From NCBI GenBank assembly GCA_902587025.1, contig CACIJJ010000002.1, positions 23,473 through 87,472 of the forward strand: 64,000 nt of DNA. The letters run 5' to 3'. The notes below the pieces were generated by a model. That model was not told the DNA's origin. It saw only the letters and a program-made list of their open reading frames with translations, and ran no database searches. This document shows, in pieces, positions 1 through 64,000 of this stretch. The translations under genes were made by a program, and so were the position numbers. Each line of letters starts with the position of its first letter. Positions within the stretch are counted from its first letter, which is position 1. This stretch comes from an uncultured Candidatus Actinomarina sp. GTDB taxonomy: Bacteria; Actinomycetota; Acidimicrobiia; Actinomarinales; Actinomarinaceae.

Positions 1-96
1 AAATGAATCTAAGAAAATGTTTAAAAAAATTTTTTGTTTTCACAACTTTTTTTAGTCTAATAGGATAATAATTAATCTAAATTTGTTTTTTAATAC

Positions 97-102
97 TATA
101 AT
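97..102 (+). promoter_or_regulatory. candidate -10 box (TATAAT) for the tRNA-Asp/tRNA-Phe transcript
   Basis: TATAAT at 97-102, 12 nt upstream of the tRNA-Asp 5' end. No convincing -35. Confidence 0.3.
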
Positions 103-114
103 TTGGAAGTAATT

Positions 115-189
115 GGGGGCGTGGTAAAGTCTGGAGTTTACGCCTGCCTGTCACGCAGGAGGTCGCGGGTTCGAATCCCGTCGTCCCCG
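115..189 (+). tRNA. tRNA-Asp (anticodon GTC)
   Basis: Cloverleaf folded by hand. 7-bp acceptor GGGGGCG/CGTCCCC (one G-U), D-stem GTAA/TTAC, anticodon stem CCTGC/GCAGG with loop CTGTCAC, T-arm GCGGG-TTCGAAT-CCCGT, discriminator G. CCA not encoded. Confidence 0.85.
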
Positions 190-194
190 CTTTT

Positions 195-267
195 GGCCAG
201 ATAGCTCAGTCGGTAGAGCACTTGTCTGAAAAACAAGGGGTCGGCAGTTCGATTCTGCCTCTGGCCA
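195..267 (+). tRNA. tRNA-Phe (anticodon GAA)
   Basis: Acceptor GGCCAGA/TCTGGCC, D-arm GCTC-AGTCGGTA-GAGC, anticodon stem CTTGT/ACAAG with loop CTGAAAA, T-arm GGCAG-TTCGATT-CTGCC, discriminator A. Only 5 nt after tRNA-Asp. Confidence 0.9.
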
Positions 268-336
268 CAAATATCTATAAAAATTTGATTTGAACCTAAT
301 TTATGTTTAGATAATTTCAACTTTAAAATTTTTTGT

Positions 337-852
337 ATGTTTAACAATTATTTTTATCACACTGGAGAAGATGAGCCAATTGTAACTACTGCAGATTCTG
401 ACTTATTAGGGCTTCTTCTTGATTTTATAAAACATCCTTCAGTTGTCCACTTTCCAATTGCATATTCTGTAGCAATACCCTTTGTTGCTTTTGTAATTTA
501 TAAAGCTATTGCAAGTAAAACTATCAAGCTTTCTTGGTGGTACAGCGTCGTATTTACCCAATTTTTAGTATTTTTACTTCTACTTTTAGCTAGGTATACA
601 GGAAATTTGTTATATAGTGAACACGGATATGATTTGAATCCAACTAGTGAAATACAACTTCATTCAACGCTTGGGACATACTCAATTTATATTAATTTAG
701 TTCTTTTAATTGTCAGTATTCTTCCATTTTTACTTCAACGAAATCAAAAAAATCCTAAATTAATTATGAGAACTTACATTTTACTAGCTTTTGGAAATGC
801 TTTATTTATACTCTACATTGGCTACCTAGGTGGACAAATTGTTTGGGGATAA
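337..852 (+). CDS. hypothetical small polytopic membrane protein (cassette 1 cargo)
   Basis: 171-aa ORF with 4-5 hydrophobic segments. Sits between tRNA-Phe and the first tRNA-Phe 3'-half copy. Confidence 0.45.
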   Translation: MFNNYFYHTGEDEPIVTTADSDLLGLLLDFIKHPSVVHFPIAYSVAIPFVAFVIYKAIASKTIKLSWWYSVVFTQFLVFLLLLLARYTGNLLYSEHGYDLNPTSEIQLHSTLGTYSIYINLVLLIVSILPFLLQRNQKNPKLIMRTYILLAFGNALFILYIGYLGGQIVWG

Positions 853-1022
853 ACGCAAAATCATTTAAAAAATAAGCAATCAAAACCGATAAGAAATCGA
901 TAATCGCTAGTTGATGAAGTCTCTTTCAGTTACCACTCATTGACTTGAGGTTGGTCTCACTAACGAGCGATAATTGTAGATGAATAAGTTAAAATGGAAT
1001 AGGCTTGAAAGGTTTCCCCATA

Positions 1023-1067
1023 TCTGAAAAACAAGGGGTCGGCAGTTCGATTCTGCCTCTGGCCACA
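1023..1067 (+). repeat. att-like copy 1 of tRNA-Phe 3' half (identical to 223-267)
   Basis: tctgaaaaacaaggggtcggcagttcgattctgcctctggccaca matches the anticodon loop through the 3' end of tRNA-Phe exactly. Confidence 0.9.
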
Positions 1068-1093
1068 GGGTTTTTACCTAAAAAAAAATTAAG

Positions 1094-1687
1094 ATGAAAT
1101 TTTCAAAAAAAGAAGAATTTTTGAGGCAAATAGATCCTAAATTAAAAAAAATTATTGATAAGAATGGACATTTAATTTTTAAACCAAATAGGCAAAATCA
1201 ATTTGATACTCTAGTTGGAATCGTCATTTCACAATTTATATCAACAAAAGCTGCTAATTCTATTTTTACAAATATAAGGGAAAGCTTTAATTCAGAATAT
1301 CTATATCCCATACACTTTCAGAACATGTCTGTGAATAGGATAAAAAAATTAGGACTTTCCAGCAATAAAGCAAAAACTATTAAAGAGATTTCCGATCTTT
1401 ATTTGAAGCAAAATATAAAAGACTTGTCAGTTTTAAATGATAAACAACTTAACCAAACCCTATTATCAGTTTTTGGAATTGGGCCATGGTCATTGAATAT
1501 GTTTGAAATATTTTGTATTGGTAAATTAGATGTATTCTCGTCAAAAGATGCTGGTTTGAGGCAAGCAATGAATAATTTTGGAATGATAAAACCAGATAGT
1601 AATTGGGAATTGTATGATAAATACGCAAGCAAATGGTCTCCCTATAAATCAATTGCGTCGTTACATCTTTGGAAAACAGTAGATTAG
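1094..1687 (+). CDS. HhH-GPD superfamily DNA glycosylase (AlkA/3-methyladenine glycosylase II-like), cassette 2 cargo
   Basis: Helix-hairpin-helix motif followed by Asp: GIGPWSLNMFEIFCIGKLDVFSSKDAGLRQA. 197 aa. Confidence 0.6.
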   Translation: MKFSKKEEFLRQIDPKLKKIIDKNGHLIFKPNRQNQFDTLVGIVISQFISTKAANSIFTNIRESFNSEYLYPIHFQNMSVNRIKKLGLSSNKAKTIKEISDLYLKQNIKDLSVLNDKQLNQTLLSVFGIGPWSLNMFEIFCIGKLDVFSSKDAGLRQAMNNFGMIKPDSNWELYDKYASKWSPYKSIASLHLWKTVD

Positions 1688-1710
1688 ATAATTTTTACTT
1701 TAGATAATCT

Positions 1711-1754
1711 TCTGAAAAACAAGGGTCGGCAGTTCGATTCTGCCTCTGGCCACA
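1711..1754 (+). repeat. att-like copy 2 of tRNA-Phe 3' half (one G deleted)
   Basis: tctgaaaaacaagggtcggcagttcgattctgcctctggccaca. 43 of 44 positions shared with tRNA-Phe 224-267. Confidence 0.9.
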
Positions 1755-1855
1755 ATAAAAAGTACCTTTTCTATCCTTCTAAAGTATCTTGAAATTACAC
1801 AATTTAATTTTTTTAAAACCTTTAGTTCAATGCTTTTCTTTTTACAATAAATATT

Positions 1856-2617
1856 ATGGATCAATTAAAAAAAAATATTAACTTAAATAATTACAATAAC
1901 GAATTCTCAAAAGCCTTATTAGATTCGGAAAATATTTTTTTTGATATTTATCAACGTTGCAATTTTGAATTCGATTTAAATTGCGGGTCTTACTTATTTG
2001 ACGGTAAGAACTATGAGTACTCTTTAGAAATGTATGATAAACAAAAACTTTTATTTGAAATATCAAAACAAATTAATAGTGTTCTAGAAATTGGTGTATA
2101 TATGGGCCATAGTTTATTAATAATACTTTTGGCAAATCCTAATGTGACCTTTACTGGTATTGATATTGAAGAAAAATATTCAGCTAAAGCAATAAACCTC
2201 CTTTCAAGTTATTTCCCAAACTCAAAACTTGAATTTATACATTCAGATAGTCTTAAAGTATTAAAAAAAATAAATAAAAAGTATGATCTTTTCCATATTG
2301 ATGGTTCTCACAGCTCATTAATTATTTTTAAAGAACTTAAAAAAATATTCAAATTAGTAAATAATCAAAAATTAAAAGTTATTTTTGATGATGTTGATAC
2401 CTGTCAAAATGTAATAGATGCACTTGATAGGTCATTTAAAATTGAAAAAATTATTTATGCAGAAAGTAAATGGAGGAATTGTTATTTAGAGGTAGATTTA
2501 AACAAAAAAATAATTAAAAATTTATTCTTATTTCATTTCTTCTTTTATACAAGCAACTACAGTATTTTTTATAAGCAATATAAATACAAAATTAAAAAAC
2601 TAATTAAAAAAAGTTAA
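1856..2617 (+). CDS. class I SAM-dependent methyltransferase (O-methyltransferase family 3-like), cassette 3 cargo
   Basis: MTase motif I-like EIGVYMGHS, then GIDI and a HIDGSHS acidic motif. 253 aa. Confidence 0.45.
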   Translation: MDQLKKNINLNNYNNEFSKALLDSENIFFDIYQRCNFEFDLNCGSYLFDGKNYEYSLEMYDKQKLLFEISKQINSVLEIGVYMGHSLLIILLANPNVTFTGIDIEEKYSAKAINLLSSYFPNSKLEFIHSDSLKVLKKINKKYDLFHIDGSHSSLIIFKELKKIFKLVNNQKLKVIFDDVDTCQNVIDALDRSFKIEKIIYAESKWRNCYLEVDLNKKIIKNLFLFHFFFYTSNYSIFYKQYKYKIKKLIKKS

Positions 2618-2648
2618 AATTAAAAAGAGGCTTGGTCACAAAAGGATA

Positions 2649-3467
2649 ATGAAAAATAAAATAATATATTGGTACAAAAAATACGTTCCTAGAGGCATTC
2701 AAAAACTTTTTTACATATTAAAAAATATTGATGAATTAATCAAATTAGGACTTTTTAATTTTGAATTGAACAAAGATACAAGAATGTCACAACTAACTTG
2801 GACATATGCAAATTCAAGTAATGTTGACAAGAAGTTTGTTTCGAGAATCACTGAATATATAAATGCTGCAAATAATTTAGATTTACAATTTGATACAAGT
2901 ATTGAACCTGATAAATCTAGACAGTACGAATTTGAATATACAAATATGAATATGTTTCCAGGTGAACATTACAGAATGTTAGTAGGCATTATAAATACTG
3001 AAAATTTTAAAAATTTCATGGAAATAGGTACAGGTTCTGGTATTGCTTCTAAAGCTATTCTTAACAAGACTAATGCAGATATAAACACTTTTGATATTAT
3101 TCCATGGAGGGAAGACGATTCTCATCTTACAAAAGTAGAATTTACCAATAATAGGTTAACACAAATCACTGAAAATTTGTCAAACCCGCAATCTTTCAGG
3201 AAATATTCAGAACTAATTTCTAGCTCTGATTTGATTTTACTCGATGCAGATAAAAGCGGTACTTTTGAGGATTCACTACTTACTAAAATATCTACAATCT
3301 CCTTCGAGATCAAATATAGGCTCCTCTTCATTGATGATATAAGATACTTTTCAATGTACAAAATATGGAAAAAAATTCACAATCCAAAAATTGATCTTAC
3401 TTCATTTGGGCACTGGTCAGGAAGTGGACTAGTAGACATATCAAATGGCTTAATTTATAAAGACTAA
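2649..3467 (+). CDS. class I SAM-dependent methyltransferase-like protein, cassette 3 cargo
   Basis: FMEIGTGSGIAS (GxGxG motif I), then FDII, then LLDADKS. 272 aa. Confidence 0.45.
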   Translation: MKNKIIYWYKKYVPRGIQKLFYILKNIDELIKLGLFNFELNKDTRMSQLTWTYANSSNVDKKFVSRITEYINAANNLDLQFDTSIEPDKSRQYEFEYTNMNMFPGEHYRMLVGIINTENFKNFMEIGTGSGIASKAILNKTNADINTFDIIPWREDDSHLTKVEFTNNRLTQITENLSNPQSFRKYSELISSSDLILLDADKSGTFEDSLLTKISTISFEIKYRLLFIDDIRYFSMYKIWKKIHNPKIDLTSFGHWSGSGLVDISNGLIYKD

Positions 3468-3545
3468 TTTTTTTAGACAATCTATACTCAAACAGAATAA
3501 ATTATTATCAATTGAGATCAAATGTCTTTCCTCAATCAAAAAAGC

Positions 3546-3580
3546 AAGGAGTCGTCAGTTCGATTATGCCTTTGGCCACA
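3546..3580 (+). repeat. degenerate att-like copy 3 of tRNA-Phe 3' half
   Basis: caaggagtcgtcagttcgattatgcctttggccaca differs from the tRNA-Phe 3' half at 4 of 36 positions and ends with the same ggccaca. Confidence 0.7.
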
Positions 3581-3642
3581 ATAAACACATGCTATATTGA
3601 TATACAAAAATTCTACTAAGTCGATTGCTAAAATAAATACAT

Positions 3643-6138
3643 ATGAATCAAGTTAAAAAAAATAACATTTTTATTTTTTTAATAATATTTGTTGTAACTT
3701 TCATTCTCTTCTTATTTTTTAATTTATTTGATCAAAAAAATAATTTAGAAATTAATAAATTAGAAGAAAATATGTGTAAATATCACCATTCATCACTACT
3801 CAAAGAAAATTTTTCAGACACTTCAGTAGTTTTAGATATTCAATATAAAAGTAAAGGACTCTCCGTTTTTCCAGATTTAAAAAACATACTATGTGTCGGA
3901 AAAGTCATAGATTATGAGATTAATTTTTATGAGGAGGTTGGCAATTTAACTTATGTAAAACTTAATTTATATGTATTTACTCATGAAAGAATAATTAACC
4001 TATTAAAAATTTTCTTATTAATATTTATAGTTTATTTCCCAAAACTTCCATTAATTAATGACTCTTTTAGCAAAAATAATAAAATCGTCATTCTTGTATT
4101 TTTTTTACTTTTAATAAACCTAATTTTTAGTCTCAAATTTTCGATTGTTAATTTAATTATTGATATTATTTTTTACTCAACTCTGACAATATTTTTTGGA
4201 TCTGATAGTAAAAGATTTGATTTAGTAAACAAGAAACATAATATTTCCATCGATAGCCTCAGGGCTGTTGCAGTATTAGCAGTAATTTTTAATCACTTTG
4301 GATTTAAGTCTTTCGCAAGTGGCTATTTAGGTGTAGATTTATTTTTTGTTATATCTGGATATGTAATTACTAAAAAATATATACATATTAAAAATGATTC
4401 TTCTTTAAGCTTTTACGCAGAGTTTGTCTTTTTTAGATTAAAAAGAATTATTCCTAATCTAATATTTTTCATTACAATCACTTCAATTTTTGTATACCTT
4501 TTAGATTACAACTATAAAAATACACTTATCGGGGCACTTTTTGCTGTATTTGCAATTTCAAATATTTACTTTTACGTAAATTCACTTGATTATTTTTCAA
4601 TAGACTCTTCATTAAATTCATTTACCCATACATGGTCACTTGGAGTCGAAGAACAATTTTATTTAATTTTCCCTTTTCTAATTTATGCATTTGCAAGAAA
4701 TAAAATAAAAAAATCTTATTTTTTAATTCCTACTCTTTTATCTGTATTTTTGTTTTATTCAAGCACCACTACAAGTCCAAGTGCTACTTATTACTTAATA
4801 CAATATAGATTTTGGCAAATAGCATTAGGTTGCCTCTTAATAATATATAGTTTTGAATTAAAAAAATTAGCAAATCTAATACCAGTAAATGCTTTTTTAA
4901 TACCATTAATATTAGTTTTTACAATAAATACATCATATTCACGAAATTTAACATTGATATCAACCCTATTATTTGCGTTAATTATTTTAGGTATTGGAAA
5001 CTCTGACCAAAAGAGTAAAGTTCTAGAATCACCAAAACTAGCAACAATAGGTGTGTTGTCATATTCCCTATATTTATGGCATTGGCCAGTAATTAGTTTA
5101 TCTAAATGGACAAATTTTAAATTTATGACTTTTGAACTTCAGATGTTATTAATTATTACTCTTTCACTACTTTCTTTTAAATTCATAGAACAACCCTTTA
5201 GAAACATATCAATTGATAAGAGAAAAAAATATTTATTAATTCTATTTTCAACTACATTTTTGGTTTGGGTGTCTGTTTTTTCAATTACTAAATTTACAGA
5301 TAGAGACAATACATTGTCTGGAAACAATCCATACGTATTCGAGAAAAAAGATTACAAAAATATAGTAAATGAAATAGATTGCTATCACCCGAATGACATA
5401 GATAATGCTTTCGAGTCATGTATGGTTTATAAAAATGAAAAAGTAAATGTTTATCTGATTGGAGATAGTCATTCAACAAACCATTTTATTAGTTTAGAGC
5501 AAAACTTTAGAAATCAAGAAAATTATAACTTTAACCACTTAGTTGAGTGGGGGTTTATTAGAGATATCCAAGGGATTAAAGGTTGTGCACCAAGTCAAAA
5601 ATGCATTGAAAATAGTTTTGAAAAGCACTTAAATTTTTTTAGAGAAAACTTAGATAAAAATGATATTGTAATTTTTTCTTTTTCAAGAGATTGGTTCAAA
5701 ATAGATGGAGATTTACCCAGAAAAAATATAAATTCAAAGTTAACAAATTTTGAAAATAATTTTTCTAACTTAATTCAAACAATTAAAAACACTAACGCAA
5801 AAATCATCCTTTTAGATGACATACCTAAAACATGTAGCTCAAATGTAAATTTTTATAACGACATTATTGTGAAAGGCAATATCGATTCTTGTACGGTGTC
5901 AGAGGCTGTATCAATCAAAGATAGAAAAGAGCTCACAGATTTATATTCTAAATTTTTAGATGAAAATACAATTTACCTAGATCCTCACAAGGACTTCTGT
6001 AATGACGGCTTTTGTTCAATAATTGACTTAAAAACAAATGAAATAATGTTTTCAGATCTTTCGCCACATATATCGAAAAATGGACTAAAAATTATGGATG
6101 AATTTTGGAAAAAAAATTTTTACACATTAACTAAATGA
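3643..6138 (+). CDS. OafA-like O-acyltransferase (acyltransferase-3 membrane domain + C-terminal SGNH hydrolase domain) with ~200-aa N-terminal extension
   Basis: Acyltransferase-3 signature LRAVAVLAVIFNHFG...GYLGVDLFFVISGYVI, multiple TM segments, and a C-terminal GDSHS (SGNH) motif in YLIGDSHSTNHF. 831 aa. Confidence 0.7.
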   Translation: MNQVKKNNIFIFLIIFVVTFILFLFFNLFDQKNNLEINKLEENMCKYHHSSLLKENFSDTSVVLDIQYKSKGLSVFPDLKNILCVGKVIDYEINFYEEVGNLTYVKLNLYVFTHERIINLLKIFLLIFIVYFPKLPLINDSFSKNNKIVILVFFLLLINLIFSLKFSIVNLIIDIIFYSTLTIFFGSDSKRFDLVNKKHNISIDSLRAVAVLAVIFNHFGFKSFASGYLGVDLFFVISGYVITKKYIHIKNDSSLSFYAEFVFFRLKRIIPNLIFFITITSIFVYLLDYNYKNTLIGALFAVFAISNIYFYVNSLDYFSIDSSLNSFTHTWSLGVEEQFYLIFPFLIYAFARNKIKKSYFLIPTLLSVFLFYSSTTTSPSATYYLIQYRFWQIALGCLLIIYSFELKKLANLIPVNAFLIPLILVFTINTSYSRNLTLISTLLFALIILGIGNSDQKSKVLESPKLATIGVLSYSLYLWHWPVISLSKWTNFKFMTFELQMLLIITLSLLSFKFIEQPFRNISIDKRKKYLLILFSTTFLVWVSVFSITKFTDRDNTLSGNNPYVFEKKDYKNIVNEIDCYHPNDIDNAFESCMVYKNEKVNVYLIGDSHSTNHFISLEQNFRNQENYNFNHLVEWGFIRDIQGIKGCAPSQKCIENSFEKHLNFFRENLDKNDIVIFSFSRDWFKIDGDLPRKNINSKLTNFENNFSNLIQTIKNTNAKIILLDDIPKTCSSNVNFYNDIIVKGNIDSCTVSEAVSIKDRKELTDLYSKFLDENTIYLDPHKDFCNDGFCSIIDLKTNEIMFSDLSPHISKNGLKIMDEFWKKNFYTLTK

Positions 6139-7493
6139 AAAGATATGATTTAACATTATCAAAGTTAGTATTTGTTTTAATTAGTTTATCAAGCATCTAT
6201 GTCTTAATTTACAATATATTTCACTTTAACCCTATTTTAGGATACGACGCAGAAGCACATTACAGCTATGTAGACTTCCTATCTAGGTATCTACCAAATG
6301 ATATAAAACTACCAACTAAAAATGATACACGAGAATTTTTTAACCCACCTTTGGGCTATGTTGTACCAGCTATAGCACAAGTTTTATGTAGAAATATAAT
6401 TGAGTCAAACAACTTTTTAATTGAGTGCCAACCGATTTATGGAAAGGTAACCCAAATTTTTCAATCATTATTATATATTGCGACAATAATGATTAATTTG
6501 TATACATTGAAATTATTTAATAAATCAAATACATTCCTAAATACTGGGTATTTGATATTGATTTCACTTTTTGCTGTAAACTATAGAACTTTATCAATGA
6601 TAAGGGGTGAGCCATATATTTTATTCTTTTTAAGTTTATTTTTACTTGTAATATTTAAAGCTGAAAAAAATCATTTTCATTTCAATTTTAAATTTATTTT
6701 TTCAGCTGGGGTTGTAATTGCTTGTATTGCTTTAAGTAGACAATGGGGTTTTTTTCTATTTATTCCATTGATATATTTATTATTTCTTCAAAAACCAAAG
6801 AAACAATATTTTTTATTCTGGTTATATAGTTCTTTTTTGGGAGCTTTATTTTCTAGTTGGTTTTATATTGGGCTTTATCAAAAATATGGTTCATTTACAG
6901 CTTTTAATATGCAATCCGAGAGTTTTTCATTCGCAAATCAATCACGTCAATTTTACATCCCAACCTTTAATAATTTTCAATATTTGTTTACTAAACCAAT
7001 AAGGCCTAATTTAGATAATCAGTTTTTTTCAATATTATATTCAGATGTTTGGGGCGATTATTGGGGATATTTTGTTTTCACATCTAGGTTTATCGATATT
7101 GGCCGAAATCAAGAGTTAATCGGAGATTATTTAGCAAGGGTTAATTTAGTTTCTTTTTTTACTTCAACGTTAATAATATCCTTTTGTTTTATTGTTTTTC
7201 GGAAATATAAATCAAATTTTTTAATAAAGTATTTAAATTATGCAATAATATTTAGCTTGTTAGGATATCTTCTCTTCACAATTAATTATCCAACAACAAG
7301 TGGAGATACTATTAAATCTACATATATTATTCAAGTATTTCATTTAATGGCTTTTATGGCTTCTATTTATTTTTATAATTTAAAGAATACAAATCAAAGA
7401 ATCTATAACTTATTATTATCACTTTTGGTAATTATTTATTTCCACAACTTTGAGTCTTATTTATCCCACTATCCTTTTAATTTCCTTCCATAA
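6135..7493 (+). CDS. polytopic membrane protein, possible GT-C-type (ArnT/PMT-like) glycosyltransferase
   Basis: 452 aa with more than 10 hydrophobic segments. Start overlaps the upstream stop (ATGA). No diagnostic motif recognised. Confidence 0.4.
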   Translation: MKRYDLTLSKLVFVLISLSSIYVLIYNIFHFNPILGYDAEAHYSYVDFLSRYLPNDIKLPTKNDTREFFNPPLGYVVPAIAQVLCRNIIESNNFLIECQPIYGKVTQIFQSLLYIATIMINLYTLKLFNKSNTFLNTGYLILISLFAVNYRTLSMIRGEPYILFFLSLFLLVIFKAEKNHFHFNFKFIFSAGVVIACIALSRQWGFFLFIPLIYLLFLQKPKKQYFLFWLYSSFLGALFSSWFYIGLYQKYGSFTAFNMQSESFSFANQSRQFYIPTFNNFQYLFTKPIRPNLDNQFFSILYSDVWGDYWGYFVFTSRFIDIGRNQELIGDYLARVNLVSFFTSTLIISFCFIVFRKYKSNFLIKYLNYAIIFSLLGYLLFTINYPTTSGDTIKSTYIIQVFHLMAFMASIYFYNLKNTNQRIYNLLLSLLVIIYFHNFESYLSHYPFNFLP

Positions 7494-7556
7494 TTTAAAT
7501 TTAAAATATTTACTTGTATTAAATATCATTTAATTGTTTATCTATCATTGAGTTAA

Positions 7557-8522
7557 ATGAAAAAAATATTAATTACAGGCATCACAGGTCAGGACGGTTT
7601 ATTCTTATCAAAAAATTTAATGGAAGCCGATCCTAATACAAAAATTTTTGGGGTATCTAGAAAGGTAACTAACAATGGATTTAAAAAAAAATTAATAGAT
7701 TTAGGCGTAACAAATTTAGATAATTTTAAAATCTATAACATTGATTTACTTAATAAGACTAAAGTAAGAGAATTAATTAACACACTTCAACCAACATCGA
7801 TATTTAATTTAAGTGGACCAAGTTCTGTATATGAGTCTTTAACTCGTCCCAATGAGACATTCCTTGAGATTACTATGATATTTGACAATTTAATTGAAGC
7901 TATGTTCGAAGAAAATAATATTATTCCCTTTTTTCAAGCTTCTTCATCAGAAATGTATGGAAAAAATAATGAAACGGTTTTGAAAGAAGATTCAGAATTT
8001 GCACCACAATCAGCATACGCTAAAGCAAAGTTAGAAAACCATAATAAGGTAATTGAACTTTCAAAACAATTTAATATTAAGTCTGGAATAATGTTCAATC
8101 ATGAATCTGAATTTAGAACATCAAAATATTTATTCAAAAAAGTTATATTAGGTGCAAAAGAAATAAGTCAAAAAAAAACAAATAATCTAAAAATAGGAAG
8201 TCTAAAGTATGAACGAGACTGGACATTTGCTGGAGATGTTTCTAAAGCAATGATTAAGATTATAAATTTTGGTACTAAAAGTTCCTACATCATAGGGAGA
8301 GGACAATCGCATTCTATAGAATATCTGATTTCATTAGTTTTTAGCCATTTCAACTTAAACTGGAAAAAGTATGTTGAAGTTGATCCATCTTTATTAAGGG
8401 ATGGAGATCCTGAAAAAATTGCTTGCGACCCTTCAAGGTTGAACAAAGAGTTGAACTGGAAACCAGAGTATACTTTTGAAAACCTTGTAGAGAGATGTGT
8501 TTTAAAATCGATGGAAAGTTAA
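7557..8522 (+). CDS. GDP-mannose 4,6-dehydratase family protein (divergent second Gmd paralog, extended SDR)
   Basis: N-terminal ILITGITGQDG, catalytic SSSEMYG and YAKAK (YxxxK). 321 aa versus 344 aa for the canonical gmd at 25404. Confidence 0.55.
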   Translation: MKKILITGITGQDGLFLSKNLMEADPNTKIFGVSRKVTNNGFKKKLIDLGVTNLDNFKIYNIDLLNKTKVRELINTLQPTSIFNLSGPSSVYESLTRPNETFLEITMIFDNLIEAMFEENNIIPFFQASSSEMYGKNNETVLKEDSEFAPQSAYAKAKLENHNKVIELSKQFNIKSGIMFNHESEFRTSKYLFKKVILGAKEISQKKTNNLKIGSLKYERDWTFAGDVSKAMIKIINFGTKSSYIIGRGQSHSIEYLISLVFSHFNLNWKKYVEVDPSLLRDGDPEKIACDPSRLNKELNWKPEYTFENLVERCVLKSMES

Positions 8523-8635
8523 ATTAGAAATAAATATTATGAAAAATAAATTACTTTTTAATTTCGGAATTTAAACAAATAAAAATATTTTTAAATAAAA
8601 GGGTTAGAGAGTTTATTTTGTTAAATATTGTCAAA

Positions 8636-9367
8636 TTACCAAAATTTATGTGTTTTTATATATAGTTTTAAAATATTAAATCCCGATTCAATAATTATTC
8701 TGAAACTCATCTTTGATTTACCATTAGCTCTATCAATAAATGAAATAGGATACTCTAAAATTGAATTTTTGTTACTTATCACCAAACTTAAAATCTCAAC
8801 TAAAAACGAATATCCACTAGATTCAATATCTTTAAAATTAATTTCTTTTAAAATTTTTTGATCATACACTCTAAATCCAGATGTTAAATCATTTACATCT
8901 GTTCTTAGTACGTGCTTAGCAATTTTATTTGAGTATTTAGAAAGAATTCTTCTATGGTTTTTCCAACCAATTATTTCTCCACCTTTTACATATCTACTTC
9001 CAATTACCAAATCAGTTGTATCTTTGAGAATCATTTGACTCAAATCCTCTATACGATGAGATAAGTCAGCATCCATTTGAATTATTTTTGTATAGTTGTT
9101 TTTTAAAGCGTATTCGAAACCCTGTATCACTGCTTTTGCATAGCTTCTACTTTCTATCCTTCGAATCCCAAATAAATTATTATTAAATTGATTATGTTGC
9201 TGAATTAATTCAAAGGTTCCATCAGGAGAGCTGTCATCAACGACTAGTACATGTACTCCAATAGAAATAAGCTTATCGATTAAAGTTAAAATATTTTGAC
9301 TTTCGTTGAATGTTGGAATGACAGCTATTGCTTTATTATTAAGATTAGTCATATATATCCTAAACAT
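8636..9367 (-). CDS. GT2 glycosyltransferase, dolichyl/undecaprenyl-phosphate sugar synthase (DPM1/ArnC-like)
   Basis: IAVIPTFNESQNI, then VLVVDDSSPDGT, then MDADLSH (DxD). 243 aa. Confidence 0.75.
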   Translation of the reverse strand: MFRIYMTNLNNKAIAVIPTFNESQNILTLIDKLISIGVHVLVVDDSSPDGTFELIQQHNQFNNNLFGIRRIESRSYAKAVIQGFEYALKNNYTKIIQMDADLSHRIEDLSQMILKDTTDLVIGSRYVKGGEIIGWKNHRRILSKYSNKIAKHVLRTDVNDLTSGFRVYDQKILKEINFKDIESSGYSFLVEILSLVISNKNSILEYPISFIDRANGKSKMSFRIIIESGFNILKLYIKTHKFW

Positions 9368-9445
9368 TATATTAGGGCACTTTTAGAGATGTTAAATAAA
9401 CATACTCAACTCTATCTTTATGAAAGAAAGTATTTGGTGGCTAAA

Positions 9446-10189
9446 ATGTTAAATATGATTGATTGTAAGTTTTATGTTATCCACAATTTAGAAGAGCGTA
9501 GATATAACAATATCATGTATCTTCTAGAAAAAAATAATATTCCAACTTCTAAAATTGAATTTATAAATCATCCAAACAAAAATGAACTTACATTTGAAAT
9601 TAAACGTAAAGCTGTACAGAGAAATGCAAAAATTAAAGACGGCTGGATAAGCTGTAGCTATAAACATTATTTAGCAATAGAAAAAATAGCCCATGGTAAC
9701 GAAGAATTTGGTGTAGTGATGGAAGATAATGTCGGAAGTTTTTATGAAAATGTTTATGAAAGATTAAGTAAATATTTAAAAGAACTTCCAACTGACTGGG
9801 ATATAATATATGACTCAGTATGGGGTGATTATTCCCTTCTTAATGAAGAAATAGTAACTAGTGAAAAGCTGGTTTACAAAAAAAGTAATGAAGTTACAAA
9901 AAATATAAACGGAAAAATTATTTCTCACGGAGGAACAAGAGCAGCTCAATTTTATTTTGTTAATAAAGCTGGTGCAAAAAAACTATATGATAATTTTTTA
10001 CCTTTCAACCATTCTGCAGATATGTGGATGAATGATGTACTAAGAAAAGCAAATATCAATTCATTTTGGTCTGAACCCTCGCTCGTAGTTTCAAAATTTA
10101 ATAACAAAACATCAACAAATTTAAATTTGAGAGAAAATTTTTTCTATATACTTAAATCAAAATATCACAATTACCGATTAGGCATTTAG
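9446..10189 (+). CDS. glycosyltransferase family 25-like (LOS/LPS beta-1,4-galactosyltransferase Lic2B/LgtB type)
   Basis: N-terminus KFYVIHNLEERRY and a CSYKHYLAIEKIA...FGVVMEDNV block resembling the GT25 GCxxSH...ILEDD region. The track ORF starts at 9296 and would overlap the minus-strand GT2, so an internal ATG (9446 or 9455) was chosen. Confidence 0.45.
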   Translation: MLNMIDCKFYVIHNLEERRYNNIMYLLEKNNIPTSKIEFINHPNKNELTFEIKRKAVQRNAKIKDGWISCSYKHYLAIEKIAHGNEEFGVVMEDNVGSFYENVYERLSKYLKELPTDWDIIYDSVWGDYSLLNEEIVTSEKLVYKKSNEVTKNINGKIISHGGTRAAQFYFVNKAGAKKLYDNFLPFNHSADMWMNDVLRKANINSFWSEPSLVVSKFNNKTSTNLNLRENFFYILKSKYHNYRLGI

Positions 10190-10215
10190 AAACATCGATT
10201 GACAAACTCTTTTTA

Positions 10216-10243
10216 TTGTTGACTTTGTTGATATGAGTATAAT
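10216..10243 (+). promoter_or_regulatory. candidate sigma70-like promoter upstream of 10334 gene
   Basis: TTGTTG/TTGACT around 10216-10224 and TATAAT at 10238-10243. Spacing is suboptimal. Confidence 0.2.
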
Positions 10244-10333
10244 TTATATAAAAAAACTAATAGATTGTAGATATAAAAGTTAAAAAGGATGAAAAGTTTT
10301 ATACTTATTTACTAATATCTTAAGTAACATTTC

Positions 10334-11176
10334 ATGAAAAATATAATAAAAATAATCTTTAGATTTTTGGGTTTTGTTGTTTTAAGAAATGAAAAAAACA
10401 ATAAGATACTCAAATATGAATACATATCAAAGAATGTATTAAGAAAAATTCAAAATACGAATTTAACATATGCCCGCATTCCAGAGCTTGATTCTAATGA
10501 TGAACAAATAATTCAAGTTGTATTCGAAAATAATTTGACAATGGCATCAATAGATAGACTAATAGAAACACTTTTTTCAGTAAAACATGTCATCAAATCA
10601 AATATTAAGGGTGATTTTGTGGAGTGTGGTTCTTGGCGAGGTGGGAATGCTATTGCAGCACAATTAAAAATGTACAATCTTGGGGAAGCTAGAAAAATTT
10701 ATTTATATGACACATTTGTTGGAATGACTGAGCCAAACCCAGAGCTTGACAATAGTATTCACCAAGAAGACAGCGTACTAGATTTCTATGATTCAAATCA
10801 GGAAGATGAATACAACAAGTGGTGTTTTGCTTCTAAAGAAGAAGTAAAAAGCAATTTCACCAAATATGGAAGAGGTCTTAGTGGAGTACATCTAATTAAA
10901 GGAGATGTTAAGGAGACTCTCAAAATTGAGGAAAATTTACCTCAAGAAATTTCTATCCTAAGATTAGACACTGATTGGTATGAATCTACCTTACTAGAGT
11001 TAGAAGTGTTATACCCAAGGCTTGTTAAAGGAGGAATACTTCTTATTGATGATTATGGGTATTGGAAGGGAGCCGAATTGGCTGTAGAAGAATATTTCTC
11101 CAGACCATACACTCCTAATAAACCATTTCTTGCACGATCAGATAATTACGGAAGAGTATTAATAAAAAATGACTAA
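10334..11176 (+). CDS. TylF/MycF-family macrocin-O-methyltransferase-like sugar O-methyltransferase
   Basis: DFVECGSWRGGNAIA, then YLYDTFVGMTEP, then RLDTDWYEST, then LIDDYGYWKG, which are the family signature blocks. Confidence 0.75.
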   Translation: MKNIIKIIFRFLGFVVLRNEKNNKILKYEYISKNVLRKIQNTNLTYARIPELDSNDEQIIQVVFENNLTMASIDRLIETLFSVKHVIKSNIKGDFVECGSWRGGNAIAAQLKMYNLGEARKIYLYDTFVGMTEPNPELDNSIHQEDSVLDFYDSNQEDEYNKWCFASKEEVKSNFTKYGRGLSGVHLIKGDVKETLKIEENLPQEISILRLDTDWYESTLLELEVLYPRLVKGGILLIDDYGYWKGAELAVEEYFSRPYTPNKPFLARSDNYGRVLIKND

Positions 11177-11984
11177 TACAATAAAAAAAATTATTAAAAA
11201 AATATTAAACAATTCCAATAAATCTAATATTAATCTAGTTGATACGTTTCCCTCTTTCATTCCAAATAGTAAGGGAAGTTATAAATATCTTGAAAAAATA
11301 ATTGTACAAAATATTAATAATTCTATTAAAGCAATTAACAATTTGAAATCAAAAGAGATAAATTTTTATTTAAAAACATCAGATTTTCCAGATACAATTA
11401 ATGCTCAGGATTTGAAAGACTTACTTGATAATTCAGGTTCGGACAAAGCAAATCATCATGATTACCATAAAGTTTATAGCTACATAATTGAAGACATTCA
11501 AAATGTAAAAAATATATTAGAAATTGGTATAGGAACAACAAACCCAAACGTAGTCTCTAACATGGGTACTCACGGGAAACCCGGCGCATCATTGATTGCT
11601 TTTTCTGAATTTTTGCAAAATGCCAATATTTACGGTGCTGATATTGATAAGGAAATTTTATTTACAGAAAATAATATTAAGTGTTTTCATATTGATCAAT
11701 TAGATATTGAGACATTTAAAGTTTTAGAAAAAATTAAATTTGACCTAATCATAGATGACGGACTTCATGCACAAATAGCAAATCTAAATACGTTAAAATT
11801 TGCTATGGAAAATCTTTCAAAAGGGAGCTGGTTTGTAGTTGAAGATATTCCTGATTATTCCCTAGACACCTGGGAAATTGTCTGCAAGTTATTAAATGAA
11901 GAACATTTTGTACGAATAGTAAAATCTACAAAGTCTTTTTTATTTATTTGTAAAATTAAAAGTAAAGAGAAAAGTTTATTTTAA
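11169..11984 (+). CDS. class I SAM-dependent methyltransferase (paralog of 32824-33669)
   Basis: ILEIGIGTTNPNVVSNMGTHGKPGASLIAFSEF...GADIDKEILF...IIDDGLHA. Shares a long colinear block with the minus-strand ORF at 32824. Confidence 0.55.
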   Translation: MTNTIKKIIKKILNNSNKSNINLVDTFPSFIPNSKGSYKYLEKIIVQNINNSIKAINNLKSKEINFYLKTSDFPDTINAQDLKDLLDNSGSDKANHHDYHKVYSYIIEDIQNVKNILEIGIGTTNPNVVSNMGTHGKPGASLIAFSEFLQNANIYGADIDKEILFTENNIKCFHIDQLDIETFKVLEKIKFDLIIDDGLHAQIANLNTLKFAMENLSKGSWFVVEDIPDYSLDTWEIVCKLLNEEHFVRIVKSTKSFLFICKIKSKEKSLF

Positions 11985-13487
11985 TTGAATAATTTAAAAA
12001 CTGTTTTAATAGATACAAAAATTCGAAAATTTTTAACTACAGCATTGTTCTTTGTTATTCTATTTGTCCATTTTACAAGTTTAAAAACTGGAATTGCTCA
12101 CAACACATCGTCTAATATATTACCGGGAATCGCCATACACTATGGGCTAGGTTTGCCCTACATTGACTACAACGTTATATATCCACCAGGTCTTTATCTG
12201 TTTTACTATATCATTGGTTTTTTTAAGATCAGTACTGCAATATTTTTCAAATATGTACATTTTGTCTTTGTAGCTATTTTTACTACTTTAAATTTGTACA
12301 TTTTTGATAAATTAAAAATTCCAAGGATTTATTTTTTAATTTCTACACTTATTTTACTAAGTCCTGAAGTCATATATTATGTTCTTCCGAATGATTTAAT
12401 TGTCAGCACTTTTGTTTCAATGGCATTTGCATGTTTCTTATTTTTCAAAAATGATGCGAATAAATTTTTGTTTGCAAGCCTTTTTTTTATGCTTGCAGGT
12501 TTAACAAAGGATTATTATTTGACTTTACTTATAATTCCATATTTTTATTTATTGAAAAAGTTTACTTTTAAGAATTTTGTTTACATAATATTTGGAAATT
12601 TAATTGGTTTAACTTTAGTTGTAATATATGTTGCTAATTTTAATTTAACAAACCATGTTTTAAACTTGTATCGATTTAAATTTGAGTCTTACTTTATTCA
12701 GTATGTATGGTTTTTACCAATAATTTTTTTAATATTTTTAGCTCTTCTATTGACTGGAAAATTTGCCAAGCTTTCAAATTTAGTTAATGAAATTGAAGAG
12801 AATTTAGTTTTTATTTATTTATATATTTCACTGCTATTCGCTTTATATATGGGGTTTGAAATTTATGGAGAATACAAAATTTACGGACACCATGCGATAC
12901 CATTTACTTATGGATTTTTTGTATTAGTATTTTTACTAACAAAAAGGGTAGTTAGAGAAGAGTCATATAACATTTCTCTATTTTTTATTTTATTTTATTT
13001 TATTTTTAATTTATTTATTCTTACACCAAGAAGTTCAACGTTTGACTCTTATATGAACGAAGGATATCTTAAATTTGATTTATCTAATTTTACAAATAGT
13101 CCAATTCATAATTACCCATCAAACATTTCAGATTTATTAGATGAAAACCCAGATTACCGTTTATATGTAGCATTTGGATGGGGGGGGCCTGATTTTTATT
13201 TAGAAAAAATGATACAGCCTTATTCCAGACTATGGATAATGCAATATAGAATCATTCCTGATTTTGATTACGAAATATCTACTTTAAAAAATAAATTTAT
13301 AGAAGACCCTCCAGAAGTTTTAGAGTACTGCGGTCTTTCAGACTACTGTCCAACTGATATGGATAATGTTGGATTTGAAGAAAAATACATACCATATGGA
13401 GAGATAGTAACTAATTGTTATGAAGATTTAAAAAACAATTTTTATTTATTAACAAATAAAGAGTGTGTAAAAAATTTATTTAATTAG
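11985..13487 (+). CDS. polytopic membrane protein with C-terminal soluble domain (possible GT-C-fold transferase)
   Basis: 500 aa. TTG start immediately after the upstream stop. About 9 TM segments followed by a roughly 160-aa hydrophilic C-terminus. Confidence 0.4.
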   Translation: MNNLKTVLIDTKIRKFLTTALFFVILFVHFTSLKTGIAHNTSSNILPGIAIHYGLGLPYIDYNVIYPPGLYLFYYIIGFFKISTAIFFKYVHFVFVAIFTTLNLYIFDKLKIPRIYFLISTLILLSPEVIYYVLPNDLIVSTFVSMAFACFLFFKNDANKFLFASLFFMLAGLTKDYYLTLLIIPYFYLLKKFTFKNFVYIIFGNLIGLTLVVIYVANFNLTNHVLNLYRFKFESYFIQYVWFLPIIFLIFLALLLTGKFAKLSNLVNEIEENLVFIYLYISLLFALYMGFEIYGEYKIYGHHAIPFTYGFFVLVFLLTKRVVREESYNISLFFILFYFIFNLFILTPRSSTFDSYMNEGYLKFDLSNFTNSPIHNYPSNISDLLDENPDYRLYVAFGWGGPDFYLEKMIQPYSRLWIMQYRIIPDFDYEISTLKNKFIEDPPEVLEYCGLSDYCPTDMDNVGFEEKYIPYGEIVTNCYEDLKNNFYLLTNKECVKNLFN

Positions 13488-14330
13488 GTATTTTTTTAAC
13501 TTTTTATTATGTATGTGTAAATTAGCTACTTCGTAAGTTTTATTTTCATACCTAACAATTGGTCCTGTTTTTTTGAATTCTGGTTTGTATTTATTAATAT
13601 ACATATCTTCTCCTAAATATTGATTTGTACTCATTTCTTTAAGCCTTTTTTTTCTTGATTTCTTTTTATTATGGAAACCACTTAAATATTGACCATAGCT
13701 TGCTGGATCAAACAGAATAGAACTTTTCTTGTTTGGTAATGAATTTAATATATTAAAAAGTGTTGGTTCAAGCTTGTATACGATATTCAATATCACCATT
13801 TCATTTAACCTATTACCTTCATAATATTTTTTTTCATAAAACTCGACATTAGAAAATATTTCAAATACTTTATCAGCTAGATTTTTAAGCAACAGAATTT
13901 TTGGGAAATAGCTGTAACTAAAATTTAGAAAGATATTACTTACTTGTGTGATATTAATTTTTTCTTTAGAGAATTCATTTTGTAATTCGTTAAAGGATTT
14001 ATAAATAAGAACATCGTTATCAAAGTGAACAAAATTATCTATATCTAACATCAACGCAACATCTAAAATAGCAAAAATTCTTTTTAAGGATGCTTCCCAT
14101 AAAATATTTTCTTCATTATCAAAATAATTCAGGTTTTTTATTGATTCATCAATTTCATTCAAATAAGGAGTATCTATTTCTTCTAAGTTTATGTTTTGAA
14201 TATCTTCTATTGAAGTTGATTTGTCTGTAGCTAGGATAATATTTGAATTTTTATCGACTTTTTCAATATTTTTGATACAGAATTTTAGATGATTAGGTAT
14301 TTCTCCAAAGTTTACAAGTATGTAGTTCAT
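13476..14330 (-). CDS. putative DxD-motif glycosyltransferase-like protein (paralog of 46205-47089)
   Basis: The N-terminal block ILVNFGEIPNHLKFCIKN...NIILATDKS and FVHFDNDVL (DxD) resemble the 46205 ORF. Family not identified. Confidence 0.35.
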   Translation of the reverse strand: MNYILVNFGEIPNHLKFCIKNIEKVDKNSNIILATDKSTSIEDIQNINLEEIDTPYLNEIDESIKNLNYFDNEENILWEASLKRIFAILDVALMLDIDNFVHFDNDVLIYKSFNELQNEFSKEKINITQVSNIFLNFSYSYFPKILLLKNLADKVFEIFSNVEFYEKKYYEGNRLNEMVILNIVYKLEPTLFNILNSLPNKKSSILFDPASYGQYLSGFHNKKKSRKKRLKEMSTNQYLGEDMYINKYKPEFKKTGPIVRYENKTYEVANLHIHNKKLKKYLIK

Positions 14331-14429
14331 TAGTTATTTTCTAGTTAATTATACTTATCAACAACATTAAATTAATATTGAGTAATAAGTTGAGCTTTTT
14401 AAATTAATTTATTTTTTTAAAAAAATTTT

Positions 14430-15191
14430 ATGAACAAATATCAATATAATCTCTCTGGTAAGCACCAATCAATGTTTGATGGTGATATGAGGATAAATAA
14501 AGCATCAAAAACACTTGCCGTACTACAAGATTTTTTAACAGATACTAAAGGGTTAATACTTTTAGATATAGGTTGTTCATCTGGAATAATGACTAAAGAA
14601 TATTCGAAATCTTTTAAGAAGGTATTTGGTATAGATATAGACGAACAAGCTGTTGAATTTGCAAAAAAAAATTTTCAATCTACAAATATTGAATACATTG
14701 TTTCACCCATTGAAGAGTCCAATTTTGCACCAGGAACTATAGATGTAATAACATGTTCACATATTTATGAACATGTACCTTCTTCTGAGCTTTTATTTAA
14801 GAAAATTTATGAGTTACTTAAACCTGGTGGAGTTTGTTACTTCGCTGCACAGAATAGATATAATTTAAATATAATTGAAGCCCATTACAATCTCCCTTTC
14901 CTTTCGTGGATTCCAAAAAAAATTGCGAATATATACATAAAATACACCAGAAACGAGAATGAATATTATGAAACTCATTTGTCGTATAGAAACTTAAAAA
15001 AGTTAGTTAATAAATTTCAAGTATTTGATTATACTTTTAAAATTTTGAGAAATCCTAAACAATTTTCTGCAGAAGAGATGTTTAGAGAAGGATCTTTTAG
15101 ACAAAAACTTTATATCTATCTTGGAAAGATTTTATATGTTTTCTTTCCTACATATATATGGGTACTAAAAAAGCCTAATAATCAAAAATAA
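14430..15191 (+). CDS. class I SAM-dependent methyltransferase
   Basis: LLDIGCSSGIMT (motif I), VFGIDIDEQAVEFAKKN (motif II) and LKPGGVCYFA (post II). Confidence 0.7.
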   Translation: MNKYQYNLSGKHQSMFDGDMRINKASKTLAVLQDFLTDTKGLILLDIGCSSGIMTKEYSKSFKKVFGIDIDEQAVEFAKKNFQSTNIEYIVSPIEESNFAPGTIDVITCSHIYEHVPSSELLFKKIYELLKPGGVCYFAAQNRYNLNIIEAHYNLPFLSWIPKKIANIYIKYTRNENEYYETHLSYRNLKKLVNKFQVFDYTFKILRNPKQFSAEEMFREGSFRQKLYIYLGKILYVFFPTYIWVLKKPNNQK

Positions 15192-16214
15192 CTATTTAAA
15201 AAAATCTTGAATCAGTTTTTTTGAATTTAATTCAATTTGATTCAAACTATTTTCCCATTTATAAATAGTAAATAATATTTCATCCATACTTGTGTCACTA
15301 TGCCAGCCTAAAATGTTTTTTGCTTTAGATGAATCCAGCTTCAAAATAGCTACATCTTCTATATCATTATTTTTTTCTATTTTGATTTCCACTTCGGCTC
15401 CCCAGATTTTATTCATCTTTTTTGCAATATCAATCACTTTAAAATGAGAATTTTTGTCTGAATTTAAATTGAATTTACCATGAACAGAACTTTTTATACT
15501 CTTCTCAGCAGCAAGTATGTAACCAAAAAGTGAATCAAGGACATATTGCCAGGGTCTAATTGAATTGGGATTTCTTAAGATAATATTATTCTTACTGTTT
15601 AGAGATTCAACCAAGTCTGGAATTAATCTATCTTTAGCATTATCTCCTGGCCCCAGAACATTTCCAGACCTAATTACAGTCACTTTTAAATTATTATTTA
15701 TAGAGTTGAGATATGTATCAATTACATTTTCTGCCGCAACTTTACTCATGCTGTAAAACTCTTTACCACCTAATACATCATCTTCGGTGTTTTCGATTTC
15801 TGAATCTCTGTAAACCTTATCAGTTGTTGAAATGATTAAAGCAGCGTCACTAGCATATTTATCCACCATTTCTAAAATATTGAAAGTACCTAAAATATTT
15901 GTCTTTAGAGTTAAGCTTGGATTATTTTTTGCCTCTGAGACAATTGATTGTGCAGCTAAATGAAAAATTACATCAAAATTGTTTTCTATAAATAAATTTT
16001 CAAATTCAGTGCTTTTTTCACTTATATCTAGCGTATACTCTTTTTCTAAATAGTTTTTGCTATGAAGATCATATAACTTTGATGAGTTTGAGTTATTAGA
16101 TACCCCAAAAACTTTTGCACCATATTCATTTAGCATAAGTGCAAGCCAACAACCTTTAAAGCCCGAATGGCCTGTTATCAGAATGTTTTTATTTTCCCAA
16201 AAAACTTTATCCAT
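15192..16214 (-). CDS. rfbG: CDP-glucose 4,6-dehydratase-like NAD-dependent dehydratase (RfbG/DdhB type)
   Basis: The N-terminus FWENKNILITGHSGFKGCWLALML matches the characteristic RfbG FWxxKxVxVTGHTGFKGSWL. YSMSK is the YxxxK. Confidence 0.6.
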   Translation of the reverse strand: MDKVFWENKNILITGHSGFKGCWLALMLNEYGAKVFGVSNNSNSSKLYDLHSKNYLEKEYTLDISEKSTEFENLFIENNFDVIFHLAAQSIVSEAKNNPSLTLKTNILGTFNILEMVDKYASDAALIISTTDKVYRDSEIENTEDDVLGGKEFYSMSKVAAENVIDTYLNSINNNLKVTVIRSGNVLGPGDNAKDRLIPDLVESLNSKNNIILRNPNSIRPWQYVLDSLFGYILAAEKSIKSSVHGKFNLNSDKNSHFKVIDIAKKMNKIWGAEVEIKIEKNNDIEDVAILKLDSSKAKNILGWHSDTSMDEILFTIYKWENSLNQIELNSKKLIQDFFK

Positions 16215-16332
16215 TTGTTAGCTATTTTAATGCATTGATTTAAATTATTTGATCATGAGAATTTAATTAATTTCCTTACTTTTTTCAACATGAGATGGTT
16301 TAAGTGCTTGCAAGTGTTAAATTTATTTATGT

Positions 16333-17946
16333 ATGATAAAAAAGATTCAATCTATTTTTTCAAAAGTATTGTATGTATCTAAACTAACAAAAGTCAAAAA
16401 TAAAAAATATAGAATCGCAGCATCAGTGATGCTCTCTAATTTAGCAGTCGGTATGGATGTTTTAATAATTGTCCTATTTGCATCTATTTTAAATAATGAA
16501 ATTTATTATGAAAATGAAACAATAGTTAGTTTTTTTGATTTTATGATTTCAAATGTATATTTACTTCCATTTTTGGTTGTATTTAGGTTTTCCTTTTTAT
16601 TTATTGAAAGACTAAATATTGAAGATTTAAGCTTAAAAGTAAATGAAAGTCTGAAAAATTACTTATTAACCTTGTCTTTTGAAAAAGGCAATATGTCTTC
16701 TAATGATTCTTATTACTTCATAAACCAAGTAAGTATGCATGCCTCAGCTTTTTATAGATCATTTACTATGTTTATAAATAGTCTGATTCAAATTATTGGA
16801 TATTCAATAGTCCTTTTGTTTACGGACCCAAGTACTTTTATATATTTTGCTGTTGGTGCTTTAGTCCTTGTTATACCGACTAGATTCCTTTTGAGAAAAG
16901 GAAAGTATTACCAGCATCTTTCATTTGAAGAAGGAAGGCGTCTAAATTCATATATACAAAGAGTAATTGATAATGTTTTTTTAATAAAAATATTATCAAC
17001 GATGAAATATGAGTTTAAGAAATTTTCGGAAACAGTTGGAGATTTCAATAAATACCAAATTAGAAATATTTATTATGGATCGCTAAATAGTATACTTCCT
17101 ACTTTCGGCACATTATTTATTTTGGCTCTGCTGTTCACAACTGATATTGTCAAACAATTGTCTTTAGAGTTTATAGGAGTTCTTTTAAGATTATTTCAGT
17201 CACTTAGTGCCTTAAACAATGGCTTTAACTTACTTGTTAATTCTAGTGTTCATGTAGAGGAACTTTATAAACTTGATACGTCAAGCCCTGTTGTCGTGAA
17301 ATCTAATTATATAATAAGTAAGTCGCAAAAGAATGCAGTTGAATTTTCCAATGTTAGCTTTCAGTATCTTAATTCAGAAATTTTTATTTTTGAGAATCTA
17401 AATTTAAATATAAAAGATAAATCTCATACTATATTAACTGGACCTAACGGATCAGGAAAAAGTACTATTTTAGGATTAATTTCTGGGCTATATTTACCAA
17501 AATCAGGAATTGTAAGTATTAATAGCCCTAATAAAGGATATGTTGGAGTAACCCCTTTAATCACCCAAGACACATTACGGAACAATTTTTTGTATGGAAA
17601 TAAAATGGAAATAAAAGACAAAAAGATATTAGATTTGATGGAAGAATTTAATTTTTTTGCTTCTATAAAGGACGGAGATTTAGATAGAATCATTGATAAT
17701 AAATCACTATCTTCTGGTCAATTACAAAAAGTCTCATTTATAAGGTCATTATTAAATAATGTAGAAATACTCTTACTTGATGAATCAACATCTAATCTTG
17801 ATTCAGAAGCTAAGAAATTAATTTTTGATATTCTTAGTAATAAAAATATTACAATAATTAATTCAACTCATTCAAAAGAAGATTTTAATTATCATAATGA
17901 AATAAAAATTGAAGTAGATGAGGATACAAGGAAAATTATTTTTTAG
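16333..17946 (+). CDS. ABC exporter, fused transmembrane + ATP-binding domains (MsbA/PglK-like half transporter)
   Basis: N-terminal roughly 300 aa with about 6 TM segments. C-terminal Walker A LTGPNGSGKST, signature LSSGQLQK, Walker B LLLDESTSNLD. Confidence 0.7.
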   Translation: MIKKIQSIFSKVLYVSKLTKVKNKKYRIAASVMLSNLAVGMDVLIIVLFASILNNEIYYENETIVSFFDFMISNVYLLPFLVVFRFSFLFIERLNIEDLSLKVNESLKNYLLTLSFEKGNMSSNDSYYFINQVSMHASAFYRSFTMFINSLIQIIGYSIVLLFTDPSTFIYFAVGALVLVIPTRFLLRKGKYYQHLSFEEGRRLNSYIQRVIDNVFLIKILSTMKYEFKKFSETVGDFNKYQIRNIYYGSLNSILPTFGTLFILALLFTTDIVKQLSLEFIGVLLRLFQSLSALNNGFNLLVNSSVHVEELYKLDTSSPVVVKSNYIISKSQKNAVEFSNVSFQYLNSEIFIFENLNLNIKDKSHTILTGPNGSGKSTILGLISGLYLPKSGIVSINSPNKGYVGVTPLITQDTLRNNFLYGNKMEIKDKKILDLMEEFNFFASIKDGDLDRIIDNKSLSSGQLQKVSFIRSLLNNVEILLLDESTSNLDSEAKKLIFDILSNKNITIINSTHSKEDFNYHNEIKIEVDEDTRKIIF

Positions 17947-17961
17947 CCTTCCAATTGAATT

Positions 17962-19083
17962 TCAGTAATTAATTAGATTTGAGTAGTCGTTATATTCTTT
18001 ATCTAAAAAGTTCTTAAGTGAATTATTTCTTTCAATTTTACGAAAAGCATTAAGTGAAATATTATGACATTGTTCTGGTTTTGAAAGTAAATTTTTTATA
18101 ATCTCAATTAAGTTATCTTTCTCCTTTTCAAAGAGAATACCATTAATATTATTGTCAATTATTTCAATATTATTAGGTATGTTATTTGCAATTACAACAC
18201 AACCTGCTGCCATTGCTTCCAGAATGGTTTTAGAATTTCCTTCATAATCAGATACTGAGAGATATATTTTATATTGTTTATAAGTCTCTAGTAATTCAGA
18301 GTTATCAACTCTTCCCATGAAAGATATATTATTTACATCGAAAGCCTCTTTCTTTAGCTGTTCTGATAAAGACCCTTCTCCATAAATATCAATAAACAAA
18401 TCACTATTTCTAACTTTTTCAATAACGAAATCAATATTTTTTTGTTTTTCTAACCTTCCTACCATTAATATATTGTTCTTCCTAGCCTTTTCTGAAAATT
18501 GTTCATCAACCTTTACCCAGTTTGGCCTTAAAGCTAATTTTGATTTTCTAAATAAATAATGTTTTTTGATGAAATCAAAATCATTTTTTGAAGTTACGCT
18601 GTAGAGGTTACAAAAAATTAATCCAACTTGAGTGAGTAAATAATAAAAATATCTTTTGTATATCGGCTTTCTTTCATTAACACTAAATTTGTAAATATCA
18701 TAACCAGTTCTAATAAACAGGGGTTTGAAACTAATTAGTTTTAATGCAATAGCTATCCAAGCCCCCCATAGTTGATTTGTTTTGATTAGATCAAATTTTA
18801 ATTTTATCTTAAACTTTATAAGAAAAGGTATGTAAGTACTTTTTAAAATGTCGATATACTTAAGATTTCTTTTTTTCAAATATTCATAAACAGGTATTAC
18901 ATTAATACCGTCAAACTCTGTTAGGAATTTTCTATCTTGAATGTCACCATAGGAAACTAATGTAAATTCTATATTATATTTTTTTGACATTACATTATAA
19001 AGCTCTAGCTCTCTTGAAAGCAATCCGCTTTCATGCCAGTTTTTTAAAGAGATTCCATATGTTAAAAAAATAAGAACATTCAT
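17962..19083 (-). CDS. GT4 (GT-B fold) glycosyltransferase
   Basis: C-terminal EGNSKTILEAMAAGCVVIA (E-x7-E motif). Confidence 0.7.
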   Translation of the reverse strand: MNVLIFLTYGISLKNWHESGLLSRELELYNVMSKKYNIEFTLVSYGDIQDRKFLTEFDGINVIPVYEYLKKRNLKYIDILKSTYIPFLIKFKIKLKFDLIKTNQLWGAWIAIALKLISFKPLFIRTGYDIYKFSVNERKPIYKRYFYYLLTQVGLIFCNLYSVTSKNDFDFIKKHYLFRKSKLALRPNWVKVDEQFSEKARKNNILMVGRLEKQKNIDFVIEKVRNSDLFIDIYGEGSLSEQLKKEAFDVNNISFMGRVDNSELLETYKQYKIYLSVSDYEGNSKTILEAMAAGCVVIANNIPNNIEIIDNNINGILFEKEKDNLIEIIKNLLSKPEQCHNISLNAFRKIERNNSLKNFLDKEYNDYSNLINY

Positions 19084-19126
19084 TTAAATAGCTACTGTAT
19101 ATATATAATGTATCATAAACTACTTA

Positions 19127-20269
19127 TTGATGGACAAATTACTTTTAATTCATAATAATTATCAGAATATTGGTGGAGAAGACATTGCGGTTAGACAAGA
19201 AATTGAATTTTTAAAAAAACATTTTGAATTAAGAGAATTAATATTTGATAACAGTGAACTAAGAACCCCAAGCCAATTATTTAATTTTTTATTTAACTCA
19301 AATAGGAAAAGTAAAAAAAGAGTTTTAAAAGAGATTGAAGAATTTAATCCTGACGTAGCATATGTTCACAATACTTGGTTCTCGGCATCTCTTAGTATTT
19401 TTAAAGCTTTAAAGTCCAAAAATATTAAAGTTATCTTAAAACTTCACAATTACAGATTTTTTTGTACTCGATCATATTTAATTAATAATCATATACAAAA
19501 CGAATACTGTATGGCTTGTGGAATTAGGAAAAAATATTTTTCTTTTTTTAATAAATATTTTAAAGAAAGTTACCTAAAGTCTTTTTTGGTAAATAGATAT
19601 GGTAGAAAATATTATAAAATTATTAAGAATCTTGACGGAACTATAGTTTGTCTTACTGAATTTCAAAGAAATTTTTTAAGAAATTTAGGTTTTAGAAATC
19701 GAATCGAGACCCTTCCAAACAACTTACACTCTCAGTTTGAATTTACAAATTCAAAGAAGGAAAATAATGTTATATATGCAGGTAGAATCTCCGAGGAAAA
19801 AGGTATTGAAGAGTTAATCACTTCTTTTAGAGATGCAGGACTAAAGAAAACAAGACTTGTCATTATTGGAGATGGACCAGACCATAAATATTTAGTTAAT
19901 AAATATGGTGACATGGTAAATATTTCATTTCTTGGTTATAAGACTAATTTTGAAACTTTGAAACTTATTGCAAATTCTAAAGCAGTAGTAACAGCAACAA
20001 AACTTTATGAAGGGCAACCTACATTGTTAACAGAGGCATCTCTACACGGCACTCCATCTATATTTCCTGATACTGGCGGAGTGAGTGAATTCTTTCCAAA
20101 GGATTATCCACTTATGTTTGAGCAGTTTAATTATTTTGATTTAATATCCAAAATGCAATTAGTTGAAGATGAAAAATTAATTGTAGAACTCGGAAGTCTT
20201 GCCAGAGAGCATATAGAAAATAGTTTAAAAGATGAATATCTAATCAAAAAATTTAAGGAATTTTTTTAA
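19127..20269 (+). CDS. GT4 (GT-B fold) glycosyltransferase
   Basis: EGQPTLLTEASLHGTPSIFPDTGG motif. 380 aa. Confidence 0.65.
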   Translation: MMDKLLLIHNNYQNIGGEDIAVRQEIEFLKKHFELRELIFDNSELRTPSQLFNFLFNSNRKSKKRVLKEIEEFNPDVAYVHNTWFSASLSIFKALKSKNIKVILKLHNYRFFCTRSYLINNHIQNEYCMACGIRKKYFSFFNKYFKESYLKSFLVNRYGRKYYKIIKNLDGTIVCLTEFQRNFLRNLGFRNRIETLPNNLHSQFEFTNSKKENNVIYAGRISEEKGIEELITSFRDAGLKKTRLVIIGDGPDHKYLVNKYGDMVNISFLGYKTNFETLKLIANSKAVVTATKLYEGQPTLLTEASLHGTPSIFPDTGGVSEFFPKDYPLMFEQFNYFDLISKMQLVEDEKLIVELGSLAREHIENSLKDEYLIKKFKEFF

Positions 20270-20270
20270 G

Positions 20271-20987
20271 TTGAGTCTTCAAAAAAAAGTTTCTGTATTG
20301 ATGAGCGTTTATAATTCAGAATCTCAGGTAATAGATTCTGTGAAAAGCATTTTTCAACAAACATATAAAAACTATGATCTCCATATAATTGACGACTCTT
20401 CAACTGACAATACATACGATGTTATAAAAGAATATATTTCTGACTCCCCAAATGTTAATTTGATTAAGAATAAAGAAAACCTTGGTTTAACTAAGTCTCT
20501 TAATATTTTAATTAATGAAAGCGATGGAGAACTCATTGCTAGACAAGATGCTGATGATATAAGTTCACCCTTTAGATTGGAAAAGCAAATAAATAAGCTA
20601 GAGCATCATAATTTAGATGCATGTACTACTAGAGCACTTACTTTAGATGAAAATAAGATTATCCCAAATTTTTCATATTACTTACCAAAAAAAATAGTAA
20701 TTAAATATAAAAATCCATTCATTCATGGAAGTTTGATTATTAAAAGGACTGTTTTAGTCAACTTAGGGGGTTATAACGAAAATTTTTATTACTCACAAGA
20801 CTATAAACTCTTTTACGATTTTATTAATAGTAACTTTAAAATTAATATTTTAAAAGAGCCTTTATATTTTTTAAATACAAAAAACAATATATCAAGCAAC
20901 TTTCAACACCTTCAAGAATACTATGCTAATTGTGTCAAAAAAAATAAGATACCAAAAATAGATATTAGAGATCAAATTATTCCTTAA
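20271..20987 (+). CDS. GT2 glycosyltransferase
   Basis: VSVLMSVYNSE, then IIDDSSTDNT, then RQDADDIS (DxD). TTG start 1 nt after the upstream stop. Confidence 0.7.
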   Translation: MSLQKKVSVLMSVYNSESQVIDSVKSIFQQTYKNYDLHIIDDSSTDNTYDVIKEYISDSPNVNLIKNKENLGLTKSLNILINESDGELIARQDADDISSPFRLEKQINKLEHHNLDACTTRALTLDENKIIPNFSYYLPKKIVIKYKNPFIHGSLIIKRTVLVNLGGYNENFYYSQDYKLFYDFINSNFKINILKEPLYFLNTKNNISSNFQHLQEYYANCVKKNKIPKIDIRDQIIP

Positions 20988-20988
20988 A

Positions 20989-21930
20989 ATGCAAAATAAT
21001 AATAAATCAAAAATATATCTAAATAGAGCAAGAGAAAATTGGATTGCCGATAGACTTACAAAAGAATTTTGTGGTTTTAATACAACTAAAACTACAAAAT
21101 TTATAAGTCAATCTGATAAAATTTGGATAATTGCTCCTTGGGTGTGGAAAAACATCTCCAAAAAACACTTAATTAATAAAAAGGTTGTATGCACAATTCA
21201 CCATATAGATGAACAAAAATTTGATTCTGCAGATTTAAAAGATTTTAAAGATAGAGATGTGTATGTTAATCAATATCATGTTACAAATGATATAACCCAT
21301 CAAAAGTTAGCTGATTTAACTAATAAAAAAATTGTAAAGATACCTTTTTGGATTAATCATGATACGTTTTTTAATATTGAAGACAGAGATAATCTTAGAA
21401 AAAAATTTAATTTAAATTCTAGCGATTTTTTAATAGGTTCTTTTCAAAGAGATTCCGAGGGTTCAAATTTATTACTACCAAAACTATCAAAAGGACCTGA
21501 CCAGTTTATAAAAATAATAGAGTATCTAAACAAACAATACCCAAATTTAACAGTTGTACTTACAGGTTGGAGAAGAGACTTTATCATTAATAAATTAAGA
21601 TCAAAGAATATAAATTTTAGATATTTTAAAAAAATTAATACTAAAATATCAAACGAACTTTATAATTGTTTAGATTTATACATAGTAGCCTCCAGAGTAG
21701 AAGGAGGACCGATGGCAATATTAGAAGCCGGGTTAACAAAGACCCCAATAATTTCTACAGATGTAGGAATTGCAAGTGACATATTGAGTTCTGAATCAAT
21801 ATATAACATGGATAATTATAAATCAGCTAAACCTAATATCGAATATGCATATTCAAACAGTTTGAAATTTACTCAGGAAAACATAAATAATGAATATTTA
21901 AAAATGTTTGATGGTCTTTATGAAAGTTAG
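20989..21930 (+). CDS. glycosyltransferase, GT-B fold (GT4-like C-terminal domain)
   Basis: DLYIVASRVEGGPMAILEAGLTKTPIISTDVG. Confidence 0.5.
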   Translation: MQNNNKSKIYLNRARENWIADRLTKEFCGFNTTKTTKFISQSDKIWIIAPWVWKNISKKHLINKKVVCTIHHIDEQKFDSADLKDFKDRDVYVNQYHVTNDITHQKLADLTNKKIVKIPFWINHDTFFNIEDRDNLRKKFNLNSSDFLIGSFQRDSEGSNLLLPKLSKGPDQFIKIIEYLNKQYPNLTVVLTGWRRDFIINKLRSKNINFRYFKKINTKISNELYNCLDLYIVASRVEGGPMAILEAGLTKTPIISTDVGIASDILSSESIYNMDNYKSAKPNIEYAYSNSLKFTQENINNEYLKMFDGLYES

Positions 21931-22957
21931 TATTGGAACAAAAGTAAAAGAAGGACCTTGGGGTGGAGGTAATTTATTTGCTAAAAATTTACAATCATAT
22001 TTACAAAAAAATGGGCATGAAGTAGTTAATGATTTATCGGATGAAGATATTGATATAATTTTAATCACTGAACCCAGAAAAACTTCAGAGTCATCAGCCT
22101 ATACACATTGGGATGTACAAAAATATTTGAGCTATGTAAACAAAAATACTATAGTAGTCCACCGACTTAACGAGTGTGACGAAAGAAAAGGAACAAATTA
22201 TGTGAATAATTATATGATGTCAGTTAACAAAATAGCTGACTATACAATTTATGTTAGCTCTTGGCTGAGAAGTCTATATGAAAAACAAGGCTTAGTAAAT
22301 AAAGATAGTTCCGTAATTCTCGCAGGTGCTGACAAAAAAATTTTTAACAATATTGGATTTATACCTTGGAACAAAAATGAAAAATTGAAAATAGTTACTC
22401 ATCACTGGGGTGCTAGCTGGAAAAAAGGATTTGATATTTATAAAGAATTAGATGAATTAATAGCTAATAGTAGATGGAGTAATAAAATTGAATTTTCATA
22501 TATTGGAAACCTACCAAAAAATTTTAAATTCAAAAATTCAAAATCTATTCCCCCTCTTTCAGGTTTAGAGCTAGCAAGCAAGATTAAAGAAAACCATCTT
22601 TATTTAACAGCTTCAATAAACGAACCTTCTGGCAACCACCATATAGAGGCGGCTCAATGCGGACTTCCACTACTTTTTATTAACAGTGGTGGAATTCCAG
22701 AGTACTGTTCAAAGTATGGTTTAGAATTTAATAAATATAATTTTGAAGAAAAGCTAAATGAAATATATTATGATTACTCCAAATATCAAAAAAAAGTTGA
22801 AAAGTATCCAAATGAATCTGAAAAAATGGGTGAAGAATATTTAAAAATTTTTTATGAATTATTGGATAATAAAGACAAAATAATTAAAACCAAAAAATTA
22901 AACAATAATTTATTTGAAAAATACTTATATTTATCAATAAGAAAGATTTCTTTATAA
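21920..22957 (+). CDS. glycosyltransferase, GT-B fold (GT4-like)
   Basis: EPSGNHHIEAAQCGLPLLFINSGGIPEY. The start was moved to the ATG at 21920 (MKVSIG), overlapping the upstream gene by 11 nt. Confidence 0.5.
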   Translation: MKVSIGTKVKEGPWGGGNLFAKNLQSYLQKNGHEVVNDLSDEDIDIILITEPRKTSESSAYTHWDVQKYLSYVNKNTIVVHRLNECDERKGTNYVNNYMMSVNKIADYTIYVSSWLRSLYEKQGLVNKDSSVILAGADKKIFNNIGFIPWNKNEKLKIVTHHWGASWKKGFDIYKELDELIANSRWSNKIEFSYIGNLPKNFKFKNSKSIPPLSGLELASKIKENHLYLTASINEPSGNHHIEAAQCGLPLLFINSGGIPEYCSKYGLEFNKYNFEEKLNEIYYDYSKYQKKVEKYPNESEKMGEEYLKIFYELLDNKDKIIKTKKLNNNLFEKYLYLSIRKISL

Positions 22958-24028
22958 AATAATTTCTGATAAATTTTTGGTAAAAATCTCAATACTATAA
23001 ATATCATTAACTATTTTTTTTGCATTGCTAGATAATTTATCAGAGAAATCTTTGTTTTTGATTACTTTATTAATTGAGTTGGTCCACTCATCAAGTGAAT
23101 TATTTAAAAAAACTATATTTTCATTATTTCTAAAATTTTCAAAATCCCAGAAACCTGAAGTTTTTGTAATTAATACAGGAGTTTCCATAGACATTGATTG
23201 CAATGCAACACTTTGTCCGCTAGGTTGCATAGATTCCTTTAGTGGTAGTATCGTCAAGAGTGACTTAGAATAAAACTCTTTCATTTCAAGGTCATTTAAC
23301 TCTAACGAATTCCAGCTTCCTTTAATATGTGTGACATTTTTTTTGTGTATCTTTTCCATTCTTGAAGAAATAACAACAAAATTTATCGAGCTAAGATTAT
23401 CTATTAATTCAATAAGGAATTCATAATCTCTGTTTTTATCATTTCCAATAAATAGAACGAATTCCTTTATATTTGATTTAGGATTATTCCAAAATTCTTT
23501 ATCAACGCAAAATGGTAATAAATGAAAACGATCTGAGTAAGATCTGTACTTATTAATAGCAGCCTTGTACTCTCCTTCACCAAGAAATATTAAATTATCA
23601 GAAACTTTTATTAAGAAAAAATTTAATATTTTCTTTGATTTTTTTTCCAAATCGAAATCTGAAAACCCCATTATAAAAGTAGAAATACTTATATTTCTAA
23701 ACAGTTTTAAAAAGAATACTACTGGCAAGGTAGAGTATCCGATATTTTGATTGGTATTAATAATATGTGTACTATGATAAAAAATTCTTAAATTTTTGTA
23801 AGTTAATATTTTTTCTGTATACATAGGCACTTTTAATATTTTTCGAATTAATTTAAATATAAAATTAGAAATTAAGTTACCTGATTTTGATAATTCAATA
23901 ATTGAACAGTCGTTAATAGGGTCTTTGTTTAAATCAAAAAATGAATAAAAAAATTCTCTAGGAAAAACACTCTCATCTGAAAGTCTTGAGATTCTACCTT
24001 CTTTAAATACGTAAGTTATTTTATTCAA
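22952..24028 (-). CDS. glycosyltransferase, GT-B fold (GT4-like)
   Basis: MQPSGQSVALQSMSMETPVLITKTSGFWD. 358 aa. Confidence 0.45.
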   Translation of the reverse strand: MNKITYVFKEGRISRLSDESVFPREFFYSFFDLNKDPINDCSIIELSKSGNLISNFIFKLIRKILKVPMYTEKILTYKNLRIFYHSTHIINTNQNIGYSTLPVVFFLKLFRNISISTFIMGFSDFDLEKKSKKILNFFLIKVSDNLIFLGEGEYKAAINKYRSYSDRFHLLPFCVDKEFWNNPKSNIKEFVLFIGNDKNRDYEFLIELIDNLSSINFVVISSRMEKIHKKNVTHIKGSWNSLELNDLEMKEFYSKSLLTILPLKESMQPSGQSVALQSMSMETPVLITKTSGFWDFENFRNNENIVFLNNSLDEWTNSINKVIKNKDFSDKLSSNAKKIVNDIYSIEIFTKNLSEIIL

Positions 24029-24062
24029 ACATTTTAAATTATATTATTAAACTACAACTTAG

Positions 24063-25355
24063 ATGCTTATTAAAAATATTTTTACATATTTATATTTTGT
24101 CCTATTGATTTTACTTTCCATTTTTTCACGCTCTTTTGCTGGTTTGTACATTTCTCAATTTCGCTTGGGCGAGCTTTTGATTGGAGGTGCTTTATTAAGC
24201 TATCTTATATTTTTCATATCCGGAAGAAGCAAAATTTTAAAATTAGTACCAAATTTTTTAATTGTAAATAAATTGAAGATAATTTTTTTTAGTACATTTT
24301 TTCTTTTAGTTTTTAATAGCACAAAAGAGTTTGATCTTGGTTCAATTAGGAGAAGTTCTTATGTTTGGACTTTGATATTTCTATTATTTGGTGCTTATTT
24401 GCTCAAAGACCTAGATAAACCAATACAAAGCTATATCTTTGCAATTAATTTAGTTGCTTTATATTTATTTTCATATGGATACTACCCAAATTTTATAATT
24501 GACTTTTTCAAACAGTTTTCTGATAAATTTGATTTCATCAAAGCTTCAGACATATTTTTATCATTATTGGTAGCCAACCAGATTGTCATCAGATCGGGCT
24601 TTAATAAAAAAATATCTCTTGTATTTACTATATTTTCTTCTTTTGCCTTTCTTCCATATTTTATATCTCAAAGCAGAGGTTCAACGCTCGCATGCTTAGT
24701 TTTTATGTTTATATTTTTATACGAGATGAGAAATACACTAATTAAATATAAAATTTTTACTTTTATTACATTAATTGGTGGTTTAATAATATTTATTTTT
24801 TCAACTTTATTAATTACCCAAAGAATAGAAAATAATTCAGTATTTGAAGGTAATTTTCAAAATGAAATAGTAGTTGCCGTAGATGATAATTTAAAAAATA
24901 AAAATATAAAGGAAGGATTTTTTGGTTTTTATTTACAAGATGGACGGCTAATGTCTAAAGACAACACAACCAATTGGAGATTAGATATTTGGCAGGATTT
25001 ATTCTGGGATTTAAATTCCAATGGCAATATTTTAATTGGATATGGTTTTGATTCAATTTTCCCCGTTATGTTAGACCCTACAGCTCCAGGAAGGCTTGGA
25101 AGAGATGGATTAAATGAAAATGTACACAACTATTTTGTCAACATATTAGGGAGAGGTGGATTACTACAATTGATTCTTTTTATTATTCTATATTTTACAA
25201 TAATTAAAAACTGGATGAAAATAGAGTCGAAAGCTATGATTTTTTCCTATTTAATACCAGTCCTAATAGTTTCTTCACTAGATGTAACAATGGAAGGAGT
25301 ACAGTTTCCTATAATTTTCTATTCATATCTGGGATTATTTGCATATTCAGATTAA
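24063..25355 (+). CDS. O-antigen ligase/polymerase-like membrane protein (Wzy/WaaL family)
   Basis: About 10 TM segments, a periplasmic loop, and the motif FISQSRGSTLACLVFMF, which is typical of the Wzy_C/O-antigen ligase domain. Confidence 0.5.
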   Translation: MLIKNIFTYLYFVLLILLSIFSRSFAGLYISQFRLGELLIGGALLSYLIFFISGRSKILKLVPNFLIVNKLKIIFFSTFFLLVFNSTKEFDLGSIRRSSYVWTLIFLLFGAYLLKDLDKPIQSYIFAINLVALYLFSYGYYPNFIIDFFKQFSDKFDFIKASDIFLSLLVANQIVIRSGFNKKISLVFTIFSSFAFLPYFISQSRGSTLACLVFMFIFLYEMRNTLIKYKIFTFITLIGGLIIFIFSTLLITQRIENNSVFEGNFQNEIVVAVDDNLKNKNIKEGFFGFYLQDGRLMSKDNTTNWRLDIWQDLFWDLNSNGNILIGYGFDSIFPVMLDPTAPGRLGRDGLNENVHNYFVNILGRGGLLQLILFIILYFTIIKNWMKIESKAMIFSYLIPVLIVSSLDVTMEGVQFPIIFYSYLGLFAYSD

Positions 25356-25403
25356 GATTATATATTTATTATTCTTTATAAATACATTACAATATAAACA
25401 AAT

Positions 25404-26438
25404 ATGAAAAAAGCTCTCCTAACAGGAATAACTGGCCAAGATGGGTATTATCTTACAAGACTTTTAATTGATAAAGGTTACGAGGTTCATGGGACAATAA
25501 GAAGAACATCCTCCATTAATACATTTAGGCTTGATCCTTTAATTTCAAAATATCAACCAGATGGCATTCTAAATCTTCATTATTCAGACTTACTTGATTC
25601 ATCATCGTTAGAACTTCTAATTAACCAGATAGAGCCCGACGAAGTTTATAATTTAGCAGCCCAATCTCATGTATCAGTTTCGTTTAAAAATCCTATATAT
25701 ACAACTCAAACAGCGACGTTGGGTTCTATTTCAATTCTGGAAGCTATTAGAAATTCAAACAAAGATGTAAAATTTTATCAAGCATCTTCTTCTGAGATGT
25801 ATGGAGGAGACTCAAAAGAGTTGCTTAATGAGCAATCGCTATTTAATCCAAAAAGTCCCTATGCAGCATCAAAAGTATTTGCTCATAATATCACCAAAAT
25901 ATACAGAGAATCATACGATATATTTAGTGTGAATGGAATATTGTTTAACCACGAATCACCTTATAGAGGGGAGACTTTTGTTACTAGAAAAATTACAAGA
26001 GCTCTAGGCAGAATCGCATGTGGACTACAGTCAAAAGTTACTCTAGGCAATTTAGATGCATCAAGAGACTGGGGGTTTGCAGGTGATTATGTAAAAGGTA
26101 TGTGGATGATGTTGAATCACGAAAAAGCTGATGATTGGGTACTTGCAACTGGTGAAACACATACAGTAAAAGATTTTTTAAAAATTGCGTTCGAATACTT
26201 AAGCTTAAATTATGAAGAATTTGTTGAGACTTCAGATAAATATTATAGGCCAAACGAAGTAGAGCATCTTCTGGGTGATTCAACAAAAGCTAGAAAACAG
26301 CTTGGTTGGAAGCCTGAGGTTGAATTTGAGCAGTTGGTTCACATGATGGTTGATTTTGATTTAAATCTTGCCAAAAGAGAAAAGCTATTGATAGATGAGG
26401 GTTATTTAAAACCTACTTGGGAAAATTTCATTTCCTAG
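25404..26438 (+). CDS. gmd: GDP-mannose 4,6-dehydratase
   Basis: MKKALLTGITGQDGYYL, VHGTIRRTSSINTFRLD, NLAAQSHVSVSF, ASSSEMYG and YAASK, all canonical Gmd blocks. Confidence 0.9.
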   Translation: MKKALLTGITGQDGYYLTRLLIDKGYEVHGTIRRTSSINTFRLDPLISKYQPDGILNLHYSDLLDSSSLELLINQIEPDEVYNLAAQSHVSVSFKNPIYTTQTATLGSISILEAIRNSNKDVKFYQASSSEMYGGDSKELLNEQSLFNPKSPYAASKVFAHNITKIYRESYDIFSVNGILFNHESPYRGETFVTRKITRALGRIACGLQSKVTLGNLDASRDWGFAGDYVKGMWMMLNHEKADDWVLATGETHTVKDFLKIAFEYLSLNYEEFVETSDKYYRPNEVEHLLGDSTKARKQLGWKPEVEFEQLVHMMVDFDLNLAKREKLLIDEGYLKPTWENFIS

Positions 26439-27363
26439 CAACATCATAATTTTCTGAAAACCATTTGAATGTTTTACTGATACCATCTCGAATTTTTATT
26501 TTTGCTTTCCATCCTTTGCTATTTAAATAACTTGAATCTAATAACTTCCTTGGATTACCATCAGGCATGCTTTCATCAAAAATAACCTCTCCAGGAAAAG
26601 AGGAAATATCTTTTATAAGATAGGCTAAGTCCTTTATAGTAATTTCTTCCGATGAACCAACATTAATTAATTCTTTTTCGATATTATTTTCAATAATGAA
26701 ATTTACTGCAGCTGAAAAATCATCAACGTGTAAAAATTCTCTTAGTGGGCTACCTGAACCCCAAATTTCAATTGATTCTTGATTATTTATTTTTGCATTA
26801 TAAAATTTATGAATCAAACTAGGTATAACATGTCCATTTTCAAGAGAAAAATTATCTCTATAACCATACAAGTTAGTAGGCATCAAGTTCACAACAACAG
26901 ATCCGTATTGATATTTTAATGATTTTCCAAGCTCAATTGCTGTAATTTTAGCTAATGCATAAGGTGAATTAGTTGGTTCAAGAACTCCTGTCATAAAACT
27001 ATCTTCTTTTATAGGGACAGCGGCCCCTAAGGGGTATATGCAACTACTTCCTAAGTTTATTATTTTAAGGTTCGGTTTATTTATTGAAGATTCTAGAACA
27101 TTAATATTTATTTTTAGGTTTTCAAGTAAAAAATCAACTCTTTGTGTATTATTCGCATTTATCCCTCCAACTTTTGCTGCGGCATTTATGATAAGATCAG
27201 GATTTTGGTTATCTATATACTTTTTTGTACTTTTATAATCAAATAAATCTAATTCGTTTCTGCTTGGAGACTGAATTTTTAAGTTTTTGTTATGAGAAAG
27301 CGTTTCTTTAAGAGATGAACCTACAAGCCCAGAACCACCTAATAATAAAGTTTTAATTTTCAT
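26428..27363 (-). CDS. fcl: GDP-L-fucose synthase (GDP-4-keto-6-deoxymannose 3,5-epimerase/4-reductase)
   Basis: LLGGSGLVGSS, YALAKITAIELGKSL, NLYGYRDNFSLENGHVIPSLIHKF. Convergent with gmd, overlapping it by 11 nt. Confidence 0.8.
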   Translation of the reverse strand: MKIKTLLLGGSGLVGSSLKETLSHNKNLKIQSPSRNELDLFDYKSTKKYIDNQNPDLIINAAAKVGGINANNTQRVDFLLENLKININVLESSINKPNLKIINLGSSCIYPLGAAVPIKEDSFMTGVLEPTNSPYALAKITAIELGKSLKYQYGSVVVNLMPTNLYGYRDNFSLENGHVIPSLIHKFYNAKINNQESIEIWGSGSPLREFLHVDDFSAAVNFIIENNIEKELINVGSSEEITIKDLAYLIKDISSFPGEVIFDESMPDGNPRKLLDSSYLNSKGWKAKIKIRDGISKTFKWFSENYDVARK

Positions 27364-27423
27364 ATCTTATCTAATTAATAATATAACAGCAGTAAAAAGT
27401 ATTAATCTATAAATTAATATCGA

Positions 27424-28323
27424 TTGTTTATAATATATATGATGAAATCTTTACCCTATTTAGTTAACATTCCTCCCTTTATGTTTAGAGGTGTAGACAC
27501 AGATAATTTTGGTTTTATCGAAAAACTGGTATTTATTATAAAGGGAAAAATTATAAGTAATATCATTATTAAAACTAACGGTAAAATATTTTGTTTATTA
27601 ATCAATTTTTTTTATCCAAAAGAAAATTCCATATACTATGAAAACAAAAAGTACAAAAAAAAATTAAGTGATTCAAAAATTATTAGTTTTCCAAATAAGA
27701 GAATTCTCAGAATAGTTAATAAACCTGATATACATTTAGAAAAATTATTAGCTTCCTATTGCTTGGATAATATTGAAATATTAAATAACGATACTGTAAT
27801 TGATTGTGGAGCAAATGTAGGAGAGATAAAAATTGCATTAAATTTTCAGGGTAAATTTCCAAAGTATATAGCATTTGAACCAGATGGAGATACATTTGAA
27901 TGTTTAAAGTTGAACACAAATGATGAATATACGAGACTTTTTAAACAAGGATTATCTGACTCACAGTCTTTAAAACAATTTTATCTAGATAATGAAGGTG
28001 GTAATTCTTCAGTAATTGATTTTGGATCAGGTATTAATACATTAGTTCCATGTATTGATCTAGACAATCTCAATATTGACTATAAAGTTAAACTATTCAA
28101 AGTTGAAGCGGAAGGCTATGAACCAGAAGTACTTTTAGGGTCTTTAAAAACTCTAAAATACATTGAGTACATCTCTGTAGATTTTGGTGCAGAAAGAGGT
28201 ATAAGTGAAGAAAATACCATTCCCGAGGTAAATAAAATATTATACAAAAATAACTTTGAATTGATTAAATTTAGCAACTATAGACAAATTGGACTTTATA
28301 AGCAAAAAGAATATAACTTTTAG
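27424..28323 (+). CDS. FkbM-family methyltransferase
   Basis: IDCGANVGE, then YIAFEPDGDTFECL, then FKVEAEGYEPEVLLGS, the characteristic FkbM blocks. Confidence 0.65.
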   Translation: MFIIYMMKSLPYLVNIPPFMFRGVDTDNFGFIEKLVFIIKGKIISNIIIKTNGKIFCLLINFFYPKENSIYYENKKYKKKLSDSKIISFPNKRILRIVNKPDIHLEKLLASYCLDNIEILNNDTVIDCGANVGEIKIALNFQGKFPKYIAFEPDGDTFECLKLNTNDEYTRLFKQGLSDSQSLKQFYLDNEGGNSSVIDFGSGINTLVPCIDLDNLNIDYKVKLFKVEAEGYEPEVLLGSLKTLKYIEYISVDFGAERGISEENTIPEVNKILYKNNFELIKFSNYRQIGLYKQKEYNF

Positions 28324-28325
28324 AC

Positions 28326-29456
28326 ATGCATCAATCAAAACTCTGGTACCACTCAATTGAAGAAGGCATATTACAATTACTTCAGAAACTTAATAGGCCC
28401 GAAACTAATTTTGAATTTAATCCAGTTCTTTTGGGAAATACTAAATCAGGAAATAAAATAAAGCTTGGCCCCTCAATTTACGCACTTAAAATACTTAAAA
28501 TTTTAAATAATAAAGAATTTTTAAACAACAACACAATTTCTGAATGGGGAGATTTTATTAACTCATTTCAAAAACAGAATTCTAAATTTCCTACAAACTC
28601 ATTTATAGATGAAGGTTATTTAACTGAGATAACAAAGTTTAATTTACAAAATGACTTTAAAAATTTAATAAAGAAAATAATCTTATCTTTTAATGAAAAA
28701 GTACCTTTTGAAGAAAACGAAAAAAAAATAGTGAAATCAGTTAAAGCAGAAACTAAACAAGCTATTTCTATTCTTCATGAATTCAATATGAAAAATAAAT
28801 ATTTGTATATAGATTTTCCAAGACTAGATTCAAGAATTAAAAATTATCTCGATTCGTATAATTGGCAGTACCCATGGAATAGTGGTGCTCAATTTGCAGG
28901 TCAATGTTTATTTATTTCTACCCAACTTCCAGAAGATGAAAGACTTCAATGTAAAAAAGTATTATCTAGTTTTATCAAAAATAAAGTTAATAAAGAAACT
29001 GGTTTCTATTATGAGGGATCTTTACCTCAATCTGCACAACTAGTAAATGGAGCAATGAAAGTTTTAACAGGACTTCAGTGGATTGATGAGGAAATACATT
29101 ACCCAAAAAAAATAATTGATTATTCTTTAAACTATGTTCCAAATAGAGAAGGTTGCGATTTAATAGATGTAGTACATGTTTTAAGTTTGTGCGGAAAGCA
29201 ATCTGGCTATAAAAAAAATCAGATTATTAAATATTTCGACAATATTTTGAACATGGTAAAGGAACATTATCAACCAAAAACTGGTGGCTTTTCATACTTT
29301 ATTAACAAAAGCCAAACTCATTATTATGGATTAAAAATCTCAGACGGTAGAGACACTTCTGATTTACACGGCACATTATTATGTCTTTGGGCAATTTCAA
29401 TAATTTTAGATTTTAAAGAAGACTCAAGTCAAAATTGGAATATACTCAAGCCCTAG
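28326..29456 (+). CDS. hypothetical protein, possible alpha/alpha-toroid (prenyltransferase/terpene cyclase-like) fold
   Basis: 376 aa and soluble. Single KTGGFSYF repeat-like element. No firm family. Confidence 0.3.
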   Translation: MHQSKLWYHSIEEGILQLLQKLNRPETNFEFNPVLLGNTKSGNKIKLGPSIYALKILKILNNKEFLNNNTISEWGDFINSFQKQNSKFPTNSFIDEGYLTEITKFNLQNDFKNLIKKIILSFNEKVPFEENEKKIVKSVKAETKQAISILHEFNMKNKYLYIDFPRLDSRIKNYLDSYNWQYPWNSGAQFAGQCLFISTQLPEDERLQCKKVLSSFIKNKVNKETGFYYEGSLPQSAQLVNGAMKVLTGLQWIDEEIHYPKKIIDYSLNYVPNREGCDLIDVVHVLSLCGKQSGYKKNQIIKYFDNILNMVKEHYQPKTGGFSYFINKSQTHYYGLKISDGRDTSDLHGTLLCLWAISIILDFKEDSSQNWNILKP

Positions 29457-31017
29457 TATCGTACTTTTTTACAATTAAAAATGAAATAGTTAGACAAACC
29501 AACAATACAAAGAAAAAATTAAATATTGGAATCTGATCAACATTATATAGCAGGGATTGAAAATCTGAATTGTCTCCAGGTAGTTTATTTGATATTAGAA
29601 AGTTAGTGAACACCTCTGGTTTAACAAATAATAAAATTATTTTAAATATAAATGCCCCAAAAAAACTTGTTGAAAATATTTTTAAATATGAATCAGTTTC
29701 TATAAAAGAACTTAGGAGTCCAAAAAGGTATTTAGAATTAACAAATTTTCTTTCAATTCCAAAGCTATTAATTTGATAATCCAAGGATAGCTGGGTACCA
29801 ATACTAGCTTCAAAGAAAACTACCCCAATAATTCCAAAAATAGAAAATAATTTTAAATAAATTTTTATATATTTTTTCTCAAAGTATTTACTTGTAAAAA
29901 ATAATAATGTTGACAGAGGTATTAAGTTAAGAAGATACCTGTAGCCATACGATGAAGCAGTCGATTGCCATAATAACACTATTCCGTAAATTTGTGAATA
30001 TGAAACAAAAATCAAGAATTTAAAAAGTAAATTTTTTTTTGTATTTACAATAATAATAAAAGCGATAATACTACCAAGAAAAACAATTGGATTGAACCAA
30101 ATCAAACCAAATTCTTGTCCAAAAAATATATTTTTTATTGCATTCAAATTTGTAATTAATAAACTACTAAAATCTTGGTTTGAAAAATATGAGCCAACCA
30201 CGTTAGATGTGTTATAAACTATTTGGGGGTTAAATACTAGGCTTCCATAAACACCTATAGATAAAAAACAAAAAATTAAAAAATTTATTACCAAAGATAT
30301 TTGAAACTTTAAGTCTTTGTAAACAGATTTTACAATATTTATTCTTTCTCTAGAAATACACTCAACAAGATAAGGGACAAATAAAACATACAGGTGCACC
30401 CATTTAGTTAAAATTGCAAGCAAAATTGAAATAGAGATAAAAATAGCATATTTTCCGTCCATTCTTGTTAGATGGTATTTAACAGTAAAATACATAACAC
30501 ATATAATTGAAAAAACTTCATAAACATGTGACATGCTGTACCTTTCAAACGCGAAGTATGACAATCCAGAACCAAAGATGATTAGGAATACCATATTAAA
30601 TTGATTTCTTATTTGTAATAATTCAAGTATTTTATTCATTAGAAATATAGAAAAAAACAGATACATTACAGAAGAAATCGAATAAAAAAGAATTTTTATG
30701 TTAAAAACATTACCCGATTGGCTCAAAACATTGTTTAGCAAATTCCCAATAAAAATAAATGGTGCAGAAAAAATTCCTGACCCAATGAATCCTGAAGGAG
30801 CACTAACTCCTTCTTTATAGAACCTAGCTTTTTCATTACCAGACAATTGATTAGAATAATCAAGGTCAAAGTCTAATGCAATAGTCTCAGCATGCATATA
30901 GTAATCATGATCATCTTTACAGCAATATATCTCTTCAATAAATCTGTAGTCTGTTTTTGTAATCAAAAGAAAAAAAAATGTAAAAAGAATTAATAATAAT
31001 TTTTTATTTAATATCAT
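29446..31017 (-). CDS. polytopic membrane protein, possible GtrC/GT-C-like glycosyltransferase
   Basis: 523 aa with more than 12 TM segments. Lies immediately downstream of, and overlaps by 14 nt, the GtrB-like GT2 at 31004-31978. Confidence 0.4.
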   Translation of the reverse strand: MILNKKLLLILFTFFFLLITKTDYRFIEEIYCCKDDHDYYMHAETIALDFDLDYSNQLSGNEKARFYKEGVSAPSGFIGSGIFSAPFIFIGNLLNNVLSQSGNVFNIKILFYSISSVMYLFFSIFLMNKILELLQIRNQFNMVFLIIFGSGLSYFAFERYSMSHVYEVFSIICVMYFTVKYHLTRMDGKYAIFISISILLAILTKWVHLYVLFVPYLVECISRERINIVKSVYKDLKFQISLVINFLIFCFLSIGVYGSLVFNPQIVYNTSNVVGSYFSNQDFSSLLITNLNAIKNIFFGQEFGLIWFNPIVFLGSIIAFIIIVNTKKNLLFKFLIFVSYSQIYGIVLLWQSTASSYGYRYLLNLIPLSTLLFFTSKYFEKKYIKIYLKLFSIFGIIGVVFFEASIGTQLSLDYQINSFGIERKFVNSKYLFGLLSSFIETDSYLKIFSTSFFGAFIFKIILLFVKPEVFTNFLISNKLPGDNSDFQSLLYNVDQIPIFNFFFVLLVCLTISFLIVKKYDTRA

Positions 31018-31978
31018 TATTTATTTTAGAAAAATTATTTTGATAGTAATCACTTTCAATTGATTGTGATCTATTGAATAGAAATATAAAAAACAAAAAA
31101 AACAAAAGACCAGTTAAAAACCAAGATGATTGTATCCCGATCTTGTTGCCATATCTTATATAAAAAAAGTTAATAAAACTGTAAATAGAAACTATAAATG
31201 AAAAGATTGAGGCAATATCTAAAAAAGAAGATGACTGAAGGTCTGAAAAATACAATTTCATTTTTATTTTTGCAAAGTAACTCTTTAATGTTGTGTATAT
31301 AAGTTTATAAAAGATTACGGAAGCTCTTAAACCACTTTTTTGCCCACCATATTCTACTTTATTTTGATATTGCCCAAATTTAATACTTTCAGTTACAATT
31401 TTTTTTGACATAAAAATTGTTAAAAAAAACGGATATCCATATCTGTAAAAAAATTTTGGCATTTCAAAATCACCTAAAGCTTTCTTTGATATCAAAAATA
31501 GACCGTTCAGTGGATCATTGATTTTCCAGTTGCCTGTAGCAATTTTTATTAGAATTGAAGCAAACGAATTACCAACATATCTTATAGTTGGAATTTCTCC
31601 AACAATACCTTCACTCCAGAATCTATCGCATTTAACAAAGTCGAATTGATTAGTTTCATTTAGTTTAATTAATCTAAGTACATCTTTTTTTGAGAACTGG
31701 TTATCCCCGTCAATTTTTATTACATAATCAGAATCACTTAATATAAATTGATTAATTCCAATTTCAAAAGACTTTCCAGCTCCAAGATTTTTTTGATTGT
31801 TGATTACATTTAAATTGGGGTATAAATTTTCTAGTTTTAATAAAATATTTTGAGTGGAATCTGTACTCTTATCGTTGACAACAATTATTTCATTAAATAA
31901 AGATGAATATGAATTTATTACATCATTTAAATATGATTCTTCATTGTAAGCCAAAACTAGTAATGATTTTTTCATCAA
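31004..31978 (-). CDS. GT2 glycosyltransferase with C-terminal TM anchor (GtrB-like bactoprenol-phosphate sugar transferase)
   Basis: LVLAYNEESYL, then VVNDKSTDST, then KIDGDNQF (DxD). Two C-terminal TM helices. Confidence 0.7.
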   Translation of the reverse strand: MMKKSLLVLAYNEESYLNDVINSYSSLFNEIIVVNDKSTDSTQNILLKLENLYPNLNVINNQKNLGAGKSFEIGINQFILSDSDYVIKIDGDNQFSKKDVLRLIKLNETNQFDFVKCDRFWSEGIVGEIPTIRYVGNSFASILIKIATGNWKINDPLNGLFLISKKALGDFEMPKFFYRYGYPFFLTIFMSKKIVTESIKFGQYQNKVEYGGQKSGLRASVIFYKLIYTTLKSYFAKIKMKLYFSDLQSSSFLDIASIFSFIVSIYSFINFFYIRYGNKIGIQSSWFLTGLLFFLFFIFLFNRSQSIESDYYQNNFSKINNDIK

Positions 31979-31991
31979 CCTTTTATTCCAA

Positions 31992-32831
31992 TCATATACT
32001 TAATTTTCTATAAATTTTAAAAATTAAAAATGAAAGAAAATCTGAAATCATGGTAATTATTCTGTATTGCATAAAAAGTACCAAAATGAATTCTTCACTA
32101 AAATTATTGCTAAGTAATAATACTGATACATATTCTCTTATTCCTATTCCAGCAGGTGAACCAATTGCAAAAAAAGCTATTAGAGATGAAAGAATAAAAG
32201 CAAACACTGAGGAAGTCAGCAATTCGCCATAAGACAATATATTAAATGATAGAAGTGAAAGAAATGACAAATAATAAAATCCCACATAGCAGATTAAGAC
32301 TTTCTTATTTTTGAATATTAGGAAGGTAGTATATAAAACTAAGAATATATTCAATAATATAAAATTATTAAGTAGGTTGTTATCCAGAAAGAAAAAAATG
32401 CTAAATAATGATGCTGTAAAAATAATAAAAATTTGCTCTTTTACTGTTAATTTTGAATATGTAGGTAAATTAATTTCATGGTTGTTTATTTTCAAATAAT
32501 TATATCTTAATAAAGCTGGAGTAATTTTAAAGGGAACATATTTTCCGAGAATTGAGTAGTACCAAGATTTCAAATATATATTATTTTTTAAACCTTGTCC
32601 GTTATTTAAAAAAGACCAACCAAGTGCTAAAAAGAAAATTCCACAAATGTAGATAATTACTGAAATTAATAAAGCTAAATAATTTAACTCTAAGATATAA
32701 TTTATTTGGTCAGACAATATATTTGAAATATAGAATAAACTAACAACAGAAACCACAAAATTAAAATATTTAAAAAATTTATTATTGAATAATCTTTTAA
32801 ATAAATTTAATATTTTGTATTTATCAATCAT
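31992..32831 (-). CDS. membrane protein, possibly flippase-like (UPF0104/LPG-synthase TM family)
   Basis: 279 aa with about 8 TM segments. Cotranscribed upstream of the GtrB-like GT2. Confidence 0.3.
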   Translation of the reverse strand: MIDKYKILNLFKRLFNNKFFKYFNFVVSVVSLFYISNILSDQINYILELNYLALLISVIIYICGIFFLALGWSFLNNGQGLKNNIYLKSWYYSILGKYVPFKITPALLRYNYLKINNHEINLPTYSKLTVKEQIFIIFTASLFSIFFFLDNNLLNNFILLNIFLVLYTTFLIFKNKKVLICYVGFYYLSFLSLLSFNILSYGELLTSSVFAFILSSLIAFFAIGSPAGIGIREYVSVLLLSNNFSEEFILVLFMQYRIITMISDFLSFLIFKIYRKLSI

Positions 32832-33669
32832 TTAATTTTTTTAAAACAGCAACTGCCATATTTGGATTCTTATAAATTTTAGCTTCGAAGTCTTCCTTAA
32901 CTAAATTTATAGCTACATTTAGCAATGGAAGATTGTCTAGTCGTATATCTTCTATTATCAACAAACCATCTTCTACTAATATATTTTTTGCTATGAAAAT
33001 AGAATTAATATTTGAAATTATAGAATGAAAACCATCATCAATTATTACGTCAAATTTAAAAGAAAATTTAGTAATAAACTCTTGAATCGAAATTTTATCT
33101 AATTGATCTAAGTAAAGAGTGTTTATATTTTTGTCTTGAAAAAGTATTTTTTCATCAATATCAGCACCCCAAATTTCTGACTGTGGAAGAAAATCCCTAA
33201 ATGCAAATAACGATGCTCCAGGATTTCCTAATTTTGACATGTTAGACATAATTTCTGTGTTATTAGTGCCAAGGCCAATCTCAAGTAAATTTTTAATTTT
33301 TTGTTGATTTAAATATTTTGCATAAACCAAATGATAGTTGTGAGTTGCTTTATCAGATTTATATTTTTGAAATAACTCCTTTAATAATTGAGATTCATTG
33401 GATGGTGTAATCTCATCTATATCTTGTTGGTGTAGTGGTTGCTTGATTAAAGAATTTAGTACTGGCGAATAATTTTTTATCGAAAAAATAGTGTTTTTTG
33501 ATCTGCCCGAGATTGTTCCTGTTACATTTGGAGAATATTCAAAAAACTCTTTTATAATATTAATTTTGATATATTCACTTCTAAATTTTTTATTAATGTA
33601 GTTACGCATTGGACCAGAATTATTAAATAATTTAGGAAAATATTTTTTTATGAATTGTTTAAAGTTCAT
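32824..33669 (-). CDS. class I SAM-dependent methyltransferase (paralog of 11169-11984)
   Basis: LLEIGLGTNNTEIMSNMSKLGNPGASLFAFRDF...GADIDEKILF...IIDDGFHS, colinear with the 11169 ORF. Confidence 0.55.
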   Translation of the reverse strand: MNFKQFIKKYFPKLFNNSGPMRNYINKKFRSEYIKINIIKEFFEYSPNVTGTISGRSKNTIFSIKNYSPVLNSLIKQPLHQQDIDEITPSNESQLLKELFQKYKSDKATHNYHLVYAKYLNQQKIKNLLEIGLGTNNTEIMSNMSKLGNPGASLFAFRDFLPQSEIWGADIDEKILFQDKNINTLYLDQLDKISIQEFITKFSFKFDVIIDDGFHSIISNINSIFIAKNILVEDGLLIIEDIRLDNLPLLNVAINLVKEDFEAKIYKNPNMAVAVLKKLND

Positions 33670-33699
33670 TTTTGACTGGCCTCATTAACTTAACTAAAT

Positions 33700-34677
33700 T
33701 TATTTCTTAGAAGTTACTAAAGATTTTATACTTACTTTAAAGAATTCTAGTGGATAGTCATAGTCAAAAATTCTTAAATTAATTAAATTTTTTATAATAA
33801 AAAAGAAGCTTGAAAGTTTTTTGTTTGTGACAACATGATATTTTTTGGAACTAATTTCTCTGAACTCATCTTGATAAAAGTTAGAATTTTTATATTGTAT
33901 AAATTCTAAATTCCAAGGTTTACCTTTTCCACTAAAATGTAAAAAGCAAATATTTTCTTTCACATATTCGTAGGTATAACTTGGATTATCAAAGATTCCA
34001 AGATTAAAATTAAGACTATTACTCATATCCATAAAGTTATTGTCGAAAGCTTTATTCAGAAGATCTTGATCCCAGTAGATGATATTCTTTTTGTATTTTT
34101 CCAAAATACTTAAAAGACTTTTTTGAGTATCATTATCTTTCCACATATTAAAGTTCATTACTAATACACCCGCATTAAAATAATTGTTTCCTTTTAGGTC
34201 AAGTCTTCTAAAAAACTTTTCTGCTTCTTCTTTTGTCCAATTTTCATAATCATTTCTCATACCTTCTGTTCTGGCTGCAACTGGCTTTACTGTATTTTTC
34301 AAATTTAGGATTGTTTCATGAAGTAAAGGTAGGGGATTATTAAGACAAATAATATCTGCATCGAGATAAATTAAAAAATCTATATCTACATCAACATATT
34401 CTTCAGCAAATATTCGATAGTAAGTTGCTTCAGAGACGTGTGCGTTTTTCAATTTAGGAAAATCATGATTTTTTAATTTAAATTCAGAAATTTTTATATC
34501 ATTAATATTTTCATTTTTAATAATGGCATTGTAATAATTAATAAATGAAGCAGGGTTTTTATGGATAATATAAATATTGACTTTTTCGTCAATATTTTTT
34601 AAGAGAGAGTTTATTGAGACAAAAGCTTGGGTATTATAATTTTCATCAAAACAATATAAAAAATTTAAATGGCTCAT
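33700..34677 (-). CDS. GT8 glycosyltransferase (LPS alpha-1,3/1,2-glycosyltransferase RfaJ/WaaJ-like)
   Basis: CFDENYNTQAFVSINS, then IYLDADIICL (DxD), then YFNAGVLVMN, the GT8 signature blocks. Confidence 0.7.
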   Translation of the reverse strand: MSHLNFLYCFDENYNTQAFVSINSLLKNIDEKVNIYIIHKNPASFINYYNAIIKNENINDIKISEFKLKNHDFPKLKNAHVSEATYYRIFAEEYVDVDIDFLIYLDADIICLNNPLPLLHETILNLKNTVKPVAARTEGMRNDYENWTKEEAEKFFRRLDLKGNNYFNAGVLVMNFNMWKDNDTQKSLLSILEKYKKNIIYWDQDLLNKAFDNNFMDMSNSLNFNLGIFDNPSYTYEYVKENICFLHFSGKGKPWNLEFIQYKNSNFYQDEFREISSKKYHVVTNKKLSSFFFIIKNLINLRIFDYDYPLEFFKVSIKSLVTSKK

Positions 34678-34870
34678 ATTTTATCCTTTGTCATTTTAGT
34701 ATTGTTCGACAACCAAATAACTCTTGTGATTATTTTTGTTTTAGGTTTTCCGCAAAAAAAGTTGAAACATTTTTATGTAGCAATGACTATAATTATCTGC
34801 AACCACACATTAAGCAACAGTATGATTCAAATAAAAGTTAACTTGAGTACATACACTTTGAAAGACCGAT

Positions 34871-35611
34871 ATGAAAATTAATTCTGTAGCAATTCTTGCC
34901 GGGGGAAAAGGGAGTCGCTTAAAAGAATTGACTACATCAATTCCAAAACCAATGGTTAGTGTGTTAGGGAAACCACTTATTTTTTATATTGTTGATCATT
35001 ATGTATCATTTGGTGTATCGAAAATTTATTTACTGACTGGGTATAAGCACAAATATATTTTAGATTATTTTAGAGAACATTTTAATGAGACTTCACCAAA
35101 TAAATTTGAATATTATCAATCCGATGTCATTATTGAAATTTGCTATACCGGTGTAAAAACAATGACTGGAGGTAGGATAAAAAAAGTTTTAAATAAAATA
35201 GAAGAGCAAGATTTCTTTTTAACTTATGGAGATGGTATTTCAAATATAGACTTAAATAAATTATCTAAATTCCACGATAAACATAAACCCATAGTTACAG
35301 TAACTGCTGTTAGGCCGCCTGCACGCTTTGGTAGTTTAGATATAAAAGGATCAATTGTTGAAAGTTTTGGGGAAAAAAAACAAACTTCTTCAGGGTGGAT
35401 AAATGGAGGATTTTTTATAGTTAATAAAAAAGTTGATAGGTATATTAGGTCTTATGATCAACCATTTGAAGAATATCCACTAAGAAAATTAGCATCATCA
35501 TCTAATCTTATTGCTTTTAAACATTACGGTATTTGGCAATGTGCAGATACTTTAAGAGAGATTGAAATTTTAGAAGAAATAATAAAGGATAATATTTTTT
35601 TTAAAAAATAA
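34871..35611 (+). CDS. rfbF: glucose-1-phosphate cytidylyltransferase
   Basis: VAILAGGKGSRLKELTTSIPKPMV...GKPLIFYIVDHY matches the RfbF/DdhA N-terminus. 246 aa. Confidence 0.75.
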   Translation: MKINSVAILAGGKGSRLKELTTSIPKPMVSVLGKPLIFYIVDHYVSFGVSKIYLLTGYKHKYILDYFREHFNETSPNKFEYYQSDVIIEICYTGVKTMTGGRIKKVLNKIEEQDFFLTYGDGISNIDLNKLSKFHDKHKPIVTVTAVRPPARFGSLDIKGSIVESFGEKKQTSSGWINGGFFIVNKKVDRYIRSYDQPFEEYPLRKLASSSNLIAFKHYGIWQCADTLREIEILEEIIKDNIFFKK

Positions 35612-35649
35612 GTATTAAATCTTTTATAAATACTTTAAGCTAGTTTTTA

Positions 35650-36027
35650 ATGAAAAACATTACAAAATTTTCAGTTATTTCAATTTCTTCTTATTTAGCA
35701 ATTCAAAATAGTGAGTTTATCGATGTTGGGCAACTAATCGGTGATATTGAAAGGTTTTATACTTTTGAAAATTTACAATTGAGTTATATTTATTTTTTAA
35801 TAAGTATTTTAATCTCTTGCTTAACTTTGTATCTTATGTATTTCTTGAAGCCTTTTATTGAGATATATTTGTTGTATTATTTTAGATTCAGTTTTTATTT
35901 TCTGATTAATTTATTATCTATTTCAACAGTATTTATTATTTTAAGAATTTATGGATATTCAAGGCTAAATTTATTGATCTATTTAATTTTTTCATCCTTT
36001 GTTTTCACTTTTTTTGCAAGAAAGTAG
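35650..36027 (+). CDS. small hypothetical membrane protein
   Basis: 125 aa with 3-4 TM segments. Confidence 0.3.
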   Translation: MKNITKFSVISISSYLAIQNSEFIDVGQLIGDIERFYTFENLQLSYIYFLISILISCLTLYLMYFLKPFIEIYLLYYFRFSFYFLINLLSISTVFIILRIYGYSRLNLLIYLIFSSFVFTFFARK

Positions 36028-36101
36028 GCTCATGATAGGTGAAAAATATCATTTTTTTAAAAATCAAATTAACAGTATCTAAGATAGTTATACACTAAGT
36101 A

Positions 36102-37295
36102 ATGAATAAAATAACAAAACTAACTTCGTTAATAAAAATTTCTTTCGATATTGTTATTGACATAATCTTTATTATCTATTCAATAATTTATAATCTAATT
36201 TTTTTCAGAAGAGCATTTGATTATCAAAACATTATCGTAACTGCTTCTGACAAATATTATTATGATGATTTAATTGATTTTTTAGTTTTTTTTGAAGGTA
36301 AAAAATATTTTACAGATGTTTTTGTTTACGATTTAGGGTTAACTGAGGACCAGATTAAAAACATACAACGAATGTTTCCGTTTATAAATCTTTATAAATT
36401 TAAATTTGAAAATTATCCAGCATTTATTGGACATAGAGATTCAGATACAAAATTAGGTGGTTACGCATGGAAACCTTTGATAATTCAAGATGTCTATTTG
36501 AAAAGTAATAAGACTGTCTTTTGGTTTGATACAGGTACACGCAGCAACAGATTTTTTATCAACTCTTTAATAACGATAAAACATCGTGGGTATTTTTCTA
36601 CATACAGCCCAGGAACAATACAAGATTGGACCATAAAAAGCGTTGTTAAAAAGCTAAATGTATCTGAAAAAGATTTAAGAAAAAGAAACTTAAATGGGGC
36701 AATAGTTGGATTTAAACAAGGAGATACAAAAGCCAAAAAACTCTTAGACGATTGGGTGAACTTATCTTTAAAAAAAGAGCTTATCGTTCCTAATGACAAC
36801 TCAAGAAAAAATCACCGTCACGATCAATCATTATTAACCATATTGTCTTACAGAATAAGCCCAAACTTTTTTGCTAGAAATAAATTTATGTATGGAATAA
36901 AAATTCATCAACATTCAAAAAGAGTAATATATATTCACGATAAATTATTAAACAATAAAATGAAAAAGTTTAGAGAAAATTGGTATAAACAAAACCAAAG
37001 CATTTCAACAAATACTTTTAAAAAATCGAAAATAGTTATTTTTTTAAATATTGATCAATTCAGAACGATTAAAAATTATAAATTTAAAAATAAGTTAATC
37101 ATAGTTGTGCTTGAAAGCTTTTCAGAAGTTTTAGTATTAGAAAATTATTTAGCAAGAAAAAAACTGAATGTAAATGTTTTATTAGATTCTGATGATGAGA
37201 TTAATAATAATTTAAATTTTCCAATCTTTAGATTAAAACTAACAGAAGAAAATCTTAAAAACTTTCTGTTCAATGGGGAGAAAAGTTATTCTTAA
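36102..37295 (+). CDS. hypothetical protein, possibly GT-A-like glycosyltransferase
   Basis: 397 aa. N-terminal TM. No diagnostic motif. Confidence 0.3.
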   Translation: MNKITKLTSLIKISFDIVIDIIFIIYSIIYNLIFFRRAFDYQNIIVTASDKYYYDDLIDFLVFFEGKKYFTDVFVYDLGLTEDQIKNIQRMFPFINLYKFKFENYPAFIGHRDSDTKLGGYAWKPLIIQDVYLKSNKTVFWFDTGTRSNRFFINSLITIKHRGYFSTYSPGTIQDWTIKSVVKKLNVSEKDLRKRNLNGAIVGFKQGDTKAKKLLDDWVNLSLKKELIVPNDNSRKNHRHDQSLLTILSYRISPNFFARNKFMYGIKIHQHSKRVIYIHDKLLNNKMKKFRENWYKQNQSISTNTFKKSKIVIFLNIDQFRTIKNYKFKNKLIIVVLESFSEVLVLENYLARKKLNVNVLLDSDDEINNNLNFPIFRLKLTEENLKNFLFNGEKSYS

Positions 37296-37299
37296 TTTT

Positions 37300-38523
37300 T
37301 TAATTATTAAATAAGTGTTTGTAAAACTGATAATTTACTGATTCCAATAAATATTTTTTACTATCTTTCTCTGCCTCTACTTTTATGTTCATTAGATTAT
37401 CTTTTCTTTTAAAAATATATTTTATTTTTTGACTTAGTTCGAAATTTGTATCTGAATCAAATAAAAAACCATTTTTGCCGTCATTTATGATCTCTCCAGC
37501 GTTACTTTGAAAACTTGAAAGAGTAGCGTTTCCAAAGTACATCGATTCCATTAATACGACTGGAAGGCCTTCTACATCTCCTCCTTTTGTAACTATTGAA
37601 GGCACTACTATTAAGTCAGCAATTTCATATATATATTTTAATTTAGGTATATCATTAAAAAATTTTATAATTTTTACATTCTTAGTAAGGCCATGTTTAT
37701 CAATTAGCCTGAAATATTCATTAACTAACGAGCCTGAACCACAAATAATTAATACAATTTCATCAAGTATTTCTGGAATTTCTTTCAGAGAATTTATTAA
37801 GGATTCAACACCTTTTTTTTTGGCAAATCTACCAGCGTAAACAATTTTAAATTTATCATGGTATTTTGAGATTTCAATAATTTCGGTAGATTCGATAGAT
37901 TCAAATTTATTGCTATTAACCCCCATGGGGATAATTTTGCTTTTGTCTTGGTTCCAATTCTTTTTTTTAATATTTCGTTTTAGCTTGTATTCAGTGTTTT
38001 TAGAATCAAAAGTAAATGATTTTGCATTTTTAACAATCGTATTTAATAATAGTTTTCCAATTACAGGTAATTTAGTCAATATCTCAGCATCATGTGCATG
38101 ACTTGTAAATACAAAAGGTACTCTTGTCAACTTAAAGCAAATTAAAGCAATTAATGCTTGAGGCATAACCCAATGTGCATAAATTAAATCAGGTTTTAAT
38201 TTATTAATTAGCTTTAAAGTTGCCAATAGCTGTGATATTAAAAAGAATGGAATAACCAGTGTATAGAGAAAATTTTTTCTTAAAACCGGCAAGATCCCTT
38301 CACCAGCAAGTTTTTCAAATCTAGAGAAAAAGTATCTAAATCTATATTCGTTAAAATATAAATTTTCTGAATATTTTTTATTTTGATAAGATGGCGCAAG
38401 AACAGTAAATTCTATATCATTATTTTTCTTTTTTAACTCTACTATTTGATCCATGACAAAACTTGGAGTGGGATCATTATTGCTAAGTGGAAAAGTAGAC
38501 GCTAAAACTATAATTTTTTTCAT
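37300..38523 (-). CDS. GT4 (GT-B fold) glycosyltransferase
   Basis: VTKGGDVEGLPVVLMESMYFGNATLSS. 407 aa. Confidence 0.6.
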   Translation of the reverse strand: MKKIIVLASTFPLSNNDPTPSFVMDQIVELKKKNNDIEFTVLAPSYQNKKYSENLYFNEYRFRYFFSRFEKLAGEGILPVLRKNFLYTLVIPFFLISQLLATLKLINKLKPDLIYAHWVMPQALIALICFKLTRVPFVFTSHAHDAEILTKLPVIGKLLLNTIVKNAKSFTFDSKNTEYKLKRNIKKKNWNQDKSKIIPMGVNSNKFESIESTEIIEISKYHDKFKIVYAGRFAKKKGVESLINSLKEIPEILDEIVLIICGSGSLVNEYFRLIDKHGLTKNVKIIKFFNDIPKLKYIYEIADLIVVPSIVTKGGDVEGLPVVLMESMYFGNATLSSFQSNAGEIINDGKNGFLFDSDTNFELSQKIKYIFKRKDNLMNIKVEAEKDSKKYLLESVNYQFYKHLFNN

Positions 38524-38585
38524 ACTCTGTCTAGGTTAAATAAAACTTTATAATACCTTATTACATATTAATATTTTAATTAATC

Positions 38586-39449
38586 ATGAGTGCAGAGATA
38601 AATTTTGTAATTACTGGCAGCGAAGGTTTTTTGTCAAAAAATTTCATTTATTTTCTTTCGGATACAAAATTTAATTTTTACAAGGTTTCACATAAAAGTT
38701 TTGATGAAGATATCCACAATATCAAGAAACTAAAACTTAAGAACATAATTTTAATTCATAACGCATTTTTGCATCCCAGTATATTAAGGAATAAAAATCA
38801 TGATTTTTTTAAAAACAAATCCAATGAACTTTTTTATAAAATTGTAGAATTTATTACCCATAATGATATTTATAGTATTTTTTACCCATCCTCAGGTTCT
38901 ACTAAAAAGTTTAGGGACATTGATAACAATTTATTTAAACCTTATGCAGATCAAAAAATTTATGAAAAAGCTCAGTTAAATAACTTAAGTAAGGATTTGG
39001 GCTTTAAAATAATGGTTCCTATTATTTACTCTTCAATTGGACCATTTGGAAAATATAATAGAAACTCTTCCCTCTCTTCAATTCCATATAATGCTTTTCT
39101 TGGCAATGAAATAAACATCCTAGACAAAACTAACAATACTTATTCAATAACCTGTATAGAAGATTTAGTTAAACTGTCTATAAAAGCATTGTCAGATCCA
39201 ATTAGTGAATCGAATCTTGTTCTTGATGTAGGGAGTGAAATTTTAAATATTAAGGATTTCATAGATATGAATATTAATATTTTTGGATTAGATCCAAATA
39301 AAGTCAAATTTAACTTTGAAGATGTCGCCCTACAAAATTATTTTTCAGATAATTCAAAATATTTAGAACTTTTAAAATATTATTCAATAAGAAATACTAA
39401 AGTAAGCGACTACTTGACCTACTTAAAAAAGTATTTTGAAACTTTGTAA
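38586..39449 (+). CDS. extended-SDR NAD(P)-dependent sugar epimerase/reductase-like protein
   Basis: N-terminal VITGSEGFLS (Rossmann) and YADQK (YxxxK). Confidence 0.4.
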   Translation: MSAEINFVITGSEGFLSKNFIYFLSDTKFNFYKVSHKSFDEDIHNIKKLKLKNIILIHNAFLHPSILRNKNHDFFKNKSNELFYKIVEFITHNDIYSIFYPSSGSTKKFRDIDNNLFKPYADQKIYEKAQLNNLSKDLGFKIMVPIIYSSIGPFGKYNRNSSLSSIPYNAFLGNEINILDKTNNTYSITCIEDLVKLSIKALSDPISESNLVLDVGSEILNIKDFIDMNINIFGLDPNKVKFNFEDVALQNYFSDNSKYLELLKYYSIRNTKVSDYLTYLKKYFETL

Positions 39450-40464
39450 ATATTTGATTTTTTCTAAAGCGATATTTTTTTAGAACTCTTAATTTGTATC
39501 TTTTGATGTTAAATATAATTTTTTCAAATAATCTTAAAATGTAGCTTTCATTTAAATTTACAGAATCATGTGAATCAATTTGTTTTTCTTTGAATAATGA
39601 AATCCAATATTTTTTATCAAGCTTATCGAAGTTAAACCTTTTTTTAGAAATATATTTTTTTGCTTCAATTAAAAACTCATAATTTATCTCATTAAAATGC
39701 TCCACAATAATTACTGGCAAGTCAGATGTGGTCTCTTGAAAAGTTGGATGTTTTTCAACAATTGGTATAGCTCCTGCGTAAAGCGACTCCCATAATCTAT
39801 GTGTATCATAGCCATTTCCAAAAGGGCAAAGAACAAAATCTGATGAGCTTAATGATTTGAGATAGTCTTTCAATTCTAAATTAGGAGACTCTATTTTTAC
39901 CCAGCTTTTCTTTTCAAAGTGCCGATACAATTCACTTCTAACCTTATCATTTGTATTTATTTGAAAATTAATATAAAGTAGATTTTCTTTTTGAATAATT
40001 TTATTTTTTTTACTGTGCTGTAAAAAATGTTCTTTAAGTAAATTTTTTTTTGAGTAACTATTTGAAATACCCAAAGGAAAAGCTCTTAATTCTGGATGGT
40101 CTATGTTTATATTTACAGAAAACCATTCCGAAATACACTCTGGTTTACTTTTAAATAATTCATAATTTATAGGTTCGTCAGATTGGGCTGTTATGAGTTT
40201 AATATTTTTTAAATTTACTTTGTCTAAGAGTTTAAAAAGTGACTTTACACATGAAAGATTTGTAAAAATTGTATCATTTTCATTAAGCTGAACTGACTTT
40301 AATTTGTAAAAGATTTGTCCATCTATATTTGATATTATGTAGTAGTTACTTAATTCAAGATTGTTAAACTCTTCAGTTGTAACAAGTTCTGAATAGACAA
40401 CATCACACTCTCTAGCAATCTCATAACTTGAAATAAAATTAATTTTACTAAAGTCAGTCATCAT
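39397..40464 (-). CDS. exostosin-like (GT47-type) glycosyltransferase
   Basis: FVLCPFGNGYDTHRLWESLYAGAIPIV resembles the exostosin C-terminal FCLxPxG...R..EAL..GCIPVI block. Confidence 0.4.
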   Translation of the reverse strand: MMTDFSKINFISSYEIARECDVVYSELVTTEEFNNLELSNYYIISNIDGQIFYKLKSVQLNENDTIFTNLSCVKSLFKLLDKVNLKNIKLITAQSDEPINYELFKSKPECISEWFSVNINIDHPELRAFPLGISNSYSKKNLLKEHFLQHSKKNKIIQKENLLYINFQINTNDKVRSELYRHFEKKSWVKIESPNLELKDYLKSLSSSDFVLCPFGNGYDTHRLWESLYAGAIPIVEKHPTFQETTSDLPVIIVEHFNEINYEFLIEAKKYISKKRFNFDKLDKKYWISLFKEKQIDSHDSVNLNESYILRLFEKIIFNIKRYKLRVLKKYRFRKNQIFTKFQNTFLSRSSSRLL

Positions 40465-41378
40465 TTAATCAAATCAAAAAGTAAGTTGTAGGTTTTTTCT
40501 TGATCTCTATAATTAGTAAATTTATGGAAATTATTATTAATGATGTTTTTGTACATTAATGTAAATTGATTAAATTCCCCTACATGAGTCTTTTCTGTAG
40601 TTTCTTCAGAATATATTTCAAAGTAACTGTGAAAATTATCTGGTTTTGAAAAAATAAACGGAAAATGATAAGAACTCTGCAAAGTATCAAATCTCAATTC
40701 ATTTGAGTAAACATCTGAAATACCCCACCTGGAATTAAATTTTATGCCAGATTTAGTTTCAATTTCTATCTCTCCTCCTAGATCAACGTCAATATTATTG
40801 TCAGAAACTTTACTAAATTTATTAATTATGTAATCTTCTTTTTCTAGACTAAAAAAAAGGGATAAAGGATAAATACCTAAATCTAATGTAAAACCACCAC
40901 CTTTATCTTTCTGATATCTAAAATTTTGTTTGTCCATTTCGGGTATCGTAAAGTTTGCTTCAATACTTTGCACATTATTACTTTTAAAAACATTAATAAC
41001 TTCATCCCATAAAGGATGATGCAAATACATCAATCCTTCAAAAATTCTTTTTTTGGATTTATCTTTTAGAAAATCCTTATATTCAAATAATTTAGAACTA
41101 TTCGACAAAGGTTTTTCAATAAGGAAAACATCTGAAAAAGTTTTAATCTGTTCAAAATTTTCTAAATGCGAATTTGGAGTAGATGCAATAATTACAAAAT
41201 CATAAGTACAATTTTTATCAAGGTGATCAAAGTTTTTAATTCGTACCTTACCGGATTCTTCAACATTTGTTTTTTTTCTATCAACAATTTCAATGCAAGA
41301 TATTTTGTTAATATTTAATAGTGCCGGAATAATTCTTTTAGAAGTGTGAATACCGTTTCCAATTACTAATATTTTCAA
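40461..41378 (-). CDS. Gfo/Idh/MocA-family NAD(P)-dependent oxidoreductase
   Basis: N-terminal Rossmann KILVIGNGIHTSKRIIPAL and an EKP motif (LIEKPL). Confidence 0.55.
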   Translation of the reverse strand: MKILVIGNGIHTSKRIIPALLNINKISCIEIVDRKKTNVEESGKVRIKNFDHLDKNCTYDFVIIASTPNSHLENFEQIKTFSDVFLIEKPLSNSSKLFEYKDFLKDKSKKRIFEGLMYLHHPLWDEVINVFKSNNVQSIEANFTIPEMDKQNFRYQKDKGGGFTLDLGIYPLSLFFSLEKEDYIINKFSKVSDNNIDVDLGGEIEIETKSGIKFNSRWGISDVYSNELRFDTLQSSYHFPFIFSKPDNFHSYFEIYSEETTEKTHVGEFNQFTLMYKNIINNNFHKFTNYRDQEKTYNLLFDLIK

Positions 41379-41433
41379 TTTCTTTTATTATAAAGCTTTA
41401 ATATTTAAATCTTATTCAACAAATTCATATTAT

Positions 41434-42444
41434 TTGATTATTATCAAATTTATGAAAATATTAGTTACCGGATGTTTTGGCTTTATTGGATTTAATTTTT
41501 TAAAATATATAGATTCGAATTATAAAAATGAAATAGAAATAATTGGAATTGATTCATTAGAATCAGCAGGTTCTACTACTAATAGTGTTAATTATAAAAA
41601 TGATAAATTTACTTTCATCAAAGGTAATATTGTAGATATCAACAGTTTTGAGATTTCTAAAATTGATGTTGTTGTAAATTTTGCCGCAGAAACCCATGTT
41701 GATAATTCAATCTTTATGCCTGAAAAGTTTATAGATTCAAATGTTCTTGGTGTGACAGAGTTGTTAAAATTTGCAGTGAAAAATAAGATTTCAAAATTTG
41801 TTCATATTTCTACAGATGAAGTTTATGGAAGTGTTCAAAATGAATATTGTAAGGAAAGTAATTTTTTTAACCCCTCTTCACCATATTCTGCATCTAAAGC
41901 TAGCGCTGAGTTAATATGTAACTCATTTATAAAAACATATGGCCTAAATATTTTAACAGTTAGGCCTGCCAATAATTATGGATACTTTCAACAACCTGAA
42001 AAACTTATACCATTTAGCGTTGCAAATCTATTGAACAATCAAAATATTGAAATCTATGGAGACGGTAAAAATATACGTCATTGGCTTCATGTCTCTGATA
42101 CTTCAAGTGCTATTTTAAAAATAATTGAACAAGTTAATGAGCCAGATGTTTTCAATGTTGGTTCTGGAGTTTATATGAACAATATTGACTTAAGCCATAA
42201 GTTGCTGAGTATTTTGAATTTAACTGATGAAAGAATTACATTTGTTGAAGATAGGCCCGGGCATGATTTCAGATATGCTATTGATTTCTCAAAATTAAAA
42301 TCTCTTGGTTGGGAACCACAGGCCCAATTCGACAATGAACTAGGAAATACTGTCAACTGGTATATCAATAATGAAGAATGGTGGAAAAATTCTTATCAAA
42401 ATATTATAAATAGTAAGAGAAAAAAAAGGAAAGGATTGGTTTAA
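41434..42444 (+). CDS. rfbB: dTDP-glucose 4,6-dehydratase
   Basis: ILVTGCFGFIGFNF, YSASKASAE (YxxxK), HWLHVSDTSSA (the RfbB HV.D motif). Confidence 0.7.
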   Translation: MIIIKFMKILVTGCFGFIGFNFLKYIDSNYKNEIEIIGIDSLESAGSTTNSVNYKNDKFTFIKGNIVDINSFEISKIDVVVNFAAETHVDNSIFMPEKFIDSNVLGVTELLKFAVKNKISKFVHISTDEVYGSVQNEYCKESNFFNPSSPYSASKASAELICNSFIKTYGLNILTVRPANNYGYFQQPEKLIPFSVANLLNNQNIEIYGDGKNIRHWLHVSDTSSAILKIIEQVNEPDVFNVGSGVYMNNIDLSHKLLSILNLTDERITFVEDRPGHDFRYAIDFSKLKSLGWEPQAQFDNELGNTVNWYINNEEWWKNSYQNIINSKRKKRKGLV

Positions 42445-42451
42445 TTCTGAT

Positions 42452-43318
42452 ATGAAAACAGGCGGAATTTTACTTTGTGGAGGTCATGGTACAAGACTTT
42501 TTCCTACAACAAAATATATTAACAAACACTTAATACCAATTTATGACAAACCAATGATATATTACTCACTTTCAATTCTGTTACTTGCAGGGATGAGGGA
42601 AATAACAATAGTTTGTAATCCTGAAGACAGAGATTCATTTCAAAAACTATTAGGAAGCGGAGAAGAATTTGGAGCGGACATTAAATATTCAGTACAAGAA
42701 GCACCACTAGGAATACCAGATGCAATTTCAAAAGCCCTAGAGGTGTCGGAGTACGACAAATTTATTACAGTATTAGGCGACAATTTTATATTTGGTCAAA
42801 ATTTTTTTACTAATTTAGAATTTATATATAACAATACAGTCACTTCCTCTATTTTTCATCAAAAGGTGAAGAACCCAGAAGACTTTGGCGTAATTGATGT
42901 AGACAGTAATAACAAAATTACATCTATAATTGAAAAACCAAAAAAGTATATCTCAAATAAGGCTGTAATAGGTCTTTATATTTTTGATCATAATTTTCAA
43001 AATTATTTTGAAAACTCTTCTCATTCAAAAAGAAATGAATATGAAATTGTTGATATATTGAATCAATATTTGAACAATAATTTACAACATCATGAAATTG
43101 GGAGGGGAACAGCTTGGTTTGATATGGGTACAACAGAGGCATTTTTTAATTGTTCTTCCTTTGTAAGGACAATCCAGGAAAGACAAGATGTTTTAGTTTG
43201 TTCTCCGCATGAAATTGCTTATAGAAACAACTGGATTGATCAAATATCTTTAGAAAACTACATTGGAACTATTAAAGGATCTGAATACTCTGAAAACTTG
43301 ATTAATTCTTTGCTATAA
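42452..43318 (+). CDS. rfbA: glucose-1-phosphate thymidylyltransferase
   Basis: GGILLCGGHGTRLFPTTKYINKHLIPIYDKPMIYY, the RmlA N-terminal signature. Confidence 0.7.
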   Translation: MKTGGILLCGGHGTRLFPTTKYINKHLIPIYDKPMIYYSLSILLLAGMREITIVCNPEDRDSFQKLLGSGEEFGADIKYSVQEAPLGIPDAISKALEVSEYDKFITVLGDNFIFGQNFFTNLEFIYNNTVTSSIFHQKVKNPEDFGVIDVDSNNKITSIIEKPKKYISNKAVIGLYIFDHNFQNYFENSSHSKRNEYEIVDILNQYLNNNLQHHEIGRGTAWFDMGTTEAFFNCSSFVRTIQERQDVLVCSPHEIAYRNNWIDQISLENYIGTIKGSEYSENLINSLL

Positions 43319-43320
43319 AT

Positions 43321-44445
43321 ATGTATAGAAAGATAAATTTTCATGAACCCTCTGAGTCTTCTAAGATTAAAAAGTATGTCAACCAATCGCTAAATACGAA
43401 TTATTACTCAGAAGGAATTTTTGACTACAAAGTTAAAAAATACCTGGCATCAAATTATGGTCTCAAGAATACACTCATTACCCACAGTGCAACAGGTGCT
43501 TTAGAGTTAAGTGCATTAATTGCAAAAAGCTCTTTTCCTAATAAAAAAGTTTTCTTACCATCGTACACATTCTCTTCAACTGCAAATGCATTTATAAGAG
43601 CTGGATTTAAAATTCAATTTTTGGACATTGTAAAAGAGAACTTTATGATTGATTTTAAAGAATCAGTAAAAAAAGTTCAAAATAACATACTTGTTCCAGT
43701 TCACTATGCAGGATTTCCTGTAGAAATGCATGGATATAGAGATTTTAAAAAAGAAGGCTTTTTAATTGAAGATGCCGCACAAGGATTAGGTGCAACATGG
43801 AAAAATAAGAATGTTGGTACTTTCGGTAATTTATCTGCATTTTCTTTTCACTATACAAAAAATATTCATGGGGGGTTTGCAGGCCTTATCTCAGTTAATG
43901 AAAAAAAATATTTTGAACAAGCAAAATTTATATATGAGCGCGGTACCGATAGGACAAAGGTGGTTTCGGGTTTAAAAAATAGATACCAATGGGTAGAGAT
44001 AGGTTCTAGTTTTCAGGTTCCTGATATATTAGCAGCTATAATTTATGCTCAACTTGAGGACTATGAAGTTATCAATAAAAAGAGAAAAAAAGTTTATGAA
44101 TTTTATTCAAACTTGTTCTCATCTAAGGATTACAGCTCTTTCTTTACACTTCCCAAATATTCAATTCAAAGTAGGCACAACAACCATGCTTTCTTTCTAA
44201 TATTTAATACAGACAAACAAGCGAGTAATTTTATTGAGTTTACAAAATCTAAAGGTGTAAATTGTTATATTGGATACGTCCCACTTCATAATTCAAAAAT
44301 GGGAAAAAGATTAGGACTAGATAAGAGACTAAACAATACAGAAACTTACGCAAAAAAAATTGTTAGATTACCATTTCATACAAACCTTATAAAAGAAGAC
44401 CTTAATTATATTTCAGAAGTTTTTGAAAGCTATTTCAAATTATAG
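43321..44445 (+). CDS. DegT/DnrJ/EryC1/StrS-family PLP-dependent sugar aminotransferase
   Basis: Fold-type I aminotransferase blocks with the PLP lysine context FSFHYTKNIHGG. 374 aa. Starts 2 nt after rfbA. Confidence 0.7.
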   Translation: MYRKINFHEPSESSKIKKYVNQSLNTNYYSEGIFDYKVKKYLASNYGLKNTLITHSATGALELSALIAKSSFPNKKVFLPSYTFSSTANAFIRAGFKIQFLDIVKENFMIDFKESVKKVQNNILVPVHYAGFPVEMHGYRDFKKEGFLIEDAAQGLGATWKNKNVGTFGNLSAFSFHYTKNIHGGFAGLISVNEKKYFEQAKFIYERGTDRTKVVSGLKNRYQWVEIGSSFQVPDILAAIIYAQLEDYEVINKKRKKVYEFYSNLFSSKDYSSFFTLPKYSIQSRHNNHAFFLIFNTDKQASNFIEFTKSKGVNCYIGYVPLHNSKMGKRLGLDKRLNNTETYAKKIVRLPFHTNLIKEDLNYISEVFESYFKL

Positions 44446-45201
44446 AAAAATTAACCTAGCAAGATGGGGATTGACATAAGGTCCGTGATTTATAAACTGA
44501 ATTATTTGGAATTTGCTTATCCATTTAAAATTATCATCTAAATCACCAATTTGTTCAAAATCGATATTTTTAACTAATCCAAGATTCCTTTTATTAAAAA
44601 GACGACCACCATCTTCCGACAACCATTGCTTAAATATAAAACTATCTTCACTTTCATAATCTTTGAAAAATTCATAATATTTTGGTTCAGATCCTTTATG
44701 AGCTTTTTTTATATTAGAGAATGTAGCTTGAAGAGAGGGGCTTAATTGTATGAGTTCATAATTTCCTGGTTCAAACTTAGCTTCTACTAAATAATGAGGA
44801 AGTCCATTGATCTCGGACCTAATCAATCCTAATATACCACCATCAAAGTCAATCTCCGATATTATTGGCTGATTCCACCCTTTAACACCTACTTCTCTCG
44901 TAGATGAGTTTCGTATTTTCAGACCAAATATTTCAAAAAATTTACCTGATTCATGTTTAAAATTACCATCCTTATCAGATGACCAAGATTCTAAATCATT
45001 TAAATTTATTTTTTCAACGCTAGCTGAAAGATTGTTTTTAAGATTTTCTAACCAAGAAAATAAATCTTCAAAAGATTCAGAATTATTCGTACAATAAATT
45101 GATTCAATTAATTTTTCAATCTCTAGATTGCTTTTATCATTAAGAATTTTTGAGAGTCTTTTTTTAAGTTGATTGAATTCACTTAGATTTATATTGCTCA
45201 T
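44440..45201 (-). CDS. hypothetical protein, possibly NDP-hexose 2,3-dehydratase-like domain
   Basis: YLVEAKFEPGNYELIQLSPSLQATFSN resembles the hexose-dehydratase repeat, but only one domain of 253 aa is present. Confidence 0.25.
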   Translation of the reverse strand: MSNINLSEFNQLKKRLSKILNDKSNLEIEKLIESIYCTNNSESFEDLFSWLENLKNNLSASVEKINLNDLESWSSDKDGNFKHESGKFFEIFGLKIRNSSTREVGVKGWNQPIISEIDFDGGILGLIRSEINGLPHYLVEAKFEPGNYELIQLSPSLQATFSNIKKAHKGSEPKYYEFFKDYESEDSFIFKQWLSEDGGRLFNKRNLGLVKNIDFEQIGDLDDNFKWISKFQIIQFINHGPYVNPHLARLIFL

Positions 45202-45255
45202 CTTTTTTAATCTTAATAAATATATAGAACTTTAATAGTAATAAAATAAACAAAC

Positions 45256-46215
45256 ATGGAGCATAAAAGCGTTACAGTAATTATCCCAACAGTAAACAGA
45301 CCTCAACTTATTAAAAGATGTATAGATTCAGTACTTAATCAAGATTATGAAGGCGATATTGATTGTATAGTTGTCGATAGTTCTGAGAATCTTGAAACAA
45401 GAAATTTATGTGAAACAGCATCATTAAGCCTATCAAAAACTTTAAACAGAAATATAGAATATATACAGAACAAAGACTCAAAGTTCCCAATAGATAATTG
45501 GATTATTGGCTCTAAAAAGATTTCAACAAATTATGCAAAATTTTTATGTGACGATGACTGGTTGGATAGTAATTTCATTAGTGAATGTGTTTATTATTTA
45601 AATAAAAATAAAGCAAAAACTGTTGTAACAAATATAAACATACATCAGACTAATGGAAACATAATGGAAAATTACTATAATCTTGAAAACGGTTTAATTC
45701 CAAAAACTAAAGTAATTGATTCGTTTCTTAATAGAAGCTCTATTTTGCCTGTTACACCTACTGCAGCCTTGATGGTTTCCTCTAAATTTTTAGAAAGTTT
45801 TAAATTTTCACTTCAACATTGGGAATGTACGAAGTACTTATTCGGTTTTGATTTTTTAATGAATTATTACGGTAGTTTTGATGAATCGAATACCTTCATT
45901 CTTGAAAATTCGTTAGCTAATTCATGGGCGGGTGATGACTCAATGACATTAAATGTAAAAAAATCAAACATTTTTTATTGCTACTTACTTGCTTTGGGAC
46001 GGTTGGTATATAAATTTGAACAAAAATTAAATCCTGAACAAAAAAAATTATTTTCCCATTATTTACGTATTATTGAACTTAAATCAATTTTTCAACCAGA
46101 ATTGAAAAAAAGAATATTTGAATTTCCAATTAATAAAAAATTGATTGTTAGAAAATTAATCAGTGATTTTATATCAAAGTTATTAATAAAAATTAAGTAT
46201 AAATTTAAAAATTAG
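45256..46215 (+). CDS. GT2 glycosyltransferase
   Basis: VTVIIPTVNRPQLIKRCIDSVLNQ, then CDDDWL (DxD). Confidence 0.7.
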   Translation: MEHKSVTVIIPTVNRPQLIKRCIDSVLNQDYEGDIDCIVVDSSENLETRNLCETASLSLSKTLNRNIEYIQNKDSKFPIDNWIIGSKKISTNYAKFLCDDDWLDSNFISECVYYLNKNKAKTVVTNINIHQTNGNIMENYYNLENGLIPKTKVIDSFLNRSSILPVTPTAALMVSSKFLESFKFSLQHWECTKYLFGFDFLMNYYGSFDESNTFILENSLANSWAGDDSMTLNVKKSNIFYCYLLALGRLVYKFEQKLNPEQKKLFSHYLRIIELKSIFQPELKKRIFEFPINKKLIVRKLISDFISKLLIKIKYKFKN

Positions 46216-47089
46216 TATTTTGAAATTTACGCAAAGCTTTTTGATTTAAAAAACGCTTGGCTTTACCTTGGTAATGAATATTTGCAACATTGATAAATTT
46301 TTTATTGTAAATATCATAAATACTAAATCCACTATTTTTTTTATTTTTATATGTTTTAATATGTCCTCTAAAGCTCATATTGTATTGTTTTTTTTCATAA
46401 AATCCTTCAGAGTCATTAATGTCATTCATAAAAACAAAATTTTTATTTTTATTATTAGTTATTGGAAGCATAAGATTTTGTACTTTAACTAAGTTATTTT
46501 TCTCAAGTAAATAGAAAAGTGTCATATCACAAATGCCGCCAGATCGAGTACTTTCATGGTAATTAATTTTCTGTTCAATCATGCTAAACTTTTCTTTTGT
46601 AACAAAAATATCTTCGTATAACTTTTGAAATTCAACAAAAAAATTCCTACTCAATAGAGATGAATGAATACTTGCTGTCATGTGGAAAGGATTATCAAAA
46701 TTATTGCTAACTAAATAGGCATTGTCTTCAATAAAATTGAAGTTGTTAATATTTTCTAGGAGAATATTGTCACTATCAATATGAAAAATATTTTCTATAT
46801 TATTTTCTTCCATAAATAGCTTTGTAATAAATACCCTCAAGTACCACAACCATACATATTTTTTATCAGTAAAGTTGTATGGTTCAAAATGAGATTTGAG
46901 ATATCCAATTTCATCTTTTTTAAGATAATCTTCGTAATTTACAAACTCAACGTTATTAATTTGAGATAGATGACTAACTTCACTATCACCAATAAGAATA
47001 ATTTTATTTGAGGTAGAAGTTATTTGACAATTAAATTTTAAGTAGTCTTGATACCCTGTATGAAAAATTAATACCTTTGTTTCTGACAT
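46205..47089 (-). CDS. putative DxD-motif glycosyltransferase-like protein (paralog of 13476-14330)
   Basis: VLIFHTGYQDYLKFNCQ...KIILIGDSEVS and IFHIDSDNIL are colinear with the 13476 ORF. Confidence 0.35.
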   Translation of the reverse strand: MSETKVLIFHTGYQDYLKFNCQITSTSNKIILIGDSEVSHLSQINNVEFVNYEDYLKKDEIGYLKSHFEPYNFTDKKYVWLWYLRVFITKLFMEENNIENIFHIDSDNILLENINNFNFIEDNAYLVSNNFDNPFHMTASIHSSLLSRNFFVEFQKLYEDIFVTKEKFSMIEQKINYHESTRSGGICDMTLFYLLEKNNLVKVQNLMLPITNNKNKNFVFMNDINDSEGFYEKKQYNMSFRGHIKTYKNKKNSGFSIYDIYNKKFINVANIHYQGKAKRFLNQKALRKFQNTNF

Positions 47090-47157
47090 TGTTCACATTT
47101 TAATAAAATTAAAATACTAGATAATTAAATAGTTAAAATGTATAAGTACTAAATTTT

Positions 47158-48165
47158 ATGAAAAAAATAATCAGTGAAAATTACAAATCAATTCGGGTAA
47201 AACCAATAAATTTTAACGATAAGGATGATCTTTTATTCAAAAATGAGTATGTAAAAACAATACCTGAAACTTACTATTTGTTCGACAAAAACATATATTT
47301 AAATAATAATAATTTGTATAAGTATAAATATTTAAATAAATACTTGTCCGAAACAAAGATGGATACTGACAATTGGAACTTTTTTAAGAACAGTTTAAAA
47401 AAGTTGGTGAATAAATCTTTTCCAAAGCATATTAGCTATATTGACCAAGCTAGCTGGGTGATTGATGACAAGAGTATAAATTATTTTCATTGGATGACAG
47501 ATGTTTTAAGTAGGATAGCCTTAATACCACCTCCTTTATTGGACAACTATCCGATAATGGTTCCAAAAAAACTTATTTATAAATCTTTTATTAGAGAATC
47601 TTTGGAGCTATTAAAGACCAATTACATAACCTACGAAGAAAATGATAGTTATAAAATTGGTAAAATGTTGATAACTAGTCACGTTGCACCTGCCGGAAAT
47701 TTTAATAAGAATTTTATTTTAACAGTAAGAGATCAGCTTTTAAAAACAATTGATACAAGGCCTAATACAGGAGCAAGGCTTTGGGTAAGTAGAAAAAAAC
47801 AAAATAGAAGAATTTTGGTTAATGAAGATGAAATCTTAGAAATACTTTTAGAATTTGGTTTCCAAATTATATTACCTGAAGAACTTAGTTTTAAAGAACA
47901 ACTCAAATTATTTTCAGGAGCATCTTTATTAGCTGGAACCCATGGTGCGGCTTTGACAAATGCAATGTTTATGGAAACAAATTCAAGTATTCTTGAGATT
48001 AGAGCAAGCAATGATACACACAGGAACCCATTTTTTACTTTAGCAAGTGAATTTGATTTAAGGTATTATTATCTTCTTGCTAATCCAAAAATCGATTCTC
48101 TTGAATCTGATTTATATCTAAATCCTAAAAATTTAAAAAATACTTTGATGTCGATTTTAAATTAA
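47158..48165 (+). CDS. GT61/DUF563-like glycosyltransferase (capsular polysaccharide biosynthesis protein-like)
   Basis: SGASLLAGTHGAALTNAMFM matches the GxHGAxLxN block of the DUF563 family. Confidence 0.45.
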   Translation: MKKIISENYKSIRVKPINFNDKDDLLFKNEYVKTIPETYYLFDKNIYLNNNNLYKYKYLNKYLSETKMDTDNWNFFKNSLKKLVNKSFPKHISYIDQASWVIDDKSINYFHWMTDVLSRIALIPPPLLDNYPIMVPKKLIYKSFIRESLELLKTNYITYEENDSYKIGKMLITSHVAPAGNFNKNFILTVRDQLLKTIDTRPNTGARLWVSRKKQNRRILVNEDEILEILLEFGFQIILPEELSFKEQLKLFSGASLLAGTHGAALTNAMFMETNSSILEIRASNDTHRNPFFTLASEFDLRYYYLLANPKIDSLESDLYLNPKNLKNTLMSILN

Positions 48166-48260
48166 ATCTAGATAAAATTTGTCCTTATAAAACTTGATAA
48201 CATTGCTAAAAAATTAATAATTTAAAATAGTCAATATACATAAAGCTCTAACATGGATAT

Positions 48261-49955
48261 GTGGATACAATCGAAATTGAAGGCATTTGTGGACCAACTC
48301 CAGTTGATTTTATAGAACCCAATATAACTGGTAGCGATTATATTTTTCAAAACGATCCTTTGTTTGATCCATTAAATGTCTATGATTTTTTTGGAAGAGG
48401 CGCTACCGTAAACTCTTTCTCAGAGTGTTTTTATTATGTAAATCTAGGTTTCTCACCAGATAAAGTAACTATTTTTGATTATTTAATACCAACTATATTC
48501 ACACTAGCTATAGGTCTATTTGGCTTTTTATTGTATAAATGGAATTTTAAAACTAAATTAATTGATTTATTTTCAACAATTAAAAAAATAGATTTCAAGA
48601 AATATAAGAATAATAGGATTACCCCAAAAATTTTATTTTCAATTTTTCTAATTTGGTCTTTAATTCAGTATTATTTTTTATTTCGTTATGTAAGTTCTAA
48701 GGCCCTTCGCATACCTTCATTTATCGATGAATATAATGTTATTTCCTCCAGTTATCTATTTTTTACACAATTAGATTTTAATGCTGGAGGATATCTTGGA
48801 GGAAATTATACAGTCCAGCTGACTTCAGGACCACTTTCTGCTTTAGGTGGGGTAATAGGTTGGAGCTTAACTGAAAGCTTTAATTTTTCAAGGGTTTCAA
48901 ATTTTATTTGGCTGTTTTTATTGCAGTTCACATTGGCATTTTTTATTGGTAAAAATTTTAATTTAGATAAAAAATTTCTTTTTCTCACTTCTGGTCTGTT
49001 TTTAATACTCATACCATGGTGGCAAGGGGGTCTTTATTCTTTAGGAGAAATTCCTTCAACAATATTATTTGTGAGTGCAGTATTTCTATTTTCAAAATAT
49101 AGGAAAACATCTATAATTTTATTTTCGCTCGGAATATTTTATGCAAAAATATTAACATTCTTACCTTTTATTGCGTTTTATATTGTAATAGCAATTTACG
49201 AAAGAAATCTAAAGAATATAGTTTCTGATATTATAGTTTTTTTAATTCCTATTTCATTTTGGCTCATATTAGTTTCTCTAAAGTATGAAAACGGATCCTT
49301 AATAGATTACTTATTTAATCAATTTAACTTCATTACTCAACACAAAGCTTCTGGGATTAATAATACCGATTATTCTTTTTATGAAAATTTCATAAATACT
49401 TTGAATGACTCAGAGTTCTCGGGATGGAATATATATGAAAAAATTAGATTAATTTTATTACCACTAGCGTTCATATTTTTAATATTTAGAAATAGAGTAA
49501 AAATAGATAAATATTTTGGATTCATCTCTATTCCAATAATATCTTCAACTTTGTCTATTTACTTTTGGTTTTGGCTCCTTAACTCAACAAAGTGGATTAG
49601 ACACACGCAACACTTTACTGTCTTGATGATTTTTTCATTAGTCTATATTTTAAATTCGAATGCTATACGAAATAAATTTGATTTAATTTTAATTAACACC
49701 ATTTTGTTTTTATTAATAGACAACAACAAGGAAATGATTTTATTCTTTGTATTTATCAGTTTTTTAATCATTACAATACTGGACAAAAGCTATATAAAAT
49801 CTGCGGCTAAAGTGATCCTAGTTTTTTTTATTGCATTAGATATAATTCTCGTAAACGAAAATATTGTAGTTTTTGAAAATCTTTATCAAACTTATATGAA
49901 CTGTGAAATTACAATTTTATCCGAAGATTGTAGGATAACTTATCTTGGAAGATAA
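48261..49955 (+). CDS. polytopic membrane protein, possible GT-C-type glycosyltransferase
   Basis: 564 aa (GTG start) with more than 12 TM segments. Converges on, and overlaps by 16 nt, the DPM1-like GT2 at 49940-50641. Confidence 0.4.
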   Translation: MDTIEIEGICGPTPVDFIEPNITGSDYIFQNDPLFDPLNVYDFFGRGATVNSFSECFYYVNLGFSPDKVTIFDYLIPTIFTLAIGLFGFLLYKWNFKTKLIDLFSTIKKIDFKKYKNNRITPKILFSIFLIWSLIQYYFLFRYVSSKALRIPSFIDEYNVISSSYLFFTQLDFNAGGYLGGNYTVQLTSGPLSALGGVIGWSLTESFNFSRVSNFIWLFLLQFTLAFFIGKNFNLDKKFLFLTSGLFLILIPWWQGGLYSLGEIPSTILFVSAVFLFSKYRKTSIILFSLGIFYAKILTFLPFIAFYIVIAIYERNLKNIVSDIIVFLIPISFWLILVSLKYENGSLIDYLFNQFNFITQHKASGINNTDYSFYENFINTLNDSEFSGWNIYEKIRLILLPLAFIFLIFRNRVKIDKYFGFISIPIISSTLSIYFWFWLLNSTKWIRHTQHFTVLMIFSLVYILNSNAIRNKFDLILINTILFLLIDNNKEMILFFVFISFLIITILDKSYIKSAAKVILVFFIALDIILVNENIVVFENLYQTYMNCEITILSEDCRITYLGR

Positions 49956-50641
49956 TCATTTTTATATTTTTTTCTAATTTTTACTAGATCTCTAAGCATT
50001 ACTATTGAGTCTTTAATTAATGAGACAGAAGAATTTCTATTAAAATTATATTTAATTGGTACTTCTTGTATTTCTAACCCTATTTCTTTACAAGCTTGAA
50101 TTAAATCTACATCAAAAGAAAACCCTGAAAAAGTTAACCGTTCTGAAATTTTTTGAATTTTATCGCTGTGTAAATATTTGAAACCACATTGTGTATCTTT
50201 GATATCTATATTAAACATTTTTCTTACTATAAAATTAAAAACTTTTCCGGCTAAAACCCTTCTAATTGGTGTATTAATCTCATTGCCTAGACTTCTTGAA
50301 CCAATTAATAAATGATAATTTTTTTTAGAAAGCCAATCAGGATTAAACTCTTTGATGTCTGTAGATAAATCTGCATCTAATATTAGAACTTTATCAAACT
50401 TACAATTTTGTAAGCCTTTTTTAACAGCTGCGCCCTTACCTTTTATGTATTCATTAAGTAACAACACGTATTGCGGATTAACTAAACTATGTATTTTCTC
50501 AACAGTGCTGTCTGTTGATTTATTATTTACTATTAATATCTCACCTTCGCATTTGTTTTCCAGCATCCATTCTTGAACTCTTTTAATACTATCGACAATT
50601 ATTTCTTCTTCGTTGAAGCAGGGTATAACTATACTTATCAT
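49940..50641 (-). CDS. GT2 glycosyltransferase, polyprenol-phosphate sugar synthase (DPM1/ArnC-like)
   Basis: ISIVIPCFNEEEII, then LIVNNKSTDST, then LILDADLS. Confidence 0.75.
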   Translation of the reverse strand: MISIVIPCFNEEEIIVDSIKRVQEWMLENKCEGEILIVNNKSTDSTVEKIHSLVNPQYVLLLNEYIKGKGAAVKKGLQNCKFDKVLILDADLSTDIKEFNPDWLSKKNYHLLIGSRSLGNEINTPIRRVLAGKVFNFIVRKMFNIDIKDTQCGFKYLHSDKIQKISERLTFSGFSFDVDLIQACKEIGLEIQEVPIKYNFNRNSSVSLIKDSIVMLRDLVKIRKKYKNDYLPR

Positions 50642-50763
50642 TAATACTTTAATTTAAAACTTTGTTCAAAAACAGAAACTATTGTCGGATATATTCATGA
50701 ACAATTATTACACAAAATAAAAATTTAAATAAAAGTAGTGAAGTTTTTTTATAAATTTATTTT

Positions 50764-50807
50764 GTAGGCGCTATAGGATTTGAACCTTTGACTTCTTTTT
50801 TGTAAGG
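50764..50807 (-). repeat. degenerate att-like copy 3 of tRNA-Val 3' half
   Basis: gtaggcgctataggatttgaacctttgacttcttttttgtaagg has about 5 mismatches to tRNA-Val 55281-55324. It is followed by a degenerate agaaccatt...tttatgagttcattgat stretch resembling the long flank repeat. Confidence 0.6.
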
Positions 50808-50900
50808 ATAGAACCATTGACACCAGACTAACTTTATGAGTTCATTGATGTTTGTGATAACGACCCAATACTGAAAGTTTATTTTAACTTTGTGTGTCTT

Positions 50901-51030
50901 TTTTCTATATATATGTAAAGATTTTTGTACAAAATCAGCCAAAGTGCCAATTTTTCTATATATATGAAAAGATTTTTGTACAAAATCAGCCAAAGTGCCA
51001 ATTTTTCTATATATATGTAAAGATTTCTCA
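50901..51030. repeat. ~51-bp tandem repeat, about 2.5 copies
   Basis: ttttctatatatatgtaaagatttttgtacaaaatcagccaaagtgccaat appears at 50901-50951 and 50952-51002, with a partial third copy running into att copy 2. Confidence 0.8.
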
Positions 51031-51220
51031 AAAAACTCTTATGAGCGCTACAGGATTTGAACCTGTGACTTCTTCCTTGTAAGGAAAGAACCATTAAATA
51101 CTAGGTAGTATCAGAAAGTATCAGTTTATAGAGTCAATGAACTTAAGCTTACACAAAAAGATATCAGAGGCTATCAGAGAGTATCTACAGTTTTAGAAAA
51201 TTTTGGTGTCTTTTAGGTGT
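51008..51220. repeat. ~215-bp direct repeat, copy A (att plus flanks, TATCAGA motifs, GTGTCTTTT doublet)
   Basis: About 90% identical to 51798-52003. Contains tatatatgtaaagatttct, the tRNA-Val 3' half, aaagaaccattaaatactaggtagta, 5 TATCAG(A) motifs, and ggtgtcttttaggtgtctttt. Confidence 0.8.
51046..51084 (-). repeat. att-like copy 2 of tRNA-Val 3' half (exact)
   Basis: gcgctacaggatttgaacctgtgacttcttccttgtaagg matches 55285-55324 exactly. Confidence 0.9.
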
Positions 51221-51734
51221 CTTTTATAATTTTTTGTGCCTGAGATCTCACAGCTTTTCTTTCATCATTCTTTAACTGTCTTGCGATACTTATAACATTT
51301 GACTTCAATATTTCGTCTGAATTGGATAATTTTTCTAGAAGTTTTAAACCTTGAGCAAGTATCATCCAGTCTTTACTATTTTCCACCCAACTCATTGCAT
51401 TTTTACTAATAACTTTGTATTCTTTATCGTCAAAATATGAAATGAAATCATAATAAATTGTAATAAGCCCAAGTTTGACTACATTATGTTCAGACTCTGA
51501 AAACTCATCTATGAATCTTTTTTTATTTTCAACAAAAATTTGATTATTACCTTTTATTATTCTTTTTGTTGCATTCATAGCTCTCATTGCAACTAAAGAA
51601 TTGTTAGAAAAAAAACATAAGAATAATTTATCAATTTCTTTTATATTATTTTGAATATGTTCTACTACTTTTAATGTCTCTCCAAGTGAGTTTTGTTTTC
51701 CTTTGCTTAACTCAAATTCAAAATCTAATTCCAT
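51213..51734 (-). CDS. hypothetical protein (alpha-helical, HEAT/ARM-like?), cassette cargo
   Basis: 173-aa ORF flanked on both sides by the roughly 215-bp direct repeats. No recognisable motif. Confidence 0.4.
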   Translation of the reverse strand: MELDFEFELSKGKQNSLGETLKVVEHIQNNIKEIDKLFLCFFSNNSLVAMRAMNATKRIIKGNNQIFVENKKRFIDEFSESEHNVVKLGLITIYYDFISYFDDKEYKVISKNAMSWVENSKDWMILAQGLKLLEKLSNSDEILKSNVISIARQLKNDERKAVRSQAQKIIKDT

Positions 51735-51797
51735 AACTAAATGTATATTACCAAATGAAACTCTACAGAGGTGGTGTCTTCTAGGTGTCTTTTGGGT

Positions 51798-52003
51798 ATA
51801 TATATAAAGATTTCTGATAAACCCTTGTGGGCGCTACAGGATTTGAACCTGTGACTTCTTCCTTGTAAGGAAAGAACCATTAAATACTAGGTAGTACCAG
51901 AGAGTATCAATTTATAGAGTCAATGAACTTAAGCTCTTACAAAAAGATATCAGAAGTTATCAGATAGTGTCTACAGTTATAGAAAATTTGTGTGTCTTTT
52001 GTG
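51798..52003. repeat. ~215-bp direct repeat, copy B
   Basis: tatatataaagatttctgataaacccttgtg, then an exact tRNA-Val 3' half (51828-51870), then aaagaaccattaaatactaggtagtaccagagagtatcaatttatagagtcaatgaactt...tgtgtgtcttttgtgtgtcttt. Confidence 0.8.
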
Positions 52004-52049
52004 TGTCTTTTTATTTTCATACATTATTGCTAGCTATTAATATTTAGAT

Positions 52050-52361
52050 ATGTTCATAAAAAAGAAATCAAAAAAGTTAAAAGTAGAATTTAAAAATATA
52101 CAGACCGATCTTTTAAAAATTAATAAGAAGATTTGTGATCTTTACCAAAAAGTAAATCATCTTAACCTAGAAGAGTTGAGAGAAGAGATAAAAGATTTAC
52201 TAGAGTTTTCAGAAATACAAATAATTAATGAACACAAAGGTTACGATAATTGCTTTACAACATCAAATGGTAAGGAAAATATAATCAATAGGCCAGCTTT
52301 TGTTGATAAATATGGAAATTGTCTTGTACAGGGCTACAGAGAAGTAAAAGAAAAAATCTAA
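52050..52361 (+). CDS. hypothetical small protein, first gene of Hsp70-like operon
   Basis: 103 aa, Lys-rich. Stop lies 5 nt before the ATG of the next gene. Confidence 0.4.
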   Translation: MFIKKKSKKLKVEFKNIQTDLLKINKKICDLYQKVNHLNLEELREEIKDLLEFSEIQIINEHKGYDNCFTTSNGKENIINRPAFVDKYGNCLVQGYREVKEKI

Positions 52362-52366
52362 CTTTA

Positions 52367-54619
52367 ATGAGCAAACAGGCTTTAGGTTTTGATTTTGGTA
52401 CTACTAACTGTACTGTGTCAATTTTTGATAGTGAAGAAGGAATTGCAAAAACACTTCCTATCTCAAATTTTTCAGAGTCAAAGAAAAAGAGTTTAGCTAA
52501 TCAATCATTATTTCCATCAAAAGTTGGTCTTAATAATGATTTTGAATATGTATTTGGTGATGATACAAAAAAATGTGAGCGAGATTTTGTATGGGACAAT
52601 TCCAAAAGATTACTAGAACACAACACTCCAATTTATAGGGGAGGAGTTCATAAAAAACCTATCTGGGTTGCAATAGGTATCATTGCTGGAGTTTTTAAGG
52701 AATTAAAAAATTTATCGATAAAAACTTCATCACCTATGGTAATTACGGTTCCTGCAAACTCTTATAGTGTGCAAAGAAGTCTTACTAGATTAGCTGCTGA
52801 AGCATTTAACTTTAATGTAGATCAATTAGTTTCTGAACCATGCGCAGCAGCTTTAGGTTGTTTCAACTACATTAAAAACTTAAAACATATTTTGATAGTT
52901 GATGTAGGAGGTGGAACAACAGATATTGCTTTATTAGAAAATGATTTTGGGACCTTAAAAGAGATTGAAATTGAAGGCTTGAAAAGATTTGGTGGAATAA
53001 ATATTGATCAAAAACTATTCGACACTTATAAATACGAAGTTGAATTATCGACTGATTCAGAAACATTACTCTTTAGAGATTTACTGGAAGACGTAAAAAT
53101 AGAACTATCAACTAAAAAGAAATCTAAGTTAATTTTTAAAGATCAGGTAATCGAAATTACTAGAGATAGTATTGAAAAATTAATAGAAAAAGATATTGAA
53201 AATTTAGATAAAACTATTGATAGAGTACTTAAAAAGGGAAATGTCGAAGTAAAAAATATAGAGGCTGTTTTACCTATTGGAGGCTCATCTAATATTCCTG
53301 CAATAAGAAATCTTTTGAAAAAAAAGTTTAAATCCAGGTTTATTAATCTTAATTTTGAAGAATCAATAACTGCTGTTGCAAATGGAGCAGCAACAGCTTC
53401 AGCCATAAATGCAAAAATTATTGATAATCTAAGTTTTAAACAGTGTCTAGAACATAGTGTTGGCCTTAGGGTGTGGAGCGGCACTAAAGAAAATAAGATT
53501 TTTAAAGCAATACTTGAAAAAGGATCAGTATTTCCAGCATCAGCAGTAGAAACATTTATCTCGGATACAGATGAATCTGTAGTTGCTTTGTATGAAAGTA
53601 CTTCAGGTAAATTAAAAAATAATGATACAAAATTAATTATTGAAAAAAGAATAAAAACTGGTGTTATGCATGTTGATGTTGAGCTCACCTATGATGACGA
53701 TGGAAAAATAGATATTAAGACATACAACATAAATAAAGGAGAACGTGGAAAATTAGGAGACTTGGGAGACAGTACTGAGGATTCTCAAGGGTATATAAAG
53801 AATTTGCAATCAAAATCTCGTAAGCAAGGAATGGATTTAAAAATTGACAATATAAATTACATAGATTCACAATTAACCCAAAAAAAATTAAAAGAATGGT
53901 CGAATGAGTTTTTAGGGAAGTATAAAAAATATAAAAAAGTATCAAAAAAAGTTAAAAATATATTCAAAAAAGAATTTAAAGATGAATTTGTTTCAATTAA
54001 TAAGGAAAATATTTCTGAAGCAATATTTAAAGTGAGAACAGAACTCGATTTTGGTAGTACTAATGATGCATTTATGTTCGCAAGAGGTATTTTGAAACAT
54101 TCTTTAAGGGTGGTGTTTAATATTGCAGGTTATGAAAAACTTCATCACTTTCAAAGTATTCATAAATTATTAGGAGAAAGAGACGTTGTGTATCAAACAA
54201 CACAGAAGCTTTTACCAGAACAACCTCTTGAAGATATTAGGTGGTTAATAAAAGTTCTTCAGAAATCTAGATATTTAAAGAACTTAGGACACACAAATAC
54301 TCAAGAAGTTAGAGACAGTCTTGAATCATTAAGAACAATCTTAAATAAATTTAGTCATGGTGTTCGTTCAAGTTTTTTTGGATTATTTACAGATTCATTA
54401 GATGAATACGATTCTTCAATTGAAAGTAACATACTAAATGCTGTTTATAAAGAATCTAAATATACACCCCAGGATGTTGTCCTACTGGCCTCTAACGTAG
54501 TCTATTTATTAACTTCTCTAATTAATACAGAAGAATATAAGGGAAAAGATAGAGAAAATCTTATGAAAATGCTAGAAAGTATGCTTGCTTTAGAACAGAC
54601 ATATAAAGATGATTTTTAA
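52367..54619 (+). CDS. atypical Hsp70-family ATPase (DnaK-like NBD + SBD-beta-like region + ~290-aa unique alpha-helical C-terminal domain)
   Basis: LGFDFGTTNCTVSIF (phosphate-1), ILIVDVGGGTTDIALL (phosphate-2), VLPIGGSSNIPAIRNLL (adenosine). No EEVD. The C-terminal half is unrelated to the DnaK lid. The track ORF starts at 52319, but the internal ATG at 52367 follows the upstream stop. Confidence 0.65.
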   Translation: MSKQALGFDFGTTNCTVSIFDSEEGIAKTLPISNFSESKKKSLANQSLFPSKVGLNNDFEYVFGDDTKKCERDFVWDNSKRLLEHNTPIYRGGVHKKPIWVAIGIIAGVFKELKNLSIKTSSPMVITVPANSYSVQRSLTRLAAEAFNFNVDQLVSEPCAAALGCFNYIKNLKHILIVDVGGGTTDIALLENDFGTLKEIEIEGLKRFGGINIDQKLFDTYKYEVELSTDSETLLFRDLLEDVKIELSTKKKSKLIFKDQVIEITRDSIEKLIEKDIENLDKTIDRVLKKGNVEVKNIEAVLPIGGSSNIPAIRNLLKKKFKSRFINLNFEESITAVANGAATASAINAKIIDNLSFKQCLEHSVGLRVWSGTKENKIFKAILEKGSVFPASAVETFISDTDESVVALYESTSGKLKNNDTKLIIEKRIKTGVMHVDVELTYDDDGKIDIKTYNINKGERGKLGDLGDSTEDSQGYIKNLQSKSRKQGMDLKIDNINYIDSQLTQKKLKEWSNEFLGKYKKYKKVSKKVKNIFKKEFKDEFVSINKENISEAIFKVRTELDFGSTNDAFMFARGILKHSLRVVFNIAGYEKLHHFQSIHKLLGERDVVYQTTQKLLPEQPLEDIRWLIKVLQKSRYLKNLGHTNTQEVRDSLESLRTILNKFSHGVRSSFFGLFTDSLDEYDSSIESNILNAVYKESKYTPQDVVLLASNVVYLLTSLINTEEYKGKDRENLMKMLESMLALEQTYKDDF

Positions 54620-55196
54620 AAAAAGAAAAATTCAAAAAATTATTTCACTTCACAAAGATGAGATAGCTGATTTAGAAGATGAATATAGGGAAAAACTAAA
54701 ACTTTTGAAAATTGAGGCTGATAATCATTTGGATAAAGAAATTACCAAATATAAAGAAAAATTAGCAAAAGAACAGAATCAAAAAGCTGATTCTGAAAAG
54801 CAAAAGCTACAAACTAAACATGATAAAGAAATCAAACATTTGATCAACGAATATGAAAAACAAAAAATCTTAGAACTTGAAAAGTTAGAAAAAAAATTTC
54901 GAGACTCTGATGTTTTCACAAAGAAGTTACAAAAGTATTTTTCTGATGAACTTGGCAGAGAGTATCAAGATGTTTCATTTAAAGAGCTTGAAGAAGATTT
55001 GAAAAATGATTTAAAAGAGATTGTATATGAAATTAACGATTTAAATAAGCAAGTTGATGATAGCAAGGATAAACTTTTACAATTTAATGAACTTGCTAAA
55101 GAAATAAATTATTTAGAAGAAGAAATAGGAATTAAACGTAATGAACTTTATGAAATCAAGCAGGCAATCAAAGAACTAAAAAAAGAAGGTAATTAA
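54609..55196 (+). CDS. coiled-coil protein (Lys/Glu-rich), third gene of Hsp70-like operon
   Basis: 195 aa with heptad-like KE-rich repeats throughout. Overlaps the preceding gene by 11 nt. Confidence 0.45.
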   Translation: MIFKKRKIQKIISLHKDEIADLEDEYREKLKLLKIEADNHLDKEITKYKEKLAKEQNQKADSEKQKLQTKHDKEIKHLINEYEKQKILELEKLEKKFRDSDVFTKKLQKYFSDELGREYQDVSFKELEEDLKNDLKEIVYEINDLNKQVDDSKDKLLQFNELAKEINYLEEEIGIKRNELYEIKQAIKELKKEGN

Positions 55197-55220
55197 TTTT
55201 TGCATATTCAAAAAGTAATT

Positions 55221-55279
55221 TGTGTGTCTTTTGTGTGTCTTTTTACTATATATATGTAAAGATTTCTGAAAAACCCTTG
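55221..55279. repeat. conserved tRNA-Val 3' flank (GTGTCTTTT doublet + tatatatgtaaagatttctgaaaaacccttgtg)
   Basis: Same sequence module that precedes each att copy at 51775-51827 and, less well, at 51008-51045. Confidence 0.7.
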
Positions 55280-55353
55280 TGGGCGCTACAGGATTTGAAC
55301 CTGTGACTTCTTCCTTGTAAGGGAAGCGCTCTGCCAGACTGAGCTAAGCGCCC
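55280..55353 (-). tRNA. tRNA-Val (anticodon TAC)
   Basis: The reverse complement folds as GGGCGCT-TA-GCTC-AGTCTGGCA-GAGC-G-CTTCC-CTTACAA-GGAAG-AAGTC-ACAGG-TTCAAAT-CCTGT-AGCGCCC-A. Confidence 0.85.
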
Positions 55354-55368
55354 CAATTACAAATAATA

Positions 55369-57006
55369 TTAGTCTTTAAAAATAACATATGAAAAATAAT
55401 TATCTTTTAAAACATTTTTATTTCTTACGCAATCTAAATTAATCCAACACTGATCACCAACCTCAGGCAGAACACCGTATCCAAAAGAGTTGGTGATATA
55501 GTTAATTTGCTGTGGTTTGATATCAACTATTTTTAGATTATTAAAATTTTCAAGAAGAACAAAATAATTATTTAGTTGTGGAACAAGTCCCACAACTACC
55601 AAGTAGAAGGTAATAATACTTTTATAATATTTTTTTTTGAGACTATTTTTTCTGTCTCCTTTGAAAATGCTAGATAAAAATAATACAAACATTAGAAATA
55701 TACCAATTCCCATCCTTATCCCAGGTGCTGAAACAATCCAAACTAAAAAGCTAAAAGCTGTATAAACAAAAGTTACAGCTAAATATACATCTTTCTGTTC
55801 TTTAAAAATTTTTTGAGTTATTATCAATAAAAGCAAAATTGCAAATATTGTCAAAGAATAGTTTTTTATAACTACTGAATTTATATCTTTTGAAAGCCAA
55901 AGCTCCGGCCAATTAAAAAAATTATTTTTGTTGAGTGCTATGTGAAAATTTTTTAAAACATCAGATTCAACCCCAGCTTTTGAGTACCCACTTTGAGATG
56001 ACCATTTAAAATAATTAAAACATGAAATCTTTACTGGATATATTAAGCAACTAGAAGTGATTAAATTTTTTATAAGAAAAGAAAATCCAAAAAAAATAAG
56101 TAATAGTGAGTTATTTAAAAAATAAGTAAAAGTTTGATAAAGCTTGTACTTATACAATACAACTATTAGAAATGCCAAAAACGCAATAGCACCTAAGATT
56201 CTCATTTGAGTTGCAAATAGAGTTAAAGTAAACAATAAATTAATTTCAGAATTTTTTGGTGGAAATTTATCTTCTTTTAAATAGCAAATTAAGAAAAAGC
56301 TTGAAATTATAAATAAAATTGCAAATGGACTGTCTTGTTTTCCTATAGCTTCAATTTCTATAAACCCATTTTTACCACCTCCGAAACCAAAATTATCTAA
56401 AAATCCATAAATTAGAACCGCATATCCAAATTTATAGTGATTAGTAAAAAGAAGTAAATATATAAACTGGAAAAAAACAACTATAAATATTATGTTTACA
56501 AAATGTAAGATTAGAAAATTATTGTCTAACCAAAAGTTTGCATTTATATATTCAATTATTGAGGAATAGCCATAACGCATATGGTTATTTGCTAATCCAA
56601 AAACAATTTTCGAGCTTCTTAACCAATTTTGATGATTTAAATGATAAAGCCCAGCATCATAAGCTAGATTTGTATTTAAAGAGCTAATACCTAAAATTAC
56701 AGGAGTAGCAATATATAGAATTAAATTATTTAATTTAAACGATTGCTTATTTAAATTATCAAATTTCTTGAGGTTATATACAACTGGAATTAATGTAATG
56801 AAAACTAAAAATAAGGAATTTATGTTGTAAAAAAAGTTGTATATAACAGAAAAATTTCCGATAAAAAACAACCCTATAATGGGATAAAAAATATTGCTTT
56901 TAATACCAAAATAGTCCCTAGCTTCATATTTAAAGAGATAAAAATAACCACGACCTACAAAATATATATAGAAATAAAAAATTAAAAATAAAAATATTGT
57001 TATCAT
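55369..57006 (-). CDS. polytopic membrane protein, possible GT-C-type glycosyltransferase
   Basis: 545 aa with more than 12 TM segments. Divergent from, and 9 nt away from, a DPM1-like GT2. Confidence 0.45.
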   Translation of the reverse strand: MITIFLFLIFYFYIYFVGRGYFYLFKYEARDYFGIKSNIFYPIIGLFFIGNFSVIYNFFYNINSLFLVFITLIPVVYNLKKFDNLNKQSFKLNNLILYIATPVILGISSLNTNLAYDAGLYHLNHQNWLRSSKIVFGLANNHMRYGYSSIIEYINANFWLDNNFLILHFVNIIFIVVFFQFIYLLLFTNHYKFGYAVLIYGFLDNFGFGGGKNGFIEIEAIGKQDSPFAILFIISSFFLICYLKEDKFPPKNSEINLLFTLTLFATQMRILGAIAFLAFLIVVLYKYKLYQTFTYFLNNSLLLIFFGFSFLIKNLITSSCLIYPVKISCFNYFKWSSQSGYSKAGVESDVLKNFHIALNKNNFFNWPELWLSKDINSVVIKNYSLTIFAILLLLIITQKIFKEQKDVYLAVTFVYTAFSFLVWIVSAPGIRMGIGIFLMFVLFLSSIFKGDRKNSLKKKYYKSIITFYLVVVGLVPQLNNYFVLLENFNNLKIVDIKPQQINYITNSFGYGVLPEVGDQCWINLDCVRNKNVLKDNYFSYVIFKD

Positions 57007-57015
57007 CTAATTTAA

Positions 57016-57708
57016 ATGTATACGTTAGACGTAATTGTACCATTTTTTAATGAAGAAGTTTTCCTCAAAGAGTCTGTTGGTAGGTTGTTAAAAACTAGTA
57101 TTCATACAAATATATATTTAGTTGACAATAATTCTGATGATAATTCTCCAGAAATTGCAAAAAAATTATCAAAAGACAGAGAAGATGTTCATTATGTAAA
57201 AACACCAGAAGTGTCTGGTAAGGGATTTGGAATACAAACAGTAATGCCATATTTAAAATCGTCTCATGTTGTGATCCACGATGCAGACCTTGAATACTTT
57301 CCAGAAGATATTATTGAAATGTTTGATTTAGCAAAACAAAATCAAAAATCTTTAATTCTAGGTTCACGATTTATTGGATCAAAAATAAGACAAAATATCT
57401 ATTTGAGAACATTTATAGCAAATAGAGTTATGTCATTATTTTTTTCTTTAGTAAATTTTTACAGAATTTCAGATGTAGCATCATGTTATAAATTGATGCC
57501 CGTAGAGTTTCTAAAAAATATAGACCTTAAAGAAAAGGGATTTTCAATAGAGATTGAACTACTCTCCAAATTTTTAAAATTCAACAGATCTGTTTTAGAA
57601 GTACCTATTTCATATGAAGGCAGATCATATGCAGATGGAAAAAAGATAAAAGCAACAGATGGGTTACAGTATTTGTTTAATACAATTAAATACAGGTTTA
57701 TAAATTAA
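57016..57708 (+). CDS. GT2 glycosyltransferase, polyprenol-phosphate sugar synthase (DPM1/ArnC-like)
   Basis: LDVIVPFFNEEVFL, then YLVDNNSDDNS, then HDADLEY. Confidence 0.75.
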   Translation: MYTLDVIVPFFNEEVFLKESVGRLLKTSIHTNIYLVDNNSDDNSPEIAKKLSKDREDVHYVKTPEVSGKGFGIQTVMPYLKSSHVVIHDADLEYFPEDIIEMFDLAKQNQKSLILGSRFIGSKIRQNIYLRTFIANRVMSLFFSLVNFYRISDVASCYKLMPVEFLKNIDLKEKGFSIEIELLSKFLKFNRSVLEVPISYEGRSYADGKKIKATDGLQYLFNTIKYRFIN

Positions 57709-60700
57709 CTACAGCCTAAAGAGTTTCCGCAGTTTAGGCATTTATAGCAAGAGCCATTTCTTATTGTTATGTGTCCACAATCTGGACAAGCAGGAGCGTC
57801 TCCCATCATATCACCAAGAACTTCTTGCACTGTTGTAACGGAATTTGAAGTAGCCTCAGTTTTGTCTAAAGCTTCAACCTCTTTAACTTTTGTAACAAAC
57901 TGCACTTCTTTTACTTCGTTTGAAACTTCTGTAGTTTTAGAGCCGCTTGGAGACTCTGTTTCTTGTACCTCGCTTACAGATTCAGCTATTTCCTCAACCG
58001 GAGCTGAAGGAGATTCTTGAACAGGAGCTGAAGGAGATTCTTGAACAGGAGCTGAAGGAGATTCTTCAGGTGGGTTCTGTACTATATCAGTTCTGTTTAG
58101 ATATTCTAAACCTAGGGCTCTAAAGACATAATCTACAATTGAGTTGCTCATTTTTATATTTTCATGTCCTTCAACCATTCCTCGTGGTTCAAATGTTTGA
58201 AAAGTGAAAGTATCAACGAATTCTTCAAGAGGAACACCATATTGAAGACCTTTAGATACAGCAATGGCAAAACATCCAAGAACTCCTTTGAGAGTCGCAC
58301 CCTCTTTTGCGATATCTATGAAAACTTCACCAAGTGTTCCATCTGGATATTCTCCCGTTCTTAGATATACTTTATGACCTGCGATTTTTGCTTCTTGAGT
58401 CCAACCTTCTCTTCTTTCAGGCAATAAAAACCTTGGTCTTGTTGTTCCTGCATAGGCTTTTGTAGGACTTGTTCCAGCAGGATAGTTCCCATGCATTAAC
58501 ATTGATTCACTTTCAATTATTTCAGAGACTTGCGGATCAGTTTCTTCCGATTCACCATCATCTGAAGATGCAGACAGTGGTTGAGATGCTTTTGATCCAT
58601 CTCTATAAATTGCTATTGCTTTAATACCAAGACCTGCAGATTCGAAATAGCAGTTTTCTATATCTTCTATCGTTGCTTCATTAGGCATATTTACAGTTTT
58701 TGAAATCGCACCAGAAATAAACGGTTGCGCCGCAGCCATCATTCTGACATGACCCATATAATGAATAAATCTTTTTCCATCTTTTCCACATTTGTTAGCA
58801 CAATCAAAAACACTAAGATCTTCATCTTTAAGATGAGGTGCTCCCTCAATTGTTTGAGTTCCACAAATAAATTTATTTGCTTCTGCGATTTCAGTCTTAG
58901 TAAATCCTAGTTTTTCTAAAAGATTGAAATCAAAAGATGTATATTCTTCCTCTTGGATATCAAGTCTTTGCATTGTTTCTTCACCAACCACAAAGACATT
59001 AAATGCATGTTGAATTTCAAAAGCACCTGGTAAAGAATTTTCAATATTTTCAATATCTTGATCATTCAAGCCTTTATCTTTTAGTGTTTCTTTATTAACA
59101 AATGGAGAACCATCTAGTGACATTGATCCAATAACATATTGAATTATTTCTTCAGTTTGTTGATTGGTGTAACCAAGTGCGCTCAATGCTGGACCAATTG
59201 ATTGGTTTGCTATCTTCATATATCCACCACCAGCTAGCTTCTTAAATTTCATTAGTGCAAAGTCTGGTTCTACGCCTGTTGTATCACAATCCATTAGCAA
59301 ACCAATTGTTCCTGTTGGAGCCAGTACGGTTGCTTGTGCATTTCTATATCCATGTTTCTCACCTAATTCAAGTGCTCCATCCCATGAATCTTGTGCACCT
59401 TTTAGTAAATCATCAGGACACAAGTCTTGATCTATTGGTAGTAAGTCATGACTGATTCCAACATAATTATCAGAATCATAAGCTGCTTTTCTGTGGTTGC
59501 CCATAACACGAAGCATGTTGTCTTTGTTTTCTGAATATTTTGGAAATGGTCCGACTATACTTGCCATTTCTGCAGAGGCTTTATAAGCTTCACCAGTCAA
59601 CATTGCTGTCAAAGCACCTGCAATAGCTCTACCTAATTCTGAGTCATACGCAATACCTTTTCTCATCAGAAGGGATCCAAGGTTTGCATATCCCAGACCT
59701 AGTGTTCTGTAGTCATAAGATCCTTGAGCGATTTCTTTTGAAGGAAACTGGGCCATCTCAACTGATATTTCTAGCACTACAGTCCAGATTCTTAGTGCAT
59801 GCTTATATGATGCAACATCAAATACCTGGTTATCATCATCATAAAACTTAACTAAGTTCAAACTTGCTAGGTTACAGGCAGTATTATCTAAAAATAAGTA
59901 TTCAGAGCATGGATTTGATGCTCTAATTTGTCCACCTGCTGGGGAAGTGTGCCACTCATTAATGGTTGTGTTGAATTGAACACCAGGGTCTGCACATCTC
60001 CAAGCAGCATCTGCTATTTTGTTCCATAATTCTCTTGCTTTTACAGTTTTCATTGTTGAACCATCAGTTCTAGCTGTAAGCTCCCAATCTCCATCTGTCT
60101 CGAGTGCTTTTATAAATTCATTTGGTACTCTTACAGAGTTATTTGAGTTTTGACCAGACACAGTAGCATATGCTTCGCCGTTATAGTCTGATGGATACCC
60201 AGCATTGATTAACGCTCTCGCCTTATCTTCTTCAATAGCTTTCCACTCAATAAAATCTTCAATATCTGGATGGTCAAGATCAAGAATAACCATTTTTGCA
60301 GCTCTTCTTGTTGTTCCACCTGATTTAATTGCACCTGCTGCTCTATCGCCAATTTTTAGAAATGACATAACACCTGAGGAGACACCACCACCAGAAAGTT
60401 TTTCTCCCTCACCTCTTAGGTTTGAAAAGTTTGTACCTGTTCCAGACCCAAACTTAAATAATCTTGCTTCTTTTACCCAAAGGTCCATAATTCCACCTTC
60501 GTTGACAAGATCATCATCAATTGATTGAATGAAACAAGCGTGCGGTTGTGGTCTTGAGTAGGAGTCTTCTCCTGGCGTTAATTCACCTGTACTCGGATCA
60601 ACATACCAAAAACCTTGTGGTTTCCCAGTTAATCCATATTTATAATTTAGACCTGTGTTAAACCACTGCGGACTGTTTGGAGCTGCCATCTGGGTTGCAA

Positions 60701-61097
60701 GCATATACTTTAATTCATCTTCAAAAGCCTGAGCATCTTCTGTTGATGCAAAATATCCAGTCTCTTCACCCCAGTGTCTCCATGTCTCTGCAAGTCGGTT
60801 GAATACCTGTTTTGATGATGTTTCAGGTCCTAGAACCAAATCACCATTGTCATCTTTAAGTTCATTTCCGTTTTCATCTGTCTGAGGAACACCGGCTTTT
60901 CTAAAATATTTTGAAACCATTATGTCAGTAGCTACTTGAGACCAGGATGAAGGGATCTCAACGTCATTCATTTCGAAAACTATTGAGCCATCTGGGTTAG
61001 TTATCTTTGAACTTCTCTTTTCCCAAACTATGTCTTTGTAAGGATCACCAGGTGAGGTATATTTCCTATTTATCTTGAGCCCTGTATTTTTTGCCAC
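57705..61097 (-). CDS. nrdJ: class II (adenosylcobalamin-dependent) ribonucleotide reductase
   Basis: 1130 aa. RNR catalytic core blocks (SNPCSEY, LGLGYANLG). C-terminal Cys-rich zinc-ribbon CPDCGH...CYKCLNCG. Intragenic ESPSAPVQ x3 linker. Confidence 0.9.
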   Translation of the reverse strand: MAKNTGLKINRKYTSPGDPYKDIVWEKRSSKITNPDGSIVFEMNDVEIPSSWSQVATDIMVSKYFRKAGVPQTDENGNELKDDNGDLVLGPETSSKQVFNRLAETWRHWGEETGYFASTEDAQAFEDELKYMLATQMAAPNSPQWFNTGLNYKYGLTGKPQGFWYVDPSTGELTPGEDSYSRPQPHACFIQSIDDDLVNEGGIMDLWVKEARLFKFGSGTGTNFSNLRGEGEKLSGGGVSSGVMSFLKIGDRAAGAIKSGGTTRRAAKMVILDLDHPDIEDFIEWKAIEEDKARALINAGYPSDYNGEAYATVSGQNSNNSVRVPNEFIKALETDGDWELTARTDGSTMKTVKARELWNKIADAAWRCADPGVQFNTTINEWHTSPAGGQIRASNPCSEYLFLDNTACNLASLNLVKFYDDDNQVFDVASYKHALRIWTVVLEISVEMAQFPSKEIAQGSYDYRTLGLGYANLGSLLMRKGIAYDSELGRAIAGALTAMLTGEAYKASAEMASIVGPFPKYSENKDNMLRVMGNHRKAAYDSDNYVGISHDLLPIDQDLCPDDLLKGAQDSWDGALELGEKHGYRNAQATVLAPTGTIGLLMDCDTTGVEPDFALMKFKKLAGGGYMKIANQSIGPALSALGYTNQQTEEIIQYVIGSMSLDGSPFVNKETLKDKGLNDQDIENIENSLPGAFEIQHAFNVFVVGEETMQRLDIQEEEYTSFDFNLLEKLGFTKTEIAEANKFICGTQTIEGAPHLKDEDLSVFDCANKCGKDGKRFIHYMGHVRMMAAAQPFISGAISKTVNMPNEATIEDIENCYFESAGLGIKAIAIYRDGSKASQPLSASSDDGESEETDPQVSEIIESESMLMHGNYPAGTSPTKAYAGTTRPRFLLPERREGWTQEAKIAGHKVYLRTGEYPDGTLGEVFIDIAKEGATLKGVLGCFAIAVSKGLQYGVPLEEFVDTFTFQTFEPRGMVEGHENIKMSNSIVDYVFRALGLEYLNRTDIVQNPPEESPSAPVQESPSAPVQESPSAPVEEIAESVSEVQETESPSGSKTTEVSNEVKEVQFVTKVKEVEALDKTEATSNSVTTVQEVLGDMMGDAPACPDCGHITIRNGSCYKCLNCGNSLGCS

Positions 61098-61143
61098 AAT
61101 ATCTCCTTTTTATAACTAAATGTAGTATATGCCACTGTTTTTG

Positions 61144-61159
61144 ACACTAAATATAGTGT
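61144..61159. promoter_or_regulatory. putative NrdR box upstream of nrdJ
   Basis: The 16-bp palindrome ACACTAAATATAGTGT matches the NrdR consensus acaCwAtATaTwGtgt. It lies 47-62 nt upstream of the nrdJ start codon. Confidence 0.45.
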
Positions 61160-61165
61160 TTTTTA

Positions 61166-61171
61166 ATTATA
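61166..61171 (-). promoter_or_regulatory. candidate -10 (TATAAT on minus strand) of nrdJ promoter
   Basis: attata on the plus strand reads as TATAAT on the minus strand. cTTGAa lies 17 nt upstream. The NrdR box sits just downstream of it. Confidence 0.3.
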
Positions 61172-61223
61172 TACAAATCGCTTTAGTTTTCAAGCATATC
61201 TAGGTAAAATTTTCGCGAGGATA

Positions 61224-61967
61224 ATGTTACAAACTCAACTAAGATACATCCAGACAGTTCTTACTTTTGGAATTTTTATAACAATTTTTTTAAACAACGA
61301 AAATTTAATTATCTCATGTTTTGTTGGATTAATACTAGCTTGGCAATTAGAGCTACTTGCATGTGAGTTACGTACAACGAATAATGAATTTGTACTAATA
61401 CTCCTACTACTCATCACATCTTTTTCACCTGTTGCGACAATATTTTTTGAAGTTAGCGAAATAAAGAATATGATCTTTTTGATTTCGATCCTAATTGGGA
61501 TTTTTTATCTTACTTTTAAAGATATAAGTATTTCTACATTTGGAAATGCTTATTTAGTAACATTTATTTCTTTTTTTCTTGTTTCTTTTTTTGTTTCAAA
61601 AACGTTTAGCGAAAATTTAGATTTTCTCACATTTTTGTTTTTAATACTCTTTTTCATAAAAACTTTAGCAACTTTTTTTAATATACAATTTAGTAATTAT
61701 CAATATTTCTTTAATTTTTTTGCGTCGTTTTTTGTGGTCACTACAGTTAGTTTGTTCTCTGGTTTTACCATTCAATATGTTTTGATTGCTGCAGGATTAA
61801 TATCAATTTTTACCGTGATAATGAATTTTCTCTTTCAGAGAAACAGAAGAGAGTATAAATATTTTTCAACACTTACAACCCAAATCTACCTTTTTGATTA
61901 TTTAGTTTCTTTCTTATTTGCTTTGTATTTTGTTGATGTACTAAATCTCATTATAGGATTATTCTAG
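61224..61967 (+). CDS. hypothetical polytopic membrane protein
   Basis: 247 aa with about 7 TM segments. Confidence 0.4.
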   Translation: MLQTQLRYIQTVLTFGIFITIFLNNENLIISCFVGLILAWQLELLACELRTTNNEFVLILLLLITSFSPVATIFFEVSEIKNMIFLISILIGIFYLTFKDISISTFGNAYLVTFISFFLVSFFVSKTFSENLDFLTFLFLILFFIKTLATFFNIQFSNYQYFFNFFASFFVVTTVSLFSGFTIQYVLIAAGLISIFTVIMNFLFQRNRREYKYFSTLTTQIYLFDYLVSFLFALYFVDVLNLIIGLF

Positions 61968-61972
61968 AATCT

Positions 61973-62794
61973 GTGGTTAAAGACTTAGTAGCAAACTCAC
62001 CATTTATTGATATCGGGTTCACACAATCTGGTGCAAAATTAAACAATTCAAAATCAGAACCTATTTTTGATTACTACAAGTTAGAGTCAAACACTCTTGA
62101 ATTTCAAATTGATAGAGATTTTACTGACTATCGGATTACACCGTACTTTTCTGAAGACCAAATCAAGGACTTGAAAATTGAGTATTTTCAATTTGATTCG
62201 CTTAGTTACTTTCAGATTTCTCAATTCTTAAACCACAACACTTTCAATTCCATTGAAATTGTCAAAAGTGATATATCTGTATTCCTTGAGCTTCCTGAAA
62301 GTTATGAAATATACCTAAGTGCTCTATCTAAAAAAAATAGACATGAGCTAAAGAGAAAGAAAAGAATATTTGTTGATAAATTTGGAGATATCTCTTTTGA
62401 AAAAAGTAAAAATAGTGATATTTTTGATGAATTTGTCAGATTACACAAGAAGTCCACCGGTGTAAAAGGGAAATATATGACTAAAACAGTTCAGGATTTC
62501 TATAGATCACTAATCGAACAAGATAATTGGTATATTTATTATATTAATTACAACGATTCTATGATTTCCTCAGCTTTTGTATACGAGTCAGAAATCGTAG
62601 ATTATCTTTATAACTCATGCAGAGATCATTCTTTAGAAGAATTTAATACGGGGACTTATTTGAATGATCAGTTATTGAAAAACAGTATTAATAATAAAAA
62701 AAGATATTTTGATTATTTAAAGGGCGAGGAAAAATATAAATTTAATTTTGGTGGTCAAGTGCATCAATTATATGATCTAAAAATTAAAGTATGA
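61973..62794 (+). CDS. GNAT-fold acyltransferase-like protein (FemAB/CelD-like, Acetyltransf_6-type)
   Basis: 273 aa. The C-terminal half has the alternating beta/alpha pattern and a KKRYFDYLKGEEKYKFNFG block seen in CelD/BioF2-like proteins. Weak call. Confidence 0.35.
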   Translation: MVKDLVANSPFIDIGFTQSGAKLNNSKSEPIFDYYKLESNTLEFQIDRDFTDYRITPYFSEDQIKDLKIEYFQFDSLSYFQISQFLNHNTFNSIEIVKSDISVFLELPESYEIYLSALSKKNRHELKRKKRIFVDKFGDISFEKSKNSDIFDEFVRLHKKSTGVKGKYMTKTVQDFYRSLIEQDNWYIYYINYNDSMISSAFVYESEIVDYLYNSCRDHSLEEFNTGTYLNDQLLKNSINNKKRYFDYLKGEEKYKFNFGGQVHQLYDLKIKV

Positions 62795-63924
62795 ATATTC
62801 TTCAGCTTGCATTTCACACCTCTCCTTTTAATGAAGTAGGAAAAAATGATGGCGGAGGTATGAGTATCTATGTTCAACAAATTTCAAGACATTTATCAGA
62901 CAATCACAATGTAACTGTTGTAACAGGTGAAAAAGCAGAAAGTTTTAAAGATAACAATCTTGAATTTATTTCATTGAACATTTTTGAATCCGATCTTAAT
63001 GTCGAAGATAAAGAAGTTTTCTTACAAGAATTTAAAAATAAGCTTGAAGAATCTTTAGACCTAAATAGTTTTGACGTAATTCATGCCCACTACTGGTTTT
63101 CAGGTCTTATTGCAAAAGAGATATCAAATGAATTCGACATACCTTTTATTTTTACATCACATAGTTTGGGGGTTTTTCTAGATGGTTACAACAAAGAAAG
63201 AGTTGATTGTGAAAAAATTGTAATGACCTCATCTGATTTAGTTACTGCTTCTTCAGAATTTGAAAATATGCTGATTAGTGAAACATACAAAGTTGACGAA
63301 AATAAAATTAAAAAAATTATTCCAGGAGTTGATAAAAAAATATTTTCTCCTGATTCATCTGTTGAAAAAGAAAATATTTTTTTATCAATAGGAAGAATAC
63401 AAGAACAAAAAGGACAACTAAAAACTCTTGAATTTTTGAATAGTTTTAGAAAGACAGAAAATAATTTTAAATGTTATTTTATTGGTGGTCCAAGTGGAAA
63501 AACAGGAAATGAATATTTACAAGAACTGAAAGAAAGTGTAACAAATTTTAAATTAGAAACACATGTTGAGTTTTTAAACACCCTTTCTCAAGAAGAAATT
63601 ATAGAGTTACTTAATAAAGCAAAATTATTAATACATTCATCACAATTTGAGACTTTTGGACTTGTTGCAATTGAAGCTAACTCGATGGGCGTTCCTGTAC
63701 TCTCAGTAAATAATGGATCATTGATGGAAGTTATTGAAAATAATAAAAATGGTTACTTATCAGAAAATTTATTAGATGTAAATGTTAACAATTTTGTAAA
63801 CAATTTGCTTAATGATAAGAAAAAATTTAAAGAAATTGAATCAGCCTGTATAGAGAAATCAAAACAATACGATTGGAAGATTACTTCAAAAAATTTAAAT
63901 AAAATATATGAAAGTTTAGTTTAA
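62791..63924 (+). CDS. GT4 (GT-B fold) glycosyltransferase
   Basis: N-terminal GGGMSIYV (GT4 G-rich loop). C-terminal ETFGLVAIEANSMGVPVLSVNNGSLMEVI. Confidence 0.65.
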   Translation: MNILQLAFHTSPFNEVGKNDGGGMSIYVQQISRHLSDNHNVTVVTGEKAESFKDNNLEFISLNIFESDLNVEDKEVFLQEFKNKLEESLDLNSFDVIHAHYWFSGLIAKEISNEFDIPFIFTSHSLGVFLDGYNKERVDCEKIVMTSSDLVTASSEFENMLISETYKVDENKIKKIIPGVDKKIFSPDSSVEKENIFLSIGRIQEQKGQLKTLEFLNSFRKTENNFKCYFIGGPSGKTGNEYLQELKESVTNFKLETHVEFLNTLSQEEIIELLNKAKLLIHSSQFETFGLVAIEANSMGVPVLSVNNGSLMEVIENNKNGYLSENLLDVNVNNFVNNLLNDKKKFKEIESACIEKSKQYDWKITSKNLNKIYESLV

Positions 63925-64000
63925 AGATTCAAGAAATTTTTCAATCTCAAAAATATATCTGACTGGATCAGCATTCCATGATGTGACATGACCTACGTTA

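What the first reader, a model, noticed from the sequence alone, without database searches (positions are those of the whole stretch)
50757..55353. Inward-facing tRNA-Val hotspot: three copies of the tRNA 3' half embedded in ~215-bp direct repeats
The 3' 40-43 nt of tRNA-Val (minus strand) recur at 51828-51870 (exact), 51046-51084 (exact) and 50764-50807 (about 5 mismatches). Unlike the tRNA-Phe side, each copy is embedded in a much longer conserved module of about 215 bp. This module includes the native 3' flank of the tRNA and about 125 bp on the element side. It implies a large attP shared by successive elements, or tandem amplification by homologous recombination between elements. The repeats delimit at least three cassettes.
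Basis: seen in the sequence. Interest (0 to 1): 0.7.

Follow-up and report, generated by a model that had tools for sequence, protein, structure and literature searches.

The report
tRNA-Val array of integrase-less gene cassettes
Next to a tRNA-Val gene of the tiny marine bacterium Candidatus Actinomarina lies a stack of three small gene cassettes, each still wrapped in a complete phage-style attachment site but lacking its own integrase, which suggests how such streamlined cells could collect anti-virus genes by borrowing the integrase of small circular satellite elements.

Summary
The 3' 40-44 nt of tRNA-Val recur three times, and a ~260-bp module around them occurs only here in the 64 kb window.

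The host is Candidatus Actinomarina, not a picocyanobacterium. This is the tRNA-bounded glycosylation island already described for that order.

Each module reads: an 11-bp-spaced direct "doublet", ~35 nt, the tRNA core, a ~120-nt conserved arm, then another doublet. In 52 of 56 cassettes from about 140 related loci the doublet is the same at both ends of a cassette. It differs between neighbouring cassettes.

I found 5.5-7.4 kb circular elements that carry the same attP layout with the same doublet types. They encode a lambda/L5-like tyrosine integrase, an HTH regulator and a DUF3631 protein; the one scanned (L023) also encodes a small terminase. One was seen both as a free circle and integrated at tRNA-Val.

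The window therefore holds three successive integrations of integrase-less, att-flanked cassettes of 3.4 kb, 0.74 kb and an empty 0.24 kb. The doublets are probably arm-type integrase sites.

Mobilisation in trans is inferred. The main support is that cassette B is 98-99% identical in three other species.

Across loci the cargo is mostly defence genes.

Overall this is a new variant of a known kind.

The parts
55279..55353 (-). Intact tRNA-Val(tac), the chromosomal attachment site. Its 3' 44 nt (55279-55322, from the anticodon loop to the 3' end) are the common core.
   Evidence: ARAGORN; Rfam tRNA 73.8 bits; an identical 75-nt gene is in Ca. Actinomarina contigs L011 and L017.
55244..55278 (.). 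Left arm of cassette A (TACTATATATATGTAAAGATTTCTGAAAAACCCTT), between the doublet and the tRNA 3' end.
   Evidence: The same arm lies next to the integrase gene in free elements L165 and L167.
55222..55243 (+). Left doublet of cassette A: GTGTGTCTTTT x2 at 11-bp period. Putative arm-type integrase sites.
   Evidence: Identical to the right doublet of the same cassette.
52012..55221 (+). Cargo of cassette A: ORFs 52050-52361 (103 aa), 52319-54619 (766 aa, divergent Hsp70-family ATPase) and 54609-55196 (195 aa, Lys/Glu-rich, probably coiled coil).
   Evidence: No known defence-system match. No copy in any fetched locus.
51990..52011 (+). Right doublet of cassette A: GTGTGTCTTTT x2.
51871..51989 (.). 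Conserved 'cassette-type' right arm of cassette A (AAAGAACCATTAAATACTAGG...GTGTCTACAGTTATAGAAAATTT), with repeated GTATC/TATCAGAG motifs.
   Evidence: Per-column identity is 70-99% over 84 unique modules.
51827..51870 (-). Partial tRNA-Val copy 2, an exact copy of the 3' 44 nt. It is the junction between cassettes A and B.
51773..51826 (.). Left end of cassette B: doublet GGTGTCTTCTA GGTGTCTTTT (51773-51793) plus the left arm (51794-51826).
51213..51734 (-). Cargo of cassette B: one 173-aa ORF with no family match. Its stop codon lies inside the right doublet.
   Evidence: It is 98-99% identical in DNA in at least 10 loci, including three other species.
51085..51225 (.). Right end of cassette B: conserved right arm (51085-51204) plus doublet GGTGTCTTTTA GGTGTCTTTT (51205-51225).
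51045..51084 (-). Partial tRNA-Val copy 3 (exact over 40 nt). It is the junction between cassettes B and C.
50808..51044 (.). Cassette C, an empty or decayed cassette. It holds a degenerate right arm (50808-50891), a single GTGTGTCTTTT unit (50892-50902), a 51-bp tandem repeat x3 (50900-51052) that reiterates the start of the left arm, and no ORF cargo.
   Evidence: Intact empty cassettes of 183-192 bp exist elsewhere (L119, L040).
50764..50807 (-). Partial tRNA-Val copy 4 (5 mismatches), the oldest and most distal copy. Its outer flank has neither arm nor doublet, so it marks the original boundary of the hotspot.

Best explanation
The region is a head-to-tail stack of three integrase-less integrative cassettes. 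It was built by repeated site-specific integration at tRNA-Val in a Candidatus Actinomarina chromosome.

Each cassette is what a small circle would become if it opened at an attP of about 260 bp. That attP reads: doublet X, ~35 nt, a 44-nt core identical to the tRNA from anticodon loop to 3' end, a ~120-nt arm, doublet X. Integration regenerates the tRNA and pushes older cassettes inward, so the order of arrival is C, then B, then A.

The 11-bp-spaced doublets are most likely arm-type binding sites for the N-terminal domain of a lambda/L5-type tyrosine integrase. Their sequence defines specificity classes.

The integrases are encoded on 5.5-7.4 kb circular satellite-like elements, not by the cassettes and not in this window. 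These elements carry int, an HTH regulator and a DUF3631 protein. The one scanned, L023, also carries a small terminase. They have the same attP layout and the same doublet classes.

The cassettes are therefore non-autonomous hitchhikers, mobilised in trans by a cognate integrase or derived from such elements.

What is shown: the anatomy, the matching of doublets at cassette ends, the existence of circular and integrated autonomous elements, and the three-domain integrase fold.

What is inferred: that the doublets bind integrase, and that cassettes excise and integrate as units.

Doublets at cassette ends:
- In related loci, 52 of 56 cassettes carry the same doublet at both ends (shuffle mean 14.5, maximum 26 in 2000).
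- The two doublets flanking one core match in only 5 of 46 cases.
- Redundancy does not explain this: 72 cassettes fall into 61 cargo clusters.
- Variation sits at positions 4 and 7 of GTGnGTn in both units, while the arm is 70-99% conserved.

Autonomous elements:
- L023 carries a 5.9-kb element at tRNA-Val with a tyrosine integrase (PF00589 5e-19), an HTH protein, a DUF3631 protein and a small terminase (phrog_4102 6e-17). It has AGTGGGGG doublets at both ends.
- There are 24 homologous integrase clusters.
- Contigs from independent samples are circular permutations of one another: 6,242 and 7,224 bp as single HSPs across the junction, with k-mer terminal overlaps.
- L154 is the integrated form of the L155/L156 sequence (5,552-bp contigs that align as rotated copies of each other, apart from a ~300-nt unaligned stretch), opened at the core.

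Matching doublet classes:
- P0022: TGTGTCTTTTT, the class of window cassettes A and B.
- P0020: GTGCGGTT.
- P0024: GCGGGTC.
- P0019: GTGTGTGTAAT.

Integrase fold:
- The model (pLDDT 82) has an N-terminal three-strand-plus-helix domain, a flexible linker, then the core-binding and catalytic domains.
- It aligns over about 350 columns with full-length lambda Int.

Precedent:
- Pairs of 11-bp arm-type repeats flank the core in phages of Mycobacterium, another actinobacterium. There the site consensus co-varies with N-terminal integrase residues (PMC3203893).

Cassette mobility:
- Cassette B is 98-99% identical in DNA in three other species representatives, while RNR is only 73-86% identical in protein to Actinomarina contigs, 86% in L007, the one contig that also carries cassette B.
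- It also sits at different array positions.
Against: - No integrase is present in the 64 kb window. Only 1 of about 140 loci retrieved by the cassette arm carries one, so the partner must act from elsewhere or transiently.
- No excised cassette circle was found.
- Cassettes of many doublet classes share one right arm, and it differs from the right arms of the integrase-bearing elements with the same doublets. A simple 'deleted copy of its own parent' origin does not predict this.
- Binding of integrase to the doublets is untested.
- Cassette C is decayed.
Confidence: 0.7

Rival explanations
1. The cassettes are dead remnants. Full integrase-bearing elements integrated one after another, and internal deletions then removed everything except a few genes. 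Nothing here is mobile any longer.
For: - Decay does occur. Cassette C is degenerate.
- One-doublet empty cassettes exist that could arise by deletion between the two doublets.
- The tycheposon work describes degenerated elements and scattered partial tRNAs in islands.
Against: - Random deletion should often remove an arm or a doublet, yet 52 of 56 cassettes keep matched doublets and both arms.
- The cassettes share a right arm of their own that is unlike the arms of autonomous elements of the same doublet class.
- None of the 61 cargo clusters other than L023 contains any hallmark gene fragment of the autonomous elements.
- Cassette B is 98-99% identical across species whose RNR differs by 14-27% in protein, and it occupies different array positions.
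Confidence: 0.15
2. The cassettes spread by homologous recombination rather than by an integrase. The conserved ~260-bp modules on both sides act as portable homology, so incoming linear DNA from vesicles, transduction or lysis is spliced into any array by RecA. The arm-site anatomy is then only a historical trace.
For: - The modules are 70-99% conserved per column across genomes, which gives about 80-165 bp of homology on each side of a cargo.
- Crossovers outside the doublets would preserve the matched-doublet pattern.
- No integrase is in the window.
Against: - This does not explain why all four doublet units are kept intact and identical within a cassette while diverging between cassettes at just two positions.
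- It does not explain why those classes coincide with the arm repeats of distinct integrase-bearing circles.
- New cassettes sit next to the tRNA, as expected for integration at attB: cassette B abuts the tRNA in L011 and L123 and is displaced by newer cassettes in the window and in L010.
Confidence: 0.12
3. One reading: the long repeats arose by tandem amplification of one unit through unequal homologous recombination.
For: A local 51-bp tandem triplication exists at 50900-51052.
Against: - The three units differ in length (3.4 kb, 0.74 kb, 0.24 kb), in cargo and in doublet sequence.
- Elsewhere 72 cassettes fall into 61 cargo clusters.
Confidence: 0.02

Closest known systems
The flexible genomic island fGI1 (hypervariable region) of 'Candidatus Actinomarinales', with tRNA genes as cassette insertion hot spots (Lopez-Perez et al. 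2020, PMC7771536; preprint 10.64898/2026.04.03.716425)
   Same: It is the same locus in the same organism group. It is a low-GC envelope-glycosylation island bounded by tRNAs (Asp/Phe at one end here, Val at the other). [quoted passage not shown]
   Different: Those papers name no integrase or attachment-site anatomy, report no identifiable mobile elements, and call the integration mechanism open. New here are the ~260-bp attP-type module, the cassette-specific doublets, the cognate circular integrase elements and the defence-type cargo at tRNA-Val.
Arm-type integrase sites in actinobacteriophage attP (mycobacteriophages L5, Giles and Cluster K; PMC3203893) and lambda Int
   Same: - The common core overlaps the 3' part of a tRNA gene.
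- Pairs of 11-bp repeats flank the core, in direct orientation as in L5 and Giles.
- The site consensus differs at a few positions between related elements while the integrase N-terminus co-varies.
- The integrase model has the three-domain lambda-like build.
   Different: Here most carriers of the attP have no integrase, no phage genes, and only 0.2-5 kb of cargo. At least 15 doublet classes coexist at one chromosomal site.
Cis-mobilizable elements (CIMEs) and tandem accretion with ICEs in streptococci (ICEberg 2.0, PMC6323972)
   Same: These are elements that have lost their integration and transfer genes but keep intact attL and attR. They sit in tandem with autonomous elements at the same site.
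   Different: CIMEs derive from conjugative elements and move in cis with an ICE. Here the partners are 5.5-7.4 kb terminase-bearing circles with no conjugation genes. The cassettes are far smaller, form their own lineage with a shared arm, and have matched ends that point to mobilisation as separate units.
Tycheposons and PICI-like satellites of Prochlorococcus (bioRxiv 10.1101/2020.12.28.424599)
   Same: - tRNA-targeting tyrosine-integrase elements sit at the proximal end of genomic islands of a streamlined marine bacterium.
- Tandem elements are separated by partial tRNAs.
- Some carry a small terminase.
- Circular forms exist.
   Different: The host phylum differs, as do the tRNAs (Val and Ile, not the seven listed). 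The autonomous elements are smaller. Relatedness of the integrases was not tested. Integrase-less cassettes with complete, class-matched arms are not described there; only 'remnants' are.
Integron cassette arrays
   Same: Functionally they are arrays of mostly single-gene, promoter-poor cassettes, each with its own recombination site, added at one chromosomal attachment point. Defence genes are frequent cargo.
   Different: There is no intI next to the site and no attC-type hairpin site. The recombination site is a ~260-bp attP with a tRNA core and arm repeats, and the recombinase is supplied by separate mobile elements.

Membership tests
tRNA-targeting integrative element with a lambda/L5-type (heterobivalent tyrosine integrase) attP | Direct repeats of the 3' part of the target tRNA bound each integrated unit, and the tRNA is regenerated. 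| tested here: met
   Four copies at 55279-55322, 51827-51870, 51045-51084 and 50764-50807, with the tRNA intact.
tRNA-targeting integrative element with a lambda/L5-type (heterobivalent tyrosine integrase) attP | The attP has repeated arm-type sites on both sides of the core. | tested here: met
   11-bp-period doublets lie about 64 nt to the left and about 118 nt to the right of the core, in the window and in free circles. That they bind integrase is not testable here.
tRNA-targeting integrative element with a lambda/L5-type (heterobivalent tyrosine integrase) attP | The unit itself encodes its tyrosine integrase. | tested here: not met
   No tyrosine recombinase was found among window ORFs (phmmer on ORFs of at least 100 aa, integrase-profile hmmsearch on ORFs of at least 40 aa). 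Cognate integrases are found only on separate 5.5-7.4 kb elements.
tRNA-targeting integrative element with a lambda/L5-type (heterobivalent tyrosine integrase) attP | Both a free circular form with one attP and an integrated form with attL/attR exist. | tested here: inconclusive
   Met for the autonomous relatives (L146/L147, L151/L152, L154 versus L155). No circle of an integrase-less cassette was found.
Cis-mobilizable element (CIME) | Lacks integration and transfer genes but keeps intact attL and attR. | tested here: met
   Cassettes A and B have complete arms, doublets and cores at both ends, and no recombinase.
Cis-mobilizable element (CIME) | Derived from, and mobilised in cis by, an integrative conjugative element. 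| tested here: not met
   In the L023 element, the one scanned against Pfam and PHROGs, the proteins are int, HTH, DUF3631 and a small terminase, with no relaxase or type IV secretion match; the precomputed Pfam labels of the other elements also list none. The mode of mobilisation cannot be tested here.
Integron | An intI integrase gene lies adjacent to the attI site with a cassette array of attC sites. | tested here: not met
   No recombinase gene is in the window. The sites are direct-repeat attP modules with a tRNA core, not attC.
Tycheposon | The integrase belongs to the tycheposon tyrosine-recombinase clade. | not tested
Tycheposon | Site-specific integration at an island-proximal tRNA, an integration module plus a replication module, and cargo or PICI-like packaging genes. 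| tested here: inconclusive
   The autonomous relatives fit in outline: int, Xre-like HTH, a DUF3631 protein and TerS. The units in the window have none of the hallmark genes.
Actinomarinales fGI1 tRNA-direct-repeat cassettes (Lopez-Perez 2020) | [quoted passage not shown] Actinomarinales. | tested here: met
   Island content; tRNA-Asp/Phe and Val boundaries; module and identical tRNA in Actinomarina SAGs; RNR synteny.

The most novel reading that the evidence does not exclude
Streamlined marine Actinobacteria may run a tRNA-anchored, integron-like bank of defence genes. It would be built from a dedicated lineage of integrase-less mini-elements.

Each mini-element keeps one conserved ~120-nt arm and switches its four arm-type repeats among at least 15 specificity classes. 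That would let it borrow the integrases of different small terminase-bearing satellites. The result is a three-tier chain of cassette on satellite on phage, and it would supply most of the cell's anti-phage repertoire.
Probability: 0.35. Interest if true: 0.8.

Novelty: new variant of a known kind. Interest (0 to 1): 0.62.

Why it matters
Ca. Actinomarina is among the smallest and most abundant free-living marine bacteria. It has been reported to lack identifiable mobile elements, and the mechanism that fills its tRNA-bounded hypervariable island is explicitly called unknown.

This analysis supplies testable candidates for that mechanism:
- a family of tyrosine integrases carried on small circular satellite-like elements;
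- a defined ~260-bp attachment site;
- short arm repeats that sort cassettes into specificity classes.

It also shows that the tRNA-Val end of the island behaves as a defence-gene cassette array (GmrSD, Mrr-helicase, Schlafen/AlbA, SRA, methylases, HEC candidates). That gives a concrete route by which a 1.1-Mb genome samples anti-phage genes.

The class-matched arm sites offer a natural system for studying how integrase arm specificity diversifies.

Tried and rejected
- Picocyanobacterial or cyanophage origin: rejected. The module pattern hits 13 Ca. Actinomarina contigs (plus 6 unrelated chance hits without the tRNA core) and no cyanobacterial contig. The tRNA-Val is identical in Actinomarina SAGs. 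RNR is 73-86% identical and syntenic.
- Viral contig collection: two DNA patterns and one integrase-profile scan gave no hit.
- Promoter and terminator scan of 50600-55450: promoters are below shuffle expectation. The only 'terminators' are the tRNA T-arms.
- Rfam at permissive threshold: only tRNA hits, so there is no RNA family in the arms.
- Known defence system for cassette A: PADLOC gave only weak single hits. NCBIfam and PDB place the 766-aa protein as a divergent Hsp70 family member, far below the DnaK and HscA cut-offs.
- Circular cassette contigs: no terminal overlaps, apart from a 16-nt overlap within the core itself in L141, which an assembly break at the repeat would also give. No core has the same cargo on both sides. 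Junctions with like doublets on both sides are merely neighbouring cassettes of one class.
- tRNA-Phe side: partial copies are confirmed, but the arms are short and I saw no clear doublets. This was not pursued.

Full report
**1. The observation**

ARAGORN finds tRNA-Val(tac) on the minus strand at 55279-55353. It also finds tRNA-Asp and tRNA-Phe at the other end of the window.

The 3' part of tRNA-Val recurs three times:
- 51827-51870, exact.
- 51045-51084, exact.
- 50764-50807, with five mismatches.

The 41-nt core has three matches at up to 3 mismatches, against none in 100 shuffles.

Two copies sit in a long conserved module. 51033-51225 and 51819-52011 are 91% identical over 193 ungapped nt.

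A profile built later from 84 related modules hits the 64-kb window at only four places: 51758-52016, 51002-51228, 55214-55326 and 50748-50821.

**2.

Each module ends on both sides in a direct doublet with an 11-bp period. GTGTCTTTT occurs eight times in the window, all on the + strand and all between 50894 and 55243, against 0.8 expected.

On the + strand the unit reads as follows:
- doublet;
- about 35 nt (TATATATATGTAAAGATTTCTGAAAAACCCTT);
- the 44-nt tRNA core;
- an arm of about 120 nt (AAAGAACCATTAAATACTAGG ... GTATCTACAGTTTTAGAAAATTT) that contains repeated GTATC/TATCAGAG motifs;
- doublet.

The doublets pair by cassette, not by junction:
- Cassette A (51871-55278) has GTGTGTCTTTT x2 at both ends (51990-52011 and 55222-55243).
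- Cassette B (51085-51826) has GGTGTCTTTTA/GGTGTCTTTT at both ends (51205-51225 and 51773-51793).
- Cassette C (50808-51044) has a decayed arm, a single unit, a 51-bp tandem triplication and no ORF.

**3. Organism and locus**

A junction pattern scanned against one genome per species hit 13 Candidatus Actinomarina / OCS155 contigs.

- The 75-nt tRNA-Val is identical in two of them.
- The class II ribonucleotide reductase beyond the tRNA is 73-86% identical and syntenic in three.
- The rest of the window is a low-GC envelope-glycosylation island.

This is the island fGI1 of Lopez-Perez et al. 2020. [quoted passage not shown] A 2026 preprint on complete genomes says the integration mechanism remains to be identified.

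The picocyanobacterium and cyanophage idea is wrong.

**4. Related loci**

Over all loci I located 146 partial cores and 33 full tRNAs.

- In 52 of 56 cassettes with both doublets detectable, the doublet at the start equals the one at the end. Shuffling partners gives a mean of 14.5 and a maximum of 26 in 2000 trials.
- The two doublets flanking a single core agree in only 5 of 46 cases.
- Redundancy is not the cause: 72 complete cassettes fall into 61 cargo clusters.
- Cassette length runs from 183 bp (empty, one doublet) to 5.9 kb, with a mode near 750 bp.
- Across 84 unique modules the right arm is 70-99% conserved per column. The doublet varies mainly at positions 4 and 7 of GTGnGTn, and does so identically in both units. 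Only arm positions 1-21 were forced by the search pattern.

**5. The integrase**

Of all ORFs in the pattern-derived loci, exactly one is a tyrosine recombinase: L023:5481-6581. It lies inside a 5.9-kb element integrated at tRNA-Val, with AGTGGGGG doublets at both ends.

That element also encodes:
- an Xre-type HTH protein;
- a DUF3631 protein;
- a small terminase (phrog_4102, 6e-17).

A database search found 24 clusters of homologous integrases at 42-100% identity. All come from marine metagenomes, on contigs of about 5.5-7.4 kb.

Their contigs are circular permutations of each other from independent samples. A 6,242-bp and a 7,224-bp sequence each align as a single HSP across the junction of the doubled partner, and the contigs have k-mer terminal overlaps in unique sequence.

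L154 is the integrated form of the L155/L156 sequence (5,552-bp contigs that align as rotated copies of each other, apart from a ~300-nt unaligned stretch), opened at the core next to an intact tRNA-Val.

In each sequenced attP the layout is the same as in the window modules: doublet X, spacer, tRNA core, ~120-nt arm, doublet X.

The doublet classes coincide with cassette classes:

| Integrase cluster | Doublet | Note |
|---|---|---|
| P0022 | TGTGTCTTTTT | class of window cassettes A and B |
| P0020 | GTGCGGTT | |
| P0024 | GCGGGTC | |
| P0019 | GTGTGTGTAAT | |
| P0023 | AAGGGTCTGAT | |
| P0001 / P0003 | G-run doublets | |

Sister elements (P0010, P0016, P0011) have the same layout around a tRNA-Ile-like core.

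**6. Integrase build**

An AlphaFold model of P0022 (pLDDT 82) shows the following, in order:
- an N-terminal three-stranded sheet plus helix (residues 3-54);
- a low-confidence linker;
- a core-binding domain and a catalytic domain.

It aligns with full-length lambda Int over about 350 columns, and best with Tn1549 Int.

This is the build of integrases that bridge core and arm sites. Pairs of 11-bp arm-type repeats flanking the common core are documented for mycobacteriophages. They are in direct orientation in L5 and Giles, and their consensus positions differ between relatives together with N-terminal integrase residues (PMC3203893).

I therefore read the doublets as arm-type integrase sites that define specificity classes. 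Binding itself is inferred.

**7. What the window holds and how it likely works**

Integration of a circle at the anticodon-loop core regenerates the tRNA from the element's copy and leaves the displaced 3' part distal.

Repeated integration gives this order on the + strand: native flank, core, C, core, B, core, A, tRNA. The oldest copy is the most decayed, as observed.

Every internal junction joins the left arm of the older cassette to the right arm of the younger one. This is why junctions look like a whole attP with mismatched doublets.

None of the three cassettes has a recombinase. By structure they match the definition of elements that retain attL and attR but have lost the integration genes (CIME definition).

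Evidence that they move as units:
- Cassette B cargo is 98-99% identical in at least 10 loci, including three other species representatives, and RNR is only 86% identical in protein in L007, the one of these contigs that carries both genes.
- It abuts the tRNA in L011 and L123 but lies behind newer cassettes in L010 and in the window.

**8. Unresolved points**

- Cassettes of many doublet classes share one right arm that is unlike the right arms of the integrase-bearing circles with the same doublets. The cassettes thus look like a lineage of their own whose four doublet units change in concert. The route is unknown. It may run through one-doublet empty intermediates such as L119 or cassette C, or the unrecovered P0020 arm may be the source.
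- How cargo enters between the doublets is unknown.
- No excised cassette circle was seen.
- Homologous recombination through the conserved modules could contribute to spread.

**9. Cargo**

Pfam and PADLOC scans of 90 cassette ORFs are dominated by defence functions:
- GmrSD;
- Mrr-ResIII helicase / type IIG enzymes;
- Schlafen AlbA_2;
- HNH;
- SAD/SRA;
- three DNA methylase families;
- T5orf172;
- SspE-like proteins;
- HEC-05/06.

Window cassette A encodes a divergent Hsp70-family ATPase with a small upstream ORF and a Lys/Glu-rich, probably coiled-coil protein. It matches no known system and has no copy in the fetched loci. The 173-aa protein of cassette B has no family match.

**10. Verdict**

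The alternative of amplification, the 'native flank' and the assumed host are wrong.

The kind of locus is already published for this order. New here are the attachment-site anatomy, the class-matched arm repeats, the integrase-bearing circular elements, and the picture of a defence-cassette array built from non-autonomous att-flanked units.

I rate it a new variant of a known kind, of moderate to high interest, because it turns an explicitly open question into testable predictions.

Noticed in passing
window 52050-55196: Cassette A is a three-ORF operon: a 103-aa protein, a 766-aa divergent Hsp70-family ATPase, and a 195-aa Lys/Glu-rich, probably coiled-coil protein. It matches no PADLOC system. 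Because it sits in an array whose other cassettes are mostly defence genes, it is a candidate for an undescribed defence system.
   Followed up: partly
window 195-268, 1028-1068, 1715-1755, 3541-3581: The other end of the island has its own array. tRNA-Phe is followed by three partial 3' copies that bound one- or two-gene units. The arms are short, with only 26 nt from core to the next ORF at 1068-1094, and I saw no clear doublets. A different recombination system probably acts here.
   Followed up: partly
window 50900-51052: A 51-bp tandem repeat x3 (98% identity between copies 1 and 2) reiterates the start of the left arm inside the empty cassette C.
   Followed up: partly
window 51050-51106 and 51836-51892 (minus strand): The Rfam tRNA model still scores the partial copies plus about 22 nt of the right arm at 32.4 bits, above the gathering score. 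The start of the cassette arm thus keeps a faint likeness to the 5' half of a tRNA.
   Followed up: no
L150 6156-7000, L162, L146, L155, L158 (after the integrase stop and beyond the right doublet): The autonomous elements carry triple 9-10-bp iterons just after the int stop codon, for example TGTTACCCT TGTTACTCT TGTTACCCC. The iterons recur inverted about 700 nt further on. A conserved block, GACCCCCAG..TCAATGTGG..GGGGTCTATATA..AATGTAACCCC, follows the right doublet. These may be an origin of replication or a regulator-binding region.
   Followed up: no
L150-L153, L161, L163: Sister elements with related integrases (P0010, P0016, P0011) carry a tRNA-Ile(GAT)-like core in place of tRNA-Val. 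They have the same doublet-arm-core-arm-doublet layout. This fits the tRNA-Ile direct-repeat locus mentioned by Lopez-Perez et al. 2020.
   Followed up: partly
protein P0029: A distant integrase homologue (26% identity, 431 aa) lies on a 1.08-Mb contig, which is the size of a whole Actinomarina genome. It could be a chromosomally resident integrase.
   Followed up: no
window 57705-61097: The class II ribonucleotide reductase ORF is 1130 aa with a TSCPD domain near the C-terminus. It sits in a region of markedly higher GC (37-40%) than the island (23-30%), which marks the return to core genome beyond the tRNA-Val.
   Followed up: no

Follow-up and report, generated by a model that had tools for sequence, protein, structure and literature searches.

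The region from 50745 to 55353 of the window, by which we mean the whole stretch of 64,000 nucleotides analyzed here, is best explained as three non-autonomous integrative gene cassettes (E1, E2 and E3) arrayed in tandem behind a tRNA-Val(tac) gene, where each junction looks as the attP of a circularised cassette would look and carries candidate sites for an integrase and a directionality factor acting in trans. We put the probability of this explanation as a whole at roughly 0.6. It is built on the anatomy of the junction module, its conservation over many loci, the end-to-end co-variation of its outer repeat pairs and the absence of recombinase genes from the loci searched. The window is a cell-envelope genomic island of Candidatus Actinomarina that runs from tRNA-Asp/Phe to tRNA-Val with glycosyltransferases between them. 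Genes for a membrane protein, a glycosyltransferase and NrdJ lie beside tRNA-Val, and all relatives found belong to Ca. Actinomarina/OCS155.

The cassettes are parted by copies of the 3' half of the tRNA, which is repeated three times, and each junction is formed by an attP-like module of 238 bp. The module begins with a pair of 11-bp direct repeats (a doublet) and a spacer of 14-16 nt, followed by the tRNA trailer with the 3' half, 14 nt, three TAYCAG-type hexamer boxes 10 nt apart, a 37-nt spacer, three more boxes and, 17-18 nt after the last box, the second 11-bp pair. Each tRNA fragment is flanked by doublets at either side, which never differ in strand. The intact tRNA-Val gene (anticodon tac), the predicted integration target, occupies 55279-55353 on the minus strand (ARAGORN; Rfam tRNA, 73.8 bits; sequence), and its anticodon stem-loop lies at 55310-55326 (CTTCC TTGTAAG GGAAG on the plus strand). 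The identity block O at this genuine tRNA (55260-55322, minus strand) comprises a 19-nt trailer with a T-run and, as far as the anticodon loop, the 3' part of the tRNA. This 63-nt block is common to the tRNA locus and the three window junctions, and was also found at more than 160 junctions elsewhere.

Cassette E1 adjoins the tRNA. Its P' spacer (TACTATATATATGTAA, 55244-55259, plus strand) is followed by its P'-side arm pair at 55223-55243 on the plus strand, two 11-bp units arranged as TGTGTCTTTT G TGTGTCTTTT, and an identical pair, TGTGTCTTTT G TGTGTCTTTT, stands on the P side at 51991-52011 (plus strand). The cargo between them (52050-55196, plus strand) consists of three ORFs without any recombinase, encoding a 103-aa protein (52050-52361), a 750-aa ATPase with an Hsp70/actin fold (52367-54619) and a 195-aa coiled-coil protein (54609-55196). 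PADLOC gave only weak hits when the E1 cargo was annotated for defence functions. In public assemblies the E1 protein was found on three short contigs, all <2 kb. The P arm of E1 (51871-51990, plus strand) holds two triplets of hexamer boxes in 10-nt phase, TACTAG at 51885, TACCAG at 51895 and TATCAA at 51905, then TATCAG at 51948, TATCAG at 51958 and TGTCTA at 51968, at positions conserved in 108 arms.

The E2/E1 junction contains O copy 1 (51808-51870, minus strand), a tRNA-Val 3' part with trailer that Rfam matches to tRNA positions 10-63 with 32.4 bits. The P'-side pair of E2, GGTGTCTTCT A GGTGTCTTTT with one mismatch, lies at 51773-51793 on the plus strand and is followed by a spacer at 51794-51807, while the P-side pair, GGTGTCTTTT A GGTGTCTTTT, lies at 51205-51225 (plus strand). 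The cargo of E2 is a single 173-aa ORF on the minus strand (51213-51734) with no family match. In the E2 P arm (51085-51204, plus strand), identified from the sequence and from positions conserved across arms, the first triplet consists of TACTAG at 51099 and TATCAG at 51109 and 51119, and the second of TATCAG at 51162 and 51172 and TATCTA at 51182. O copy 2 (51021-51084, minus strand; repeat search, Rfam and sequence) marks the E3/E2 junction. E3 (50808-51020, plus strand) is a degenerate cassette without cargo, whose divergent P arm lacks TATCAG. It retains a lone TGTGTCTTTT unit (50893-50902, plus strand) and, from 50900, about three tandem copies of a 51-bp unit with P'-arm sequence, of which the third is 67% identical and runs into O copy 2. 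The distal end of the array is O copy 3 (50745-50807, minus strand; repeat match 50762-50818), the oldest and most diverged of the tRNA-Val fragments.

The first-pass annotation had counted five TATCAG(A) motifs in each long repeat, each array being capped by a doublet that recurs next to the tRNA. The motifs do lie where it placed them, but the counts are looser than claimed: the arm at 51085-51204 has four exact TATCAG, TATCTA at 51182 and a sixth box, TACTAG at 51099, that had been missed, and the arm at 51871-51990 has only two exact TATCAG, its other four boxes being degenerate. The doublets at 51205-51225, 51991-52011 and 55223-55243 were present as described, and a fourth that had not been listed was found at 51773-51793. 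Because the two P arms belong to duplicates that are 91% identical, the two repeat copies in the window do not constitute independent evidence.

Independent evidence came from 108 non-identical arms collected from single-cell genomes and metagenomes, the same architecture being present in 11 species genomes of Ca. Actinomarina/OCS155 and in at least 120 marine metagenome contigs. A box of the form TA[TC][CT][AT][GA] was found at offsets 14, 24 and 34 in 94, 82 and 83% of the 108 arms, and at offsets 77-78 and 87-88 in 87 and 93%. The boxes are confined to the P arm, where they form tandem direct repeats at offsets 14/24/34 and 77/87/97 with a spacing of one helical turn. The outer pair of the P side begins 116-120 nt from the core in 101 of 108 arms, and the end of the P'-side doublet lies 63-69 nt from the O core in all 54 cassettes measured. 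The cassettes have a median length of 1.3 kb, and in 45 of 54 the cargo ORFs are co-oriented with the tRNA.

The 11-mer units of the outer pairs exist in at least 21 different variants, which are matched between the two ends of a cassette. The similarity of the pairs at the two ends of one cassette was 0.857, against 0.638 ± 0.015 in 2000 permutations (maximum 0.693), and that of the pairs flanking one junction, which belong to neighbouring cassettes, was only 0.707. P and P' pairs hold side-specific spacer bases, so the match between them is not simple copying. A MITE- or REP-like repeat with a target-site duplication was considered and rejected, as the doublets match across the cargo (0.857) and not across the junction (0.707, near the random value).

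Neither the window nor about 600 kb of related loci yielded a recombinase gene. Pfam searches of 47 window ORFs gave no recombinase, a regular-expression search for recombinases gave no match, and when 941 ORFs were searched by phmmer with five recombinase seeds (XerD, lambda Int, Cre, gamma-delta resolvase and Hin), the best E-value was 0.043; such pairwise searches are less sensitive than profiles. No recurrent small ORF common to the cassettes was found that could serve as a cassette-borne excisionase, and Rfam gave tRNA-like matches only and no other structured RNA. Circular or excised forms were not seen, the terminal overlaps of four contigs being assembly breaks at the tRNA repeat. Scans of IMG/VR with the doublet, the doublet plus tRNA, the core/P-arm junction and three tRNA-core segments returned nothing related; the doublet matches were unrelated phages with GTGTCTTTT arrays of their own. 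The expectation that the same box array would be met next to integrase genes was not borne out, as the search of IMG/VR for three phased TATCAG boxes gave 73 loci, mostly perfect 10-bp microsatellites, of which one had an integrase-like ORF nearby. A GenBank phage collection that does not include the uvMED Actinomarina fragment was compared with the attP module, the tRNA-Val gene and the tRNA-Asp/Phe region, and only phage tRNA genes were matched. Two elements at tRNA-Val have been reported, namely a phage fragment (uvMED-GF-U-MedDCM-OCT-S39-C91) with an integrase and a 43-bp att identical to the Ca. Actinomarina tRNA-Val (PMC3861242) and a 24-kb prophage in the tRNA-Val of one single-cell genome, SAG AH-324-A03 (PMC7771536); the isoacceptor is stated in neither case.

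Most likely, the cassettes are non-autonomous and moved in trans. Since they encode neither an integrase nor an excisionase, both would have to act on them from elsewhere, and integrase-carrying Actinomarina phages, or a still unseen element, are the likeliest source of the enzymes. The doublets and the TATCAG boxes probably play different roles. By analogy with characterized attP sites, the GTGTCTTTT doublets, i.e. the outer 11-bp pairs, are most likely arm-type sites at which a heterobivalent tyrosine integrase binds through its N-terminal domain, and the six TAYCAG-type boxes are most likely operators, bound by an excisionase-type directionality factor or some other accessory protein that bends DNA. 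The first-pass annotation, which had assigned both motifs to integrase or excisionase arm sites, is thus refined: the doublets fit the former and TATCAG the latter or accessory operators, and no integrase adjoins the arrays. Its candidate attP architecture gains support, given that the layout fits known arrays of integrase arm sites and excisionase operators, that box positions are conserved and that the doublets co-vary.

Among the integrases that target tRNA genes, a class with its sublocation at the anticodon loop is known, and for this reason we place the crossover at or next to the anticodon stem-loop. The CTTCC-N7-GGAAG stem-loop sits exactly at the end of the tRNA identity. Strand exchange at or beside this stem-loop of tRNA-Val would let an incoming cassette supply a new tRNA 3' half and trailer, so that the tRNA would stay intact and older cassettes would be pushed away from it, with integrase and excisionase acting in trans.

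An alternative that we consider unlikely is that the arms are fossils of decayed prophages or other elements that bind nothing, the modules of about 240 bp serving as portable homology for RecA-mediated replacement or insertion. The failure to find a recombinase or circular forms would be expected from it, as would the degenerate or truncated modules (E3 in the window and several truncated arms) and the chimeric cassettes with unmatched ends, and Rodriguez-Valera's group prefers recombination as the process in flexible islands. However, the boxes are more conserved than the linkers (1.66 bits in the proximal box columns versus 1.12) and their spacing is constant to a few nucleotides over the 108 arms. 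The four copies of the hypervariable 11-mer are identical within a cassette and differ between cassettes with near-identical arms, whereas neutral relics would diverge. Furthermore, in all arm families the tRNA identity ends no more than 5 nt from the 5' strand of the anticodon stem, and 72 complete units showed no fragments of an integrase pseudogene.

The matching of the doublets could also mean that they are the crossover sites of a second, integron-like cargo swap, in which matching doublets release cargo from, or load it onto, an empty attP platform and the variable core has to match between partners like the overlap region of a tyrosine recombinase. Among cassettes of one doublet class homology does stop within 1-4 nt of the doublet's inner edge, some cassettes have no cargo (L130, L041 and E3), the composite cassette of L030 has an internal doublet without a tRNA fragment, and homology-dependent strand exchange would select doublets that are hypervariable yet matched; small, mostly co-oriented cassettes agree with it too. 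Nevertheless, we regard a swap of this kind as improbable. The core sites of known recombinases consist of inverted repeats about a spacer and not of tandem direct repeats, the side-specific spacer bases speak against repeated crossover inside the doublets, deletion between 20-bp direct repeats would equally produce internal doublets and empty cassettes, and the lack of a recombinase counts against it as well.

It is very doubtful that the motifs act on the cargo genes as transcriptional signals, for example as promoters, operators, terminators or UTR elements. The predominant co-orientation of the cargo ORFs with the tRNA would suit such signals, a promoter-like TTTTCA-16-TATAGT in the P' arm aims into the cassette, and sites of directionality factors often serve as operators too (PMC7498355). 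On the other hand, promoter-like sites are rarer in the region than in shuffled sequence (16 vs 25.9), the E1 cargo lies on the strand opposite to the promoter-like site, and Rfam matched nothing but tRNA. Nor does it make regulatory sense for identical doublets to stand at both the 5' and the 3' end of cargo, whichever way the cargo points, and to be present in cassettes with no cargo at all.

Motif frequency relative to the local AT-rich composition was the check named by the first-pass annotation, and the two motifs differed in it: in the window alone TATCAG was not beyond chance and the GTGTCTTTT doublets were. GTGTCTTTT occurred 8 times in the window against 0.83 expected and the doublet pattern 4 times against 0.01 expected, and no shuffle reached either count. 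In a look-elsewhere test with 100 dinucleotide shuffles of the window, 64 contained some hexamer at least four times within 90 nt, and in the real window two other hexamers also reached this density. What makes the boxes convincing is only their 10-nt phasing and the fixed positions that they take in the 108 non-identical homologous arms. Chance clustering of the motifs in AT-rich DNA, followed by a recent duplication, is a reading that the shuffled hexamer clusters and the 91% identity of the window copies might suggest; it deserves next to no credence and is refuted by the comparative data, with doublets far above expectation, boxes and doublets fixed in position in non-identical arms from many genomes and oceans, and an end-to-end doublet match far beyond the permutations.

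The closest relatives of the module by layout are phage attachment sites. The attP of cluster K mycobacteriophages has two pairs of 11-bp repeats around the core, which co-vary with the integrase N-terminus among close relatives, and in the attP of L5 and Giles the pairs are directly oriented (PMC3203893). The Actinomarina modules share with these phages the actinobacterial host, a core in a tRNA-type gene (tRNA or tmRNA), the flanking 11-bp pairs and arm copies that change in concert. In the phages, however, the integrase gene adjoins attP and arm changes are paired with substitutions in the integrase N-terminus, whereas the Actinomarina cassettes have no integrase and far more arm variants (at least 21). 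Operators of directionality factors are direct repeats one helical turn apart; Apl of phage 186 has 6-bp operators, five of them at attP, and needs three adjacent ones (PMC7498355), and Cox of P2 has six boxes at attP (PMC3936717). As in P2 and 186, one arm carries five or six operators 10-11 bp apart, and the order is pair, core, six boxes, pair (PMC3448106, PMC3936717, PMC7498355). This likeness is one of layout; P2 and 186 are gammaproteobacterial phages with their own int and cox or apl. In addition, the cox boxes of P2 are in mixed orientation, whereas the Actinomarina boxes all point one way.

Recombinase-less elements of other kinds were compared as well. CIMEs and other att-flanked elements without int or xis are known from the Streptococcus ICE literature to accrete in tandem at one att site. 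The Actinomarina cassettes resemble them in being bounded by att sites (attL/attR-type sites with arms flank them), in lacking recombination genes, in their tandem arrangement at a tRNA-type site and in presumably depending on the integrase of another element. CIMEs differ in that they are few, large and derived from a known ICE with an integrase at hand, whereas Actinomarina has hundreds of cassettes of 0.4-5 kb, many arm specificities and no known helper. With integrons the cassettes share arrays of small, mostly single-gene, mostly co-oriented units without a recombinase, the newest beside the attachment site. They differ from integron cassettes in having no attC hairpins (the repeats at the junctions are direct, with no inverted-repeat pair reported in the region) and no intI or attI beside the array, in the tRNA gene as target and in the arm-type anatomy of the 238-bp junction module. 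An Xer-dependent element (IMEX), which would have a dif-like site of 28 bp and integrate at chromosomal dif, was rejected, the target being a tRNA gene and the P' spacer not being conserved across cassettes. The P' spacer of some cassettes does resemble an XerD arm by eye, judged against the B. subtilis dif sequence.

The suggested link to tycheposon-like elements of marine cyanobacteria did not hold. Tycheposons of Prochlorococcus carry an integrase and a replication module and use seven tRNA or tmRNA genes as targets, tRNA-Val not being among them (10.1101/2020.12.28.424599). Both settings involve a streamlined marine host, islands next to tRNA genes, tandem integrations split by partial tRNAs, and adaptive or defence cargo. 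However, the organism here is an actinobacterium, Candidatus Actinomarina, and the tycheposon hallmarks, integrase and replication module included, are absent from E1, E2, E3 and the 72 complete units elsewhere.

The first-pass annotation had called the element undescribed, which is correct for the arm anatomy only. Lopez-Perez et al. (2020), in the passages that deal with the island, reported gene cassettes in fGI1 and direct repeats of tRNA fragments in Candidatus Actinomarinales (PMC7771536). At a coarse scale fGI1 is the same object as the island analyzed here, a cell-envelope glycosylation island bounded by tRNAs, and according to these passages three insertion sequences are its only identifiable mobile elements. 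The same passages contain no description of the 238-bp module, the phased boxes, the matched hypervariable 11-bp pairs or an explicit lack of recombinases; relative to them, the arm anatomy of the cassettes is new. Candidatus Actinomarina is among the smallest free-living cells and is reported to lack mobile elements.

The two Actinomarina papers leave the mechanism of island insertion open or, as in the 2026 preprint 'Actinomarina, resolved', describe the integration mechanism as still to be identified. The anatomy reported here splits this question into testable parts, namely the 238-bp module, the predicted crossover at the anticodon loop and the predicted arm sites and operators, and it predicts an origin of the enzymes outside the cassettes. 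The hypervariable yet matched arm pairs provide a marker to link cassettes with helper integrases in viromes and complete genomes.

A broader proposal, which we put forward only tentatively, is that Actinomarina's only major island is a tRNA-anchored, integron-like system of hundreds of recombinase-less cassettes, each with a complete attP. Its outer 11-bp pairs would serve as exchangeable addresses in a code of at least 21 variants, read either by diversified, trans-acting and probably phage-borne integrases or by homology in a second cargo swap at the doublets. If so, it would represent a previously unrecognised route of gene sharing in streamlined ocean bacteria. Several points weigh against our best explanation of the array. 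Neither an integrase nor an excisionase was found in the loci searched, no circular form was seen, phased TATCAG boxes did not go with integrases in IMG/VR, and the TATCAG cluster is unexceptional in the window alone. The diversity of arm-site variants (at least 21) would moreover imply many integrase specificities in a lineage reported to be almost without mobile elements.

If the cassettes are moved in trans, a genome without mobile-element genes of its own could still exchange envelope and defence genes across species. Cassette E2 provides an example, being 97% identical where a core gene is 79% identical. The DNA of E2 (0.73 kb) is 96.5-98.8% identical in 8 loci, one of which, L030, has an nrdJ only 79.4% identical to that of the window, and its 173-aa ORF is 96-99% identical in 8 other loci. 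Judging from these identities, E2 has evidently spread horizontally. It adjoins the tRNA in some genomes and stands second in the array in others.

The intact tRNA-Val(tac) gene is found on the minus strand of the window at 55279-55353 (ARAGORN), and three copies of its 3' half (repeat family D3: 50762-50818, 51039-51095 and 51825-51881) all lie at lower coordinates, two of these fragments scoring in Rfam as tRNA positions 10-63. Behind the gene stand three tandem cassettes, designated E1 to E3 with increasing distance from it. E1 (51871-55259) carries three plus-strand ORFs of 103, 750 and 195 aa, the second encoding an ATPase of the Hsp70/actin fold (PF00012, E = 1e-31) and the third a coiled-coil protein. 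E2 (51085-51807) has a single minus-strand ORF of 173 aa with no family match, and the degenerate E3 (50808-51020) has no ORF. The TATCAG motifs and GTGTCTTTT doublets, which the first-pass annotation had taken for candidate attP arms, are located inside the conserved ends of these units. The E1 ATPase bears a long helical C-terminal extension, and PADLOC gave only weak matches for the E1 cargo at 52050-55196 (PDC-M61B, 1.7e-5; fragments of Avs2 and LmuB), which may function in defence or stress. The other related loci examined contained no homologue of this cargo, and its exact copies were confined to three short metagenome contigs.

The junction between cassettes measures 238 bp between its outer edges (e.g. 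51774-52011). On the plus strand it starts with an 11-bp direct-repeat pair (the doublet) and an AT-rich spacer of 14-16 nt, followed by the core, whose 63 nt are shared unchanged with the tRNA locus and consist of a 19-nt trailer with a T-run and the 3' part of the tRNA as far as the anticodon loop. After 14 nt come three hexamer boxes at exact 10-nt steps, a 37-nt spacer with a conserved TCAATGAAC at its centre, three further boxes at 10-nt steps and, 17-18 nt on, a second 11-bp repeat pair. The box-bearing side is referred to as the P arm and the opposite side as the P' arm. Read across, the junction has the form that the attP of a circularised cassette would take, and its size matches the 240-bp lambda complex (PMC4880445). 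In E3 (50900-51052), a 51-bp unit with P'-arm sequence (CTATATATATGTAAAGATTT...) is present in about three tandem copies (family D4), the third just 67% identical and extending into the next tRNA fragment. Rfam matches of 32.4 bits, above the gathering score, cover a tRNA fragment and extend 22 nt into the P arm (51050-51106 and 51836-51892), so the P-arm start may descend from a formerly complete tRNA-Val-like sequence.

The motifs of the window are real, though the count of five TATCAG(A) per repeat was too high: the two copies, duplicates of 91% identity, hold four and two exact matches. Copy 1 has TATCAG at 51109, 51119, 51162 and 51172, TATCTA at 51182 and a first box overlooked at the outset (TACTAG at 51099), and in copy 2 only 51948 and 51958 are exact, the other four boxes being degenerate. 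All doublets are on the plus strand (51205-51225, 51773-51793, 51991-52011 and 55223-55243); a lone unit lies at 50893. The doublets are statistically exceptional in the window, with 8 occurrences of GTGTCTTTT against 0.83 expected and four of the doublet pattern against 0.01. The TATCAG cluster does not pass a look-elsewhere test, as 64 of 100 dinucleotide-shuffled versions of the window had some hexamer with at least four copies per 90 nt, and two further hexamers of the real window also reach at least four occurrences in 90 nt. The test proposed with the original observation, motif frequency against composition, would go against its TATCAG part on this window alone; that part gains significance only through other genomes. 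In IMG/VR, five unrelated phage contigs that differ in GC content (L001, L004, L007, L010 and L015) also contain GTGTCTTTT-like units, three to five per array and spaced by about 11 bp. These arrays may be coding repeats, or they may serve other elements as iterons or arm-type sites.

A metagenome scan with the core/P-arm junction as the pattern returned at least 120 contigs. At least 122 non-identical P arms, at least 108 of them with the full architecture, were pooled from the metagenome matches listed and from single-cell genomes. Among the 108 full arms listed, the box TA[TC][CT][AT][GA] is present in 94, 82 and 83% at core offsets 14, 24 and 34; the figures for the second triplet are 87% (77-78), 93% (87-88) and 42% (97), and the outer pair begins 116-120 nt from the core in 101 arms. 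On the P' side, the distance from pair end to core motif was 63-69 nt in 54/54 measured cassettes. Proximal box columns have a mean information content of 1.66 bits versus 1.12 for the 4-nt linkers, and in at least three to four arm families the spacers differ while the boxes are kept.

The outer pairs are built from at least 21 distinct 11-mer units (e.g. TGTGCGGTT, GGTGTCTTTT, TGTGTGTGTAA, TGTGGGTCAAA, TGTGGGTCTTT, TGTGCGTGTAA, GCGGGTCTTTT and TGGGCGTCATT), which vary mostly at three positions of a TGTGNGKN core. Within the same cassette, P and P' pairs had a mean similarity of 0.857 (51 non-redundant complete cassettes) against a permutation null of 0.638 +/- 0.015 (n = 2000, maximum 0.693), whereas pairs on either side of one junction, which belong to neighbouring cassettes, reached only 0.707. 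A target-site duplication of the junction element was therefore ruled out. In many independent loci of the TGTGCGGTT class the spacer bases are side-specific, TT in P and AT or AC in P'; since each side retains its own bases, the match is not a by-product of end-to-end copying. By these comparisons, each cassette looks to have one recognition sequence under selection.

In cluster K mycobacteriophages the core is flanked by two 11-bp repeat pairs, a position of which is changed in all four copies in close relatives along with substitutions in the integrase N-terminus, and in L5 and Giles such pairs are in direct orientation (PMC3203893). Directionality factors bind head-to-tail on direct repeats spaced by one helical turn. 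For Apl of phage 186 the operators are 6 bp long, attP contains five of them, and efficient binding requires three that are adjacent (PMC7498355); for P2 Cox, attP contains six boxes (PMC3936717). The Actinomarina module, with 11-bp pairs outside and two phased hexamer triplets inside one arm, has the same layout. Given this likeness, the doublets are predicted to be integrase arm-binding sites and the TAYCAG boxes to be sites of an excisionase-type or host accessory factor. Because the boxes are near-constant across cassettes and the pairs variable, the pattern suggests a common accessory factor combined with diversified integrase arm specificities.

In a rival reading, crossover at the doublets themselves could swap cargo: homology breaks sharply at their inner edge, and both cargo-less cassettes and a composite with an internal doublet exist. 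However, known crossover sites are not in tandem direct-repeat form, and deletion between 20-bp repeats accounts for the same observations. The arms could also be fossils, with cassettes spread by homologous recombination via conserved modules, but the boxes are better conserved, the spacing is fixed and, above all, a hypervariable 11-mer is identical four-fold, which argues against neutral relics. A purely transcriptional role of the motifs is unlikely, and their chance origin is excluded by the comparative data. We file the cassettes as non-autonomous, att-flanked elements with tyrosine-integrase-type attachment sites. The composite (locus L030, 2869-4420, oriented) consists of doublet, 300-aa ORF, doublet, 173-aa E2 ORF and doublet, with no tRNA fragment beside the middle doublet, and may have arisen by deletion between same-class doublets or by recombination at doublets. 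Cargo-less cassettes (L130 around 5937; L041 5651-5871, oriented coordinates) take two forms: in one, P arm and doublet lead almost immediately into the P' arm and the following tRNA fragment; in the other, the doublets are just 200 nt apart.

A one-genome-per-species scan with the doublet-plus-tRNA pattern gave 12 loci, 11 of which are Candidatus Actinomarina/OCS155 single-cell genomes and MAGs. The remaining one, a Bacteroidales MAG (L032) in which a different, higher-GC tRNA adjoins its own GTGTCTTTT doublet, was set aside as unrelated. The NrdJ protein of the window is 97% identical to that of the related locus L037. The window spans tRNA-Asp/tRNA-Phe (115-268) to tRNA-Val, with genes for glycosyltransferases, sugar dehydratases and methyltransferases filling the interval, and is the flexible island fGI1 described for Actinomarinales by Lopez-Perez et al. 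(PMC7771536). With these relatives and this identity, the cyanobacterial, tycheposon-like origin first proposed is wrong; tycheposons have integrase and replication genes and were reported at seven other tRNA/tmRNA genes (10.1101/2020.12.28.424599). The attP reading is supported in form, while host and kind of element had been misjudged. Nor is the element wholly undescribed, the cassettes being already published (PMC7771536), but the anatomy of the attP-like module is apparently new: as far as the searched literature shows, so are its phased boxes, the matched hypervariable pairs and the recombinase absence.

At the other island end, a similar array is found at tRNA-Phe(gaa) (region 195-3580, intact gene 195-268), where partial 3' copies at 1023-1067, 1710-1754 and 3536-3580 (family D5) divide single-gene cassettes for a DUF2231 membrane protein, an HhH-GPD glycosylase and methyltransferases. 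ARAGORN reads the first fragment as a second tRNA-Phe (987-1066). The arms there are unrelated to the tRNA-Val arms, and CGATAA occurs at 889-894 and 900-905 (11-nt spacing) and at 968-973. The NrdJ-like class II ribonucleotide reductase (1130 aa, 57705-61097) has three tandem ESPSAPVQ/E before its cysteine-rich C-terminal end.

Pfam detected no integrase, resolvase or transposase in the 47 ORFs covering the window. Searching 941 ORFs of at least 80 aa from the related loci and the window by phmmer, with XerD, lambda Int, Cre, gamma-delta resolvase and Hin as seeds, gave a best E-value of 0.043; a recombinase motif regex had no match, and no small ORF common to different cassettes emerged as an excisionase candidate. 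The 72 complete units have a median length of 1331 bp (range 442-5212), several being cargo-less. The missing recombinases agree with the lack of identifiable mobile elements in Actinomarinales stated in PMC7771536. Two published phages are leads to a possible source of the enzymes. One, a fragment from the Mediterranean, has an integrase and a 43-bp att that matches Ca. Actinomarina tRNA-Val exactly (PMC3861242); the other is a 24-kb prophage within tRNA-Val of SAG AH-324-A03 (PMC7771536). The isoacceptor is unstated in both cases. The GenBank phage collection and IMG/VR yielded nothing with this tRNA-Val core; three phased TATCAG boxes in IMG/VR were mostly 10-bp microsatellites, with an integrase-like ORF near one locus only, and no circular cassette contig was seen among the contigs checked. 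An integrase that acts in trans is thus inferred rather than shown.

Eight other loci have copies of the E2 DNA (51096-51824) at 96.5-98.8% identity (L030, L033-L035, L037, L064, L082 and L128), whereas nrdJ of the E2-bearing genomes is 79-94% identical to that of the window, and only 79.4% in L030 (SAG AG-919-G14). This difference indicates a recent horizontal spread of the 0.73-kb E2, which has no mobility gene. E2 directly adjoins the tRNA in L030, L033, L035 and L037; the window, L034 and L128 have it as the second cassette of the array. This arrangement fits insertion of newcomers at the intact tRNA. In all arm families, tRNA identity ends within a 5-nt span in the 5' strand of the anticodon stem, a boundary that site-specific exchange at the anticodon loop would be expected to leave and general homologous recombination would not. 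From the sublocation classes known for tRNA-targeting integrases, the crossover itself presumably lies at this loop. In 45 of 54 complete cassettes (L030-L161) the longest cargo ORF and the tRNA share a strand, a proportion above the island strand bias quoted as 61% (preprint 'Actinomarina, resolved'). On the minus strand of the P' arm, from 55272 to 55245, TTTTCA-16-TATAGT resembles a promoter and is directed into the cassette, and cargo may be expressed from the junction in an integron-like manner.

Follow-up and report, generated by a model that had tools for sequence, protein, structure and literature searches.

A mobile tRNA-Val cassette of marine Ca. Actinomarinales encoding an Hsp70-like protein with an orphan helical domain: a candidate biological-conflict system

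The tRNA-Val cassette and its three genes

The window, a stretch of 64,000 nucleotides analysed as a whole, comes from a marine member of the Acidimicrobiia ("Ca. Actinomarinales") and covers a known envelope-glycosylation flexible island. Within it lies a cassette of 3,452 bp that has the 3' half of tRNA-Val as a direct repeat at each end and carries an operon of three genes. The features of the cassette and its immediate surroundings are the following.

51039 to 51824, minus strand: older neighbouring unit, outside the module, with a tRNA-Val fragment (51039-51088) and an unrelated 173-aa gene (51213-51734, minus strand)
51825 to 51874, minus strand: displaced copy of the tRNA-Val 3' half, the distal (attL-like) cassette end, with a 42/42 core match to the intact tRNA
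51875 to 52049, plus strand: conserved cassette arm and operon upstream region, with TATCAG-like repeats and the 24-nt TGTGTGTCTTTTGTGTGTCTTTTT box at 51989-52012
52050 to 52361, plus strand: small Lys-rich partner protein, 103 aa, basic at the N-terminus, with a predicted helix and a C-terminal motif; orphan family
52367 to 54619, plus strand: Hsp70-like gene, 750 aa, the middle gene of the operon
52367 to 53416, plus strand: nucleotide-binding domain of the Hsp70-like protein, residues 1-350
53429 to 53968, plus strand: linker/entry motif, beta-subdomain (355-456) and lid-like helices (457-534) of the Hsp70-like protein
54032 to 54616, plus strand: orphan C-terminal helical domain, residues 556-750, about 190 aa, tentatively HEPN-like
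54609 to 55196, plus strand: coiled-coil accessory protein, 195 aa, with homologues downstream in relatives
55197 to 55278, plus strand: proximal cassette arm, adjoining the tRNA, with a second copy of the 24-nt box (55221-55244)
55279 to 55353, minus strand: intact tRNA-Val(tac), the integration target, called by ARAGORN

The copy at 51825 and the intact tRNA-Val are spaced 3452 nt apart from start to start, and two further copies of the 3' half lie beyond, one at 51039-51088 with a single mismatch and one at 50762-50818 in degenerate form, the chance expectation for such copies being none. Given the placement of the repeats at 51825 and 55279, the three genes are therefore the sole cargo of the cassette that adjoins the tRNA. 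A 193-nt block at the distal end (51819-52011) is 91% identical to 51033-51225 of the neighbouring cassette, and the last ~39 nt of the distal arm are about 90% conserved 5' of the small gene in relatives (loci L001-L005, L113, L117 and L120). The arms are att-like and the cassette has no integrase of its own, so that an integrase must be supplied in trans. The 173-aa gene of the older unit was considered as a counterpart of the extra fourth gene, divergent and of 173-175 aa, that most close relatives carry and the window lacks; this was rejected, there being no sequence similarity between them. Its 90% cluster holds 433 members, other genomes have it immediately beside tRNA-Val, and in genomes with an empty site the tRNA lies about 95 bp from it. 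It is a ubiquitous resident beside tRNA-Val and no part of the module.

The reading frames were found where an earlier note, made from the letters of this DNA, had placed them, with 5 nt between the first and second genes and an 11-nt overlap between the second and third. The one correction concerns the Hsp70-like protein, which has 750 rather than 751 aa when counted from the ATG at 52367; this start is used here in place of the upstream TTG at 52319 given in the list of open reading frames. Antisense frames within the Hsp70 gene (e.g. 53143-53688) were taken as spurious.

The tRNA-Val site is empty in five sister genomes (L096, L097, L098, L100 and L102) and holds different cargo in L099 and L101, in agreement with the proposal that this is the newest cassette at tRNA-Val. 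The absence of the module from sister genomes also runs counter to the opposing case, that of a core, non-mobile locus shared by all relatives, and a 97.4%-identical cassette lies on another contig in different flanks. Both tRNA-fragment repeats and a presence/absence polymorphism at one tRNA among related genomes, the features of an fGI1 tRNA-targeted additive cassette, are found here, consistent with the cassette insertion into fGI1 described for Ca. Actinomarinales (PMC7771536); text searches of that paper brought up no Hsp70 cargo. In marine Ca. Actinomarinales the module is accessory, varies from strain to strain and has moved horizontally. A compact, mobile operon in an integration hotspot had been taken as a signature of antiphage defence or of phage-encoded host-takeover; the hotspot is weak evidence in this instance because the tRNA-Val site also accepts a solute-binding protein (SBP_bac_3) and an HtrA-like protease.

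The Hsp70-like protein and its orphan partners

Judged from its sequence, the large protein is a genuine Hsp70 superfamily member at fold level, with an actin-like two-lobed nucleotide-binding domain followed by a beta-sandwich substrate-binding subdomain and a match to Pfam HSP70 at E 1e-31. Alignment with DnaK and HscA identifies the full catalytic set (DxGTTN, the K70-equivalent, NEP..AA, DxGGGTxD and GG..P), and the catalytic residues are invariant in 96 of 96 relatives. The intact nucleotide-binding motifs and the SBD-beta-like segment described in the earlier note (residues 355-456) are thereby upheld, and the linker/entry motif F-x-QCLEHSV-x-L is invariant in the family. Fold, catalytic residues, beta-subdomain, part of the lid and a predicted ATP-state-like conformation are common to this protein and to DnaK, HscA and HscC; nevertheless, identity to these is 21-24%, and the cassette protein adds an orphan C-terminal domain and is strain-variable and mobile. 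Its best NCBIfam scores of ~98-108 bits, set against DnaK/HscA/HscC cut-offs of 620-1019, place it outside the canonical families, and a wide gap separates the Hsp70-fusion family from DnaK and HscA. The segment RIINEPT of DnaK, in which we take R167, N170 and T173 to be the J-contact residues, aligns with QLVSEPC. These scores and substitutions, together with the lack of a J-protein or GrpE and the absence of the gene from sister genomes, support the view that this is not a housekeeping DnaK. A generic Hsp70-motif scan of the genome contigs returned only unrelated Hsp70-like loci.

The lid was thought to be replaced by an unrelated domain of about 290 aa. This stands in part: some 80 aa (457-534) are still lid-like helices, and the orphan domain that replaces the remainder comes to about 190 aa (556-750). 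Foldseek against the PDB gave nothing significant for this domain, no HEPN or DUF4145 family was among its Pfam matches at E up to 10, and there was no PDB sequence match. In a HMMER search of 1.84 billion representatives it was found only in the Hsp70-fusion family and in two stand-alone proteins of 164 aa; one context was retrieved for the latter, on a 1.4-kb contig. The best fold match was the HEPN domain of Swt1, and further C-terminal helices extend beyond the HEPN-like part. Two motifs are invariant, D623-x-R625 (54233-54241) and N660-x3-H664 (54344-54358), of which the second sits where a long helix ends and enters a loop and the first is carried by an insert ahead of that helix; from the sequences, these motifs suggest catalysis. 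Placement at a helix end entering a loop is that described for the HEPN motif (PMC3710099). The arginine of the Rx4-6H motif is missing at the canonical spacing, with L or T at position -5 to the invariant H664, N660 at -4, and R or H at -8, and some HEPN families are reported to keep the histidine without the arginine (PMC3710099). Compared with HEPN RNases of the Abi2/Swt1 branch, which are abortive-infection and toxin domains (PMC3710099), the domain is alike in its histidine preceded by a polar asparagine at -4, the helix-end position, the preceding insert and a defence-type context, but lacks the Rx4-6H arginine and a profile match. The domain is tentatively regarded as HEPN-like and as a putative RNase.

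The small Lys-rich protein has the C-terminal motif F69...R81-x-A83-x-x-D86...G95 and no Pfam or PDB match, and across 5.8 billion proteins searched by profile its family was restricted to the Hsp70-fusion system. Its helix followed by 'GY...RPAFV' recalls the C-terminal signature of GrpE, and this identity was rejected: hhalign against E. coli GrpE gave a probability of 0.3%, Pfam gave no GrpE match, and the profile search returned the orphan family alone. Two regex patterns picked out no GrpE sequence in the loci retrieved. A J-domain was rejected for both the small and the coiled-coil partner, neither having a DnaJ match or an HPD motif, and the earlier statement that the companions are neither J-protein nor GrpE is supported. 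The coiled-coil protein matches no Pfam family; it has an N-terminal block MIFKKRKI, a central block YRxKLxxWKxxADxHL and a C-terminal block NELAKE..YLEEEI..NELYE.KQAI, with a coiled-coil rod of variable length between the conserved blocks.

Relatives of the module and their neighbours

In all family loci where the contig includes the upstream region, the Hsp70 fusion is directly preceded, in the same orientation, by a homologue of the small gene, with ~27-30% identity between subfamilies, and in other subfamilies the genes overlap at their start and stop codons. The small gene and the Hsp70 fusion are a translationally coupled pair, and it is this pair that forms the conserved core. A homologue of the coiled-coil gene (146-261 aa) follows downstream in the same orientation at 25 loci; only the main subfamily and the P0060-type have it, three distant subfamilies are without it, and the conserved triad that had been anticipated is thus replaced by a conserved pair. 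All three genes are under purifying selection, dN/dS being 0.09 for the small protein and 0.27-0.35 for the coiled-coil protein.

The relatives occupy chromosomal islands adjoining lysA and tRNA clusters, and their Hsp70 genes are 33-41% identical beside a lysA-like neighbour that is 88-98% identical. Neighbouring genes around these relatives, as distinct from the copy in the window, include a Bsp6I restriction-modification pair, an SbcCD-like pair, a NERD-UvrD helicase matching RTasNERD-Hel of PADLOC (1.5e-31), a helicase resembling Mokosh proteins and PDC-S37, and DarT-Macro. PADLOC-DB 2.0 gave a partial, weak match to PDC-M61B over the ATPase fold (1.7e-5) and matches at noise level for the coiled coil; with no significant component match in PADLOC, the failure to recognise a named system is confirmed.

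Possible functions and significance

It is tentatively suggested from genomic context that the module may well be an undescribed, lineage-restricted biological-conflict system, of anti-phage or abortive-infection type and possibly also an addiction module. The earlier note had left the choice between antiphage defence and phage host-takeover; of these, defence is better supported because of the defence-type neighbours of relatives and the extreme divergence beside a conserved host gene, and host-takeover finds no support in phage records or IMG/VR. The location of the hotspot within an envelope-glycosylation island, its acceptance of non-defence cargo, the weak and partial nature of the PADLOC match and the fact that the defence-type neighbours are those of relatives count against a conflict role.

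Hsp70 proteins have appeared in predicted conflict systems before. The CnuD/CnuCD proteins and Hsp70-McrB fusions of CoCoNuT type III, predicted relatives of type IV restriction (PMC11090510), likewise occur in a defence setting together with coiled-coil proteins and effectors of HEPN type, and they too lack a J-protein and GrpE. However, their operons include a McrB-like GTPase (CnuB) and McrC/DUF2357 (CnuC), whereas the cassette has no GTPase, AAA_5 or DUF2357 domain and neither a McrB-like GTPase nor a McrC/DUF2357 gene recurs beside relatives. Further, CnuD, compared by its description only, has degenerate Walker A-like motifs where all ATPase residues of the cassette Hsp70 are invariant, and the putative HEPN domain of the cassette is, unlike in CoCoNuT, fused to the Hsp70 itself. 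An Hsp70-family protein has also been recruited into the predicted GTPase-centred conflict systems (Kaur et al. 2020, PMC7159879), but these are built on GAP1-N2/DO-GTPases and keep GrpE and J-domain (DnaJ-fused) partners, neither of which is present here.

The alternative that survives best, although we consider it unlikely, is a specialised non-immune chaperone devoted to a single client, such as an envelope or surface component of the island, with the two partners as private co-factors. HscA and HscC are established specialised Hsp70s and provide a precedent, the cassette protein keeps its ATPase, beta-subdomain and partial lid intact, and the tRNA-Val site does take cargo of a non-defence kind; in addition, the cassette lies in a glycosylation island, fGI1 being described as envelope-related (PMC7771536). 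However, no client gene travels with a cassette of three genes only, the module is absent from sister genomes, J-protein and GrpE are lacking and the J-contact residues are changed. Moreover, the relatives lie among restriction-modification, helicase and DarT genes, identities of 33-41% beside a neighbour of 88-98% are atypical for a chaperone with a fixed client, and the invariant D-x-R and N-x3-H suggest catalysis.

By analogy with toxin-antitoxin-chaperone systems, the module could instead be an addiction module that mainly stabilises the cassette or island, in which the HEPN-like tail would serve as toxin and the small protein as a labile antitoxin, its stability controlled by the Hsp70 as an in-built chaperone. 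The small upstream gene is translationally coupled, HEPN domains are common toxins (PMC3710099), the cassette has no integrase and the N-termini of the partners resemble chaperone clients. This scenario is nevertheless distinctly improbable, given that the small protein is unlike the MNT antitoxins usual with HEPN toxins, or any known antitoxin, that the HEPN assignment is itself tentative, and that Ca. Actinomarinales are reported to be without toxin-antitoxin and CRISPR systems (PMC7771536). It also overlaps with an abortive-infection role and does not exclude it.

A phage- or satellite-derived module (a moron, a host-takeover factor or an assembly chaperone) left at a phage attachment site is still less probable. 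Some viruses encode Hsp70 homologues, DnaK-like matches were found in jumbo phages, and the att-like arms without an integrase imply an integrase in trans; tRNA-Val is, furthermore, a prophage integration site in the Actinomarinales order (PMC7771536). Yet 50,697 phage records held no family member and only generic DnaK-like matches of at most 26% identity, IMG/VR held neither a close relative nor the motif QCLEHSV[GA], and the relatives sit in chromosomal islands by lysA and tRNA clusters. An actin-like filament or partition system of ParM or MreB type with a small adaptor is very improbable, being disfavoured by fold comparison despite Pfam matches to MreB_Mbl and ParM_N, a PHROG 'partition protein' match and the presence of a small partner gene.

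Were the module a conflict system, the Hsp70 part, acting as an ATP-driven clamp or sensor, would bind a hydrophobic-basic peptide that is exposed. This peptide could come from a phage protein or from one of the module's own partners, the N-termini of which (MFIKKKSKKLKV and MIFKKRKIQKI) look client-like. Nucleotide-dependent docking of the beta-subdomain and lid may gate the C-terminal HEPN-like domain, which, once released or dimerised, would cleave RNA and stop the infected cell from growing. The small protein is conjectured to be a stoichiometric regulator (an inhibitor, decoy client or adaptor) and the coiled-coil protein of variable length a subfamily-specific scaffold, and the module apparently runs without a J-protein or GrpE.

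Few molecular machines are understood as well as Hsp70. We know of no experimentally validated prokaryotic defence system built on it, the only examples, CoCoNuT CnuD and the GTPase-centred systems, being computational predictions. It is conceivable, if somewhat doubtful, that the module is the first immune system to use a complete Hsp70 cycle as infection sensor, wired to a nuclease-like effector in one polypeptide, without J-protein or GrpE, with two orphan regulators, and lineage-specific to abundant, streamlined ocean bacteria. If so, it would provide a compact model for how the recognition of unfolded or foreign proteins in the manner of a chaperone becomes an immune signal, through coupling of the Hsp70 cycle to a putative RNase, and would show how the abundant and streamlined Actinomarina, thought to be nearly without defence genes, copes with phages. 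If its role is non-immune, it would still stand out as an unusual, J-independent Hsp70 associated with three orphan protein families. The deeply divergent variants in the same hotspots, beside near-identical host genes, point to strong diversifying pressure in natural populations.

Layout, boundaries and age of the tRNA-Val cassette

ORF analysis bore out the three-gene arrangement described in the earlier note, with all genes on the plus strand, a 5-nt gap between the small-protein and Hsp70-like genes and an 11-nt overlap between the Hsp70-like and coiled-coil genes. The mechanical ORF call for the Hsp70-like gene begins at a TTG upstream of the homologue-supported ATG.

Features at the tRNA-Val end of the window
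50762-50818, tRNA-Val 3'-half repeat, degenerate
51039-51088, tRNA-Val 3'-half repeat, one mismatch
51825-51874, tRNA-Val 3'-half repeat, exact over a 42-nt core
52050-52361, plus strand, small-protein ORF, 103 aa
52367-54619, plus strand, Hsp70-like ORF, 750 aa from the ATG matching all homologues
54609-55196, plus strand, coiled-coil ORF, 195 aa
55279-55353, minus strand, intact tRNA-Val(tac)

By chance, zero such repeats would be expected. The two exact tRNA-Val copies are separated by 3,452 nt, between which the three module genes are the sole cargo, and no integrase is found among the genes of the cassette. A 24-nt box (TGTGTGTC) is present at each cassette end, and the arm at 51819-52011, a 193-nt block, is 91% identical to the corresponding end of the neighbouring unit. 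Between the degenerate and second fragments lie three tandem 51-nt units (TTTTTCTATATATATGTAAAGATTTTTGTACAAAATCAGCCAAAGTGCCAA; 50900-51052), the start of which resembles the sequence immediately outside the intact tRNA-Val.

To the left of the cassette stands a 173-aa gene with an identical copy in many other genomes, and at five of the loci compared (L096, L097, L098, L100 and L102) it lies ~95 bp from an intact tRNA-Val with nothing between. Elsewhere the slot holds other cargo: an HtrA-like protease gene in L099 (a 671-aa SHOCT-Trypsin_2-PDZ-fn3 protein, 4704-6719) and a 448-aa SBP_bac_3 solute-binding protein in L101 (4185-5531). The cassette itself (51774-55207) recurs at 97.4% identity in L093, a Tara contig whose flanks differ on both sides, and a further contig, L104 (MDTA01089994.1, 1-3500), is essentially the cassette alone. 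The proposal that this cassette, being closest to the tRNA, is the most recent is therefore supported. The insertion is recent and variable. The hotspot also accepts non-defence cargo, namely the protease and the solute-binding protein, and is not itself specific to defence.

At the right cassette boundary of L093, 44 nt (4158-4201) match the proximal arm of the window (55221-55264) in inverted orientation, and beyond them lie unrelated genes encoding proteins of 543 aa and 152 aa and an N6/N4 methyltransferase. L104 carries a tRNA-Val fragment at 1-43 and at 3445-3494; it could be the cassette excised as a circle, or the assembly may have broken at the repeat.

Flanking genes encode glycosyltransferases, sugar-nucleotide enzymes and a class II ribonucleotide reductase, with tRNA-Asp and tRNA-Phe at the opposite end of the window, a setting that matches the flexible genomic island fGI1 of 'Ca. 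Actinomarinales' (PMC7771536). The other end of the island has a second, similar cassette (195-1066).

Features of the tRNA-Phe cassette
195-268, intact tRNA-Phe
337-852, 171-aa membrane-protein ORF, between tRNA-Phe and its repeat
~1026-1066, direct repeat of the tRNA-Phe 3' part, called by ARAGORN as an odd 80-nt 'tRNA-Phe' (987-1066)

The Hsp70-like protein and its C-terminal domain

The Pfam HSP70 match spans residues 122-548 of the Hsp70-like protein, and an AF2 model (pLDDT 77, pTM 0.77) resolves the following order.

Domains in the AF2 model
Residues 1-350, nucleotide-binding domain
Residues 355-456, beta subdomain
Residues 457-534, lid-like helices
After the lid-like helices, disordered linker
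Residues 565-749, helical C-terminal domain

The protein is only 21-24% identical to DnaK and HscA, and its highest NCBIfam scores, ~98-108 bits, fall far short of the cut-offs (620-1019). Across the whole module family the RIINEPT segment of DnaK, its J-domain contact, is changed to QLVSEPC, and an invariant F-x-QCLEHSV-x-L marks entry to the beta subdomain. Low identity, scores far below cut-off and the altered J-contact segment agree with the earlier view that this is no housekeeping chaperone. The accompanying view, that an unrelated domain of ~290 aa replaces the lid, needs revision: there is an unrelated helical tail, but it comprises ~190 aa and, given that the lid-like helices at 457-534 are kept, the lid is replaced only in part.

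Modelled alone, the C-terminal domain is predicted with confidence (pLDDT 83.5); it has no Pfam match and no PDB sequence match. When 1.84 billion representatives were searched exhaustively with HMMER, it turned up only in members of the module family and in two 164-aa proteins that stand alone. These proteins, P0127 and P0128 (L135 820-1314), are weak homologues (E 4e-5 and 6e-4) that keep D-x-R-[FY] and L-N-x3-H, and the sole context obtained was a 1.4-kb contig. In the alignment of relatives, D623, R625 and H664 are invariant (96/96) and N660 is kept in 95 of 96; N660-x3-H664 sits where a long helix ends and runs into a loop, and D-x-R lies in the insert preceding that helix. The Rx4-6H motif of HEPN domains occupies the same helix-end place, the residue following R usually being N (PMC3710099). 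Position -5 holds L or T in place of the canonical HEPN arginine; some HEPN families retain the H with a basic residue at another place (PMC3710099). That the tail is a HEPN-fold effector is about as likely as not, and that it is an active RNase is less likely.

Partner genes and family distribution

The small protein is basic at its N-terminus, contains a helix and carries the motif F...R-x-A-x-x-D...G in its C-terminal part. At each family locus with the upstream region on the contig, a homologue is encoded directly 5' on the same strand, its gene often overlapping the Hsp70 start; identity between subfamilies is only ~27-30%, and profile searches restrict the family to the module. A likeness to the C-terminal signature of GrpE failed hhalign, Pfam/PDB and profile tests, in keeping with the claim that the companions are not GrpE.

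The coiled-coil protein (three conserved blocks and a rod, 146-261 aa) lies 3' of Hsp70 at 25 loci, which belong to the main subfamily or to the P0060-type (two paralogues in the latter). The three distant subfamilies are without it: in the P0065-type its place is taken by a convergent orphan 310-aa gene, in the P0071-type by a divergent 476-aa coiled-coil gene, and no third gene was seen to recur among the neighbours of the P0067-type. Of the three-gene unit, then, the small protein/Hsp70 pairing stands at every locus with visible upstream sequence, but the coiled-coil gene belongs to some subfamilies only. P0065-type loci (L088-L091, L124, L125, L127, L128) always adjoin a tRNA-Arg/Ser cluster, with no tRNA fragment repeat seen on these contigs, and their 310-aa gene overlaps the Hsp70-gene 3' end by ~20 nt. 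A fourth, divergent orphan gene (173-175 aa, charged, MDENKKEKMKNWLETGIRE...YRQYGAPLTPRDKDY), distinct from the 173-aa gene on the left of the cassette, lies 5' of the small gene in the majority of close relatives (L001 7131-7658, minus strand, and 21 other loci) and is missing from the window, L093 and L104 versions.

The dN/dS values of the small, Hsp70 and coiled-coil genes in the window (0.09, 0.10 and 0.27-0.35) indicate purifying selection on all three. The N-termini of the small (52050-52085, MFIKKKSKKLKV) and coiled-coil (54609-54641, MIFKKRKIQKI) proteins are alike, hydrophobic and then a Lys/Arg run; speculatively, they resemble the hydrophobic-plus-basic peptides bound by DnaK.

At 90% identity the family falls into ~74 clusters, every one of them from marine metagenomes or marine single-cell genomes of 27-32% GC. 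Neighbours in relatives include a Bsp6I restriction-modification pair, an SbcCD-like ATPase and phosphoesterase pair, a Cas4/RNase_H_2-like nuclease, NERD-UvrD helicases (PADLOC RTasNERD-Hel, 1.5e-31), a 1,473-aa helicase with likeness to Mokosh proteins and PDC-S37, and DarT-Macro. A second hotspot, beside a lysA-like (Orn/DAP decarboxylase) gene, holds several subfamilies at ten loci (L005, L086, L087, L108, L109, L115, L116, L121, L131, L132), where the lysA-like gene is 88-98% identical between loci and the Hsp70 genes only 33-41%.

Relation to defence systems and proposed role

Literature searches on Hsp70-like proteins in defence gave computational predictions only, namely CoCoNuT type III CnuD/CnuCD with Hsp70-McrB fusions (PMC11090510) and GTPase-centred systems with HSP70, GrpE and DnaJ (PMC7159879). 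The module shares with these an Hsp70 NBD/SBD with helical extension, coiled coils and a HEPN theme; it differs in having no GTPase or McrC, the defining components, in its fully intact ATPase and in the fusion of the putative effector to Hsp70. PADLOC gave no meaningful match to the module, in line with the earlier note, which recognised no named system in it. Given these differences and the PADLOC result, the module is placed outside every named system, as a variant of the Hsp70-in-defence theme.

Highly divergent alleles at one hotspot in close hosts are a typical immune-gene pattern, and the divergence beside the lysA-like gene argues against a fixed housekeeping role, which bears on the rival reading of a private non-immune chaperone. 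As a second rival, the genes could form a toxin-antitoxin-like addiction module, a reading that overlaps the conflict one; toxin-antitoxin and CRISPR systems are reported absent from 'Ca. Actinomarinales' genomes (PMC7771536). The third is a phage or satellite remnant: tRNA-Val is also used by a prophage in this order (PMC7771536), and searches of 50,697 phage records and of IMG/VR found no family member. An actin-like partition system is disfavoured, since the fold data speak against it.

The best-supported reading, whose functional statements we infer throughout, is that of an undescribed, lineage-restricted conflict module, the core of which would unite a J-/GrpE-independent Hsp70 clamp and a HEPN-like effector in one fusion protein, with a small regulator as its partner. 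The Hsp70 cycle would sense a peptide signal, coming either from a phage protein or from its own client-like partners being lost, upon which Hsp70 would free the tail, whose probable target would be RNA.
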